Both the position numbers and the translations under genes were made by a program. A stretch of 64,000 nt of DNA from positions 2,046,001 to 2,110,000 of the forward strand of contig JAYWIR010000009.1 in NCBI GenBank assembly GCA_036172245.1. Reading direction: 5' to 3'. The DNA is from Raillietiella orientalis. Its lineage: Eukaryota. The notes beneath the pieces were generated by a model. It searched no databases. It saw only the letters and a list, made by a program, of their open reading frames with translations, and was not told where the DNA came from. Shown here one piece after another: positions 1 through 64,000 of this stretch; within the stretch, counting starts at the first letter, position 1; every line of letters begins with the position of its first letter.

Positions 1-3000
1 AATTCCGTGCTCTTCTCGTGGAAGGCGCTTTTTGAAAGGTCTTTGTGCTGCTATGAAGGAAAGTTCGACATTGCCCTTTGAGTTGCGCTTCTAAGAGCTC
101 ACAATGACTTTCGTTCTCGCGAATTAAAGCGAAGAATGATTGTGGAGTGTTTGAAGAACGGAAGCTCTCTTTTCTTAACCGAATTTCCGTCCTGGCGGTT
201 CTATTCAGAAGCGTTTGATGGTGTCCCTCGACGCATCTGTCGGATGCCATGAGCAAAATTTTGTGGTCACTAAGTAGAGAGTACTGGTCGAAGAGATGAT
301 TTACCGATGATGAACGGTTTTCAACTTTTCTTGAACATTACGTGTGCATCTAACGTCGGTTTCACCATGAGGTTCAAACGAAAGTCAGCAGAACAAACTG
401 TTACGAAAAGAACCCGAAGGTTGCTTTCCTGTGCTCTGTACAATTTATATGATTTACGGACTTCAGGTAGAGAAATGCGTGACATCAGACACCTGCAAAT
501 TGCACAAGTTGACCAGATGTCTCGAGGAATCTTTCAATATTGTTTCTATTTTAGTGATTTTAAGGACATCTGGAGAACATTCCTTCTAATTCTAACCGCC
601 CTTTGGTGCTTAATCGTGTACTTGTCCACGAAACCACTAGAAACCATCAAGGCACTCCCGTCATTGATTTCACTTTTCGTCCATTGGTCTAAATGGCGAA
701 ACACTTAGACCAGATAATGACTGGCAACTCGGATGGGATCCCCCAAAAGTGCGATTTAAGTGCTTTGTCACATTAAGTCGAAGGACATTGAATTTGCTGC
801 AAGAATAAACTGAGAAGGCGGCATGTTTGATTGCAATCACTATTTCGGCCAGTTGAAGGCCGATTGGCTAGCAGAACCAGTTCAAGGCACGCGGACCTAG
901 CCCGCCCATGCTGCTGAATTTCGGTTGCCAATGCTCCATCTAGAGTAGTACATCGCAGCACCTCCACGGAACGCACATCTGCGTCCATCCCAATAAAATA
1001 CTGGACCTTGGACGGCCCCTAACACAGAGCAGCATGGTCAGTCTTTTCCTGGTCTCGTATTACAAAGACACCGCGAAGGACATACAATCCTTTGAGTTTG
1101 GGATTGCTGGTTCCTTGAACCGATCAACATTTCCCGAGATGCACACCCGATGGTCGGGTGCCCTCTTTCGACTTGCAAAGATACACCGTTTCGGTGGGCA
1201 CGAGAAAGCGCAACTAGGAAACCCTCTGCATCTGGGAGATTTCAGCAATGTTACGCAGATGACTGCTGTTTTCACGCTGTCAACTTTAAACTCGGTGGAA
1301 AGGTCATCCGAGGGGGTTGTTCGAGTGGTCATGCATCACGCTAAGACGTCTGTTGCACAGAAATGATGAACTGCCTTTCAGGAAAGCTCAAGCAAAAGTT
1401 TCCCAAGAGGTTTTTGAATCGAAGTTTGCTACTGTGAAGAGTGCACTGCAGAGCAAGGACACAGTGCCAAAAAAAAAAGCAGAGGGTGGGGACACAAAGA
1501 ACCAACTGCTCCTTTCGATTGAACCTTTCTGTTGCAGGCACCGTGAGGTGCCAGTGGGCTGGTTGCAGACTTGTTCAATGCAATGGGGGAGTCTCTACAT
1601 TGGCCGATTCCAGACGTGTGATTCCGCGCCCCAGGCAGAAGGCATGCCGTATAGTAAAGCAATTGCAACGAAACGTCCCGTTGAAGAGGTCACACGAGAA
1701 AACTTGTGACGGAGCTAACGGAGTGCACACTCACAGTTGCCTGCCTCTGCAGCAGCTTGTTCTCGGTTGCAGCGTGGTTTCCAAGCAGTCTGAGCAGCAG
1801 CAACGCTTCGTCGATGGGTGCGACTGCACTGCCTCAGGCGTAGGGAAATTATCAGCCTTACAGTGCTCTTCATGCCGAACTGTATGCGTTCTCTGCCTTC
1901 ACTGTAAACAGACAACTGGCAGAATTATCAAGACAAAGTTGTCTCGTATCCTACATATCAAGATGCTGCTGCAGCTCGAGAGAGGATCTCTAAGATTTGC
2001 TGCTTCATCATGAAAATCGCGTGAAAGAACATAAAGTTATGTTCGGGATAAGAGTCTGAATGACTCTTTATAAGACCAAACCTTGTCGAAAGATTGAAAC
2101 TGGAACCATAAGGAGGGCAACTTCACTTCTGCTCGTTTAAAGTCATCATGACCAACTTGCAATACTCCGAAGGCATAGCCTATTAAGACACATTGCCTGG
2201 GGTGTTTCATATAAGAAGAAACCTTAGTTTTCAGCTTTTCAATCAGATTTTGTCAGAGCCATTTACCATAATTACAGCATCAACATATGGGACATGGGCT
2301 CCACAACCATTTCTTGTCATACTGACAGAAAATTCCTGAACTACTTGTCTCTATTTGTTCAATATGAAATAGACATGGGTTGTCTAGGTTGAAAAAGGTC
2401 AGCTTATGACGCCAATCATCCTGTTGGTAACTCAACTCTTCTCCGACTCGATCAGCAAAGGAGCAATCAGCTCTACGCATAGCTACCCGACAATTCGGAA
2501 AGCGGCTCTACACACGCGTTCACCCTTGCGACCACCCCCCTCACCCCACTACTCTCAAAGGTCTCTTTTCTTTAGAAGCTCCGCTCTCTCGTCTTGTATC
2601 TTGGGCGAGTGCAGTGCTGAGATCCGCTGGTCGACGTTTCAGCAGCAGCGGACGTGCGAGCTCGTGCGCCGAGCACTCCTCTCAATGTCCGGTCTTTCGG
2701 TCGCCCTTTCTGCTTGAAAATTGCCTGCAGGATGTTATTCTAAGTGGATGGGCTCTCCACATTGGCTTCACAGTTCCGTCCTTGTACTGTGGTTCACGCG
2801 GATGAAAGTCGCATGCTACCCAGTTGCGTATGCCCAATACATTAGGAGGCTTGCCATGAGGTGTCCCTTCTGTACAGTAGCCAAATTTCTGTAAAGAAGG
2901 TGCTCTCGCAAATAATTCTCATTGCTCACATAGAAGTTTGCAGGTTTCATACAGATATCAAAGAATTACCAATCCCATGCAGTTAAGTTAACTTCAGAGA

Positions 3001-3644
3001 AGTTTTGGACCTTCCGCAAAAGACATCTTCCTGCTGCATGCAACCAACGCGCCTTATTCCACCGAAGTATTCAATGGCACCTCTGTTTTTTCTTTTGGTT
3101 TGCATTTGCTATGTATTTATAGTAAATAAACTGCCCTCCTGATTGCGCTTCGTGATTTTTTTCTGTTCGACTGTACAAGAAATTTTATGAACTCAATCTG
3201 TCCAATGCGCAGGAAGTGAGTTTAGCTCAACCACGGCCTCCTTGCTTTCGTTTCTGTCGTGAAGTGCTGCTGGCTGTCTCAGATGAGCAAAGATGCCTTG
3301 CGCTCTTGATGGTACTTTTTCTTCCAGCGTGGGGAAAAAAATAGAATGAGACCGTGTTCTGAGTACGGAAAACCCGTGACTGAACGTCTTTTCCAGCTGA
3401 ATCTGATGTGCAGCGGTGGACCCTTGGAAGCCGCAGGAGGAATAGCCGATTGACTATTGATAAAATCCTTCCTCCTGGTGGCACGTCAATTTATTCTTCG
3501 TGCATGTGACCTCGGCGAGCTCTTCTTTAACGGACGCCTTTCCCTTCACGACTCCTTCTTAAGCGGCCATCTATCTGCCTAAAACTTCCCCTTTTTTTTT
3601 GCTCACTGCCCCCTTACTATATATTTGTTTCCAGATGACCAGAA

Positions 3645-3975
3645 GCCTTCCAGTGGCTTGTCTAAGGACACCTTCCATCAGAGCTTCTTGTTTCACATAC
3701 ATGGCAATAATAAAATCAACAACTTATGAATTACCTGAATAAAATGTATGTCACTAAAATAGTAATGAATAGGAATTCACATGAAGGAGTCATAGGGTGG
3801 TGACGCGACAACCAAGAAGCTCTGATGGAAGGTGTCCTTAGACAAGCCACTGGAAGGCGTCTCCACCCTATGACTCCTTCATGTGAATTCCTATTCATTA
3901 CTATTTTAGTGACATACATTTTATTCAGGTAATTCATAAGTTGTTGATTTTATTATTGCCATGTATATGAAACAA
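3645..3975. repeat. Interleaved near-perfect inverted repeats (A-B-A'-B')
   Basis: 3645-3690 is the reverse complement of 3813-3858. 3688-3806 is the reverse complement of 3857-3975 with about 2 mismatches. Confidence 0.95.
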
Positions 3976-4513
3976 CATGAATAATGACATAAATGTTTGT
4001 GTAAAGACTATTATCCAAATTTATTCGGAAAGTGTGATTAATACTTTTTGTTACATATATATTATTAATGGTGAAATTGTTTAAGCACGTAGATTTAATG
4101 ACATTTAGGAACATACAATGTGTCACTATGTATGTCCCGTACTTTATTATGCCGTGTATATAAACATGAAAAGTTACAAAAAATCAATACATAGGCGGAC
4201 TCAATTTATATATATTTATGTGTATGTATTAAAGGAATTGTGAACACCCTATTTTCGGAAGTATAAAACGTCATTGTGGCTGAAACAGGTGGGAGGGAAT
4301 CAAATAAAAAATGATATAAAAACGCAAAAACATAGGTTTAATCGACAAAGGCGGAAGAAGCATAATTATTAATTCCAGATGATTCTGAAAACAAAGAGAA
4401 GCATCTATTTTAGACGAAGCTCAGGAAGACCCTTGGCCTTCAGGCTCTTCTGTCTGCTACCATGACCAGAAGACGATGAGCTCTGCCCATGCTTGGTCTT
4501 TTGAGAACGCAAA

Positions 4514-6500
4514 ATGTTGAAGGAGTGCAGTGAAACCGTACGACCAGCCTCGTCACATTTCTCTTTCTCCTTCATCACAATCAGAGGACCGCGAAGCCGG
4601 GTGAGGTCTCTTTCCTCTACGATCTCCATGGGTCTGCGGTGCCGCTGCTGGATGCAGCTTCGCAGCACAGGCTGCAATAAAACACTCTCGAGTGGAAAGC
4701 ACAAACGAGATCATGCTTGCAGCAATCATGAGTCTGGTTCCTGGTTCGGGGAAGCTACGTCATCAGTTCAGCAGGATGCTCTTGAACTGCGTAGTGACCC
4801 GCGAGTCTTCAGCCCGGTCACGAACGCTCTGAAGAGGTTTTGTCAGGAAGGAGTTGAACTAGCCTCAGATTCTGCTCCTCAGTCGGCCGCTGCTGATCTA
4901 AGTTTGAAGTTTCCCTGCATCAAACGGCATTGCAGGATGGCCATTAAAACTGGCAGAGGCCCGCTCAGTCACCAATTCGGGAATGCCCGAGCAGAGCGGC
5001 GTGCGGTCTTATCACCTGCAGAGGCTCCAACGATGGCATTCATAAAGTGAAGAAATCCCCTCCGCTACAAGCCTTTTTTGAAAGCTCTGTGCGAGAGATG
5101 TAAGAGCCAGCCGATACAGAAGAGTTTAAGATTCGACCTTCCAGTGTCAAGGGAGTTTCTTTGCTAAACCCTTATGCTGTAATTCCTATCGAAAAGAAAC
5201 ATAAGAAATCTTTAGTTCGAAATCAAAATGAGAAGTGCGTCCATCTTCGCCTCTATCTTCTAAGGAACAAATCTGGCCTCTTCTGGATGCTGTTTTCTGC
5301 AGCAAAATTCGTCTCTCGGCTGCGAAAGGGCACCTTTAGGAGCCGCAGTTGTCTATTGCAAGCGATGACTCGCATGCAGGATGAGATCTCGAACTCTCAA
5401 AATTGATGATGAAGGATCTGTAGAAGAGAATGAGTTCGTGCCTTCTTTGGTCCCTAATAAGGAAGTGGACGACGAGGAGAATGGATTGAAGGACAACAAA
5501 CACGCTTGATGAAGAGCAGTAGAAAAAAAGAAAAAGGCGTGGCAGTAGTTAGGAATTGTCCGCTGCAATATTTAGAGAGAATCATGCTTTCAGCGTTCAG
5601 GAGATGACCAGCAAATGCTGAGATGAAGTTTCAAGACTGTGTACGACTCCTTTTAAGAAAAAGTGCGCCATGTTCTAAACATCGCTTATCAAGCTACGAT
5701 CAGAGAAGCTGGGCCTGAACCCCCACAACGGATCGGCGCTTCAAGCAATGCACAACACTCATCAAAATAGAGCAATGCAAGCAATTGTAGATTGAGAACA
5801 GCTCAGAGTATCGATTCATTATGAGGCTATCGAGGAGCAATGCCATCATTGTCTAAGGATCACCAAAGAATACGATGACTGTCATTCCTAAAAAATACTA
5901 CTTTGGAGATGAAGAAACATTATTCTTTCAGATAAGTCTTCCTTCACTCAAGAGGAGGTTTCCACTCTCCCGAACAGCGGGAATAACTCCGCTGCTTGAG
6001 TAGATGGGAGCGTATGCACGATGACTGATCCTCATGTCACCCTCCTAACACTAGTGTTCAGATCTTGACATAGATTCAGCCCAGATTCAGAACAACGAAA
6101 GTGCACCCGGACAATTTCCATCTCGAAAGCTCTCTATCATTAGAGAAACACCACAATTGAAGGAGCATTTCTAGTGACACCGGTCTTTACGTGAGGACTT
6201 TCACAGTAGTGGCACGATTATTAGAATGAAAGCCAGAATACCAGGTGGCCTGTCCGAAGCAATCGCAACTCTCCGATGGAGATCGTGACGATGGCGCTAT
6301 TCTACAAATTCGATTCTATACGTAGACGGAGAAGAGATGTTTGGTATGGTTTCCGTTAGATTCCATAATCCTTCTGGAGCCATCTCGCTTGCCATGACGC
6401 TAAGAGCATGAGGGGAAACTTGGGTTGAGCAGATGTTCTCTTGGTCGCTGAAGATGTGCACTCCGACAGCCACTCACACAATCGACTGGAATTCACTGTG
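4514..6500 (+). mobile_element. Decayed Utopia/NeSL-like (R2-superfamily) non-LTR retrotransposon fragment
   Basis: The Zn-finger-like LKFPCIKRHCRMAIKTGRGPLSHQF matches MRFSCNKPRCGMAFSSRRGFLNHQI in the 48.6-49.15 kb ORF. Downstream remnants NPHNGSALQAM, FTQEEV, NSAA*VDG, DPHVTLLTLVF and KCTRTISISK are collinear with the 47.6-48.2 kb RT. Many stops; ends approximate. Confidence 0.6.
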
Positions 6501-6530
6501 ACGAAACCTTTTCACATGAGCGAGGCTCAG

Positions 6531-8770
6531 CTAGGTCGAGAGAGTCTTGGACTCTCTACTGATCGGGGGGAGGGAAGCTAAAGGGGTGAAGCGGCGCCCG
6601 AAGCCCTTGCGGTCGCAGTCGATCTGCGTAAAGCTTTTGACTGCGTCGACCAGGAACTCCTTCTGGAGCTTCTGGAACGCATGGGATTTCCGGCCGACTT
6701 CCTGGCCTACCTGCGCTCCTGCTGGCGCTTCGCATACAAAAATATTTGTTTCTGCGGCTGGCACGTGTACGGCGTGCCGGTTCGTCGTGACATCCGGCAG
6801 GGCGACAGCCTCAGCCCCCGGCTCTTCAGCAACTACTTTGAGTTGGTACTGAGAGCATACAGGGAGACTTTGGCAACCCTGCCGAGCTCGTGTCCTTGCA
6901 CGCCTGCCGTGTCGGCCAATGCCGACGACCTTCTGCTCCTGCTCCCCGGGTCCACCCCGGCATCGGCGCTCGAGGATTTCTTCGAATTGCTGCGCCGCGG
7001 GACAGGCCTCGAGGTGAACAGGACGAAGTCGTCGATCATCTTCTCGGACTCGTTGCGGGCAGGACTGTCGGACTGGATCCGCTTGGGGATCCCCACGGGC
7101 GGGAACATCAAGTACCTTGGCGTTCCGTTGGAAGAATTCTGCATTGCAGAAGCCTGGTCCGACCGTCTTCAAAAGGTGGAGTTAGCGATCGGCCCGTTAC
7201 GGGACGGCAAGTTTTACTTGCGGGAACGGGTCGCGGTGTGGAACGCTTTTGAAGCCATCCTTCTTCGTCCTCTACTTTTTGTGTGCCCCACCCCTTCCCA
7301 AATTAAGATACGGACAAGGCGCCTCATCAGGAAAGCCCTTGGGGTAGCCGGCGTCCCCGCGTGCCACTGAGAGACATGTGCGCTCCACGCAGGGACGGTG
7401 GACTTGGTCTCCCGACGTTGAAGCTCATGGAGCGTTAGCTCCAAATTAGGAAACTTGCCCTTGCGGGAAAATATTGGAAAGCACCATGGTGTGCGCCCAT
7501 ACGACTCCTCGCCCACAGGGCAACCGGCTGCGACGGATTGACTTCAGTCCTAGTAGCCAACGACTGTAGACTGTACCATTATGGGTTTCAGCTACGGGAA
7601 TCGGTGACCCTGATGAGGGGCAACCCGTGGATCTCCTGCAGCCCCGCAAACTGAACTACCTGGCTCCAGGAGTCCGTTTCCGCGTGGGCAAAAATCAACG
7701 GCTCTAGCGAGGTGGACTTCTGCCTTCGTCGAGACAGGAACGCTGGCCAGCCCCTGAGGGAGATCGTTTCCAACCCACAAAAGCTTTTGTGGGCTTCATT
7801 CACCCCCCTTGCTTCCTTGCTGCCCTCCCTCAGAGAAGCCAGGGACAGCCAAGAAGAAGCATCTTGGGAAGTGTCCTGCCTCATTGGAGGCAGGAAAAAA
7901 CTGATGAAGGCGTGGACGTCCCGGGAACTAGCGGACGCCAGTACCCCGACTGTCCCGCCAAGTGGAATTGTGCTCTGGGGCGAGCTGCTCGACATGCCTC
8001 CGGAGGAGGTGAAGTGGCCCCCGGCGTATTGGGACAGTGGCACCTTCCCTTTGGATTGGCAAGAGACGGCGCTGCTTGTGCTTCATTTGGGACTTTTGAG
8101 CAGAGCACGCCTGTCTCACTGGACATTGGGGGGATTGGGTGCCCATTGTGCAGAGTGTGGGGAAACGGAGACTTTCCCCACTTACTAATCGAGTGTGTTG
8201 CCCTCCGCCTCACGTGGGATCGACTCTCGTCGGCTATAAACGTAGCGGTGGGCGACCCTTAAAACATTTTTCGTTGCCTCCTGATGCGTAACTCCCTGCC
8301 AGGTGCCTCGTGAGTTGCAGTTCTCTGCTGCATACGGGAATATTGAACAAGGGGAACGCGTCAATAAGGGGCCGCAGTAGTCGGAATGCCATCCACTGGG
8401 CAGTCATCTCCATGGAGAAGGCTTCCCGTTGGCGCCGGCTGATTAAAATTCTGCCAGCACTTGTTCGCATCCGGAACCAGATGCAGAGGCCTCCCCTTGG
8501 CGAACCGTGATCCCTTCCCTTCCCTCCCCACCCCATAAACATTGTCCCTTAAGTGTTTTTACTTTTTTTTTTTTTTTTTTCTCTTTTTCCCGTCCTCTTC
8601 GCTAGTGGAGAAGGTCTTACCGGCACTCGAGTCGGAAAAAACAAGTGCATAAGAAATAAGAACAATGTGTTCTGACAGGAACACAAATCCAATTAATTAA
8701 TAATTGACAGCAATTAATAATTGTAAAAATGTTTTTTAAATAATAAAAGCCCCGGCTTACCCGGGTGAAA
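6531..8770 (+). mobile_element. Tx1/L1-clade family A retrotransposon, 5'-truncated (RT core, C-terminal zinc finger, 3' tail)
   Basis: AVDLRKAFD, IRQGDSLSP, (N)ADD, KYLGV and CAECGETETFPHLLIEC across frameshifts. GTGATCCCTTCC at ~8507. Tail AATAAAAGCCCCGGCTTACCCGGGTGAAA at 8742-8770. Confidence 0.9.
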
Positions 8771-10584
8771 GATTCACATAAGCGGAGGAGTGGAAGGAAG
8801 GTGTGCTTCCAGTGCTTCCGTAATTCTTTTCATGTAAGAGCTTATTGTACGAGCAGTCGAGAATAGTTACTGAGAGGGTGACCTCTTGGTTTATGCAGAA
8901 AACTCGGTCATCCTTGCGAATTACCAAGAGGATCGAACGAGTTGGCTGAGCACACTTCTCAACGTTGTGAGATAAACTCAACTGTGAGCAGTGGCTCAGC
9001 GTCAAAACTGAATACATGAGACCCTCATAAGGGTCAAGGAAGGCAGTTGGCGATATCAAATTACACGATCTTTCATAGAAGCGATTCTTTCTATGCCGAA
9101 TGCATCCTCAGTACTAGTCTTTAGCTTGGTTGAAAATCGGAGCTATAAAATCCGTTTTTCCCAGCCTCGTACACAAGGAAGGACTTGCAGCTTATACGAA
9201 AAAGACAGGAAATATCTGTACAAGAAAACAAGGCGATCAAGATATTGCCACACCCTTATATCGAAACAGCCAATAAACACCTCAAGATTTCATGAAATAA
9301 TAAGAATGAGATGGCCCCGGAATAAGAGACTCACAAGAAGCTAGTATCTTCATCGTGGATCTGCTACAAGATCGTATCCTTGTCTGATGGACCGACAGAA
9401 CACCAGCCCAGATAACTCCACGTGAGGGAGAGTTCAATGAAATTCCTCCATGACGAATACTTCGGCTGTGAAGTGCTTGCGCACGTTATCATGTCCACCA
9501 CAGTCGGAAAGCACGTGCCTGAAAACATCCACCTTTTTGCAACTGGCACACTTCTGAGAGGAGCCGTCCTTTGCTAGGAACTTCCGTGGCTGACTACACG
9601 GAAATCCCGGCGAAGAAGCTGGATTGCCTCATCCTGCTAATTGACGGAGAAGTACAAAAGTGTCCGAAGCAAGAAATGGACCTTTCAAATTTTGAAAGTT
9701 GAAGACGGCCGGTTTTCCAAAAGGACCTTATTCAGCGGTGTCTCCATGACGGACCACTTCTATTGGCTTGCCGAACGGTTTCTTGCAACGAAGCATGAGA
9801 TGACTGAGGCATCCCACAGGCAACCACCGTGTAACAGATATTACTCCACTTCTTCTACGCTCTAGCTGAAGTACGGCAATCAGCTTCACAGTGCGGAGCA
9901 TTGTGAACGATGCAAATGCACGCAATGCTGCGGTCTTCCTGAGGGAGAAGTGAGGAGGCTTTGAACGCTACTCAGGAATCAATACAGCGGGCGATACAAC
10001 AGGAGAATACAACAGGCGATTGCGAATGGTCCCTCTCTCCACAATATGGAACAAATCCCAGCCAATATTTGCATTCGGTCCAGCAATGAGGTTGATGCCG
10101 AACAGACCCGAAGGCAAAAGCAGGAACTAAAGTCTCGTGGCCGCTCTCGTTAGAAAGTTGATCACGTGATCTCGTCTCACCTCGATGAGGTGCCTGCACA
10201 TAGCGTGCTGGGAAGCACACCCATGCGCATCACTGGAAAACAAGAAGCGGTAAATAACTCTCCCATGCATTTTCCATGGTCTTCTCCCACGAGCTGCTGG
10301 TGACCAGCACGCACAAGAGCAGAGCTTCTTTCACTGCCGGCTTTCCGCAGATCATCACAAGCAGATAGAGGCCACATCTTGCTTCTACCGACCGCAATCC
10401 AGACCCTAACGACTCCTGCAGCACTGGTGGCAGCGCTGTCTGCAAGAGTTCCTCCTCCATTGATCACAAACCGCATCAAGAAATCCAAGATGTTCCAATA
10501 CATGGGCAAGTCGATTCTTTTAAAGGAAAGTAGGCAAACTGCCCTCGTGTCCTCAGTCTGACCCCACAATCAAAGAAAATTTGG

Positions 10585-11520
10585 TTTTTCACCCGGGATC
10601 GTCGTGCTACTTACTTGGATCAATTAACACTTCGACATAATAATCCCATTGGACCTTTCAAGTTCACTCTTAGGCACAGCTTGCCGAGAGTCCGTTGCGC
10701 AGACCGGAGAGGATGGCCACGACAGCAGAGGGGATGGGGAAATGGTAAAGAAAAAAACAAATAAAAATACATAGACAGCAATAAGTTCTGGGAGGCACGG
10801 AAAGGGATCAGTGCCTGCTAAAGGCCGCCTTCTGCGTCCTTTGCAGGATGCTGGCAAGTCCCTCTCTTCTGTTCTCCAGTTGGGGCCATCTCGTCGTCCC
10901 CCGTAAAAATGTAGGCTGAAGTGAATATGGTCCCTTGCTCTTCTTCCTCCAATGGTGTAGCTCCACTCCGCCACAATCCCGCGTACGCAGCAAAGCGCAG
11001 CTAAGGATGTAGCCAGAGACAGTGTGTCGCTCACGAAGAGAGGTCAGAGTGCGTCCCTGCGCTTACCACATGCAGTGCGAAGGGTCATCGCTGGAAGCGT
11101 CCCCACGGCGGTCTCAGGTGAACACAGTCCACAAGCAGACGCGGGAAGGTTTCCCGTTCTTCGCACCAGCTGCTATTCAGATCCGCAACTCCCCGGATCC
11201 AGTGGTATAGGCGTGCCTTGCATGATATGCCGCAGTGCAATAGCAGAAATACCGCCTGCTGCCATTTGAGAGCGAAATGCGGTTGTTCTAGAAAAATGAG
11301 GGCCACTCGAGATTCTCACGGGGAATGCTTAGCAGCTCACCCCAACTCACCTGAGGATGCAGACTTGGTGTGCAGCTTCAGTAAGCTGGCCCGTGGTCCA
11401 AATGGTGAGCGTCCTTCTTCTGGATGCTATTTCGCAGAAGAATTTCCATCTCGCCGTTAGCTTGCTGCTACCAGGGTGGTTTCGCAGGGACGGCAGCGTG
11501 GCAGAAAAGGAATTTCGCCC
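10585..11520 (-). mobile_element. Family A 3' fragment, degraded
   Basis: LKWQQAVFLLLHCG...ERETFPRLLVDC and SLAALCCVRGIVAEWS. 3'UTR GATCCCTTTCC at ~10800. Tail CCCGGGTGAAAAA at 10585-10597. Right boundary approximate. Confidence 0.8.
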
Positions 11521-14500
11521 AGACCATTTGCACTTGGTGAGTTGCCCCATCACTGCTGGAGCGAGCAGTTGTAGAAAAAGTGCAGCTGCCGTTGCCATAT
11601 CTTGAGGATCCACTCGTTAATCTCCGCCCATGTGCGCATAATTTCCTGAAGCCAGACACTGCCTTTTGCGGGGCTGTATGAGATCCAAGGGTTTTCCCTG
11701 GTCGTAGCCCGCAATGGACCACGGTGCCGCGTCTCAGTGCAAGAAAAGAGGAAAGTGCCTCGCAGGGAGCTGTTTGCGTTGTGAAGGTTGCCATGTAATC
11801 TGTTTCCATATCGGCATGGCTCGTGAAGCCGGGATACATTCTCTCTATTTTTGCACGCACCGGCTCTTCAGCACAGTCAGTGGAGGGCTGCTTTCGTCCC
11901 ATAGGCAAAGAGTGATGTCCAGGAGCGTTTTCTCGAACGACGCGAAGCAGTCCGCGAATGTTACGGAAGACTTTGTCCCATCGTTCCTTGACTCTTTCTT
12001 GCAAATGTACACGGCAGGATTCAGGACAGGCCGCTGCTATTGTGCGAGCTGCTCACCGGCCATCAGACGGAATCCTACATCCTTGCGTAAAAAAAGTAAT
12101 AATCGCACTGTGCCTTTGGAGTTCACTATTAACGGACGACTTTCTAGGATGGTGACACATATTTCGATCTTCTGTTGATGGGATAAAATGTCGGAGATCC
12201 AACAGCATCAGAGGCTTGCTGGTGCAAACGCGCATTTTTCCCGCCTCACTTCTTTACTAGCAACAGCGGACCGCCGAGAAAGAGATCCAGAGCTCCGTTA
12301 CGAGCGAGAATCCATGTTTCCTGCAACTGCTGAGTCAGACAGCGTGCACTCCCCAGCCAAAGTACCAGGTAAGTCTAGACCTGGCAGCTGCCGTCGCTAG
12401 TGCCAGCAGCCGTCGCAGTGTGTGATGCGGAGAAAACCCATCACGAACTGGGTGTTTCATTTCGCCGTAGCGCAAGATGAATGGTGACGCGGGGGAACGG
12501 ATGACCTCTTTTCTGTACTTGCGCTTTGGCGTGGAAGCTGCGTTTCTTCAACGACAACTAAATTTGCGTTTTCTGCAGCCGAATGCGCATTACCGGCCCG
12601 AGGCGCAGAAATTACTAACGAAGTGATCACGGCCGGGAGACTCGGGCATCGCAGCGAAGATTCAACCTCGAAATGAAAGACGCTACTTTCTGAGATTGCG
12701 CGAACGGCAAGACGTAGATGCCCAAACGATCCCTATCTCATAAGCGCGATTCTCACATCACTGCTTTACGACTGCATTTCGAAAGAGTGAATCCCCAAGC
12801 TGGACTTGTTGTTCCTTGGCTTGTTTGAGCGTGAGCGATGAAGTTCTCTTCACCCTTTTCCTCCCATCCAGCGACCGTCACGAATTGCTCTTTGCTCTCG
12901 CCTTTGAGCATTCAGTCGAAATCAGCCGTCGCACGCAGCTTCCCGCCAAATGCACTGAGGTCCAGAACGTGTAAAGAGGATACCACCGTGGGAAAGCTGA
13001 GCGCTTGGCTGTGTGAGTGTTCATGAAATTTGCACGCTCAGCTTGTGGAAGGCGTCACGATGACGTAGGAACTTACCATCTTAACTGCTGTGAAGGTGTC
13101 GTGATTTGCCGATAACTGCTTCCCTCGCACACAACGACTCGAGACCTTTGGTTGGAAGGTTCTTCATTCGATACGCATTCGAAGGCTTTCCAGAAAACGA
13201 GAGAGGGAAAATGTTTCTGGAAATCACTTCATTCCTCCTGCTGTGTAGAACATGGCAGTTTTGGACTCATTGTAGTGTGGTTCCTGCAGCTGGAATCGCT
13301 CTTCCATGGAGAGATGAGATGCCCGTGTTATTCGCTGCTTCATGTTCAGAGTTTCTTTCGGGCTTTCTCTGTTGATGGTAATAAAATGAACGAAACGCAG
13401 AAAAAATTCACGAATGCATTCCTTTAGGAACAGCAGCCTCCGGCTCTTAGATATCCACTCTCCTGTGCTGAGCAGAAAAGGCACAAGAGATTCAATAAGA
13501 GTTCGAGTAATTTGAGCCAAGCTGAGAGTAATGATCTTTGATTACATTTCTAATCGTGGTAAGAGAGTTTTTCCACGAGAGCGCTTGCATTTTGGATGTT
13601 CTCAAGCAGGACTGCAGCTCCTTGTCAACAAGAAAGAATGCCTTCCTCGAAATAGAAAAGAGGCGCTGAGGATGGTGTTCTTTCACAGATCAGAGCCTCG
13701 TTTTTTTTTTTAAAAAAAAAGCCAGGTGGAATGCGCTTCTTCCACTCATTTGACGTTTCCATCAGATGATTTTCCACATCTGTGAGAAAAACCATATCAC
13801 TAGTGGACTCAGAAAATTGCAAAAGAACGAAACGTCTGGAAATTCCTCTACGCCTGCGGTGAATGGATGGTTGTTGATCCTTCTTTTTCATTTGATACGG
13901 TGCACGTAAGTGAAGGTTTCGATGGGTTCTTTGCGTCTCCATGGACAGCAGCCCCAAAAGCTGATATTCCTTCTTGAAATGCGTTCTCGAAAAGCTCTCG
14001 TTGACTTTCGCTCTTGCAACTTGCTGCAAGTGGCCGCACACCAAGGAGCCGAATACTCCTTACTCTGAGTGCTTTATGTGAGAAAATACACAACAAAATT
14101 CATTTCTTCGGAGGACCATCTGTATCCTGCTTCTGAGAACGACATAAATGGGTGTCCATGCAAAAACCAGGGAAGTCAAGAGGAATGACGAGAAAGAAAT
14201 CTAAGGCGCGGCTAGCAAGTGAGAGGGCATCTCTCCCCTCGAAAGTGGAAGCACAGATCATCGAGATCAAACAAAGGGTATTGGGAAGGCAATAGGTCCC
14301 TCACAAAATCAGAAACTGATCTTAAGCATCCCTAAAAGCATGTCTACGATTTCCTGCCCTACTCTCTGCGCTTTTTGTGACTGTCAAGTTCCCCAAACTG
14401 TCATGCGGTGGGCTGAATTTACTAACGACGGAATTTACAGTTTCCACAGCAATAACGACGTAATTCGTACTTCATCTGTGGATTACCACAGTTTAGAATT

Positions 14501-14749
14501 GCGCACGTAGCGTCTGCAATGTCATGATCTCGGAATGGGTCACTGTGGGACATAGGGTGGTGCTCTCGCGTTTGCTACTTCCGCGATTTTTGCAAGATTT
14601 AGCGGTAAGTCCACGCGGGTTTCTTACCGCAATTCCTGACCCCAATCTCCCGCCTGATGATTCCTCGAAAGATGTTCATGGCGGGGACCTTGGTCCCCGT
14701 ATTCTTCATCTTCGTCCTTCTTATCATGGCACTCGAGATGAATAGGGCG

Positions 14750-15157
14750 ATGCTGCATCGTACCATGGGATCGTATCGAGGGACATTAACGTTCCCTGTT
14801 GGACAGAACGATAGGGACGCAATCTGCTCCGTCCTGCGCTTCCTGAGGACGGCAGCCGAATGTTCCCATGTGGGACGTATGCGGACTGAACTTGCCAGTA
14901 TCCTAGGAAAGATGCAGAGGACGACCCAGTGGAACGTGATCCCTCCTCCGTACCCTTGCTTTTGTAAATAGTGCTTTCTTTTTGTGTTTTTGTTTGTCTC
15001 TTCCCCCTCCGCTGCCGAGTCGAAGTCGCCGACCTGAGCGCTGACTACTCGGCAAGTTCAGAATTTTTATCGGATGTTGTAGGGTCTATAGCCCTACACA
15101 TGTTTGTTCGTTTGTTTTGTGAAGAAATAAGCTCACCGGCACACCCTGGGTGTGAAA
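14750..15157 (+). mobile_element. Family A 3' end fragment
   Basis: RTELASILGKMQ matches the ORF2 C-terminus. GTGATCCCTCC at ~14936, T-rich tract, tail AAATAAGCTCACCGGCACACCCTGGGTGTGAAA. Confidence 0.75.
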
Positions 15158-16324
15158 CAGCACCGACTGCTGCCACTTCATGGGGAAGATGCGCGTGTCC
15201 ATGAGCACCGGGAGCCATACCAGGTGTTCCACCGAAACATCCAGCGAATCGCTTAGTGCAAAAGACCATTTGAGGTTGTACTCGGGGTCGCATCTCTGGT
15301 CAGCTTATCCGATTTTCATTTTTCGAGCCCCTTCTCCTTCCCGGGGATTTTCATCAAAACTTCCCATTTTGCCGCGATGGTGCTGCTCAGGTGCTCCCTG
15401 AAAGAGAGCAGCGCTGTAGCGAAGGAAGTTCTTCCTGCCCATGCGGTTTTTCCAGGATCCTCCAGGATCTCTTGGAGCGTGAAACGATTGTTGCGCACGA
15501 ACAGGAATCTTCGCACCTGTTCCGTGCCTTGCTCCTGACTACTCGCCCAGGTGCGACCGGTATTCTGTAGCCAGGAGCTACCCATCGCGGGGCGGCAGGA
15601 GATCCATCCTGAGACCTTCCTCGTAACGGTGGCCACCCTTCGAAGCTGCAATCCGCAATGGGAGATGTGACGGTTAAAGACTGCAACGAAAGACTCAAGT
15701 CCCGCAATGCCGGTGACTGGACTGCACTGCGAGGTGTGCAGAAACGCACCAGTTGGTGCTCCATAGCTTTGCTGCAAGGGCAAGAATCCTGAAATAGAGC
15801 AGAAGCCCCAGCCACTCCCGTGGCAGGAGGCCGACACCGCCATCCCGACGCGGAGCGCACAAGCCTTTCAACCGGACTCGGGACCTAGCTTTGCCGCAAA
15901 CGGCGATGCTCAGAAGGTCCTTCGTCCTCTTCCTACTTCACTGTTTCAAGGAACGAACAAAAAGCAGAAGAAGGAGAAGGGAGCCACGGAAGTGTTACTC
16001 ACCAGGACCCAGGTAAAACCTGCTTCCTTGAAATGGGACTCAAGCCAACTCTCAGGCGGGAACGTTGCCTGTCTCGCTCATTAGCAAGGTGAGTTCCTGC
16101 ACCAGGGGAGTGAGCCCTGCTGCAAAACATTGAAAAACTTTCACTGGCAGGCCGTCCTCTCTGGAGCCTTGAGCCTCTTTAGCTTTCTGATGGCGGTAAT
16201 CATTTCACCCACCGTGAAAGGCTCATCAAGGTTCTTTCTGTCTTCCTCCCCGATCGTAAAGGCCCCTTTCAGGAGCAAGAGTCACACGACATCCCGCTCG
16301 GGAGGCGCCCTGGCATACAGGGAG
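15158..16324 (-). mobile_element. Family A ORF2 linker plus post-RT region (RT core deleted); probable 3' half of the outer nested element
   Basis: SLYARAPPERDV, KAPEDGLP, CAPRRDGG, HCGLQLRRVA, RNNRFTLQEILE and KWQQS. It is cut at 15157 by an oppositely oriented tail and at ~16325 by an oppositely oriented head. Confidence 0.8.
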
Positions 16325-16415
16325 CGTGCGGACGTGTTTTTTCTGCGCTCCTGCCGCGCTAGTTTTCTAAGCCTTTTTTCTATTGTGTTAGTGCGTGGTG
16401 CATCGCCGGTGTCCC

Positions 16416-18438
16416 ATGGCAGGAATGCCTGAGGACACCGCGATGGAAGTTGGTGGGGGAGAGGATGGTTCCTCTCCCCAACCCACAGAGGTGGGGCAAC
16501 CGCCCCCACGGAGGAGAGGGCAACCGCCCCCTTGAAAAAGGGGGCAACCGCCTCCTAGGAAACGAGGGCTACCGCCACCTTGAAAAAGGGGGCAACCGCC
16601 CTCGTGGAAAAGGCAGCAACCGCCCCCTTGAAAAAGGGGACAACCGCCGCCTTGGAAAAGGGCGCAACCGCCCCCTTGAAAAAGGGGGCAACCGCGTCTT
16701 CGGATCCGTTTGCTCCATCCACGAGGACCTGGAGCTCCGTGGCTGCAGCGCCATCTCCTGCAGCCTTAGCAGAACAGCGCGCCTACCTTGAACAAGGATA
16801 CAAGCCGTCCTTGATTTACAAGGTAGGAAATCTGTTTGTGGGAAACACCGCTCGTAACTTTGAAAGAGAGTTACAGCGGTTGGATGTAAAAGAGGAAGAC
16901 CTGGAAGGTCTCTCCGTGATGAGTGGGGGCCAGCGGGTGGAGCTGACTTGCAAAAATTCAAGTCTGGCTCAGCGCCTGCTGAACACTCCCATCACTCTGG
17001 AAGGCCGAAAGGTCTTCCCTGTAACGGAGGACCGCTCCATTGTTGCCCACCTTACCGGTGTAGCTCTTCGCATGACCAAAGCTGGCGTGCAGGAAGAGTT
17101 GCAAAAACATGGTACGGTGCACGCGCTCTGGACCAAGCCCAACGTCTTCCAAACATACGGAAGACTGTTCAGTGGCATGGCTGCAGCGCGTGTGACGGGC
17201 CACGAAAACTGTGTGGGCTGCCCCACAAACTCGACGTCGGCAACGAGGTCGTCGACGTCTGGTACGTGGGCAAGCCCAAGTACTGTGGGCACTGTGATGC
17301 AACAGGGCACCTGAAAAAACGGTGCCCCCACATCCAGTGCTTCCACTGCGGCGAAAAGGGCCACCTGCGGAAGGTGTGTCCTAAACGCGAAACCCCGGCT
17401 CCCCCTGCTTTGAAAAAAGCCAAAGGGAAACGCGCGGGGCGATCGGACAAGCCTAAGGAGGCACCCGAGAGGCGGAACCCACAGCCAGAGCCCGAACCCG
17501 TGCAGCAAGCGCCGGTCGAGGGTACTCCCGACGACGCTGGAGAGAGCGAGGGCTGGCATAAGGCGAAGCCCAAAAGTAAAAAATTAAAGAAAACCGAAGA
17601 ACCGACAGCGGAACCCGCGACATCTTCTTTAAATAGGAGACAACGCCGCGCGTTGCTCCGCGAATGTTCGGTCACTTTGGAGCGTGTGGAGGTCCCCGAG
17701 ACCGCCACCGGGGGAGATATCCCCCGCCTCGCTGACGACGAAGTCGCGACCGCGGAAGGCGAACCCTCTGTGCAAGCAGAGGGGGAGCCTAGAGACGCGC
17801 TCGCCGCAATCGAGGACGCCGCCTTCCAGCAGGCGGCGGAAGAGCTCGCGGCCGAACTCGCGGAGCGTGAGAACGGCGTGAGAAAGGCCTTGCGAAGGCC
17901 GGCCGCGAGCAAGGCACCTCCGACAGGTGACCATGAACCGGATGCCGGAAGTGCGTCCTCCTCCGCGGAGGCGCCTCCGAAGAAGACTGGACGGAAGTCC
18001 AAGAATCCCAAGAGGCGCATCCCGACAAAGAAGGAGGGGGACGCACCGGCATCCGAGGGGGAAGCCGGCAGCGTGGGAACGGAGGGAGGGATTTTCCCAC
18101 CCTCCGCTACCGAGCAGCTGGCGACCCCCATGGAGGAGGGGGATAAGGTGAGTGATTGCCGCCCCCTCCCAACGGTGGAACCTGCTCAGGAGATAGCCAT
18201 GGAGGAGGGGGAGCAGACAGCTGACAACCGCTCCCCCCTGCCGTCCAGCGCAGCCGATGAATCGGCCCCCATGGAAGAGGGGGAGCAGGTGCGTGAAACC
18301 CGCCCCCTTCAACCGTTGCGGTTCGCCGAGGAATCGTCCTCCATGGAGGAGGGAGAAGCGGTGCGCGACGCACCCCCTCCTCCTAGCGTCCCGCCCGACA
18401 AGGTGGCGGGAGCCCCATTGCCAATTTCCCAGGATTAA
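16416..18438 (+). pseudogene. ORF1 (gag-like): two CCHC knuckles and acidic PMEEG repeats; 2 frameshifts
   Basis: Starts MAGMPEDTAMEVG. Contains CGHCDATGHLKKRC and CFHCGEKGHLRKVC. Ends ISQD*. Frame changes near 16495 and ~17200. Confidence 0.85.
16494..16696 (+). repeat. 24-nt tandem repeat (~8-9 copies) in ORF1 N-terminus
   Basis: Unit GGGCAACCGCCCCCTTGAAAAAGG, encoding KKGATAPL-like units. Confidence 0.9.
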
Positions 18439-19244
18439 CACCTGGACTCGCCTGTCGCCGTCGATTACGCGTGGCCTGCTGGAACGTCAACGGGCTGCGC
18501 GACGACGGCAACAGACGGGACACGGCCGCCACCCTGCGTGACTTCGACCTGGCGCTCCTGCAGGAGATCCACGTGATCACCGCGGAGAACGCCCAGGAGA
18601 TCGAAAGGATCGCAGGGGGGCGGCTTGTGTGGCAATGCGGCGCCGGCAAAACCTGTGGGGTCGCGTTCTTCATGAAGCCGGCGGTCGATGCAGCCGTGAA
18701 GGGCGTGCGCTTCGACGAAGCCGGTCGTGTCGGCCAGCTGATTCTCAGGTGGTCCGACGCGATCGACCTCGTCGTAACAAACGTGTACGCCCCGAGCGGT
18801 CCTGCTAGGTACCAGGAACGTGCGGCGTTCCTGGAAACCCTGAAGCGCGACTGGCTGGTGGAAGCGAACGTGCGCAGGGCTCACCTGATTGCTGGAGATT
18901 TCAACCTGCGCCTGCTCTCAGGTGATGCCCACGCACAGGAGCGGACGGCCAACGAGTTGTGCGCTGCCATGCGCACGCGCAACTTGTTGGGGGATCTCCC
19001 GGGAATGGCCAACAGCATCGACCATTTTTTCCTGGATGCTGACCTGTGTCCACGGGTCGGCAATCGGGGGAGAGTTGCGTCGACGCTGTCGGACCATTCC
19101 CGGCTAATTATCGAGGTATGCCCGCGCGACAAGGGTCCCCCTTCCAGGGCGTGGCGGCTGCCTGGGGACTGGACGCGACTCTCAGGTGCGGAAGAACATC
19201 TTCGCCAATTCCTGAGAGGCGTCACCCTCCGGAATCTCGCTTGA
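18438..19244 (+). pseudogene. APE endonuclease domain of ORF2, truncated by an insertion
   Basis: WNVNG, LQEIH, NVYAP, AGDFN, IDHF and LSDH motifs. Confidence 0.9.
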
Positions 19245-22200
19245 AACCCGGGTGCGCCGGGACGTTTATTCTCACGAATAAACCTATATAATCTGTGACT
19301 GGACCGGTAGTCCAGCCACTCCCTGGAAAGATATAGCTTGCCGGGCTACCGGTGCGCAGACCGGCGCGGTCGACCTCGGCAGCAGAGGGGAGGGGGAACG
19401 AAACAAAAAGAAAACAAAAAAATAAACAAAAATCAGGGAGGGAGCGGGAAGGGATCACAGTCTGCTGGGAGGGTCCGTCATCCTCTGGAGGATGCCGGCA
19501 AGCTGTTTCTGCGTGTGTGGTTCCAGATGGGGCCATCGCGTCGCCATCCTGAGGAAACGGGCGGCATACACGTTGGCATCCCTGTCGCTGGATCCTCCCG
19601 TCGCTTTGCTCCATGCCACGACGATCCCGTGTAGGCAGCACAGGGCTGCAAGCGAGGCCGCTGGAGGCAGGGCGTCACGGACGAAGAGGGGGCGCAAAGC
19701 GTCTCTGGGGTTGCCTCCGGGGATCCCCAGGGCTGCGGCAAAGCGTTCCCACAAGGGACGGAGGGCAACACAATCCACTAACAGGTGGGGGAGGTATTCC
19801 CTCTCCCCGCACCTGACACAATTAGGGTTGACACCCCCCCGCGTCCAGTGGTGTCGGCGGGCGTTGCAAGGAAGCCCCCAATGCAACACCAGCAGTGCCG
19901 ACTGTTGCCACTTCATGGAGAGGGTGCGCGAGTCCATGAGCACCGGGGGCCACTCGAGATGTTCCTCTGGAACATCCAGTAGCTCTCCCCAGCGCAAGAG
20001 TCCATTTGGGGTGGTCCTCGGGGTCGCAGCGTTGGTGAGCTGACCCGTTCTCCAATCCCCGATCTTCTTTGCCCTGCTGGCGATCTTGACAGTAACCTCC
20101 CATTGTGCCGCGACGTCGCTGCCCAGATGTTCCCGTAGGGTAGGCAGTACCGTAGCAAGGGAGGTTCTTTGTGCCCACGCTCTCCTTCGGGGATCCTCGA
20201 TGATTTCTCGGAGCGTGCGGTAAGCATGCGGCCCGAAAAGAGCTATTCGCTAGTGTTGCGGGCTCTGCTCCTGAATCATCGCCCACGTGCGCACGGTTTC
20301 CTGCAGCCAGGCAGGACCGTTCGCGGGGCGTACGAGGATCCGCGCCGAGTTGTTCTTCACGAGCTTTGCCGCCCTCCGAAGTTGAAGTCCGCAGTGGCAG
20401 ATGGGGCTTCGGAGTGCAAAGTAGGACGAGAGTCCCGCATTGCCGGTGGCCCGCTCGACGAGGAGACGTGCAGGGAGGCACCAAGGGGTGCACCAATTTT
20501 CTGCCATAAAGGCGACAACTCGGAACTGGAGCTGTAGCTCCAGCCGCTCCAACGTCAGGAGGCCCAGACCACCATCCCGACGAGGAGCGCACAAGTCCGA
20601 AAGACGGACTCGGGGCCTCCCTCTGCACCAAAGGGCGATCCTCAGGAGGTCCTTCGTCCTCTTCTTTGACTCCGCTGAGGGGGGGCAAACAAAAAGCAAG
20701 GGGCGAAGGAGGGGGGCCGCAAACGCGTTCCACGCCGCGGCCCGTTCATGCAGGAAGAACCTGCGGTCCTGGAACGGGCCGATCGCCGCCTGAGCCTTCT
20801 GAAGGCAGCCGGACCACGCTTCCGCAGGGGAGTAATCTCCCAACGGCACACCAAGGTACTTGAAGTACCTCACCGTGGGGATCCCCAAACGGACCCAGTC
20901 CTGCTGCCCTGCCCACGCCGCTCCGACTGGCATTACGGACGACTTCGCCCTGTTTACCGTCAGTCCTGTTCCCCGACTCAGCAGGTCGAAGAATTCCTCG
21001 ACCGCCGAGGCCGGGGTGGACATAGGCAGCAGCAGCAGAAGGTCGTCCGCGTACGCCGAAACCGCAGGCGTACCGGGACAATCGCACGGCAGGTGCGCCA
21101 GAGTCTCCCTGTACGCTCTCAGCACCAATTCGAAATAGGCGCTGAAGAGCAAGGGGCTCAGGCTGTCTCCCTGCCGTATGCCGCGTCGCACCGGTACGCC
21201 GTACACGGTGGATCCACTAAAAAAGACATTAATAAGCGCGTCGCGCCAGCTGGAGCGCAGGTAGGCCAGCAAAGAGGCCGGGAAGCCCAAGCGTTCCAGA
21301 AGATCCAAAAGGAGATTCTGGTCGACTCAATCGAATGCTTTGTGCAAATCGACTGCGACCGCGAGGGCTCCTCTCCCCTCCCGACCATCCCGTCCCCCAC
21401 CAACGGACGCACCGGAATTCCGGTTGCTTATTATGCTCCTTCCTTGTTGGAGCTCTAACCATGTGGAAGCGTGGAACAGGTTCGCCTCCATACTTCGCCC
21501 GGGAACAGCATATGTCTGTTCCGAGCTGATGAAGATGTTGGCGACCCGTCCCAGGCGCTCTGCCCACAGCTTGGCTAGCAACTTAGCGTCCGCATTCACT
21601 ATTGTGATGGGACGCCAGTTGTTCATGCTCCTAAGGTCTCCTCCTTTAGGGAGGAGCCGCACCTTTGCTGAACGAAACGAGGTGGGAACGTCACCTGTTT
21701 CGCGGATCAGCAAGGTGAGCTGATGTACCAGGGGAGTAAGCTCTGCCGCGAAAGTTTGATAAAACTCCGCAGGCAGGCCGTCCTCCCCTGGAGCCTTTCG
21801 CCTCTTGAGCTTTCCGATGGCCGAGAGGATCTCGTCCATCGTGAAAGGCTCGTCAAGGGTCTTTCTCTGCTCCTTTTCGATCGCTGGAGCGCCTTCCGGA
21901 AGCAGGAGTCGTGAGACGTTCCTCTCCGGAGGTGCCCTGGCATACAGGGAGGAGTAGTAACTCCGCAGCAGGCCGCGGATTTGGGCAGGTGCCGAGTGCT
22001 CCTGGCCCTGATCGTCCAGTAAGCTGGCCGATCCGGACTGCCAGGCTTGCCTCTCGGCTCCCGCTTTGTATTCCGCCAGCCTGCGGATGTCAAGGGTCCT
22101 GGCGTGATGACGGGCTTGCAGGTAGGCTCGTTCGTTACGGACCCCGGTCCCAAAACCCGTAGGTAGGCGCTGCAGAGGGAACTGGTTGCAGAACTCCTGG

Positions 22201-23418
22201 ACCGACCGCTTGAAGCGGTCCCAATCCTGGAGTGTCCGCAGCCTGAAGCTCCGTATGAACGTGCGGAGATGTTCCGCCGCGTCCGGGAGCTTCAGCCAGT
22301 CCCCTGGGAGACGCCACGCTGACGAGGGGGGGCCCCTGTCGCGCGGATGGATCTCGAGGACTAGCGGGCGATGGTCGGACAGCTCGCACGGTAACTTGCC
22401 GCGCCTGCCCAAGCGAGGGCACAGGTGCTCGTCAAGAAACACGTGGTCAATGCTGTCGTCCATCCCCGGTGCACTGGCCAACAAATTACAGGTGTGCACC
22501 GCCATGCACACCTCGTTGACCAGGTCACGCTCGGGATTCTGCCCATCTGGTTTCAGGCGAACGTTGAAATCGCCTGCAACCAGATGGGCATTCCGCACGC
22601 CTGCTTTGGTCAGCCAGTCGCGCCGGAGGGCAAGGAAAAACTCTTTCCTCGCCCTCCTGTTCATCAGGTCCGCGCCGCTCGGTGCGTACACGTTCGTGAC
22701 GATCAGATCGATCGAGTCGGACCACCTGAGAGTCAGCTGGCCGACACGACCGTGATCGTCGAACCGCACGCCCCGAGCCGCGGCCTCGACGGCTGGCCGA
22801 AGCAGGTAGGCGACACCGCAACTTTTCGCTCTCCCACACCTGTACCATAGCCGCCCTCCGGAGATCCGTTCGATCTCTTGCGCTTGTTCTGCAGAGATCA
22901 CGTGGATCTCCTGCAGCAGCGCAAGGTCGTAGGACTCCAGAAGGGCGGCCATGTCTCGTCTCCTGCCGGCGTCTGTCATGCCGTTCACGTTCCAAACGGC
23001 GATGCGCAGACTACGGCGGGAGGAGATTCCCGGCATTACTGCTGGGAAGATTAAGGTGTGGGGGAGCCCACCTCTTGTGAGGCAGGCGGGATTTCCATGG
23101 TGGTTTCGGCCTTTTCAGGCACCTGAGGCACCTGTTCGGCCTCCACCCCCTCCATCCCCTCCGTGTCCGCGCGTGGGAGTCTTTCGGGCGACGGGTCCCG
23201 AGAGTTTCTCACGCTCATGGCACCCTCGCTTGCGGAAGCCATCTCTTCCCCCTCGACGGGGGAGACGAGCTTCCTTGGCTTTGTGGACTTACGTCCAGCC
23301 TTCTTGCGGGGTGCCGTGGAAACGGAGGCTGCGCTTCCGGCCTCCACCTCGGGGTCGGAAGTGGGTGACTCCTGAGGGGAGGCCGGACGCCTTACGGCCT
23401 TCTTGCCAGCCTTGGAGG
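19241..23418 (-). mobile_element. Family A element, 5'-truncated in ORF1; has the most complete ORF2 (APE-RT-zinc finger)
   Basis: ORF 23036-21327 covers APE and RT N-part, then a TGA where other copies read C in AFDC. In-frame ORF 21308-20250 has QGDSLSP, YADD and KYLG. C-terminus CVRCGEREYLPHLLVDC. Tail at 19241-19270. Confidence 0.95.
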
Positions 23419-26400
23419 TTTACACCCGGGTACGCCCGGGGCGTTTATTTTCAAAAAACTCTACATCCGCGGTACAAGGCCCCGCTCACGGCCATATGCA
23501 CTGGACCTGCCGGGACGCCGGGACGCAGCCCAGCGTAGCGTTCCTCATCAGCGAAGGGGGATGGGGATAAAACAAAAAGAAAAATAAAGAATAAACAGAC
23601 AAAAAGAAGTTGGAGGGCAGGGAAGGGATCACTAAACGCTGTGAGGAGGGCCCATCCGTTGAAGGAAGCCCTCGAGGTCCGTCCGTATATTCCCCAGTTG
23701 GGACCATCCGGCAGCTCTCCGCATTAAGCGTTGGGCGTATGGGATGACATCCCTCGCGTGTGTACCAACTCCTTCGTTCTTGGCGTCGCTCCATGCCGCC
23801 ACGATACCACGGACGCAGCTCAAGGCTGCGATGGCTGCGGCTGGCTGCAGTGCGTCCTTCGCGAAGAGGGGCCGAAGAACGTCTCTGGGGGTGCTGCCCG
23901 TAGGGAGCCCTAGGGTCGCCCCGAACCGTTCCCAAAGGGGTCGGAGGGCAGCACAATCCACAATAAGGTGGGGGAACGACTCCCGCTTTCCGCACCTGGC
24001 ACAAGCAGGATCCACAGCTCCCCTCGTCCAGTGGAAGCGGCGCGCGTTGCGGGGTAGACCCCAGTGCAACAGGAGCAACGCCGACTCTTGCCACTTGAGG
24101 GGCAGCATCCTGGATTCCTTCATCACCGGGGGCCACTTCAGCACATCCGTAGGGATGGCGAGCAGCTCGCCCCATCTCAACAATCCACGCGGCTGGACGC
24201 TCGGTGTCGTGGCGTCCGCCAGTTCTCCTGTGGTCCAGCCGCTTAACATCTTCTCCCTGCCTGAGATCTGGCAGGTGACTTGCCACCTTGGCTTCTGGCG
24301 ATCCTGAAGCGCCCTTAGGAGGTAGGGCATCGCCGTAGCAAGGGGGGTCGTCAACGCCCACCTTTGACTCCGGGGAAATTCCAGTATTTCCCGCAGGGTG
24401 CGGTTGGCGTATGGGCCGATTCGCAGGCAGTTCATGTTGTCTTCTCTCCTCCGGTTCTGCTTGGCCCATGTGCCAGCAGTCTCCTCCAGCCAGGCGGAGG
24501 AGTTGGCGGGGCCACAAACCATCCAACCGTTCGTCTTCGCCAGGGTTGCTATGCGTCCGAGCATAAGGCCGCATCTTCGGATCTTCCGGCCAGGGCACAG
24601 AAGAAACGACGCGAGTCCTTCGCATCGGGACACACGCCTGGCGAGGAGGCGGGCCGGAACGCATCAAGGGGTGCTCCACATCTTCGCTGCGATGGCGAGG
24701 GTTCGCCACCGCAGCTGGATTTCCACGCGCTCCAGCGTCAGGAGGCCAAGGCCGCCGTCCCGACGCGGAGCGCACAAGTCCCTCAGAGGGACTCGGGGCC
24801 TCCCCTTGCCCCAAAGGGCGATACGTAGGAGGTCCTTCGTCCTCTTTTTGCATTCTCTGGAGGCGGGGCAAACAAAAAGCAAGGGGCGGAGGATGGGGGC
24901 CGCAAAAGCGTTCCAAACCGCGGCCCGTTCCGGCAAGTGAAACTTGCCTTCCAGGAACGGGCCGATCGCCGTCTCAACTTTTTGAAGGCAGCTGGACCAC
25001 GCTTCCGCAGGGGAGTAATCTCCCAACGGCACACCAAGGTACTTGAGGCACCTCGCCGTGGGGATCCCCAGACGGACCCAGTCCTGCTGCCCTGCCCACG
25101 CCGCTCCGACTGGCATTACGGACGACTTCGCCCTGTTCACCGTCAGTCCTGTTCCCCGACTCAGCAGGTCGAAGAATTCCTCGACCGCCGAGGCCGGGGT
25201 GGACATAGGCAGCAGCAGCAGAAGGTCGTCGGCATAGGCTGCTACGGCGGGCGTGCCGCGGCACGAGCTCGGCAAGGGGGCCAAAGTCACCCTGTAGGCT
25301 CTCAGCACCAACTCAAAGTAGGTGCTGAAGAGCAGGGGACTCAGGCTATCGCCCTGCCTGATGCCCCGCCGCACCGGCACGCCATACACCTTCTGACTAC
25401 TGAAAGAGATGCAGATTATCGCATTCCGCCAGCAAGAGCGCAGGTAGGTAATCAAGGAGGGTGGGAAGCCCATGCGACCCAGAAGCTCCAACAAAAGCTC
25501 CTGGTCAACACAGTCGAACGCCTTATGGAGATCGACATGTGGCCCGTTGACATTCCAACAGGCCACGCGCATCCAACGGCGACAGGCGAGCCCAGGTGTT
25601 AATCCTGGGAAAGTGGCAGTGCGGCGTCCGCCACCTGGTCGGGCGGAACGCTTGGAGGCGGACGGGTCGGTGCGTCGAGCACCTGTTCCTCCTCCTCCAT
25701 TGGTGTCGGCGCGTCAGGCGGATCGCCCGAAGATGTGGTCGCGCCTACCTGATCGCCCTCCTCCATAGGGGCGGGCTGTTCGGGTTCGGCGCATGTAGGG
25801 TTGGCTTCGTTACCCTGCTCACCTTCCTCCATAGGCGTCGCCTGTGCGCCGGCTTCCGAGCGTGGTAGTTCCCCCTCCGGGTTTCCCACGCTGCCTTCGG
25901 CTTCCGGCTTCTCCTCCTCGTTCGAAGCGGGAGGGCACCTCTTGGGCTTTTGGGACTTACGTCCTGCCTTTCGAGGAGGTGTCTCCGCGGAGGATGATGA
26001 GTTTCCGGCCTCCCGGTCGGACTCACCTGCGGGAGGCATTTTCCTCGGAGCCGGCCTGCGGACGCCCTTACGCGACGGGGTTCCGCGCTCGGCGAGCGTT
26101 GCCGCGAGCTCCTCCGCGGCCTTCTCGAAGGCCGCGTCATCGCTGCCTGCCAACGTTGCCGCGGGCTCCTCCGCGACCTTATCAAACGTGGCGTCCTCGC
26201 TTTCGGAGCGCGAGTCTCGCGTCTCACCCTCTAAACATAGAGTGAGCTCGTCCACGCTACTTTCGATCGCGACCCCATCAGCTGTTTGCTGAACATTGCC
26301 GCGGGCGACCTCCGCAGGAACGGCTAAGCGTTCCAATGCCACCGAGCACTCGCGGAGTTTTTTTGAAAGCGGCGCGGCTTTTTTCTTTTTGCCGGCAGTT

Positions 26401-27493
26401 TTCTTCTCCGAATTTTGCTCTCCCAGAATCTTCTTTTTTTCTTTTCTGACCTTAACCAGTTGCCATCCCTCCTCCACTTCCGCGTCTTCCGCGGTTTTAT
26501 CCTCCGACGCCTGGGTGGGAGAAGGTGGAGATGGCGGCTGGGGCTGGCCATTGTCACGCGCTGGTCTTTCCACCAGCTTTCCGCGCTTTCCCTGTGCCTT
26601 TTTGGCAGCAGGGGGCACCGGGGTGGGGCGCTTAGGGCACACGCGTCGCACGTGCCCCTTCTCCCCGCATAAGTGGCACACAATGTTCGGGCACCTTTTT
26701 CTAAGATGCCCTACTGCATTGCGGTAGCCACAAAATTGGGGTTTCCCCACAAACCAAAGGTCTACCGGTTCTTGGCAGACCTCCAGTTTGTGGGGAAGCG
26801 CACCACCCTCTTTCACCGTGACACGGGCCGCGGCCTGGCCTCCGAAAATGCTATTGAAGCCATCAAAAATCGTAGGCTTCGGCCACAACGCGTGCACTTC
26901 CCCGTGCTTCCGCAGCTGATCACCAACCGCTGACCGCGTCATGCGGCTGGTGATCCCGGTGAGATGGATCACTACAGAGGGGTCCATCATCACCGGCAAG
27001 ATCTTCCGACCATCAACGATGAGCGGGTCGGTGATCAGGCGTTGGGTCAAGGTGATATCTTTGCATACCACCTCGACCCGCTGACCCCGCTGAGGACGGA
27101 GAGGCCGTCAAGATCATGCTCCCGAATATTTGCGTTCTGCAGCGCCTTCGAGAAGGCGCGTGCAGTCCGCCCATCAATTAATGGTCCTACCTTATATATG
27201 AGCGAGGGTTTATATCCTGCTGCTCGGTAGGCCATTTGTTCCGCCAAGGCTTCGGCGCTGGGCGCTGCCACCATGGCACTCCAAGTCCTCGTCTGTAGCG
27301 GCGGGGACGATTCCGGGGCGGATGCCCCTGATCCAGTAAGCTGTGGGGGCGAACTAGCCTCCCCCACGCCTACTTCCATCGCGGTGTCCTCTGGCAACGC
27401 AGCCATCGGACACCGACGATGTGAACGCACAAAACACTTGAAGAAAAACGCTCCTCTTGCCACGCAGGCGGAGCGACGGAAAAACACGTCCGC
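23419..27493 (-). mobile_element. Family A element with both ends and an internal deletion of APE and RT N-terminus
   Basis: Head GCGGACGTGTTTTTCC at 27493. ORF1 ~27407-25599 with a frameshift at ~27070. ORF2 reads VACWNVNG-PH-VDLHKAFD, then YADD and CARCGKRESFPHLIVDC. Tail at 23419-23449. Confidence 0.93.
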
Positions 27494-30432
27494 TCACCAC
27501 AAGAGGGTTTGGTGAAAGCGTGCGTAACGAGAGATGGTATTTACAATCTCGATGTTACGCGCGAATACCAGACGTACGCTGGCTAGCCGAATACCGTGCG
27601 GGAGCCGAGAGGCAGGCGTGGCAATCCGGGTCGGCCAGCTTACTGGACGACCGGGGTTCGGAGCACTCGGCCCCCGCCCAGGTAAAAGGCTTATTAAAAA
27701 AATTCTACTCCTCCCTGTACGCGCGCGCTCCACCGGAACGGGATGTCTCGCGACTTCTTCTTCCGGAAGGCGCTCCGGCGATCGGGGAGGAAGATAGAAA
27801 GACCCTCGACGAGCCTTTCACGGTGGGCGGGATCATCTCGGCCATCGGAAGGCTCAAGAGGCGGAAGGCTCCAGGGGAGGACGGCCTGCCAGCGGAATTT
27901 TTTCAATGTTTCGCGGCAGAGCTCACTCCTCTGGTGAAGAAACTCACCTTGCTGATCCGCGAAACGGGCGAAGTCCCCGCCTCGTTTCGTTCGGCAAAGT
28001 TGCGTCTCATCCCTAAGGGAGGAGACCTTCGGAGCATGAGCAACTGGCGGCCGATTACCGTGATAAACGCGGACGCCAAGTTGCTGGCGAAATTGTGGGC
28101 TGAACGCCTGGGGCGGTTAGCGGAAAGCTTCATTAGCCCGGAGCAGACATATGCTGTTCCCGGGCGGAGCATGGATGCCAACCTGTTCCTCGCCAGCACC
28201 TTTTTCGCGCTCCAACAGGAAAGGGTCAGGATGGGCAACCGGACTTCCGGAATGTCCGCCGCTAGGGAACGGGTTGGTTGGGGGGGGAGGGAGCCCTCGC
28301 AGTCGCAGTCGATTTGCATAAAGCATTCGACTGTGTCGACCAGAGGCTCCTCCTGGAGCTCCTGGAACGCTTGGGATTCCCGGTCTCTTTGCTGACCTAC
28401 CTGCGATCCTGCTGGCGCGACGCGCTCATCCAGATCTTTTTCAGTGGACACACCGTGCACGGCGTACCGGTGCGACGCGGCATACGGCAGGGAGACAGCC
28501 TGAGTCCCTTGGTCTTCAGTACCTACTTCGAGTTGGTACTGAGAGTGTACAGGGAAACTCTAGCGCACCTGCCGCGCGACTATCCCGGTACGCCCGCGGT
28601 GTCAGCATATGCGGACGACCTACTGCTGCTGCTCCCTATGTCCACTCCGGCATCGGCGGTCGAGGAGTTCTTCGACCTGCTAAGTCGGGGAACAGGACTG
28701 ACGGTGAACAGGGCGAAGTCGTCCGTCATGCCAATCGGTGCGGCGTGGGCAGGGCAGCCGGACTGGGTCCGTTTGGGGATACCCACGGTACGGTACTTCA
28801 AGTACCTCGGTGTACCGATGGGTGATTATCTCCCTTCGGATGCGTGGTCCAGCTGCCTTCAAAAGGTAGAGACGGCGATCGGCCCGTTCCAAGGCCGCAG
28901 GCTTTTCCTGCCGGAACGGGCCGCGGTGTGGAACGCATTTGCGGCGCCCCTCCTCCGTTCCCTGCTTTTTGTTTGTCCCCCCACCCCAGAAACTAAAAAG
29001 CGGACGAAGGACCTCCTAAGGATTGCGCTGTAGGGTAATGGGAGGGCCCGAGTCCGGCTTGAGGACTTGAGCGCTCCGCGTCGGGACGGCGGTCTCGGCC
29101 TCCTGACGCTAGAGCGGCTGGAGCTCCAGCTCCAGTTTCGGTTATTCGCCCTAGTGGCGAAATATTGGAGTAGCAGTTGGTGCGAGCCCGCACGTCTCCT
29201 CGTCGAGCAGGTTACAGGCAAGGTGGGACTGTCATCCTTCCTTGCGCTCCGTCGGCGCCGCCTTGTCGGTCACTGCGGGTTGTAGCTACGGAGAGTGGCT
29301 GACCTGATGAGGAAGAACGCAGGATGCCTCTGCTGTCGCCCCGTTAACGGACCTGCATGGCTGCAGGAAACGGTTCAGACGTGGGCAAGGAACAACCAGC
29401 AACGCACCCAAGAAGGGCCGACACAATTCTTCGCCCGTAATGACCGCCTGACGCTCCGGGAGGTCCTGGAGAACCCCTAAAAACGAGCGTGGGCAAGAAA
29501 AACTCCCCTCGCTGCAATGCTGTTTCCGCTCGCGGAACATTTAAACGGCAACACTGCTGCGAAATGGGATGTTGATGTTAAAATCTCCGGAACGGAGAAA
29601 AAAATCGGGGAATGGAAAACGGGGATTCTCTGCGATACTGCGGCCCGGATTACCACCCCTATTGGACTTGAGCGCTGGGGCGAGCTGCTAGATGTTCCGC
29701 GGGAACAATTAAAGTGGCCCCCGCTGTTGATGAACACCTCCACCCTCCCCTTAAAATGGCAGGAGTCGGCGCTATTGTTGCTGCATTGGGGACTCCCCTG
29801 CAACGCCGACACCATTGGACCTGGGGAGCGGCGAGCCCCAATTGTGCGAGGTGTCGAGAACGGGAGTCCCTCTCTCATCTTCTTTTGGATTGTGTGGCTC
29901 TTCGGCCCCTTTGGAACCGTTTTGCCGCGGCAATCGGTATCCCCTGTGGCAACCCCAGAGACGCAGTTAGATCTTTCTTCGTTTGCGACGCCCTTCGGCC
30001 TTCGGCCTCGTTAGCAGCTCTGTGCTGCTTTCGCGGGATCGCTGCATGGAGCAAGGCAACGGGAGGACCTCGCGATAAGGGTGCCGTCCAGTGCGCAGCC
30101 GAATTTATGCGGACGGCGACAGGATGGACCCTTCTGGATTCAAACATCCAAAAACAGCTTGCCGGCATCCTGCAAAGGATGTAACGGCCCCACAGCAGAC
30201 TGTGATCCCTTCCCGAGCCCCCCAGATCTTGTTTTTTTATATTTCTTATTTTTGTTTTATTTTTTTGTTTTGTCCTTGCCCCCTCTGCTGCCGTGGTGGA
30301 CCGTACCGGAATACGAACCGGTGACCCGGCAGGCTTAATTCTGTGTACCAGTGCGTGGCCGGACCACCAGATCAGCCACCAACGCTTGTTTTATTCGAAA
30401 GAATGAACGCCTTGGCGCAACCGGGTGAGAAA
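27494..30432 (+). mobile_element. Family A ORF2 linker-RT-zinc finger and tail; probable 3' half of the middle element
   Basis: GFGESVRNER, KAPGEDGLPAEFF, NWRPIT, DLHKAFD, YADD and CARCRERESLSHLLLDC. GTGATCCCTTCC at 30202. Tail at 30402-30432. Confidence 0.93.
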
Positions 30433-31740
30433 CGAGCTCCCGGACGGCCAAGCTCCGGAGATGCTGGCGGAGGTGCTCCGCAGCCTCCGGATTTCTAAAC
30501 CAGTCGGCCGGCAACCTCCAGACGTGCGTCGGAGGGCCCTTGCCAGGCGGGAGTAGCTCAAACTCCAGCCTGTAGTGGTCGGAAAGCTCGGACGGCACGG
30601 GACCTCTTCGACCCACCCGACAATGCAGGTGATCGTCGAGGAACACATGGTCCGGCAAAGCACGCATCCCGGGATCGTCGGCCAGCAAATTCGAGGCGTG
30701 CACGGACGCGCACACCTCGTTCACCAGCCGTTTCTCCCGGCGACGGTGAGACTCCTCCGCTAGCGCGTGGACGTTGAAGTCCCCGGCTACGAGGTGAGCC
30801 ACGTCGGGGCCGGAGTTGCTGAGCCAGCGGTCGCGCAGTCTCTCGAAAAACTCCAGTTTCTCGGTGTGACGCGCGGAGCCGCTCGGCGCGTACACGTTCG
30901 TGACGACAAGGTTGATCGATTCGGACCACTGGAGAACAAGTTGGCCCACACGACCTTCCTCGTCGAAACAAACGCTCCGCACCGCTCCCGCCACCCTGCC
31001 CCGGACAAGGAATGCGACTCCGCAGGTATTCTGGGAGCCTGACCTCCAATGGAGCGTCCCGCCTGCGCGAACTTGCAGATCGGCCGCTTGCTGCTCGGAG
31101 AGTGCGTGAATCTCCTGCAGCAGGGCCAGATCGAAGTCGCGCAAGACGTTGGCAACCAATCGCCTCTTCTCGTTGTCCTGCAGCCCGTTGACGTTCCAAC
31201 AGGCCACTCGGACGCCACGGGAAGAAGCGAGACCGCGCATTGCTGCTACGGACATGGAGGTGCGTTCCTCGCCCCGTCCGGCGAGGCATCAGCCGGGAGC
31301 ACGGCGGATGGGGGAGCGCAAGCGCTTCCAGTCTCCGCCGCGCCGCTCGCGGCTGGCTCGGTGGAGTCGAGGACCATTGCCTCGGGCTCCGAGGAGCATC
31401 GGGAAGCGTTTTTGGCATCAGGCTCTTGCCTGGGAAGTTTGGGCTTGCGCGCAGCCCTGGGTTTAGCCGGGGCTTGGCGAGCCTTTGCGCTGCCCTCGGA
31501 TCCACCTCGGAGTCGGAATTCCGCACGCGTGGCGGGTGTTTTGCCTGCCGTGTCCTTGGCTGGCAGCTCGGAGCTGGTCCAGAATTCTTAGAGGGTGCTG
31601 TCGGCGTCGATCGCCCTTGCAGGGTCGCGAAGTCGGCACCTCCCCTTCCTTCGCGGGTGACTGCGACAGCGCGCGCAAAGGCAGCGGAGGCTTTTTCGTG
31701 CGCCTTTCTTGGCGCGCGGGACTGCCTCTTCTCCCCGCCT
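30433..31740 (-). mobile_element. Family A ORF1 C-terminal part plus APE domain; probable 5' half of the outer element
   Basis: MRGLASSRGVRVACWNVNG...AGDFN...LSDH...AEHLRQHLRSLAVREL, cut by a + strand tail at 30432. Confidence 0.88.
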
Positions 31741-31749
31741 ACCTTATTG

Positions 31750-32313
31750 ATGGGAAAGTGTGAAGGATCTCGTGGTTTCCGTGCAAGAAGCGAAGTGCAC
31801 GCATTGTGGAGACGCGTGAACCCTGTCAAGAAGGTTCTCCGCCTCTCTTGCGTACTCGGCACAACGCGCGTCACCATGGACAACCGGAGGCTGCTTCCTT
31901 CGCAGCGCCTCTTTGGTAACGCCGTCGTGTGTCTTCGTCTCGCCGGACAAACCCCGGCTTGCGGCAACCGCGGCAAGGAAGGCCACCGTCCCCAAAAGTG
32001 CCCCTCTCACAATTGCAACTCATATTTTTATGGGGTCGCACGCGTTTTTGTCAAGCTCCCGAGAGCGAAACCAAGTAGGAAGTTTTCGCTAATGTGGAAG
32101 TGCGGCCGCTGGAAGGCAGAAATGCCTGAAGACGCCGCAGTATTTGCGACGGGAGACGTGAGCCCGAGGTCTGCCAGAATTTCTGCGGTCGTTAAGCGCT
32201 CGTCGAGGCTTACTTTCTCCTCCTCCCCTATGGCCCGGGGATCCGTCCGTGAGCAGGAGCCGGGAGGCGTCCCTTTCCGTCGGTGCCCAGCCATATGGGG
32301 AGGAATAAAAAGG
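31750..32313. mobile_element. Scrambled family A pieces: + ORF1 middle (31750-32020), + head (32032-32162), - ORF2 linker (32163-32313)
   Basis: EVHALW...TRVT...CGNRGKEGHRPQKCP on +. 32032-32162 matches 34004-34133. FYSSPYGWAPTERDASRLLL on -. Confidence 0.7.
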
Positions 32314-32339
32314 CACGGGGCCGGACCGAACCGAACCGT

Positions 32340-32420
32340 ATTTATCCTAACCTACCCTAACCTCTTCTTAGCAACCTTAACCCACCCTATCCTTCCCTAA
32401 CCAAACCTTACCTAAGTTAA
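32340..32420 (+). repeat. Degenerate CCTAA-rich tract
   Basis: cctaacctaccctaacc...ccttaaccc...ccctaaccaaaccttacctaa. Confidence 0.5.
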
Positions 32421-32496
32421 CTCGGTAAATTTTTGTGCATTTTAGATTCACTTGAAAATTCTTCTTTTTTTTCTTTTTATTTGCAGTTTTTGGCTC

Positions 32497-32889
32497 TTAC
32501 TGGATTTTAAATAGTATGAAGGAGAATAGGATGAATGAGAGATATTTCAGTTGAAACAAGATGTGCGGTCGGGGATCTTGTGTGACGGTAATCAGATTCA
32601 TTAGAAACTGGTGAGATCTATAACTGCTATTTCTGAGTAGATTGAACAGATCTGCCAATGTGTGGATTCCAGTGTCCTTGAGTCTGCGAATCAAACTGTC
32701 ATCCATGTTTGGTATTCTTTCAATGCTGTAGTAATAATCTAATTCACTGATGAAAATCCAATAGTCCCTATCGTTAAATAAGTGGCCATATGGAGTGCTC
32801 TGTAGCCCGTTGGACAGCTCAATGAATCCTCTGAAGACCGTCGACAGCTTATGGCATTGCATTTCTGCAAATTCTGGGTCCATGGCCAT
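32497..32889 (-). CDS. Divergent barrier-to-autointegration factor (BAF)-like helix-hairpin-helix protein
   Basis: 130-aa open ORF. FISE...IERIPNMDDSLIRRLKDTGI...F...L aligns ungapped by eye to BAF residues 10-63 as recalled (F10, E13, L30, L34, G38, F59, L63 identical). A TTGTAG acceptor-like site lies just upstream of the ATG. Confidence 0.5.
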   Translation of the reverse strand: MAMDPEFAEMQCHKLSTVFRGFIELSNGLQSTPYGHLFNDRDYWIFISELDYYYSIERIPNMDDSLIRRLKDTGIHTLADLFNLLRNSSYRSHQFLMNLITVTQDPRPHILFQLKYLSFILFSFILFKIQ

Positions 32890-34002
32890 AGAACCTACAA
32901 TTTCAGAATTCTTAGGGTTGTGTTTATGTAATACTTAGTTGCTTACCTGTTTGGAGGGGTTTATCTGGAATTTTCTATAAGATGAAGCTAAGTAGTGTGA
33001 CTGAAACGGAGAAATAAAGTTAGGTATTATGGATTGGTTTCTAAAGTTATGCTGCATTTTGGTTCGGTTTTCGTGTAGCCATAGAAATGACTCTCCCCCT
33101 CTTGTTTTTGATTGTCTCATTCTTGTTTTTATTTTCTCATGTCGACATTTGGTTTTGTGTTTCTTCTAATTTGGATTCACAGAAAGTTTGCGAAAATCTG
33201 CACCGTTGGTATTACTTAAGAACTGATTTCCATTTTGCTTCCCTTCTTCGAAATTGAACTCATGAAAGCAGTTCTAGAATATGTTTCTCCTCTTAAAAAA
33301 AGAAGTCGTGGTCGGAACTTTTCGAAATTATCCACTTGAACGTGAACTGGTGGTTTCCCGTCTTTCATAGCCATCAGCATCCTCCATCAGCCGTCTCCTT
33401 CCCATCCATGATTTGAGGGCTTCTTTTGCGTCTGTTGGTTGTAGTGCGGATGTTTGCCTCATTGGTATAGGAAATCTTTCTTTAAGTTTCAAGAACTGCT
33501 CCGAACAGCAGCCACGGCGAATCCATCTTTTACTGAAGGGTTCTGTTTTCCAAAATGGCTGGCTGATTTTGTTGGTCTCCTTCTTTGGTTTAACAGGTTT
33601 CTTCGCCACAGGGCATTCTTTTAGCGTCGTTGAGTTGATTTTGTTTCACACGCCCGGTGCTTTCTGTCTGAGGGGGGTGATGAGCTTCACTCCTCATTTC
33701 TCCGTTATGCTGCTGCTGAGCTATTCGAGCTTATTCCTTGAGTGATGACAGCGCTACGGAGAGAAAACTTTTTACAGCTCACGCCCATTCACTGGGATCC
33801 TCCAGGAACTCTCGGAGCGTGCAACGGCTGTTTCGCATGATCGGGAACCGTTGCACCAGTTCCATGTTTTGCACCTGGCTTCTGGCCCACGAGCAAACGG
33901 TCTCCTCTATGCAGGTTCTATCGCTATTGGAACGGCAGTGGATTCATCGCAAAATCTTCCCTTTCACGCTTCTCACCCTCGGAAGACGCAGCTCACCTTG
34001 CT

Positions 34003-34963
34003 GGGGGTCGCAGGCGTTTTTGGTGAGCTCCCGTGAGCGAAACCAAGTAAGAGTTCGAGTGTGTGTGGAAATGCGGCCGTTGGAAGGCAGAAATGCCAGA
34101 AGACGCCGCAGCATCTGCGACGGGAGGCGTGAGATCCACGTCTGCCCAACCCATGGAGGTGGGGTCGTGCCCCACCACAAATCGGCCCCTGCCGCCCCGG
34201 CGAGGGCATGGAATAAAGTGGCTGAGACGGCTCCCCCGGACGTAGCCGCGGAAGTGCAAGCCTACATAAAGGGGGGCTACAACCCTGCCCTCCTTTGCAA
34301 GGTAGGAAATTTAGGTTACGCCATCCGTCGGATGGGAATAACAGACGAGGAGATTCTGTGCTTCTCGGTCCGGAGCGGCGGACAGTTCGCAGAATTCATC
34401 TGCAGAGATGCAGCGCTCACGCACAAACTGCTCTGCACGTCCGTGCCTTTCGAGGGACGTAATCTCCTCCCTCACACGGTGGCTCACTCGATAGTGATCC
34501 ACCTCACAGGAACAACGCTGCGGATGGGCAAGGAAGCCATCCGTACAGAAATTAGCAAGTTCGCGGAGAGTTAACGCCATGTGGAAGAAGCCCAACGCCT
34601 TTACTTATGGAGGCGCATTTAGTGGGCGCATGGCCGCTCGCGTAACTGAGGAGGGCGTCGCGATTGCCCCACCTGGATCCAAGCATAGAGCAAGAGCTTG
34701 CGGGCATCCTGCAAAGAATGCAACGGCCCCAGCAGCTACAGTGATCCCTTCCTGTACCCTCCCACTTTTTCTTTTCTTTTTGTTTTGTTTTTTTTGTTTT
34801 TCCCCCTTCCCCCTGCTGCTGTGGTGGACCGTTCCGGTCTGCGAACCGGTGGCCCGGTAGGCTCTGTGTTTCTTCGTGCGTGGCTGGAGCAATGGTCCAG
34901 CCACTGCACGTCTTTGTAAATGTTTGTTTTATAATAAACGCCCCGGCGAAATCCGGGTGAAAA
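34003..34963 (+). mobile_element. Short internally deleted family A derivative (head + ORF1 N-half + ORF2 end + tail)
   Basis: MPEDAAA..., GYNPALLCKVGNL and RMAARVT are joined at ~34665 to HLDPSIEQELAGILQRM. GTGATCCCTTCC at 34741. Tail at 34933-34963. Confidence 0.85.
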
Positions 34964-35497
34964 TCAAACGCCTTGCGGAGATCGACCGCAACCGCCAAGG
35001 CACCCGGCGCTTCCTCAGGCCGAATGCAGCGACGCCTAGCCCCGGCAGCCGCAGATGCGGTTGCCTGGCTGTCGTGCGCCACACAACGTTGCTGCTCGAG
35101 CCACGTGCGCGCGAAGAACAGGTTCGCCTTCATGGACCGCCCGGGAACAGCGTAAGACTGCTCTGGACTTACCACGGATCCAGCGATCCTGCCTAGGCGC
35201 GCCACCCACAGCCTGGAGAACAACTTGACGTCCGCATTCACCAAGGTGATCGGACGCCAGTTGCTTAAATGGCGCATGTCTCCGCCTTTCGGCAAGAGAC
35301 GCACCCTTGCTGAGCGAAACGAGGCCGGGACATTGCCCGTCTCTCGCATCAGCGCAGAAAGCCTCAGCACGAGGGGGATGAGTTCCGCCGAAAAGCACTG
35401 GAAGAACTCCGCAGGCAGACCATCCTCACCTGGCGCCTTGCGAAAAAGCGCCAACCGAAAAAGAACACCACAGCCGGAGCGCCAGAATGCACGTCCG
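34964..35497 (-). mobile_element. Family A head fused directly to RT N-terminal part; truncated at KAFD by an antisense tail
   Basis: CGGACGTG...GCGCTCC head at ~35497, then RKAPGEDGLPAEFF, NWRPIT and AVDLRKAFD. Confidence 0.85.
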
Positions 35498-35526
35498 AAC
35501 AATCGCGGGGGGTCGGTCCGGTGTTG

Positions 35527-36013
35527 TTTATCACCCGGGTGCGCCGGGGCGTTTATTGAAAAACTATCCGGGAACAGAGTTCCCGGACAAAGGATACAGA
35601 GAAGAGGAAGGGGGTGGGATCCCCGACACGCAGGTCGGTATACCGAAAGTCCGGAGTTCGCTGACGTCGCGACCATGCCCCACTTTATTTCTATGGCATT
35701 CTTTCATTGATCTGTCTGAGAGAACAACCACTCAGAAACCTCCTCTCCCGTCCCTAAGCAGTGCTGCCAGGGTGCGATCATCAAGCCGGTTAGTCCGTAA
35801 AAGACGGTTCCAGCGGTTTCACGCTCAGGGAGAGACGGTATGCCTCGTCATCATGGCTGTGCTTTCTCCGAGATTGGAGGAGTTTCGTGAGAATCACACT
35901 CTATCAAAGATCCTGATGAAGTATGATTTCCGGTGTTGTGTTGGCCGTTAGTGGGCCCATGTACCACGTTTTGTATGTTTTTGTAATAAACGCCTCGCCA
36001 TACGCGGGTGGCA
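35527..36013. mobile_element. Segment bounded by two outward-facing family A tails
   Basis: TCACCCGGGTGCGCCGGGGCGTTTATT at 35531-35557 (minus tail) and AATAAACGCCTCGCCATACGCGGGTG at 35985-36010 (plus tail). Confidence 0.6.
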
Positions 36014-36580
36014 ACGCCAAATCCGGGGGGCAGGCAGTGCATGGGGAACTCTTCGCAGAACTCGCGGACCGAGGTTCATCAGCCCCACGCCAACTGCCCG
36101 CCTACCCAATCGAACCCAGTTTTTCAGAGTTTCGAAAACGAAAACTACAATAAAAAACGCCTGACGCGATTACTTTCTTCAACCACGGTTGTGCGTAAAC
36201 GTGAACTTTTTATAGCAGCATTTATGGTGGGTGTCGAATTATTAGTTGTCGAATTAGGTGAATCTTTCTGCATTATAAAAACGCTATGGAGCTTTCTGTC
36301 TTCCTCGTTTAATAGCACAAGTTGCTTTTCTTAATTATGTACTGAAATACGTACTATTTGTATTCATGAACTGTTGAAGAACGTTGTTTGTGAAGTTACA
36401 GTTTGGACTCCACTAATTGCATTCATCTTTCGTGAACTGACATCTACTGCTTCGGACTCTGGAAGTTCGTGGTGGATTTCCAAAATATGTTGCTCTGTTT
36501 CAAATACCTTGTCATCCATTTTTCAACATCATCTTAATGTTTCCCTGCATATGTTTTTAAGAATTTGTCATGATAAACTT

Positions 36581-38064
36581 TTATGTTAGTATTTTACTAC
36601 TACCAGTCGATAATCCATTTGTTTCCATGGAGTTTGTGGAGTCTTTGTTTACCACATCATGCTGATCCCTTCTCTCACAAGCTTCTTCCCAAATTTTCTG
36701 TTTGGATGTAACCCACTGGCACCAACATTCTCGTGGTTGCTGGAGTGGTGATCGTTCTTTTTCTTTGAAGGGAAATATAAGATGCCTTGTAAATTCTCCT
36801 CGAAGGTCTTGCAGTTGCTGTTGAAGCTTTTCTTTTTGTGTGCATGCCTCAGCCAACTTTGTTTGACGTTCTTCCTGTTTCCGGGGCCAGCTTATTTCTT
36901 GTGCAGAAGGACTATAAAGAAAAGAAAACGCCATTCCTTAAGAAAGTAAAGAAATTATGCCTTCGTTTCCATGCTTACATCTTCATTCAGCTTACATGAC
37001 TCGAAGTCATGTAGAACTTCCTGTTGCTGTGAGCAGTTCATTTCTTGCTGATTATTCTCGTCGTTTATTATCGCTATTTGTTTTTGCATATCTTCATTCT
37101 TATCCGGGAGCTCTTTTTGCCCGATCTTTGCTGTTTTAATAATTTGATCACATGTGATCACATGCAATTGGAATTGGAATGACAGAATGCATGATGTACC
37201 CCTTAAAACCCTTTTCATAATTCTGAACACAGACATTCAAAATTTCCAATATTTCCCTAAAATTCCCTCAAGTGATGCCGAATGCTTTAATTCTTTGAGG
37301 GGGCACATCAAAGAATTGAGCATTTATCATCACTTGAGGGAGCTGTTGTGCTCCTCATGCAGTTAGATCATGGTCTCTTCTTCGATCTTCATCTTATCCT
37401 TAATTCTTCATATCTTATTTCTTAAAATTTCTCGCAGAATACAAGCATACAATAGTCCTACAATCACTCTGTACAATTTCTCAAGAGTTTTTACTAAATT
37501 ATCTAGTTTTTCTACAGAACTCAGCATTTGTGAGCGTTTTTCATCTGATTCGTGCTGCAAATTTGAAGGTCAGTGAGGAACGCATTGCAAACTCCTTCCA
37601 AATTATTCTTATTCAATTGAATTCTATATAAAAACCCCTTTTCCTGCCTCCAATTCATATGCTTTACCATCAAATTTCAAACACTCCGCATTCATTTCAT
37701 TCTAGTTTTCTTTTCTCAATAACTTCTGCACAGCTCTTCAATTCTTCTTCAATCATGTGATAATGGAGTATTACTTCTTATGCCTGTGAGGATATATTGC
37801 ATCAGTTTCCAGCAGCAACTCTTCATTCTTCTGCAGAAGAATGTTTCTCTCGTTCCAATGCAGCTCTTCATCATGCTCATATTGCAATTTAATTTCCTGC
37901 TTTTGACCAATGGCCGAGAAAAGAGAATCCACAGCATTCCTTGAGTCAGTTACTCCTTTATCTAAATGAATGAGCGCAGATATCTGGCGACAAAATCGTT
38001 TGGCATCTGTAAAATGGATATTATGAATCCCTTTCCCTCTCTTTTTTTGTCTTTCAATCATCAT
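36581..38064 (-). pseudogene. Fragmented E/K/Q-rich coiled-coil-like coding remnant, unidentified
   Basis: Several short minus-strand ORFs with heptad-like composition (e.g. QKEKLQQQLQDLRGEF), broken by stops. Confidence 0.3.
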
Positions 38065-39143
38065 CAGGGTTGAGAATATCCAACAGGGTAAATTTCCTGA
38101 TACCCAATCGAGGAAGAAGTCCTTTTAACATCTGAAAGAATGCTTACTGTTCGGAGAGACCTTCGTTATGGGACCACAGATGTTTGTTTTCCACATCAGC
38201 CTGCAACGCAAATAACACGTAAGAAGGATTTTATCACCGCACAGCACAACACGCACAAAAGCATTCTGATGTGATAAAAGATGCACTTTATGGATTATAT
38301 TCCCATCAAATGTTCAGAAAGCATCCACACAGTACAAGTAATAGTAGTTGTTGCGATTTAACCATTAAGGTATTGGTTCCAATAACATTTCTAACTGCAT
38401 CCCATACACAAATATCCCCAGAGGTATCATAATCAGCACATTCAACAGATGCACAAATTCATTTATGTGTCCACCTATTCTGATTAGGGGCAGAAGGTAA
38501 AGGCAAATGAATTGAACAAACACGTGCTTACAATTTTCAACTGACTGAGCAACCCGAACTGATCAGATCCGCCATCATTCTTGTCGTATGGCAAACAAGA
38601 ATAATAAAATTGGCAAATCCATGCTTTCCTTCTGAAATCAATCGCTTTTCCTTAGGTCCAACCCTTTGAAATGAGCGCCAAAAGATCACACTGAGTAGAA
38701 AAAGCCGAGCTGTGATGAACTTTGCAAGAATGGCAAGATTGATCGTTCTTAAATAATTTAGCCTATTAGTGGGCAACATCAGCAATCCAATTAACACGAA
38801 ATAACTGCATCTTGCAAACAGCAGATCATTGTAAAAAACCTGTGCATCGGTAAAAAATCACACTCCACTATGAACTAACCTGGCAATATCTACCAATTGC
38901 AAGATAACCAACTGGGTATCATTGACTTGCGTTTCACGGCTGTTGAAATGCAACCATCGGGGTCGAACCCCCGTGCAAAACAAGAAAGCAACCCCTTTGC
39001 TAAGAGCACATCTGGAGCCCGCAACTGGGCTTATTCGCAGCACATTCGTTGCAGACATTTTTCATGTAATCGGCGATACCATTCTCGTCCAAAGCAGGGA
39101 AGAGGGTCTCAGGGGTCCCATCCTCTCGAAACCGGGTGTACCC

Positions 39144-39287
39144 CTTTCCCGTCGCAGATGGGGGACGGTCTGAACGCGGAACTTTATGGCGCCATCTCCA
39201 CGAGAGCTGCCGCTCTCCCGAAATCCTCCTCCGCTCCTCCCAGCTACGGGACTTTTTCGTCCTCCAGAAACGTATTTTGAAAGATCC
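39144..39287 (+). repeat. Left arm of ~145-bp inverted repeat pair
   Basis: Reverse complement of 42359-42506; shares ACTTTATGGCGCCATCTCCACGAGAGCTGCC exactly. Confidence 0.9.
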
Positions 39288-42200
39288 GACGCATTAAAGA
39301 TGAAAGAAAATGATGCTCAGATTTTCCCGCTTCATTCCCCCCCCCCCCACACACACACACACGCAATACAAAAAAAAAAATACAAAAACTTTCACGATAC
39401 GCATAATGCTAGAAGTCCACGAATGTGAGTATGGAAAAGTAAAGAGAAAAATTATCAAACTCCGTTTTCCTCACATCCTCACAGCGAATGCACCTTACCG
39501 TTCTTTCGTAAGCAGCTTTTACCTGTCCTTTCCAAATTAGATAAACTGTCGAACACAAAAATAAAGGTAGCATCATCAGTCAAGTCATTCTTTTTTTTTA
39601 ATGGGATATTCCTGATGTTTCACTTTACATCGAAATCTGTGGACACCAACATTTTCAACTTTGTTAACCAAAGGACACGTTGTATCCTTCCATTCAAATT
39701 CCTTCAGTTCTCCCACTTTGCTCTTTTTCTCAGAGGAATCTTACAGAGGGATGCACTGCTGAAAATTGTCAATTTCAACCCAATTCATGTATTTCTCGGC
39801 AACATGGCTACTCACACCCATCGTTCCGTTTTCGGCAGCAGAATTCCTGTAAATATTGGGGTGCATAGGTCCCCGATGCATTTCATCCTTGAACTGAATG
39901 AAACCTAAAAAAAAATCATCTATGCCTTCACGTACCTTCAGGAGCACCTCGTCTGATAGCACTGCCAACATCCTCCCTCAGAATGTCCTCCGAATTTGAA
40001 AAACTTTTCATTTATTCAGGACTGAATACTTTGAAGAACGAAGTAATTTGCTGTCGACACGTAAGGAGGAACCGCGTAGCCGCGATGCTGATAAGAACGT
40101 GGACTGCTCGAGAAGCACATTGTAAGATGCCATCAAAAGTAGGAGAGATGTGAGTAAGGTAAGATGAAAGCGACAGTTGTGAAGATCTTCTTCATTTCTC
40201 GCAACTGGGAAGAGCTGTGCTCTTCTTCAGAATGTTCTCTAGAGCCATTAAATCACTTACAGAAACACTAACATTGCTTACCACTTAATCTTCCTCTCCT
40301 CAAGATAGCATTTCTTCCTTCAAAACATCACAGTGTCTGCCAGTACAGGAGCTGGATTCATTTGCGGCGTAGGATCTCCGAATCTCACGAGATAAATGTT
40401 CCAACGTTCCGGCACTTTCGACAACGGTTCCAAGAACCGCTTCTTCATGTGTTTGTTTGTCTTAGAGGTTTAGTTCGAAAAGCCCCATCTCCCGAGAAAA
40501 CCTAATACAATACTCAAGACAAAGAGCCCCAGCATAAAACCAAATCCTGGATTGACTGGGAAAAGATATCCAAGAGAATGAGAGAACCAAATTGTAAACC
40601 AATCAACAACTGAAACTGATGGGAAGCTGCAGCACGAATCTGCTCCTGGAAACGACTCTACAACGAATTCTGGACTTTTCCGGCCGATAACGAAGCACTT
40701 TCCAATCGCACTTTCTCGGTCTCCATTTCAGTTCCCAGAGACGAGACCAGTGCTGGAAGAGAGCTGCTTCGTAGCACAACCTAACAAACAACCTCTTTCT
40801 TTGAATTTCAAGTAACATGTCGCTTATTCGCTACCTGAAGCGTGCAAACTACTTGTTCTAGATTTCCGCATGTACAAACGAGTAGTGCTTTCACAATTTA
40901 GCCTGCACCGAAAAAATCGTTCGTGAATTTCGTTGCTCCTGAATGCAGCCATCGGGAGAAGAGCATGAGAGGTTCCTTTGAGCACGTCGCTGAGCGAACT
41001 GGCTCCGGGAACCCACATTCTCGACTCCCCTCCATCCTACGTTTCCGTGTCTTCCGCCACTTCCGCATGAACATCGGGGTGAAGCGGCGCCTCCTTACAA
41101 GCCGCCTCAACCGACCAAAGGTGGATTCCAGTACCGCTTTCGCAGCAGCCTGCAGGACTGCGGCCCAGCCTTGAAGTGGAGAACGAGGCATTTTGCTTCT
41201 GCTCGTGAATGCTGTTCCTGGGGCCTGTGGAGTGTATCACTGCTTTCCTCGGTCTTCCCTGACGCCTCTTCCTCAATGGCGTCGCTCCGGCTGCAGCGCG
41301 CCGCAGCTACAGCGTAGCTACGGGTGGGCGTCGCGCGGGACCTCCGACCGCATGGACCTAGAAGTGTGGCGGTACATACGTGCAATTCGCCGTAGGCAAG
41401 CCCACTGCAAGGATGCCTCCAACGCTGCAGGAGCATCCTCCATTCCTGCAGCATCTTTCCATCCTGCAACCACTCCGCAGCAATGCACGCCGCAACACTC
41501 CAAGCAGATCCCAGCCTGAGGGGAAGACACACCGTTCTCGGCGGTGTTCGCAACCGACTGCCCCGAATTTCGTCCCCAGCGGCCCCAACCAACGCGCACC
41601 ACTCACCTAATGCAGCATCCACCGGATTCATCTCCACAACTTCAAGACAAATCCGCAGCTTCCACCAACGAGGTGACATTTGCGTGCTGTAGGTCAATCC
41701 ATGTGCGAACGAAACGGTTTGGTATCAATGTACTCCTCACAGATATGAGGAAAGTACGGGGTTTGCCGAAAAGGGGAAGAGAGGGAATGGGGAACAACAC
41801 GCAAATCGGCACTAAAAAGAAGGCATGACGCAAATGCAGAGCACGGACGCCACCATTTTTGCTTACCTTTACTTCTTTCCTTTTCCTCACCCTTTTCTTT
41901 TTTCCTTCTTTTCCAGATTTTCTTCCTTTCTCCTTTTTCTTTCATTCCTGTCTTTCTCTCTCTTAACTTTTTGTTTTTTTTTGTTACTCTTGCTTTCCAG
42001 GGACTTTACCAGCTGTCAGTCCTCGTTGTCACCACCTCCGTCGGTACCGTCTTCTCCCCACGTCTGCTGGCACTCCTGAGGTTTTGGCTGCTACTGTTGT
42101 CCACCTTTTTCCTGGTTCTTTCCCTCCTTGGAGCGCTTTTGCTCAATTTTGTTTTTACTCCAGCGGCAGCCGGGGTTTCACGTTTAGGGCAAGGCCCTTT

Positions 42201-42358
42201 GCGCTACGAATGTGACTTGGGACGGTCCGGGTTTTTTTTCGAGGTGTCCAGTTGCACCACGATGCCCGCAGTACGTGAGCTTGCCCAATCTATAATTCCG
42301 TTTCTTGAGGTCTCAACCAGCAGCTAAGGAGTTTGGCGCGTTCCTTGGAATATTTCTA

Positions 42359-42506
42359 GGATTTTTTTGCAATATTTCTGGAGGATCCAGACGGAAAAGT
42401 CCCGTGGCTGGAAGGAGCGAAGGAGGATTTCGGAGAGAGGCAGCTCTCGTGGAGATGGCGCCATAAAGTTTCGCGTTCAAACCGTCCTCTAGCTGCGACG
42501 GGAAAG
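42359..42506 (-). repeat. Right arm of ~145-bp inverted repeat pair
   Basis: Matches 39144-39287; abuts the family A tail at 42510. Confidence 0.9.
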
Positions 42507-42509
42507 AAG

Positions 42510-44050
42510 TTTTTTCACCCGGATATGCTGGATCATTTATTACTAAAATTTTATGAACAAGAGTTCATAATAAAGTTTTCTTAGTTTTTTGGGGGGGTTT
42601 TTAGGCAGATTACGTGGTTCTGTCTGTTTGGAAACACTTGTCCTTGCCGACCGTCAGGCCGGTGAAGTCGTCTTTGCTGGCGAAGGAAGCAGGAAAACCA
42701 CAAAAAAAGCAAAAAACACACTAGGGAGGGACCAAGTTTTGCGGGCAGAAAAATACAAAAACAAGGAAAGAAAATAAACAAAAACTAAAGGGGAGGGTAA
42801 TGTTTTGCAGCGAGGAGTGGGAAGGGAAGGGATCACTGCACTCCGCGAGAAGTCCTCTGCTTCCTTGTTTGGATGCGGACTACTGCCAGTCGAACAGTCC
42901 TTAGCTAAGACCATCCGCAAGCCTTCTCCATGGAGATGGCTGTCCAGTGAATGGCTTTCCGGCTGCTGCGGTCTCTCCTCGACACCGTCCATTTGCCCAG
43001 GATTCCGCGTTAGCAGCAGACAACTGATACACACGCGGCTGCTGGCAGGGAGCCCCGCATAGGAGGCGACGGAAAATGGGTTCATCGGGTAGCCAGCTGG
43101 AATGTTCAGAATCGACGACAGTCGGTTCCACATGGGCCGGAGGGCGACGCACTCGACTAGCAGGTGGGGGAAGGTTTCCCTTTCCCCGCAGCCTGTACAA
43201 TCGGCATTCATACTCTCATGAGTCTAGTAAGACAGGCGCGCTCTGCAAAAGACTCCCTAATGCAAGAAGAGCAACGCCGTCTCTTGCCACTTTCTTGGGA
43301 GGGCGTTGTTGTGCCGACGCGCTAGGGACCACTTCTACTCTTCCGGAGGTATGCCGAGCAGCTGACCCCAGAGCAAAAGTCCTTTAGGCGGGACACTAGG
43401 GGTTGCAGCGTCCGCTTTCTCCCGAGTTGTCCACGCCTTTTTTCCTGCCTTCGATGAGGCAGGACACTTCACACGATGCCTCCTCCTGGCTGTACCTAGA
43501 GTACCTTAGGTAGGGCAGCACGGGGACAACTGAAGCAAGCAAAGCCCACAGCGGTTCAGGTGAGTTGGAAACTATCTCCCGCAGGGGCTGTCCAGCGTAC
43601 CTGCCTCTACGGAGGCAGAAGAAGTCCACATCGCTGGAACCGTTCATCTTAGCCTACGCGGAAACTGACTCCTGAAGCCGGGTAGTCCAGTTCGCGGGGA
43701 GGGAGGAGAGCCATGTATTTTCTCTCACCAAGACAACCAAGTTACCCATCTGAAAATCACACTGGTTCAGACTGTGGTCGTTAGCCACAAGGATGAAGGT
43801 CAATCCGTTGCAGTCGGTTGCCTTGTTGGCGAGGAGGCGTGTTGGGGGACACCATGGAGCTGTCCAGTATCTCGCCACAAGGGCGAGCTTGAGAATTCGG
43901 AGCTGGCGCTCCATGCGCTTCAACGTCAGGAGACCGAGTCCACCGTGCCTGTGTGAAGCGCACAAGGCTTTAAGACGGACACGGGACCTCCGAGTGCCCC
44001 ACAGGGTTTTTCTGAGGAGGCCGTCTGTCCTTTTCCTTATTTGGGCTAAC
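42510..44050 (-). mobile_element. Family A 3' fragment (same subfamily as 6531-8770)
   Basis: FCLRRGRYAGQPLREIVSN and CTGCGERETFPHLLVEC. GTGATCCCTTCC at ~42826-42837. Tail at 42510-42541. Confidence 0.88.
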
Positions 44051-44540
44051 TGAAACTACTGATGACTGGTGTGAGTGTCGGACAGTCCATACCTGAAGCT
44101 GGTTCTTGGGTCTCTTCAAGCCTCGCAAGTCTAGTCTGCTACATCTCTCATCTAATGGAAATATTCTTGTCCCGCTCAGGATACCTTCATGGAAGAACAT
44201 AGGAAGCTCAGGTGTCAGGTTTCCAGTGTCAGGTGGTAAGTCACTGTGCCACTGGATCTCTACTATCACAATCAGGCCCACGTCTTGGCACTCATAGTGG
44301 CTGACAGTGGTGGCGAGGGCTCTGACTACCTGCTGTCCGGTGTAAAAAAGGCTTTTCATATTTTTCTTTGCCACCGGGACCCAGGCGTTCTTCTGGTGTA
44401 TCAACACATTGCATGTTTGATGGGTAAAACTTCCTGACATTTTCTGGAGATGCGGGAACATCCGCATGTGGTGACGGATTGCACTGGCGGATAAATGTTC
44501 GAAGTCCTGCGTTCTTATGCTTGACTTGCGGTGTATTCAC
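44051..44540 (-). mobile_element. Family B-related ORF2 C-terminal fragment (second copy)
   Basis: MSGSFTHQT...WHSDLPPDT...FFHEGILSG is paralogous to MSGRFTHRT...WRSDLPPET...FYHGGILSG at 45236-45508. Confidence 0.7.
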
Positions 44541-44719
44541 AGCCGCGTCTCCCGAGGAAAGGGAATGAAGCAGGCCATCACAGAGGCCAATTCTTCTTTC
44601 TAGAGTTCATTGCTGCGAGGCACGATTTTCAGGTTTTGGATCCTCATCAATTCCTGTTTTCTCTTCCAGGTGGGATCGACTTCGATTTTCCCCTAGTCCC
44701 ACAAGGAGTAAGGTAAATT

Positions 44720-47638
44720 AATTTCCTTTCACATTAGCACTACACTTTCTTTCACACTGTTTAAGCACTTTTTTTCTCACTTGGAAGTTCTTTTGGGGTT
44801 TCATAAGTTCTGCACTTAGGATGGGTTCCTCGATGCTGTTGTCCGGACGTCGTCCTCAATCCTCTTCAGGATGTACCGGTACGTCCAGGCTTGGAGTCTT
44901 CGACAATTCCTGATGCCCATCTCCTAAATTAGTCCTTTCAGGATCTCCATCGGGAATGTGGCTGTCCTGGCTTTTCTCATCTTCCACCATCGCACAATTA
45001 TAGCAGTGATTAAGAGAGCAATGGTTACCATTGGGTTGTAAAAGGGAACATTTGCACTTTCCTGAAATATCCCGAAAAGTATTTCCATCACCGAGGTGGT
45101 GGTCATTCCTATGATCTTTTTCAGGATCAGCCAGTCTCGGAGCAATGTGCGACACGTCAAGACATTGAGTCTCTTGTCCGTATCTTTACATGCCTGGCAG
45201 TCTTCGTCGTCCCTTCTTCCAGTAAAGTGCTTTAATCAGGACCCGCTCAGGATTCCTCCGTGGTAGAACATCAGGAGGTTGTCCTGGGTTTCCGGTGGTA
45301 AGTCACTCCTCCAGAACGTAGTGTCAATCGCCAAAAGGTTGATCCTGTCACTTTCGTGGCGGTCGGCAGCTTCCTGGAGGGCACTGATCTCTTTATCTTC
45401 TTCAGTTATTAATCTTCGGAGGTTTTGTTTATTCGCCCTGGACCAAGCGAAGTCCCTGTGGTTTTTCCACACTTCGCGTGTCCTATGGGTAAACCTTCCT
45501 GACATCATTTGTATATACTGAAGTATCCGCGTGTGATGTAGGTATTCTCCTCTTCTCCATTCCTGGATGCATTGAAGGGTAACTCTGGGCCGCTGGTAGA
45601 TCCATCTTTCCGTTCATAGGGGAACTTGAAGCATCCAAGGGATCACCAGGATGGATTCGTTCTGCCAGAGTTCCATGCTTCTGAAAACGATCTTCATTTG
45701 GTGCTTTGGCACCAGCTTTTGTTTCCTCCTCCAGGTGGGGTCCATGGTGAACCATTCCCCTGCTCGGCCTAGCAGTGCAGTCGTCTGGCCTTTCGAGTTG
45801 TTTAACAACCTCGAAGAGGCCCTGTGAGCTGCATAAGGCCAGTCATTCCAATGAACAGCGATATCCAGGATGTGTCGCGTATCCATGATTTCCACGGAAT
45901 GTGCAAGCGACTTCATCCAGGAACCACCGTCTTCTTTGGGACGACACAAGGGTTTCAGTCTAACCCTGGGACGGTATTTCCCCCAGAGGGTTTTCCTCTG
46001 CAGCTTTTCTACTTCTCTGGTAGTGTCCTTGTTCAATTTATGGAAGGCCGCTCCCAAAAGTATCTTTGGAAGGAGTACTCCATTCCAAAGATTGGCCTTC
46101 CGCTTCATGCCAAGGTCCAGTGAAGTGTACTTTGCTGTTTCTTTCGCCTTTTTCTCTAGGATTTCTGTCCACAATAGTTTCCACGCGGAATTGTCGCCTA
46201 TGTGGACTCCTACGTATTTGGCGTTGCCCACTTATCGGAATCCTCTTCCCGTAAGCACAAAGAGGTCCAGAATTCCGATAGACAGAAGTTGACTTCTGGA
46301 CATTGATCTTTAAGCCCAATCCCTCTTCCATCAGCTTCATCACATCCAGGAACGCTTTCTGTTCTCGCTCCTTCTTGATGAAGAAAACGAGGTCGTCTGC
46401 GTAAGCCAGTTGGGTGAGCTTTTGGTCGTCGATAGTGATTCCATGGAGACGTCCACTTCTCTCGATGAAAGAAGACAGTGCCTGCATGTAGATAACAAAC
46501 AGCATCGGACTTAGTGAGTCGCCCTGACGGACTCCTCATTCCATCCGAATGGCTGCTGTTTCTACCCCGTTGATCTTAATTCGGAAGTACTGCTTCTGGA
46601 GTACCATCATCACGAAGTTGCTGAAATATTCCGGAAGTCCCAGCTTTTCCAGAATCTTTAGCAGCATCCCATGGTCGATGGTGCTGAAAGCTTTCTCCAT
46701 GACGGTGAACTAGCACAAGGTTCTCAGCGACGAATCGGTTGAGTCCCACAGTGGCCTGTGTACACTTGACATTGCCCGACATGTGGCGTCCGGGCACCGC
46801 ACATGTCTGGACAGGAAAGATGAGCTTTGTCATAACCTTGCCTAAGCGGTTAGCCCATATTTTTGCCAACCACTTGGCATCGGAGTTCAGGATTGAGATT
46901 GGCATCCATTGGGCAACCTTGGTTAGGTCCCCTCCTTTCGGCAGCAATCTCATCCTGCTATCGTAGAAGGATTCTGGTAGCCCACCTTCTTCTCGGATGC
47001 AGAGGGTCCACTGGTGGAACAAACGCAGGTAAGCATGCAGGTACCTCTTATATGAGTGATGGGAACACTTGCAGGGCCTGCCGCCACATCCTTGCGTAGT
47101 TCCGAAAACGCAGCCTTCACCTCGTCTTCGGAAAAATCCTCTCCCAATTTCTTTCGCTGGAGTTCGTCGATCTTCTTTCCTAAATGCTTCAGGAAGACCT
47201 TTTGGTTTACTAGGCACAATTGATGCTGTCGGAAATGCTCCGTGTAGTGCCTTTGGAAGGCATCCACGATGTCATCCGACATGTGTCGACTGTAGCCGCC
47301 GTATTGGATACAGAAGATGTCTGTTGTCAGATTCTTCTTTTTCAGCACACCGACTTCTCCTTCAACATTTTGGAAGACGTACCGACTCTCGTACTGTTCG
47401 TAGTATCTTGAGAGGAGCGATCTTGGGTTTTCAGCTCCCGGTACGCCTCCTGCCTCAATCTCCTATCTCCGAATTGCATATTTGCAAAGAGATGGATCGT
47501 GTGCTTCAGGCTGTCCCAGTCGGCTACTCTTCGGATCGTGGTGGTCTTCAGAATCGCCTCCAGGACCTCCTGATGACAGGGATGGTTATCGAACCAGGCG
47601 GGCATGCTGATGAGCGCCGGTGGACACGGTGTCCCCAC
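44720..47638 (-). mobile_element. Tx1/L1-clade family B, 3' part (linker, RT, C-terminus), frameshifted
   Basis: LLPKGGDLTKVAQWMPISILNSDAK, VRQGDSLSPMLF, LAYADDL, KYVGV, LCRPKEDGG and CQACK. The 3' boundary is approximate. Confidence 0.88.
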
Positions 47639-47641
47639 GGT

Positions 47642-49151
47642 GTTGCTGGGGACATATTATTTGATTTTCTAGAATCCAGTCCCGCAGACGACCAGCCAAG
47701 AATTTCGTATAAAGACGATAGCTGGCGTTACGGATTGAAATTGGACGCCAGTCAGACATGTTATGTGAGGATGGTTCGCGTTTCGGTATCAAAACCCTAC
47801 GCGTGCATTTCCAAGAGGATGGAACTCTTTTATGCTTTAGCAGGTTGTTAAAGATGGCAGTCAACAACCCTGCTTCAGGATCCACCGTCTTTCATCCTGA
47901 GTAGGTTATTCCATCCAGACCAGATGAAGAGTTCTTCGCTTTTCTCAACCAAGAAGCCACCTCTTCTTGCGTGAAGGGGGACAATTCTAGGGGAGCAACT
48001 TGCAAGTCTCTCCCTAGAAGTATATTCCCCGGCAGATTGCAGTCAATCGTCGGGGATGCCTCCAGTTCATCGTGGAAGTGTTTTTCAATCTTCCCGGCAT
48101 CAATTTGGCAGCGAGATTCCATCTGCCATAAAATTGACCGGAAGGCCCTCCGTCGGTTCATTCGATACATTCTTTGTATCTCAGCCTTATTGTGTGGGTC
48201 TACTTCTCATGGTTTGCTGTGACCCTTTGGTGAACCGATCTTTAGAATTTTCCTTATCTTTTCCACCAATTCGTCAAAGGCGTTATTGAAGTCGGACCAT
48301 TCCATAATGTCCGACTCCAAGAACCCTGAGAAGACTTTCCTATCATCTTCCAACTGCTCGCTGATTTCAGTTAATTTTACCCGTTTCTTTGCCGTTCGAG
48401 TAGGGGCATCGGTAATATGCATCTCATCAACTGCTTCAAGAATGCTGCTTAACACTTGTTCTTCTCCAGACTCGATTTCTGTAGTTCTTCTCTCTTCTGG
48501 TACAGGGAATAGAGGAGCATCGCACCAGATCCTAAGATCAACGGGCTGCTCATCCTCTATCCCAAGATGTGTAACATCTTCCGTGATGTCCTCTTCCAGA
48601 GATTACCCAACAATTTTATCAAGGTTTCCAAAGAAACCTGCACCTAGCTCATCATCATCTTTCTCTAAGTTGGCTTGTACAGGGCTAGGAATTGCTTGTA
48701 CTTCTTGCTCTTCTCCTGGAAGGGCAACAACCACAGGAGAAGGAGATCGTGTTCTCCTTTCCACCCGATCATGCCAGATTTGGTGGTTCAGAAAACCCCT
48801 TCTCGAGGAGAAAGCCATTCCACACCTTGGCTTGTTGCAGGAAAACCTCATCGGTACTTCTGCCACAGGTGGACGAGGGGGGAAATCGGTGGGTTCTTGT
48901 TCAGCGCCAACGTTGGCGCGACGATGGTCCGAAGGTATTCTGAAAACAATTGTTTCCAAGCATAGGCGGCACTTGTAAACCACCCGATCCACTTCGAACC
49001 CTTGAACACTTCTAAAATGCCTTTTCAGGGAGTGGATCTGTTGGTGGATCGCAGCCATTCTTGTTGCAAAATTACAGCTGGCCACGCCACAACTCAGTGG
49101 CGTGGCTAGAGGATGTCGAATGGTGACCACACAAGAATGTGGTTCCACCAT
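47642..49151 (-). mobile_element. Utopia/NeSL-like ORF fragment (N-terminal Zn fingers plus RT motifs 0-2), 3'-truncated
   Basis: C2H2-like CNKPRCGMAFSSRRGFLNHQIWH, YRMNRRRAFRSI, PFTQEEV, SSGLDGITY, WKCTRRVLIPK and DWRPISI...YRLYTKFLAGRL...ICPQQ. There is no APE upstream, and a U2 fragment lies 5'. Confidence 0.75.
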
Positions 49152-49912
49152 TCCACCCTCTCAACCATCTCCATATTGCAACAGAGACGCCGCGCTCAAC
49201 ACCAAGCGGCAGATGTTGCCGGGCTGCACACCGAAGCAGTGAATGCCACGCTACTTCAGTAGCAATATCTCGAGAACAGACAACCGTTTAGAGAAAACAC
49301 AAAGGCCATCAAAATTATCTTGTAAGTGGTGATCAGTTGTGAAAACAAAAAAGGGCAAAAACATCAGCAAAACACAAAGAAAATAGGCAAATTGAACAAA
49401 TTATCAAAAATACGCATACAAAAATAAACAGACAATGCAAAAATGAAAAGTAAACCGAACAAAACAATTGACACTGGACGTTCTTTATTTTCAGACAGTC
49501 TAGACCGAAAGTCTAGACTATACCGGGAGACATTGCCCAGACAGGACACATATCCAGACATCGCTTCCGGTCCACTATTGGAAACATGTTGACGGCACAG
49601 TGAAAATGACAGTGCAAAAAAAAAAAAAACAGACAGTATAAATAAATCACATAAAGCAAAAAAGGCAAAATAACCACAGAAAGTTAAATACAACAACACA
49701 AAAAAGTAAAAAATAATAAATCACACATAAATAAACATAAACATAAATTTAAAAAGGGATAACATAGAAGCAAAATCACAAAGATCACCAACACACAACC
49801 ACAAAGTACAGAGGAACAAGACTAATCAAGGGAACACAACACATTGGAGAATACACCTGGACACAGGATACAGGAACATATTACACTGAGAACATATAAA
49901 AAACACACACTT

Positions 49913-49973
49913 ATATTAAACTGATAAGACACTACACTACACTTTGATCTTAGCCAAAAGGCCGAGAAGCGAT
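49913..49973 (-). pseudogene. U2: U2 snRNA 5' fragment (nt 1-61)
   Basis: Minus strand ATCGCTTCTCGGCCTTTTGGCTAAGATCAAAGTGTAGT-gtagtg-TCTTATCAGTTTAATAT. It matches metazoan U2 except nt 39-44, and similarity ends after ~61 nt. Confidence 0.93.
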
Positions 49974-50672
49974 GGTGCTGCCTTGTTTCCGCCGAGGATT
50001 TTCCGTCCTCAGGGAAAACCGCATCAAGGGGTGATCGGACAACGCGGTGGGGATGACACGAAAACCTTGAATGCGGTTCCCCAGTTCCGTGCTGTGAAGG
50101 ACGTGGTCGGTCGGACTGTGGCTTGCTATTCGCCACAGCAGTCCGAACTCGTCGGAAAGCCGCCGATACGCCTTCCTTCCTCCGGCGTCCTGGGATCTTG
50201 TGGGTTCGTCCAGGATGTTGAGATCGCCAGCAACGATCACGACGTCCTTGGGCGCGACCTTTTCCCGGAGTGCCGCATGCAGCGCCTCCGCACATCGATG
50301 TTTGTACCTATGTGGCCCATACACGTTTACCAAGAAAAGGTGAACGTTAGCGGACCAGGCCAGTCGCACGCAGATGATACGTCCCAGCAAGGGACAGAAG
50401 ACTTCCAGAATGGTAGGGGCCAGTTGGTTCTTGACCAAGACCACCACACCTTCCGTGTTCCGCTGTCCTTTGCTGACGAACATCTGCCCATCGAAACGTC
50501 GTTCCATTTGCTGTATGATGTGGAGACCCAACGTGTGGGTCTCCTGCAGGCACACGATGTCTTGTTGTGCGATGATCCGCACAATTCTTCTTCTTTGAAC
50601 CTGGTTGATCAGACCGTTTACATTCCAGGAGGCGATGTTAATCCTCCTGGCGGTCGACAGGGTTGAGGCCAT
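49974..50672 (-). pseudogene. Family B ORF2 APE endonuclease domain, interrupted
   Basis: ASWNVNG, CLQETH, NVYGP, AGDLN, TDHV and LSDH motifs. Confidence 0.9.
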
Positions 50673-50685
50673 AAAAGGGGAAGGC

Positions 50686-52447
50686 CTACTTCTCGGCCTT
50701 CCTGAGTTTCTTCTGTCTGGGAGAGCGTGGTGCTCTTCCAGACGAAGAAGCAGGAGCGGGTCTCTCGCTGCCAGCGTCGCTCGCCGTCCCGGTGAGATCG
50801 GTGATGTCGGTCTCTTCGGTGGAGTGCTCGGCTCGTGCGACGATCTTGAGTGGGAGGGCTTCCAGCGCCACCTTGGCGCAGAAGTTTGCCTTTACGTCGA
50901 GCAGCTTTTCCTTCAGCTTCTCGCGCTCGGCAACCTCCACCACCTGGTTGACGGTTTCTTGTGCGTTGCAGATCTTCTGCAGGAGTTGCTCCTGCTGAGG
51001 TCCGCTCTGCACTTCCATCACCTCCTCCGCCAATTTCTCGACCTCTTCGGTAGTCTGCAGGGCCTCCTGCGACACCGGAGTGGGTTCCACCTTTTCCGCC
51101 TTCTCGCCTTCTTCCGTTACTTCTTCCATCCTCTCGCCTTCCTCTGCTTTAATTGTTTTTGAGGTTTCACAACCTCCGCCAAGACCTTTTCCCTTACGGG
51201 GGACTGGCCATGCATCGTCCGGTAGTTGGCGAACTCCGGACAGCTCCACCTCGCGTGCCCTGGCTGCTTGCAAAAGGAGCAGACCTCGGGCATATCGCAA
51301 CTGCATACCAGGTGCCCCTGCTTCCCACAGCGGAAGCAGCGAGACCTGGGGCAGGCACCCTGACGATGGCCGAAATGTTTGCAACCTGTGCAGAACACAG
51401 GTTGCTGCCTATAAGAGACAGAGCCTCCTGGGAGTCTCCATCAATTTGCACAATCCTAGGGATCTGTGCCTCCTCCTGCAGCTTCACCTTGGCGATCACC
51501 TCGCCAGAGAAGATTTTTCCGGAGATGTTCTGGAATTCCAATTCCAGAACCTCCCATACTTGGACAAGAAGTCCTAAACAGCGTCCTGCTCAGTATCAGC
51601 GTTTACGCCTTTCAGGAAGACGGTCGTGTACGGCATTTAGCCGATCCCACAGACCATCCGCCCCTGGATGTTTATGCCCTTCTCGATCAGGGCCTCCTTC
51701 AGTGGTTCACTATCTGTGTAGATAGTGAACCCCGACGTACTCGGAATGATCGCCTGCAGACGATCAAAGTCCACATTGGCCTTAAATAAGGCCAGGTATA
51801 CTTCTCTTACATTATTGAATCGGATCAGTCCGGTCTTAAACGTTATCAGTTTGGATTCCCGGCTCCTTGACCCGGGTGATCTTTCCCCTCTCGGGTCTGC
51901 CAAATTTTCTCTGCGGCTGGGCACTTGCCTGGCCCTCCGCCACCGCCGCATACGAAATAGGCTGCACCGCCGCAGCCGAGCAAGATGGTGTCGCGATGTT
52001 CGGCACGTGGACGCCCGCGGGTCCCGCCTGGGACGGCGCCTGGGACGGCGCCTCGGGCGCGACCTTAACCGCCGCCGCCGGCGCGACCGTTGCCGCCGCG
52101 GGCACGACCTCCACCGTTGCCGCCGCGGGCGTGACCCTTGGCATCGCCGCCGCCGGCGCAACAACTGCCGCCGCGAGCGCGATCCTCGAACTGGCCGCCG
52201 CCTCTCCACTGCCGTACTGTACCTCCATTTCTTCTATGGGGGACGTCGGTCTCCTCGCTCCTCCTCCTGTTGCCTGCATCCTGGCGGCTGGTACTGCCGC
52301 TGAGGAAGTTTGCAGGTCTTCCACTGTGGTCTCCTCGGCGCTGCTCCTGCAGTTGTAAGGGATGATCCTCGGCAGCACTCTCTCTTCCACACTTACTATC
52401 TTTTTGACAGTTGCCCTCTCAGGGCACACACGATCACAATTGATCAC
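50686..52447 (-). pseudogene. Family B ORF1: Ala-rich N-terminus, three CCHC knuckles, acidic coiled C-terminus; frameshifted
   Basis: CTGCKHFGHRQGAC, CFRCGKQGHLVCSC and CSFCKQPGHARWSC. Confidence 0.85.
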
Positions 52448-52479
52448 AATTAATTAACCGTGTTGATCACAATTGAAAC

Positions 52480-55400
52480 CTCGAAGCCAAGTAAGTATCC
52501 TCTGTCCCACAATGCCGACACATAGGTTTTCTGTTTTTCTGGTTGGCCCAGCGTTGATTGGCAATAAGTTTAGCATGCAACATATTGCCAATATTTAATG
52601 CCATGCACCTCAATGCCACTGTTTGCAGCACAATAAACCTGCAATCCTGAATTCTTAGGTGGAGCCCATTGGAATGGAAAAAGCTTGAAGCACGATGCAA
52701 GCCCACACATTGCATTGGCTTTCCCTTGACTTATAAGATTTTGAGCCAGATTTATCTGGGGTACCACAAGTCCTTATTCTTATCAAACCATTTTGACAGC
52801 AACACATGGCTATTATTTTTCTAGCCATCCTCGCTGCGACACCCTTCACAATAACATGGAGTTTTTTCATTTTCACTGTATGCTTACTCTTTAGTACTCT
52901 TGCCCTATGACGTATTCTTAATGCATACATCCTATCACTTCCCCTGCTAACTTAACTACACTCTAATATAACACCGCATGTATTTCTACATCAACGATTC
53001 CTATATGGAACATAATTTCTCCAATTAGCCCTCACCTCAGTGAACCTGACATATCCATTAAAAGCAAAAGTACAATGAATCGTCCAAATCTTCCGGGTCC
53101 TAACCTAATTCCACGTCTCAAATATGTCGATTGCCTACGTTATCATTTATGCATTAACTCCCTGAAGAAAAATAAACCGACCGATACATAACCATTACAC
53201 GTCCTCCCTCGTTTTTCCTGCCACTACTCTTCCACCTGCAAGTTTCCTCATTTGACAAATCGAAGGATCGTGATTAGCTTCCAGCCTACCTGCAGGAAAC
53301 ATCAAACCCCCTGAGGGCACCACGTACCATCCTCATTCCTACGAAATGAAATCTTGTGACTCAATGTCTGTATTTCATACACAACAGCGCTAATCCATAA
53401 CCGCGGAACTCTAACATCACCCCCGCAAGAATTACTGATTCATGAGAAACAGATGCCCACATGAGCCTTAGGAATCCATGAGCGAGCAGCATGTACCCGT
53501 TATTTTACAAAAAATATATCCCTTCTAATGTGATGCCTCCCATTCCTAACTGTTCCCCACCATTCTCACAATTAACCTACTTCCGTATAACTAATCATAC
53601 CAATCGGAAGAATCAAAAATCTAAAAACTGCATAAGTAAATGTGCATGCTTTAGCCCCAACCGCACCCTGTGATACCCCTACGATGTCGCAATCAGTGCC
53701 ACAGGGATTTTTCTGCTTCCAAAAAATGCATTAAACATAAAAAGCGAACCCTTAGGAACCCCTATATCACTATAATACCCAGAATCATTCTCGCAATTCC
53801 AAATATTAAGCTACCATCTACTTGCACCCTACCCTCTATTAACAAAAAAGAAATTACAAGAAACAGTTTCTCACTCCATCAACTATTTCGCTCCCTCTTA
53901 AATATTGTTACTTACATATCCTCTCATTATGCACAAAAACATCCCATCCCATACCATTCTACATCTCATCCCCATACCCATCATCATGAATAACAAAAAT
54001 ATCATGAACCTTAACAGCCAATAATATTAACGGGCTGGCGGTGATCGTTACCATCTTGCCAAACCAACTCAATTGAACACAACCCCAGAACTCCCTCACA
54101 TATTCTGGAGACCACCAGGGCCGGCGCAAGGGTGTCTGGCGCCCCTAGGCAAAAGAAAATTTGGCTCTCCATGTATGAAAAAAGCGAAAAATACGTCCAT
54201 AATTTTTACTGAAGGTTAGTTTTTCGTGTTGCGTTTTTAATTTGTTGTACTTTTGTCATTATGAATCACAACAATTAATTATTATTAATTTTTTATCCTG
54301 TAATTTGGCGCTCTTAGTAGCCTGCCGTCCCTAGGCAATGCCTATATTCTCCTAATGGTAAAACCGGCCCTAGATGCTATCATAATCAAAATATCATACC
54401 TAGTCCCTCCTACACTCAGTTCCATCAAGGAAAAATAGCCCAATCTCCTTAACATTATCTTAAATCTCAGTAAACTCCTTCCAGCATGTCCCCTGTTCGT
54501 ACGAAATCTTTATAGCCAAAACAGCCGTCATTCCCATTTCCATTACTACAGAGTCCTAAACTTTAGCACCTCAGTAGTCACTTAAGATATCAAAGTTTCC
54601 TAATTATTGATCATTTTCGAACTTTTCAATCACTCTTAACAGTCATCTCCTTGCATTACGATAATCGTAGCTATACCTCTCCTTTCCTGCTCATGTGTAC
54701 AACCCATAATCAAGCCTTCTTTCTTGCTATTACCCCTTTACCTATCATCATCTTAACCTTAATTCTTTTTCCCTAACATCAGGATACGCTATTATTCTCT
54801 CCCTTGTCTGCATCGGTGGTATTCTAATTATCTTCTTCACAACATCCTTAGCATACAATGAGCCATCCACATTTAACCTGAAAACTTTACTTATCAACCT
54901 CCTACTGATTCTACTACCCTTACCGAAACAACCTCCTCGTCTTCCCTCATCATCTTCCTCCAAGACCCCACTTTCAGTATCTAATATCCCCACAATCTGA
55001 TTCATCATATCCTGCCTTATAACAACAATAATCATCATTCCACACATAATTATACAAACCAAAATAGCTTCTCCGTTTTCTCCATTAATCATAATTAAAG
55101 AAATAACCCAATTAAAATACCTACACCATGGATCACATTGTGAGGAAACTTCTTCGTCTTCAATCTTATCTCAACTAATTTTTCTCCTCCCCTTTCTTCT
55201 TACTCTCCCCCTTTCTTAACTAGAAACCTAAATCATCACCTCGTCCCTCTTACCTCTCGGACAAAGTTCTTCTCTGGTTTCTATTCTTTACCATATTCCC
55301 TTTATAATTTTATCCTAGCCTTTTAATTTATTTAAAACATCGATTTTGTAAATCGGAAATTAGCCAAAAGCACTCGACAATCCCCAACATCCAAATTATC

Positions 55401-55740
55401 CATCTACCAACCTTCACAACCCATATTTCTTCTCCTAATCCTGCACACCTAACCTAACGACCAAGCAAAATGTCCCTGCATTTTTCGTTAAACTGCCTTA
55501 TTTCATCAATGCCATACTATCCCCATCAGATACCCATAATCAAATCATTCACCCTCTTTCACCCCCATTCGTCCCATCAACATCCAACGCAATAACATCT
55601 GCATTTTCTCAAAATCGAATCCTCGCGCACCACACCAAACCATACCAGATCGACCTTCCAGAGCTATAATCCACAACTTGAAAAAACGCTTATCACTCCT
55701 TACACCATCTTAATCACCCATACGTACCACAAATTAATTG
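52480..55740 (-). mobile_element. Old, heavily degraded LINE ORF2 remnant
   Basis: LHAKLIANQR...PMCRHCGTEDT resembles a LINE C-terminal zinc finger. Faint RT/APE-like remnants lie upstream, with a uniform C/A-rich + strand skew. Boundaries approximate. Confidence 0.4.
54116..54372. mobile_element. Non-autonomous hAT-like MITE (~257 bp)
   Basis: Termini CAGGGCCGG...CCGGCCCTA, subterminal CCCTAGGCAA repeated, AT-rich core. TSD not recognisable. Confidence 0.6.
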
Positions 55741-57131
55741 TAATCCCTCGTACCTCGCAAACCGACAGACGGGAAGATAAGTGATTTACAGCGTCCCTCT
55801 CGGAGGAAATTCAAACCGGTCTTTGTCATGCAAATTCGGCACCTTTCTGGAATGTTTCTTGGTTTATCCATTAGATTATACCAGTTTTTCCTTACCCATT
55901 CATGATTACTTCACCGAGCCGTACTATCTTGTGCCACCAAGTTTCCCGAGGAAGAAGAGAGTGGACAGAGCTTTTGCAAGAATCCTTAATATTAACCTTA
56001 AAGATTCTTCTGAGATACAATTGCGAACCAAAAATGTCTACAGCTCGAATGTTTGCTCCTCGAATATTTCCATTCTTGCAGCCAGTCATTCTCTAAGAAA
56101 AATAGAGCAGTTTCATGCACATCACCAAGGGGAATGGCAGCAGTCCTTCCGATGCAAACGGTTCGCTTTCCTAGTGAAACTGACTCTAGAATTCTCGTGC
56201 TTCTTGATCTGATGCTTTGCTGAAAGCTACACGCTGCATGCTGACATGGAAATTTTTCTAACTCACAAATAAGGATTTTTTGTATGTAATAGAATGGACA
56301 ATGACTACTTGCATTTTCTCCACGTACAAAACATGAACATTGTACTTGATGTGTACTTGATGTGTATTCTGTAAACTGGAGCCTGATGAAATTCTTATAT
56401 TGTGATGCATCTAATGTGTGCCTTGCATGGGAACAACATCCATATATACTCATAATATGCTGCAAACATTTGCTCCAAAGATGTAGATGGAATCGCATGT
56501 TTTCATTCTAAAATCTTATGTAGAAGTTTGTGAGGTTTACAAAAATAGAAAACCAAGTCTTTGATGGGAATGTGCTCCATTATCTTTTGAGAAAATAGAT
56601 TAGTATTGTCAGTAAACTTCTACTGATGTAGTCACATTCTTCAGAGGTATGACTTCTCATTGAATCAGGATATAAAACTCCGAATACTGCTTGAATTTCT
56701 CCGGTTTTTCTCTTATTTAATTTAATTCTGATGAATTTTACGATCACATATGCTTTTGTAACGTATATTGCTTGCTATAAATACAAAGTTTTGGAATTGC
56801 TACTTAATTTTTAACAATTCTTTGTTCAAGCTCTAAAAAAGGCCATAAAGAGTACTTGATGTTGGAATTGGAGCGTGATTTAATGATTTCTGAACTCAAA
56901 AATATATGGTTCGTTTTATTTGCCGATGAGGAGGGAGGCCCTGCGACTCACGATTGGGCTTACGTGAGAATAACACGAGTCGCCCTTGCTCTTACTGTTG
57001 TGCAGAGTAGTAAGTGTAATTCTTAGTGAAGGGTATGTGTGTTTGCCTTTTCACTTGGAATGTTTTTCACATTTTACTCCGAATCATGAGGTAAACTGAT
57101 AAACGACAAGAAATCCCTTCCTGTGATTGAA

Positions 57132-57850
57132 ATGGCCCAAACAGACAGTGTTATTTCTATTAAACCGAACAAGAAATCCATAAACTTTGCCAATAGAGTG
57201 CCGCCAGAAATCTTGGAGCACCCCAAAATGAAGGCAACTTTATTGTCTTTGCCTTCTAATTACAATTTTGAGCTTCCTAAAACTATAATGCGAATCATGG
57301 CAAAAAACAAAAAGAAAGTTGCCTTACAATTTCCAGAAGGCCTGTTAATGTTTTCCTTGAGGATTGCTGATGCTATTGAAGCAATGACAAATGCGGAAGC
57401 AGTTATAATGGGTGATGTTACATATGGTGCCTGTTGTGTGGATGATTACAGTGCAAGAGCATTAAACTGTGATTTGTTAGTTCATTATGGACACAGCTGT
57501 CTTATACCTGTCAGCGAAATGCAGGGACTCGATATGCTTTATGTTTTTGTAGACATAAAAATAGATGCTTTGCATTTTATGAAAGTCATCAAAGCTAATT
57601 TTAGTGAGTCTCAAGAGATTGCCCTTGTTAGTACCATACAGTTTTTATCAACCCTTCATTTTGTGACCAGGGAGTTGTCTAAGGAAGGTTACAGCATAAC
57701 AAATCCGCAAAGTAAGCCATTGTCTCCTGGAGAAATTTTAGGCTGTACTGCACCCAAACTGAGTACAACAGAAATATTGATTTATTTGGGAGATGGGCGA
57801 TTCCATTTAGAAGCTATGATGATGTCTAATCCCACTATTACTGCCTATAG
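57132..57850 (+). CDS. DPH1: DPH1 (diphthamide biosynthesis 1) exon 1
   Basis: LPSNYNFELPKT, VALQFPEGLL, GDVTYGACCVDD, HYGHSCL, STIQF, PLSPGEILGCT and YLGDGRFHLE. Donor AG|GTAAGT, phase 2. Confidence 0.96.
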
Positions 57851-59400
57851 GTAAGTACATATAGATGATACATTTGTGTTTTTTAAGACGAACTTTGGGA
57901 TTGCAATCTCTTCCTTTTATCAGTGTATGTTTCAGTGGCACTATCTTCCTCCTTTTCAATTGCATTTGTTACTGGACATTTCCTTGACTTAAAATGTACT
58001 GTAATATGAAGTTTCAAATGATTGTAGCACAATGACTCTACACTTAGGAGTGCAAAAATGTGCTTTCTTGCCGAGAATCCAGGGTTAGGTTTCCTTTGGA
58101 GACATTCCATTGTATTATCTATTATTAGAGTTATAAAAATTACATATAAGTAGTCCTCAGTCAGAAAAGTATTCGAATATGAATGAGTGATAATTTCTTA
58201 TTCATGCTTTAAGAAAAATAGAATCATTACATGCAGGATAGCTTATGCTTTCTGCATCTTCAAATATTAATCTGGACTAAAAATGGCGTTGTTTGTTCTG
58301 GCAGCCCGATGAACAAAAAGATATCGACTTATGCTGTACCGCATGTGTTAAATCGTTAATGAAAACGGATGGTGTTTTTTTCCTAATTATAGATTCGATA
58401 TAAGAAACATTCTTGCTTGATATCCATGGTAAAAAATTATTGATTGGTACAGTAACAAAGCTTTGCAAAAGTTCTTGAAAGAAGTTATTTTACTCAGCAG
58501 AAATTATAGTTTGCATGCATGATAGATCGTTTCTCTTTCTTGATTAGAAAATTGCATCAGAACATTTAATGAATTATAGATTTTGTAATAGCCATCAGAA
58601 ACTCTTCGTAGTTGTATGGAGTTCACATTAGCAAAGCTAGTTGTTGTAATTCATGAGCCCAACTTCAAGAATACATCCATAAATAAAAGTGTCTTGGGCA
58701 CCGTATGCTTTCTTAAAAGGGATGTGCAGATAACGTTTTTTATGATTCCCTTGATGTGCACCTTTATCACCGTTACTCTTATTACTATCATTGCATAAAT
58801 TTTAAGGAACTTTGTTTCCCAGTTATGCATTTCATTACTTTTTTCGTGTTTGTTTCAATCACCTGTGAAAATGTGCTTCACTTTAGCACTTTCATTTATG
58901 TATAATCAGCAAAACTAGAAAATTCCTATGAACTACAATTACAGCCTTAAGTATCCGAATTCAAGGTCAAGTTCATCTCTCAAGGTCTAAGCATTCATGC
59001 TTATTCATCGTTTTCAGTGGAAGTTCCTGTTTTGGGAACAATCATAAAAGTGGAACATCAATCTATTCCATATAATATATTTTAAGTGAAAACAAGAAAA
59101 TAAGGTTTTCATGATGTGTTAATCTTGTTATCCAACAGTCGTTGCATCAATCAGAATCTGGCCAAAATTCAGCAATCTAACCAAGCATACAAGTTTATGG
59201 CACTTCAGAATAAGATAACCATGATCTCAATTCATAGCATATACAACTTACATAAAAATTATGCAAAACCAAATTGTGTAAATGTGATTGGCCTCCTAAT
59301 GTACTGGGAAATCTAAATAGGGCTGAATGTTTTGGAAAGAGTCCATTTCATGAAACTTAACCCCTTAATGAAATGATGTGCCAACATTTTATATTTTCAG

Positions 59401-59566
59401 ATATGATCCATACACAAAGGTGTTTACTAAGGAATCATATGACTTCTGCCTCATGAAAATTAACAGAAACCAAGCTATATCCAAGGCTTGCAGTGCTAGG
59501 ACGTGGGGTCTTATATTAGGCACTCTAGGACGCCAAGGAAATCCCAGAGTTTTGACACTCCTAAAA
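59401..59566 (+). CDS. DPH1: DPH1 exon 2
   Basis: TTTTCAG acceptor restores AYRYDPY; GLILGTLGRQGN; donor AAA|GTAAGG, phase 0. Confidence 0.95.
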
Positions 59567-59821
59567 GTAAGGGTCAAGTGATCATGGCTAGATTAAGTGT
59601 GATATGAATTTCGTAAAAGTTTTATATAGAAAAATCTTAGTTTTTAATGATTCATGAAAAATGAATGTTACCGATATGTGAGTTACTACGGGTACCATTT
59701 AAATTAAATCAGAGTTTCAAGGATCAAAAATCGTGTCTCGTTTAGATGCGATCCAATAAAACAACGATTTTTTTTAAAAAAAAAAAATAAAAAATAAAAA
59801 AGCACGAAAATTTTGTTTTAG

Positions 59822-60139
59822 GACAGAATCGAACAGTCGGACAGAAAGTGCATAGTGTTTTTGCTCTCTGAAATCTATCCTAGCAAATTAGATCTGATTC
59901 CTTCCATTGAAGCTTGGGTTCAAGTTGCATGCCCTCGATTATCAATCGACTGGGGATGTTCGTTTACTAAATGTTTGTTGAATTCATATGAAGCTGCAGC
60001 TGCATTGGGAATGACAACTGATTTGTTGTTAAGATATCCCATGGACTACTATGCATACAATGATCATGGGCCATGGACATCTAATTACATAAGTGAAGAA
60101 ACAAAATCAGTAAAGGCCAAAAAAACCATAAAAGCTTGA
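59822..60139 (+). CDS. DPH1: DPH1 exon 3 (spliced CDS 1203 nt, 400 aa)
   Basis: TTTTAG acceptor; [24 protein letters not shown] and YPMDYY; TGA stop. Confidence 0.95.
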
Positions 60140-62404
60140 AATTTTGCCTTACAAGCCTCTTTGTAAGTTTTGTTTGTTTTTTATATCATTATCATTATAG
60201 CACCACATTAAAATCTGAAGATCACTACAGCAATGCCTTTCTGGTTTTATATGGTGGAACCGTCCTCAACTTTGTGTGTGAGCAGAGCTGCTTTTCCAGT
60301 TATTCACTGAGGTGCTCGAACTATATTCCTAAAAGCAGTGCAATAAGCTCAGCAGTCGGTCTCTGATGCTTTCGGGTTTCATTGAAAATCCGAATAAGTT
60401 TGATGGGTTCAAAACCAAGGCATCCATGAACTATGAAAGAATGATGCATGTTTTATATTTTAAGGAATGGATCATATGACTAAAGGCGATTCATTCCCTG
60501 CTGAATAAATTGAAAACTTCTGTATAAAGCTTGACAGAGCGCCCTGGGCCCTCCTAACGTGCCACTTGGGGGAACACGCCTCAAGTTCCGGAAAGCATTG
60601 CTACTCTGAAGGGGCCCCCTCCTTGTGGATGACGATTTCCCATTTAGGATTGTGCTGTTTTTGGAGGCGGCAAGCTCTAAGGATGGAGCTTTGACATTAT
60701 GGATGTTGCACTGTTGCATCCAAAAGTCGTTGTTTTCGTGTTGGGCGCAGTGGTGAACAAAAGTAGATGATGAACTTGGGCCTTATTTTATTATCGGGTT
60801 TCGTTACGTAAGAAGCAGAAGCAAACTTTGGAATATTTACGTAGCTGCATGGAGAACTACCGAAAGTTGTCCCTTTCAGACATGTCTTAAACATCAGTGC
60901 ACAGAGGCGCTGGAACTTCCTCCTATCACGATGCAGCAGTTGTTTTTTACTGAATGTCTTCAGCACGTTCGCTGCTTTCAACACGACTTGTCTTTGGTGG
61001 CTTTGGTTCATCATCGCCACCACCTTCATTTGCCTCTCTTTGGAAGCTTTCACATCTGCCGTAATGTTTCCGGGCGTGAACGCCGATACTATCCATCTGT
61101 TTGGCCGACATCGATCCTCCTCCTCCTCGTGTGCAAAGCCCGAGTGTGACCTTTCGAGCCGCTGGCGAACTGACAGATCATACTTTCCTCGTTCTCCAAG
61201 CCGTCGGCTCTGCTTTACTTTACTAGGAAGCTGTAAAACATCCGAGTCGATCAGCACCCGTGAAGGGGCCTTCGTTCAGTGGAATCTCCGAGGAAGGGCC
61301 GGGAGAGTCGAAAGCGTGACTTGCAGCTTGTGCGTGCTTCCAGCGTGCCCGGGGCATAAAGAAAGGGCGTTAGTCGCCACCCACCACACAGCCTCGGGTT
61401 CAGCCAGCACACGACTCTGGCGAGGCTTTCGAGATTCCCTTTTCCGAGGTTCACTTTATTGCTGACGGCAAGTCCACTCGTGTCGCAACGAAGCGACCAA
61501 CCGTGCCCTCGGACGACCTCCTCCGCGGATCACCCCACACGGTGGGCGCCGCTCGAATAAAAAGACAGAGGAAATTGCCGAGTGCGAATCGAGCACAGCA
61601 TTCCAGCCTGGGATGAAAACCGCGAAGGTCCCGTACGCTTCGGGATCCGGCTCTGCTGCTTTCCGGTCAGAACCCGAAATTCGGCCCGAGGAAAGCGGAC
61701 CGGGATAGCGGGCGACCGTGAGCACCGTGAGCTTTTCACAGGAGCGCTGGCGACACGCCAACACATTCCGAAGATCCATCGCGTGCAGGGAGCCGAGAAG
61801 TGTGTTCGTCCCCTCGTGGCTGAAGCACGGCTGGAGGGCGTGAACACGATTCCGGCTTTTTGAAAGGCGGCCGAATGTTGAGAATCTGGTGGAGCTCCCC
61901 CCCGCCGCCGCTGAGACGAAGCTCCGGGTGGTCCGATGCTGGCAAAAGTCAGCAAGGGAATCACCCCGGAAAGTTTGCGGAAGAAAGTCCTGGAGGGTGC
62001 TTGCACCCAACTCGCTGAAACTGCCGGGCCCCCGGGACAATACGGGAACTGAACGTCGGACGAATGCTTCGTCCGGACGTCTGGGGTTGGCTGTGGAATG
62101 TACGGAAGCAAAGGCGTTCGTCGTGCATCGAAAGTGACGCACCCGTGGGCCGCCACGAATGCCTTCGTTCTCTTGCAACCGACTCGGGAGCAAGTGAAAG
62201 GGAAACCGGGGACACCCACCTGTCAGGGCCAGGCTCGACCCGACCCTGCTGCCGAACCGTGTGGGTTCACTTTGCTGACCGATTTTTATTCAAAAAATAC
62301 CAACTTCGGGAAACCGTCGAAGAGCATTGAAGATTTGCATGGCGCGTAGACGATAAAAAAATATAACCAGCTGTGGCACAAAATCTTCCTGGTTCGCTAT
62401 TTCA

Positions 62405-62650
62405 TTATGTACCCCTTGCGTTGTCAGACTCATTGCACGGATTCGTGATTCCCAAATAAAGAAGCTGTGCTGCTTCATTTGTGGCATTGGTGAGACCATA
62501 TATATTACCTGGAATGCGCACCCCATTAGCACCATTCCCCAAGCACGCGGTGCACTCACCGGAGGGCACGTGTATTATGTCCCCACTCTTTGCTAAGAAC
62601 AGAGTCTCGTGTAACTTGAACTGCAAAGTTCCTTTTACCACGACGATGAC
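62405..62650 (-). CDS. CENPC: Probable CENP-C C-terminal cupin domain, last two exons (62650-62560 and 62508-62405)
   Basis: Spliced VIVVVKGTLQFKLHETLFLAKSGDIIHVPSG|NIYGLTNATNEAAQLLY resembles the recalled CENP-C LHETPYILSTGDSFYVPSGNYYNIKN. GTGAGT...CAG intron at 62559-62509; TTTGTAG acceptor at 62651. Upstream exons are not resolved. Confidence 0.6.
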   Translation of the reverse strand, partial: VIVVVKGTLQFKLHETLFLAKSGDIIHVPSGECTACLGNGANGVRIPGNIYGLTNATNEAAQLLYLGITNPCNESDNARGT

Positions 62651-62942
62651 CTACAAAGAGACCCCTATTAAACAGAAACGAATGGGTGGGAATGGGCGGT
62701 CAGGCGGCCCGGCTCTCTCTCATCCGCAAGGACGCGCGACATGCACGCAAGTTTGCCAAGACTGCTGCTTTCCCTCCGCCCCTCGAAATCGGGCAGCACG
62801 GGGCACCGCAGAGGATTCACGGTGATGCCCCGAAGGGAAAGAGGAGCGGGGCACACCCGCACGGGCTGCCTTCCAGTCCAACTTAACAAGTGCGCAATGA
62901 GACGAATCGAAGCAACGAACTCTCGGGAGAAAAGTGCCTCCT

Positions 62943-62979
62943 TGGTGGTGGTGGTGGTGGTGGTGGTGGTGATGGTGGT
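62943..62979. repeat. (GGT)n microsatellite
   Basis: About 12 TGG/GGT units with one interruption. Confidence 0.95.
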
Positions 62980-64000
62980 CTCTGCTCTTTAAAGGACGGT
63001 CCACAAAAACACGAACGCACGGCACCGCTGGAAACATCGCCATCATGTTATACGCATACGCAAATGCGAGAAAGGCACGTTTCGGGTGCGAAATACGCAG
63101 GTAGCGAGAATTTCCCCCATACATTTGGATCTTCTGACTTGAGAATACAATTTGAAGGCTTGAAGTCCCCGCAGGCCACGTGCTTATTGGCCTTTCTTGC
63201 TGATGAAGGATTTTCCAGTCTTCCTAAGGCAGACCGCAAGGCCTACATATCCCCTCCTTGTAACTCTGTTCAAAAAAAAAAAACCTCAGCTCCTGTAACG
63301 ACACTCCAAAATTCTGCCAGATGTTGCGTGAATCACAACAACGAAAGGCGAACATTTCTTTTTTTTTTCCTTTACCTTGACATGGTTCCTATTCATTTTA
63401 GAATGCAATCTGGTTTAAAAAAAATTCCAAAACCACCCATCCTTCTATGAGAATTTCCATTTTAAATTGACCAACTTCTTTTCTCGACTCGCACGCGAGC
63501 ACGAGCGCAATTCCGTCATGAATTCCCCAGTGATCAGCCCTTTCAACTTACAACGGAGCGTTCGACAGAAATCTTCACGACCACTTCATTAGCAGTTCTC
63601 CCCCCCCCCTAAAGACAAAATGCTTGCAGTCCCTTTGTAAATATCGGATCGGAATACGATGCATAATCGATACAGATTATTTGATGCTTTGGATAGTTCG
63701 ACCTAATCACCATCTCCCATCATACCGGCTGCGATCGTCTACAGCCAATCTTTTTCATTTCCCCATCGCAAGCGAATGTTTCACCACATTCACCTTCTTC
63801 GTACTCTGACTGCGTGGAAGACCTGACCCCACCCTGTTCTTCCGATCATCATCGCTTAAGCTTTCTCGTTCTCTCATGTCTCCTGTGGCTGGAAGTGGAC
63901 TGCTCCACAAACCGTCACGCACTTTATCCATTCGGTCCACTCCGAATAAACCACCGCGTACGTTTCGCAACTCGAAATTTTTTACGGGCGTGCTCTGCCC

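Follow-up and report, generated by a model that had tools for sequence, protein, structure and literature searches.

Antisense self-nesting of an L1-superfamily LINE in Raillietiella orientalis, with two insertions after the same codon of ORF2

The window analysed here, a 64-kb stretch of the Raillietiella orientalis contig JAYWIR010000009.1, holds about 23 kb of a single GC-rich LINE family whose ORF2 encodes an L1-like endonuclease (APE) and reverse transcriptase (RT). Tblastn, blastn and flank alignments bear out the three-layer nest proposed in a preliminary description of this DNA, in which an outer copy on the minus strand is interrupted by a middle copy on the plus strand, itself interrupted by a tandem of two minus-strand copies, B and A. 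The 3' part of the outer copy (15159-16326, minus strand; supported by tblastn, blastn, decay counts and flank alignment) runs from about aa389 in the RT domain to about codon 1073 of ORF2, has undergone internal deletions and shows the strongest decay in the nest, its 387 codons containing 3 stops and 7 frameshifting indels; the tail of a short copy, W3, stands in place of its 3' end. The 5' half of the middle copy (16328-19238, plus strand) comprises a full 5' terminus, GCGGACGTGTTTTT, an ORF1 with a 24-nt repeat and a CCHC knuckle, and an open APE frame (0 stops in 279 aligned codons) that extends up to Leu295 (CTC). Copy A (19239-23417, minus strand) is truncated at its 5' side, within the C-terminal region of ORF1, and has an ORF2 of 1,219 codons interrupted by just two in-frame stops (TGA at 21327-21329 and TAG at 20250-20252), followed by a 3' UTR with an AATAAA, a short GC hairpin and the tail end TTCAAGC. 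Copy B (23418-27493, minus strand) has a full 5' terminus, an intact ORF1 of 502 aa and an internal deletion that fuses APE aa45 to the RT motif VDLHKAFD. It ends in the tail GTAAAC, which is joined directly to the truncated 5' end of A in a head-to-tail tandem. The middle copy resumes with its 3' half (27494-30433, plus strand), which includes linker aa316-320, the RT, the C-terminal region, the 3' UTR and the tail (GAGAAAC) and contains 4 stops and 2 frameshifts in 896 codons. The outer copy in turn resumes on the minus strand with APE aa11-295 (30434-31288) in an open frame (0 stops in 281 aligned codons), and its upstream part reaches about 31740, where it apparently meets a plus-strand ORF1 fragment (31744-32030) head to head. 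Disabling changes track the nesting order, amounting to 10 in 387 codons for the outer 3' part, 6 in 1,175 for the middle copy and 2 in 1,219 for A.

Copy A and the middle and outer copies match PF03372 (E 6e-13 to 4e-17), and copy A also matches PF00078 (E 4e-11), so that ORF2 shows the order of an APE-like domain followed by a reverse transcriptase that is expected of the L1 superfamily. Its closest solved relative is human L1 ORF2p (E 5.6e-34), with R2 proteins at E about 4e-5. L1 proper typically ends in poly(A) or an A-rich stretch, whereas none of the 10 family tails in the window contains an A-run; each stops about 26 nt past AATAAA, with ...CCGGGT followed by 5-8 nt (mostly G-N-N-AAAC). 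ORF1 of B and of the middle copy contains a CCHC zinc knuckle (PF00098), a feature that is usual for the Tx1 clade and also found outside it. The nearest relatives are a metagenome fragment of 73% identity and, next, a sea-turtle protein of 35% identity, and no Tx1-named sequence is among them. Judged by these sequence comparisons, the family is an APE-type LINE of the L1 superfamily, an affinity that applies at the superfamily level.

At the first of the two junctions at Leu295 (J1, 19238/19239), the APE frame of the middle copy stops at ...CGG AAT CTC, and the host sense strand, ...CCGGAATCTC, is joined from 19239 onwards to the reverse-complemented 3' tail of copy A. At the second (J2, 30433/30434), the APE frame of the outer copy stops at ...CGG GAG CTC at 30434, and this strand, ...CCGGGAGCTC, continues from 30433 with the reverse-complemented plus-strand tail of the middle copy. 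The existence of both junctions had been recognised in the preliminary description, at coordinates that are here corrected by 1-2 nt; its further statement that the two hosts end at the same codon agrees with tblastn using the ORF2 of copy A, which aligns 18399-19238 of the middle copy with aa 14-295 and 30434-31288 of the outer copy with aa 11-295, each host ending after the CTC of Leu295. As also described earlier, both inserts lie antisense to their hosts. A single inverted alignment (18444-22091 against 31234-27571; 3,697 columns, 73.8%) crosses both junctions without a gap. In both cases the tail is complete and canonical (...CCGGGT plus 7 nt) and meets CTC without filler. The expected uninterrupted site is present in copy A at 22230/22229 on the minus strand (ACA CTC^CAG GAT TGG), three codons ahead of W298, which is invariant in an aligned set of L1-like ORF2 sequences. 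On the far side of each insert, the host continues and adjoins the full-length 5' end of the insert: the heads of the middle copy (16328) and of B (27493), which share an identical 5' terminus, abut the host linker downstream of the site, as had been proposed. The accompanying target deletion is likewise real, since the outer and middle hosts are picked up again about 285 nt and about 62 nt past the site, respectively.

J1 and J2 are independent insertion events. The fact that one gap-free 3.7-kb inverted alignment covers both of them would suit an alternative, already raised in the preliminary description, in which a single ancestral composite of APE end and antisense tail was later duplicated in inverted orientation, making both junctions copies of one event. 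We consider this extremely improbable, as a dead composite would show a dN/dS near 1, whereas values of 0.2-0.33 are found on either side of the junctions. The arms are 26% divergent overall and 40% in the APE domain, with no rise in similarity near the junctions; host and insert lineages span 26-40% divergence, the APE domains of the middle and outer copies share 60% nucleotide identity (dS 1.31, dN 0.43), the RT domains of A and the middle copy give a dN/dS of 0.21-0.26, and Fisher p values for the dN/dS signal range from 1e-13 to 8e-20. Both host APE frames have stayed open, an outcome with a probability of about 1e-4 if divergence were neutral (0.20 per lineage), and the ends of the arms match the continuity of the host beyond each insert. 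Independence therefore follows from the low dN/dS on both flanks, the open APE frames and the resumption of the hosts just past the site, and an inverted duplication is further disfavoured because the hosts resume next to full-length inserts with identical 5' termini.

The region is dense in related repeats, and the public run X1 provides short contigs only, with no spanning reads seen. The nest could thus be a repeat-induced chimera of separate copies, although we regard such an assembly artefact as very unlikely. A collapse is improbable because the copies differ by 20-40%, and the four junctions are explained by one nested arrangement in which the host coordinates match up. A weaker argument comes from contig depth in run X1, which is not a copy number and is alike in both middle halves (about 4-7) and low in both outer parts (0-1.9).

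Besides the two tails at the Leu295 codon, three of the ten in the window lie antisense elsewhere in ORF2 (at aa321, aa595 and about codon 1073), three in same-strand tandems and two in non-family DNA. The tail (GTGAAAC, ending at 15158) of the short, 5'-truncated copy W3 (14801-15158, plus strand) meets the outer copy in antisense orientation near codon 1073 of ORF2. W8 (33950-34962, plus strand) is an internally deleted copy in which the ORF1 N-terminus is fused to the 3' end, and its tail lies antisense in a further host, H, right behind the RT motif KAFD (aa595); sequence alignment places RT aa 410-595 of H at 34963-35520 on the minus strand, and H continues at 33948-33795. Two short tail pieces, W5 (minus strand) and W9 (plus strand), are inserted head to head within H (35526-36015), the tail end of W5 at 35526 adjoining H at aa~412 and that of W9 at 36015 adjoining it, in antisense, at aa321. 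A further fragment of H (c36, 36016-36095, minus strand) covers linker aa ~290-321 with the Leu295 region present and decayed, so that the W9 tail stands about 78 nt downstream of the Leu295 site. Taken together, all five nested events in the window (J1, J2, W3, W8 and W9) have an antisense tail on the upstream part of the host. Public run X1, made up of short contigs that are mostly 90-99% alike, adds two single-contig antisense junctions in the APE domain, at ~aa80 and ~aa89, and a search of outside collections returned no further copies of the family.

Insertion is thus not confined to the Leu295 codon, as the preliminary description would have it: 8 of the 10 window tails and both tails from run X1 lie elsewhere. 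Sequence-specific LINEs have the great majority of their copies at one target, compared with 2 of the 10 tails in this one window. The other antisense positions therefore point to a hot spot amid general antisense self-insertion rather than to strict site specificity. Among the four copies in the window that contain the linker region, two are struck at the codon itself, one is struck 78 nt downstream, and A, the innermost, is intact. We infer that the use of an identical nucleotide in two hosts reflects a preferred landing spot in the family's own gene. By simple arithmetic, a given pair of insertions would coincide in nucleotide and orientation within an element of ~6.1 kb with a probability of about 8e-5, and any two of the five antisense nested junctions with about 1.6e-3, figures that concern only two hits at the codon in a window selected because of them.

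The same observations can be read as a chance coincidence within a self-nesting cluster, formed by targeting of a chromatin domain or repeat island, comparable to that of centromeric LINEs, with no preference at the sequence level, which we hold to be unlikely. In its favour, seven of the ten tails are joined straight to family sequence and one more is 170 nt away from a family fragment, the junctions are scattered over many positions, and a coincidence of the order of 1e-3 is expected somewhere when very many windows are scanned; moreover, ZeppL and Celine, as far as the accessible parts of their descriptions go, form self-nesting clusters without a sequence-specific target. Against it stand the agreement of both position and orientation, exact to the nucleotide, between hosts with only 60% identity, the third strike 78 nt away in a third host and the antisense direction common to the five nested events (0.5^5 = 0.03 by arithmetic), a bias that weakens to 7:3 if the three same-strand tandem tails are counted as sense insertions. 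The flanks of the tails share no clear target motif. CGG-N3-CTC occurs in copy A four times on the sense strand and once on the antisense strand, and 4 of 9 flanks have a CCGG no further than 14 nt away, compared with 7.5% of background windows (p = 0.003, for a motif chosen post hoc and with J1 and J2 being homologous).

With moderate confidence, we favour a model in which divergent, once-active lineages of one L1-superfamily LINE repeatedly inserted antisense into resident relatives, with the Leu295 CTC as a preferred nick site. In each event, the sense strand of the resident copy would be nicked, and the 3'-OH at the nick would prime reverse transcription from the extreme end of an incoming RNA whose tail lacks poly(A) and ends in ...CCGGGT plus about 7 nt. 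Such target-primed reverse transcription, starting at the very end of the RNA, would explain why the 3' junction is exact to the base. The new copy would then be joined at its 5' side to host sequence further downstream, deleting 62 to about 950 nt of the host and leaving no target-site duplication. The preferred nick would fall directly behind the CTC of Leu295, within the endonuclease-RT linker, a position struck in two hosts of only 60% identity. Its basis may be a sequence or structure preference of the endonuclease or, alternatively, exposure of the non-template strand in transcribed copies. The order of events in this model begins with the outer copy, followed by insertion of the middle copy into the outer one and then of B-A into the middle one, with B-A probably arising in a single event by a template jump from the RNA of A to that of B.

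Template jumps are also central to a different scenario, in which the RT, while copying the RNA of the host element, stalls at a structured linker, switches to a free antisense cDNA from a different member of the family, copies it from end to end and goes back to the RNA upstream of the structure. Such copy choice, for which we know of no precedent, appears improbable. It would accommodate inserts that are complete at both termini and lack a target duplication, and template jumps are evident in the family (the B-A tandem, the internal deletion of B and the head-to-head pair W5/W9). In addition, an imperfect palindrome lies inside the skipped host segment, and folding at the site beats that of shuffled sequences (z = -3.55). 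However, this palindrome is unremarkable within the element, ranking 47th to 143rd of 825 windows in copy A, the host deletions of 62 to about 950 nt end at unrelated places, and two nested layers would require a pre-made nested antisense template.

Several known systems resemble parts of this picture. Head-to-tail LINE arrays attributed to template jumping are represented by the R2 reverse transcriptase in vitro and by the telomeric HeT-A/TART arrays; the B-A tandem, as well as the tails at 35526 and 42509 that are followed by a 5'-truncated same-strand copy, are similar, but the tandems described here, judging from this window, lie inside antisense nests instead of at chromosome ends or in rDNA. 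In L1, twin priming produces 5' inversions in which both arms stem from one RNA and have adjoining coordinates. The inverted arrangement is reminiscent of this process, and the outward tails of W5 and W9 resemble priming from both ends of one break; as an explanation of the nest, a twin-priming inversion was rejected, the arms being 60-82% identical with overlapping coordinates and a dN/dS well below 1. Zepp/ZeppL of green algae and Celine of poplar are, in the accessible parts of their descriptions, L1-type LINEs whose copies form clusters and are nested within one another, with about 7% of Celine elements nested within themselves. According to the same partial accounts, their clusters are ascribed to centromere or chromatin targeting, and Celine duplicates 10-30 bp of its target and favours a short A-rich motif, whereas here an identical nucleotide is used in two hosts, all nested events are antisense, and targets are deleted without duplication. 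Parallels also exist in the Tx1 clade (Tx1L in Tx1D; crocodilian Tx1-Mar in Mariner-N4_AMi), likewise APE-type LINEs of the L1 group with a defined 3' end instead of a long poly(A), which land in preferred regions of transposons, as the present family would; other crocodilian Tx1 families prefer LTR retrotransposons or Harbinger transposons. In the sections of PMC4494074 considered here, Tx1-clade families favour particular regions of other transposons with a fixed orientation per region, Tx1-Mar using two regions of Mariner-N4_AMi, the first in the opposite direction and the other in the same direction. The same sections mention Tx1 or SINEU copies adjoining other Tx1 copies and contain no self-targeting at a fixed ORF2 codon (PMC4494074). 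The family described here differs in that its preferred host would be its own ORF2, whose coding capacity is destroyed, and in that the preference would be non-exclusive.

We rate the locus as adding a variant to the already known target-preferring or self-nesting LINEs; if the coincidence is due to chance, it is an ordinary repeat nest. It is tempting to speculate, although we consider the idea doubtful, that the family homes in antisense orientation into a conserved linker codon in the ORF2 of its own and rival lineages, as a form of lineage competition and self-limitation. The usual view of target-preferring LINEs is that they settle in 'safe havens', among them multicopy RNA genes, microsatellites and other transposons. 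A favoured haven in the coding region of relatives would be a new twist, as insertion would do no harm to the host genome while being fatal to the competing copy, and each successful jump would kill a resident and possibly still active competitor. Repeat islands would be self-growing, and their kilobase-scale inverted family repeats would be able to yield double-stranded RNA and could supply small-RNA silencing of the whole family. The site itself, spanning a few dozen bases about one codon, would offer a compact natural substrate for studying the choice of strand and site by an APE-type endonuclease and RT. Such a mode of competition and self-limitation would, to our knowledge, be undescribed for non-LTR elements.

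The stretch at 15.2-32 kb of the window is made up of copies of one LINE family, whose G+C content of 59-63% compares with 33-55% in the surrounding background. The family encodes an ORF1 protein with a CCHC zinc knuckle and an ORF2 protein with an apurinic-endonuclease-like (APE) domain followed by a reverse transcriptase (RT). Mapping of the copies, together with the continuity of each host past its insert, confirms the three layers proposed in the preliminary description, a minus-strand outer copy, a plus-strand middle copy and a minus-strand inner tandem. The outer copy consists of an APE part (31288-30434) and RT remnants (16326-15159). The middle copy is split into a 5' half with the 5' terminus, ORF1 and APE domain (16328-19238) and a 3' half with the linker, RT, C-terminal region, 3' UTR and tail (27494-30433), and the inner block comprises copy B (27493-23418) and copy A (23417-19239). 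Copy B has a complete 5' terminus and an intact ORF1 of 502 aa and carries an internal deletion that fuses APE aa45 to the RT motif VDLHKAFD. Copy A is 5'-truncated within the C-terminal region of ORF1; its ORF2 frame of 1,219 codons contains only two in-frame stops and no frameshifts. The middle copy and copy B share their first 14 nt, so that neither is truncated at the 5' end. A 24-nt tandem repeat (16493-16695; 8.4 copies, 79% matches) lies in the N-terminal portion of ORF1 in the middle copy; it encodes ATAPLKKG-type repeats and is missing from copy B. Head to head with the 5' part of the outer copy lies a plus-strand ORF1 fragment (31744-32030), followed by a motif resembling the 5' terminus at 32036 and a minus-strand linker fragment (aa386-436) at 32163-32310, and the nest thus reaches past the right boundary first assigned to it.

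With the ORF2 of copy A as a tblastn query, the APE ends of the middle copy (19238) and the outer copy (30434) fall on the same residue, Leu295, in the linker between APE and RT. At the nucleotide level, both hosts terminate in CGG-N3-CTC, and a complete family tail in reverse complement follows directly. The junctions are therefore as first described, with coordinates shifted by 1-2 nt, and the uninterrupted site is indeed present in copy A (ACA CTC^CAG GAT TGG, at 22230/22229). Beyond the insert, the host linker restarts about 62 nt on in the middle copy and about 285 nt on in the outer copy, and neither insertion shows a target-site duplication. Thus, each insert is joined precisely at its 3' end, and at its 5' end target sequence was deleted, as had been proposed. 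Among the contigs listed for the only public sequencing run found, which are a minority of its rows, none crosses 19238/19239 or 30433/30434, which counts neither for nor against the junctions; the rows 30983 to 19246, 27507 to 23423 and 23898 to 19738 were left out because their orientation was not given.

In each nested event, reading the host sense strand from 5' to 3' leads straight into the complement of the tail of the incoming copy, a hallmark of target-primed reverse transcription that begins at a nick in that strand. By the established LINE mechanism, such a nick would have initiated reverse transcription at the target. Template jumps would fit both the B-A tandem and the internal deletion of B. 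The tails lack poly(A); AATAAA stands about 26 nt from their end, and they contain a short GC hairpin. This hairpin (CCCGG/CCGGG) is conserved as sequence, with 92% of cells pairing and one compensatory change, a level of covariation matched by 43 of 500 shuffles and hence not significant. Around the RT motif AVAVDLHKAFD, three unrelated breakpoints fall in an interval of about 40 nt (21327-21420 in A, 25536 in B, about 6560-6602, and 34963), namely the deletion in B (APE aa45 to VDLHKAFD), the 5' boundary of strong homology in the copy at 6602 and the antisense tail of the internally deleted copy W8 directly after KAFD. Copy A has a G-rich run (GGTGGGGGACGGGATGGTCGGGAGGGGAGAGG) just upstream, at which reverse transcription could stall in the manner of a G-quadruplex.

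An inverted alignment of 3,697 columns (73.8%) runs across both junctions. The same would be expected if they derived from one duplicated ancestral composite, an alternative that the preliminary description had itself named. However, the flanks of the junctions diverged under purifying selection (Fisher p between 1e-13 and 8e-20), whereas a dead composite should drift at a dN/dS near 1. The hosts, compared over the APE domains of the middle and outer copies, are 60% identical in nucleotide sequence (dS 1.31, dN 0.43), and the inserts, compared over the RT of copy A and the middle copy, give a dN/dS of 0.21-0.26. Moreover, neither host APE frame contains a stop (279 and 281 codons aligned, respectively). 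In neutral simulations, both frames stayed open about once per 10,000 trials at 0.20 change per lineage and about 2% of the time at 0.08, so that no more than a minor share of the 40% divergence between the hosts postdates their disruption. Finally, each host continues just beyond the site across its own insert, a match that would not follow from an inverted duplication. Taken together, dN/dS, open frames and geometry rule out the duplicated composite, and the junctions represent independent insertions, in which both the inserting and the receiving lineages differ. In agreement with the nesting order, disabling mutations increase from the inside to the outside, with 2 in 1,219 codons in copy A, 6 in 1,175 in the middle copy and 10 in 387 in the RT part of the outer copy.

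The specificity of the site can be judged from the ten family tails in the window, nine of which were used to build a tail profile that recovers the tenth with an E value of 0.005 (three weaker rows, with E > 1, were left out). Two of the ten lie at Leu295. Three more are antisense within family ORF2: the tail of W9, a short 3'-end piece, ends at 36015 in a fourth host copy, where it abuts aa321 of the linker, roughly 78 nt downstream of Leu295; that of W8 ends near 34962 in the same host, directly after KAFD (aa595), with the host restarting at 33948; and that of W3 ends at 15158, against approximately codon 1073 of the outer copy. Another three, at the B-to-A boundary (23418), 35526 and 42509, are followed by a 5'-truncated copy on the same strand, the family flank at 42509 beginning 170 nt off. 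The remaining two, at 8771 and 10584, abut non-family DNA and belong to 5'-truncated copies outside the nest (6421-8771, plus strand; 10584-11684, minus strand); a third such copy (42509-44046, minus strand) has an AT-richer tail (…ATCCGGGTGAAAAAAC). At 35526-36015, W9 and the short 3'-end piece W5 face each other head to head, tails outward, in one host lacking aa322-410, an arrangement resembling that expected if both ends of a single break had served as primers for reverse transcription. The public run, in which 25% of sampled words were present as short contigs (33 of 262 at least 99% alike), adds a plus-strand tail against an A-like APE domain at about aa80 and, in an APE domain like that of the middle copy, an antisense tail at about aa89, each from a single contig, one with a side of 25 nt only.

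With eight of ten tails elsewhere, an exclusive targeting of Leu295 does not hold in the window. What stands of the proposed self-targeted antisense insertion is its independent recurrence at one codon; strict sequence specificity does not. All five nested events are antisense, and among the four copies of the linker segment in the window two were struck at the codon, one nearby and one, in the youngest copy A, is intact. A third breakpoint at the same nucleotide, suggested by a multiple alignment that placed a 26-nt deletion right after CTC in the linker fragment of the W5/W8/W9 host, was dropped because pairwise global alignment offers an equally good in-frame alternative without this deletion. 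The main rival, that two insertions met at one codon by chance within a self-nesting island, appears rather unlikely. The recurrent antisense insertion is probably best read as reflecting a hot spot at Leu295, inside a wider habit of antisense self-insertion and not as an exclusive target.

The features that might mark this hot spot are not decisive. The three versions of the site have only CGG-N3-CTC in common, which occurs five times in copy A, and CCGG lies near the junctions in 4 of 9 flanks versus 7.5% of background windows (p = 0.003, for a motif picked post hoc). The site also falls within a 54-nt imperfect palindrome (z = -3.55; none of 200 shuffles folds as well). However, among 825 windows of copy A those bearing the palindrome take only places 47, 62 and 143, and far stronger hairpins elsewhere are free of insertions, leaving structure as a lead only. 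The strongest local hairpin of copy A (22534-22593; stem of about 20 bp, -24.5 kcal/mol in a 60-nt window) lies in the APE coding region and has no insertion in the window. The site is located three codons ahead of a tryptophan invariant across 33 aligned L1-like ORF2 proteins, and it is tempting to speculate that, given this position, the linker segment may be sufficiently conserved to act as a target common to the copies. The antisense rule would be explained if the non-template strand of transcribed copies were exposed, a candidate mechanism.

Judged by sequence comparison, the family is isolated. Among 1.84 billion representatives, it has 42,963 matches at E <= 0.001, the best being a metagenome fragment with 73% identity and the second-ranked only 35% identical. 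The nearest solved relative of its ORF2 is human L1 ORF2p (E 5.6e-34), with R2 proteins at about 4e-5. The names Tx1 or L1 were absent among 33 proteins from a profile search; of 10 clusters examined, two bear organism names and none a clade name. The family was absent from all 12 metagenome loci matching the tail pattern, which gave one unrelated bacterial match in genome contigs and none in viral contigs. Distant LINE families left minus-strand remnants at 45650-47978 and 50010-50705 (25-52% RT and 27-29% APE identity to the nest family), and 52001-56000 shows a marked strand asymmetry (GC skew -0.29 to -0.44; G+C 39-46%). The sole clear host gene noticed in the window is an exon for the diphthamide synthesis protein DPH1 on the plus strand (57090-57851; 254-codon open frame; Pfam PF01866, E 7e-62), which shares 54-62% identity with DPH1 proteins from a wide range of invertebrates and vertebrates, placing the window in an animal genome.

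Among the full texts searched, which lack many older subscription papers, we found no LINE family reported to insert by preference in antisense into its own ORF2. Tx1-clade families prefer particular regions of other transposons (among them mariner, LTR elements and Harbinger), each in a fixed orientation (PMC4494074), whereas the preferred target here is the family's own ORF2. ZeppL and Celine form self-nesting LINE clusters, presumably through chromatin targeting, and Celine duplicates its target, in contrast to the target deletions in the nest. The present case unites both known traits, preference for a transposon region and self-nesting, and is best read as that of a family whose preferred target is its own ORF2, always in antisense in the window and with deletion of the target.

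Follow-up and report, generated by a model that had tools for sequence, protein, structure and literature searches.

We identified, in a 64-kb stretch of Raillietiella orientalis DNA (the window, read here at its full length of 64,000 nucleotides), a cassette at 47620-49973 on the minus strand that runs from U2 snRNA nucleotide (nt) 1 to the last base of a junction filler. It is best explained as the 5'-terminal 2.33 kb of a retrotransposon of Utopia type (NeSL clade, encoding a restriction-like endonuclease, RLE) that was copied from RNA and now interrupts ORF2 of another LINE, family B, which we take to be Tx1-like and in which we found APE and RT domains. The insert is real, dead, of Utopia type and RNA-derived, and shows no sign of function. 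Comparison with other copies favours a U2-initiated transcript as its proposed source. We propose, with a probability of about 0.5, that the cDNA of such a transcript was patched into a break at a preferred site in family B, leaving no duplication. The features of the region are as follows:

50686-52453, minus strand: host family B ORF1 region, gag-like, with CCHC knuckles, split among several frames (three-frame translation; knuckles found by eye)
49974-50672, minus strand: host family B ORF2, APE endonuclease domain, the left flank (Pfam Exo_endo_phos, E 1.3e-20)
49979-49981, minus strand: 3-nt local host duplication directly before the insert (seen in 0 of 69 other copies)
49936-49973, minus strand: U2 snRNA nt 1-38, not preceded by the U2 upstream block (identical to promoter-bearing U2 heads)
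49930-49935, minus strand: 6-nt scar where Utopia cuts, a repeat of the U2 bases just before it that takes the place of U2 39-44
49913-49929, minus strand: stretch resembling U2 nt 45-61 (16 of 17 match), part of the 5' end of the lineage
49161-49912, minus strand: T-rich 5' leader, ~760 nt (85% identical over 59 nt to the copy C6)
about 49570-49490, minus strand: conserved GTCTGG-repeat island, then AATAAA, within the leader (alignment of three copies)
47644-49160, minus strand: decayed Utopia-type ORF, 5' part, ending in RT motif 1-2 (similarity to the copies C97 and C30a; tree)
47620-47643, minus strand: junction filler, 24 nt, self-templated and matching neither element (fold-back match and internal direct repeat)
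44700-47619, minus strand: remainder of host family B ORF2 (RT, C-terminus) and 3' end (the junction lacks 4 nt of target)

This layout agrees in outline with the original prediction: U2 nt 1 at 49973 directly abuts the host APE domain, and the ~760-nt T-rich leader is followed by a Utopia-type ORF whose last residues are ...QIICPQ, with host ORF2 resuming beyond. Elsewhere in the window, a U3 snoRNA match (35727-35930, minus strand, 89.6 bits) lies amid fragments of another LINE, family A. An ORF at 57090-57854 (plus strand), presumably a relative of the diphthamide biosynthesis protein DPH1, is the only clear host gene seen in the window.

The Utopia-type ORF of the window copy carries three in-frame stops in 505 codons, two zinc-finger-like motifs detected by pattern search, and the start of an RT domain that falls below the Pfam cut-off (RVT_1, E 0.003); in siblings the same domain reaches E values of 1e-24 to 5e-31. 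At the DNA level the coding part is 91% identical to C97 and 81% to C30a; in all, six other places in the genome match it at 73-91%. Among the best-scoring relatives of the C30a RT, those with names are from spiders, a firefly, a tick, turtles, nematodes and oomycetes, and the top 107 database matches score 165-361 bits versus 108-157 bits for solved R2 proteins. A quick RT tree, built from 28 of 120 listed matches and with the window row filling 31% of the columns, joins that row to its siblings (100%) and then to arthropod RTs (99%). Its Utopia-type clade, a name given from domains and species rather than from Repbase in a tree that has no labelled R2, R4 or HERO rows, comprises 26 rows (98% SH-aLRT) and holds RNase-H-bearing oomycete, Ulp1-bearing and turtle RTs, with the APE-type RTs apart. 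Tree and RT homology support the Utopia/NeSL-type identity that had been predicted.

The C-terminal zinc knuckle and restriction-like endonuclease are missing from the truncated window copy and were seen by eye in siblings; a Pfam scan of a single C-terminal ORF reported no family. The 5' junction of the window copy preserves U2 1-38 exactly, as expected of a Utopia junction at about nt 38. On its 3' side the copy stops within the RT and continues into filler and host, with no U2 from nt 39. Two siblings, C30b (74% identical) and C19a, do have 3' ends at U2 nt 39, and C97 and C30a do not. On these comparisons, we assign the window element to the Utopia type by lineage, though this particular copy has no 3' junction.

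We examined the host site in 70 of the 278 genome matches to a 20-nt motif beside it. Among the 278, family B copies at C26, C33, C43, C76 and C87 are spaced at intervals of about 5.6 kb, suggesting tandem arrays. The APE domain of the left flank is 82-94% identical to 39 other copies among the matches listed. Over its last 100 nt the left flank shows 85-91% identity and over its first 200 nt the right flank shows 91-97%, both to one host subfamily, which indicates a single insertion site. The host is itself a mosaic, with a subfamily switch ~200 nt to the right of the insert (window 47400-47420). Because that switch is 200 nt away from the junction, flanks derived from two different host copies were ruled out.

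The 3' boundary differs from that first drawn. Utopia homology stops at 47644, the filler occupies 47643-47620, and the host restarts at 47619. The original prediction held that removing the insert restores the host frame, but intact copies encode RRQGTRAALISMPAWF or close variants at 16 of the 19 loci shown in register (of the other three, one is interrupted and two are indel-shifted), and the junction sequence of the window is absent from all 69 other family B copies examined. The uninterrupted junction that had been expected, and whose absence had been named in advance as counting against the proposal, is therefore missing from intact copies. Measured against intact family B, the window gains 3 nt on the left and 24 nt of filler and lacks 4 nt (AGGG). 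The join across the insert is in frame (+3 -4 +19 = +18 nt), a 1-in-3 coincidence that depends on where the boundary is placed. Nor does the proposed CAGCACC/CAACACC target duplication stand, since CAACACC spans the Utopia end and the filler and the best flank-to-flank match scores 5. With 3 nt gained, 4 nt lost and 24 nt of filler, there is no target duplication at the window site.

The filler contains an internal 8-nt direct repeat, reached by 2 of 5000 shuffles, and can fold back onto the Utopia end through an 8-nt match (flank match in 240 of 5000 shuffles, hairpin in 176 of 5000). Filler of this kind is expected from self-templated end-joining or from RT slippage. These junctions bear on two alternatives. 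In one, a complete U2-headed Utopia inserted itself, through relaxed specificity or behind an older U2 fragment, and its 3' half was later deleted, the filler being the scar. The filler does resemble end-joining, off-target Utopia copies are described in the available text of PMC4640811, and the off-target copy C57 is internally deleted with its two ends complete, lacks a duplication and removed 7 nt of target. Such a deletion, however, would need an endpoint no more than 4 nt from the first junction; the resemblance of the family B site to U2 is unremarkable (62-290 of 652 tiles are as good); and no U2 fragment lies at the empty site of C57. We consider a later deletion improbable.

Alternatively, the family B RT may have left its own RNA at a point just past the APE coding region, copied a U2-Utopia RNA from nt 2330 to the cap and then resumed on its own template, which would put host and cassette in place in one event. 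Cassette and host share one orientation, filler at one junction is paired with a 3-nt repeat at the other, and the mosaic host shows that a subfamily switch lies ~200 nt away. Yet two in-register switches within 4 nt would be required, and the coincidence with a spot at which two other copies were hit at the DNA level would be left unexplained. Such an excursion is, in our view, very improbable.

The insert adjoins a spot that other elements have also used. Among the 69 other host copies, two carry family-A-type insertions at one base, -7 relative to the right junction of the window. The first (C1, L192:1314-4610) is flanked by a 12-bp duplication from -7 to +5, and the second (C23, L220) extends to the contig end, where a duplication is unreadable. 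The two inserts are 68-77% identical in hosts that are 84% identical, and the nearest neighbours differ, so we regard the insertions as independent. The window junctions, at -4 and 0, fall within the same 12-nt span from -7 to +5. For two breaks in one 15-nt window we obtained a rough P of ~0.007, against 21 other breaks over ~2400 nt (n = 20 used, with a cluster of alignment ends at -1000 to -1100 omitted as subfamily divergence); the value rests on two events and a window set post hoc. Five of seven distinct family A ends lie at unrelated sites, which indicates a preference rather than specificity. The prediction that the cassette had landed at the end of an APE domain is upheld in that an APE-preferred site lies there, on evidence beyond that first offered.

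Inspected by eye, the family B site seemed a good imitation of the U2 target of the Utopia enzyme; we rejected this reading, as 62-290 of 652 tiles score equally well. For comparison, when the empty site of C57 is scored against U2, 18-49 of 722 tiles equal it under two of the window sizes and 391 of 722 under the third. As a separate observation, the family B or A ends at L239, L258 and L049 adjoin sequence that by eye resembles the 3' half of U2.

The U2 head was predicted to be contiguous from nt 1 to 61; instead, a repeat of the bases just before stands in for nt 39-44, and nt 45-61 match at 16 of 17 positions. Rfam at gathering score does not call the short U2 piece of the window. U2 1-20 has 250 matches in the genome, versus 0 for a reversed control. 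In C6, which has no upstream block, U2 1-33 plus 45-59 precedes a leader of this kind and the same ORF at 73% identity, and C19b carries U2 39-59 ahead of a similar leader, so the leader belongs to the element. This bears out the predicted linkage of leader and Utopia-like ORF in other copies. Genome-wide, the leader has two matches, the window copy itself and C6, whose scar differs; neither of these two supplies a second copy with the scar of the window. The 3' truncation of C6 may postdate its insertion, as C6 has no empty-site reference. No shared fold emerged, since the conserved island gave z values of -3.2, -0.5 and -0.2 in the three copies; the first 274 nt of the leader gave -0.7. No ribozyme was matched by Rfam in the 64-kb window at gathering score.

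The U2 upstream block occurs at four loci genome-wide, all interrupted at nt 33-38, and the window leader follows none of the four. The genome search suggested in the original prediction was therefore borne out as to linkage of the leader with the ORF, in C6, and not as to a promoter-bearing U2 locus with that leader. Among these four, C30a has the upstream block, U2 1-33 and the lineage of the window, C389 has a repeat at its 5' junction similar to the window scar, and C482 has the upstream block followed by a 5' end shared with C57 (77%, two of two matches) and joined at nt 38. Exact starts at U2 +1 without the upstream block are seen in the window copy, C6, C57 and C19a. Of these, C57 belongs to another Utopia family and has a U2 1-38 head. 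Its empty paralog contains no U2, and its insertion removed 7 nt of target without duplication. The insert is internally deleted; the Utopia C-terminal motif is still present, as is an AT-rich 3' end, and this 3' piece has no other match in the genome. Because the empty paralog lacks U2 and the 3' end is intact, the U2 head arrived with the element; C57 was rejected as a second 3'-truncated copy. The C57 insert (L186:5646-8861) lies in repeated non-U2 sequence, whose flank, read by eye, is a possible decayed Rep fragment of a circular-DNA virus. At L164/L067 (C19:821000-831580) we observed a tandem Utopia pair outside the U2 promoter, in the order U2 1-35, element a, U2 39-59, element b.

We surveyed 100 of the 250 exact U2 heads. 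Most (71 of 100) end at nt 34-37, five end at nt 38, the window copy included, and none extends past 39. One has the upstream block. Six are followed by Utopia-like sequence, five of these without the upstream block. Flank duplications accompany 21 of the 100, versus 23 of 1000 controls. In none of 86 cases did the U2 head appear to cap the 3' part of family A or family B, both of them far commoner (blastn, with the six matching loci read by eye, in a set that under-samples long heads). No intact U2 gene was found in the assembly, in which collapsed arrays could conceal some. Among the best 30 Rfam U2 loci, 29 were parsed at nt 39, and U2 1-38 lay upstream in 0 of the 29; the three exact matches to the U2 target motif are all internal fragments. 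Genome-wide there are ~250 dispersed U2 5' fragments, and the U2 genes interrupted at nt 38/39 number at least 29. One head (L130, C3:1470482) consists of U2 1-34 with an 11-nt duplication and is followed by a short stretch that we take to resemble the U6 5' end and that Rfam did not call.

The main rival reading is that reverse transcription jumped from a Utopia RNA, itself without U2 1-38, onto U2 snRNA. Template jumps do occur in such elements, as L146:629-1300 (C9:4868828) joins U2 1-35, 5S rRNA (Rfam 72 bits) and a Utopia C-terminal tail, and the clustering of heads at nt 34-37 with duplications indicates that U2 RNA is readily copied from there. In addition, C97 and L280 carry short heads on 5'-truncated Utopia, and SINEU repeatedly gains U1 or U2 sequence at its 5' end by template switching, according to the available text of PMC4494074. 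A jump would not, however, predict a junction at exactly nt 38 both in the window copy and in C57/C482, nor a repeat scar like that at the DNA-target junction of promoter-bearing C389, and promoter-bearing donors with truncated Utopia (C30a, C389) could yield every head by read-through. We judge the jump unlikely. Overall, an RNA origin starting at U2 +1 is supported by these sequence comparisons, and the heads favour transcription that starts at the U2 promoter and reads through, comparable to R2 and 28S (available text of PMC3774820 and PMC13580325). The predicted copying of a U2-initiated transcript to another site receives independent backing from C57/C482 and C6, while the junction arguments offered for it fail.

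We propose the following route for the preferred reading, a U2-initiated RNA captured at a family B break. The interrupted loci demonstrate that real U2 genes are targets of the Utopia-type lineage, which enters them at nt 33-39, and the U2 promoter would then read through the interrupted gene to give an RNA comprising U2 +1, leader and ORF. Reverse transcription would start 2.33 kb into this RNA, by internal priming or because the RNA already ended there, and so leave a copy without the Utopia 3' end. The copy may then have been patched into a break at the spot in family B for which an APE-type family shows a preference, with overhangs trimmed and ends joined through self-templated filler, which would yield the 4-nt loss instead of a duplication. 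Given the RNA origin, we consider it slightly more likely than not that an APE made the break. Against this, a small loss without duplication is like C57, apparently the work of Utopia itself, and unlike the 12-bp APE duplication. Against U2 initiation stand the lack of the window leader at all four promoter-bearing loci, the lack of a second copy with the scar among the leader matches, and the template jump at L146.

More generally, we speculate that Utopia has no promoter of its own, depends on U2-promoter RNA, and is captured in trans at APE-type LINE cuts when that RNA ends prematurely; we regard this as doubtful. If true, off-target U2-capped copies would preserve a fossil record of where Utopia transcription begins and of mobilisation from one LINE clade by another. 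Utopia is a very widely spread site-specific LINE whose mode of transcription is a gap in its defining paper; the word 'promoter' occurs 0 times in the available text of PMC4640811, and within our literature coverage, which excludes most subscription journals, no paper was found to address the topic in its title or the opening of its abstract. Off-target copies whose first base is U2 +1, two of them with checked empty sites, point to read-through from the U2 promoter. Each ingredient has precedent (co-transcription, internal priming, snRNA heads and nested LINEs); new here are the two empty-site comparisons, the promoter-bearing and promoter-less pair, and the family B hot spot.

Utopia was defined as a group of U2-targeting RLE non-LTR retrotransposons of the NeSL clade (Kojima & Jurka 2015, PMC4640811), with a 3' junction at U2 nt 39 and some off-target copies; in the available text, 3'-truncated copies are left out of its Table 2. 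Our elements share with that description U2 1-38 on the 5' side, siblings ending at nt 39, zinc fingers with RT, tandem insertion (C19), off-target copies and, as in its arthropod families, insertion without duplication. The window copy differs in lying outside a U2 gene yet starting at U2 +1, without a 3' end and inside another LINE. Keno, a Tx1-clade element in the same source, also targets U2, but it encodes APE, and the RT of the insert groups far from APE-type RTs, so the insert is not a Keno.

SINEU and the U1/U2-headed Tx1 families (Kojima 2015, PMC4494074) likewise place a U2-derived head on a retroelement, and the available text leaves their transcription source open. Those families keep the element 3' end and are multi-copy, whereas the window holds a single dead 5' half; it is also coding, unlike the short, non-coding, multi-copy SINEU type, and its leader has only two genome-wide matches. 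A snRNA-LINE chimera of the U6/L1 type would have the Utopia 3' half downstream of the head, where it is missing. Tailless U2 retropseudogenes of mammals, attributed to internal priming (Noll et al. 2015, PMC5322556, available text), are likewise 5'-complete, 3'-truncated copies of U2-headed RNA, but they are short, L1-made and flanked by duplications. The insert is 2.3 kb long, and its 4-nt loss and filler in place of a target-site duplication set it apart from them and from ordinary APE-type target-primed insertion. A further parallel is R2, likewise a site-specific RLE element transcribed within its target gene, which is co-transcribed with 28S rRNA and often keeps upstream target sequence at the 5' end of its RNA (Eickbush et al. 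2013, PMC3774820, available text). R2 trims its co-transcript by an HDV-like ribozyme, whereas the head of the window copy reaches the first base of U2.
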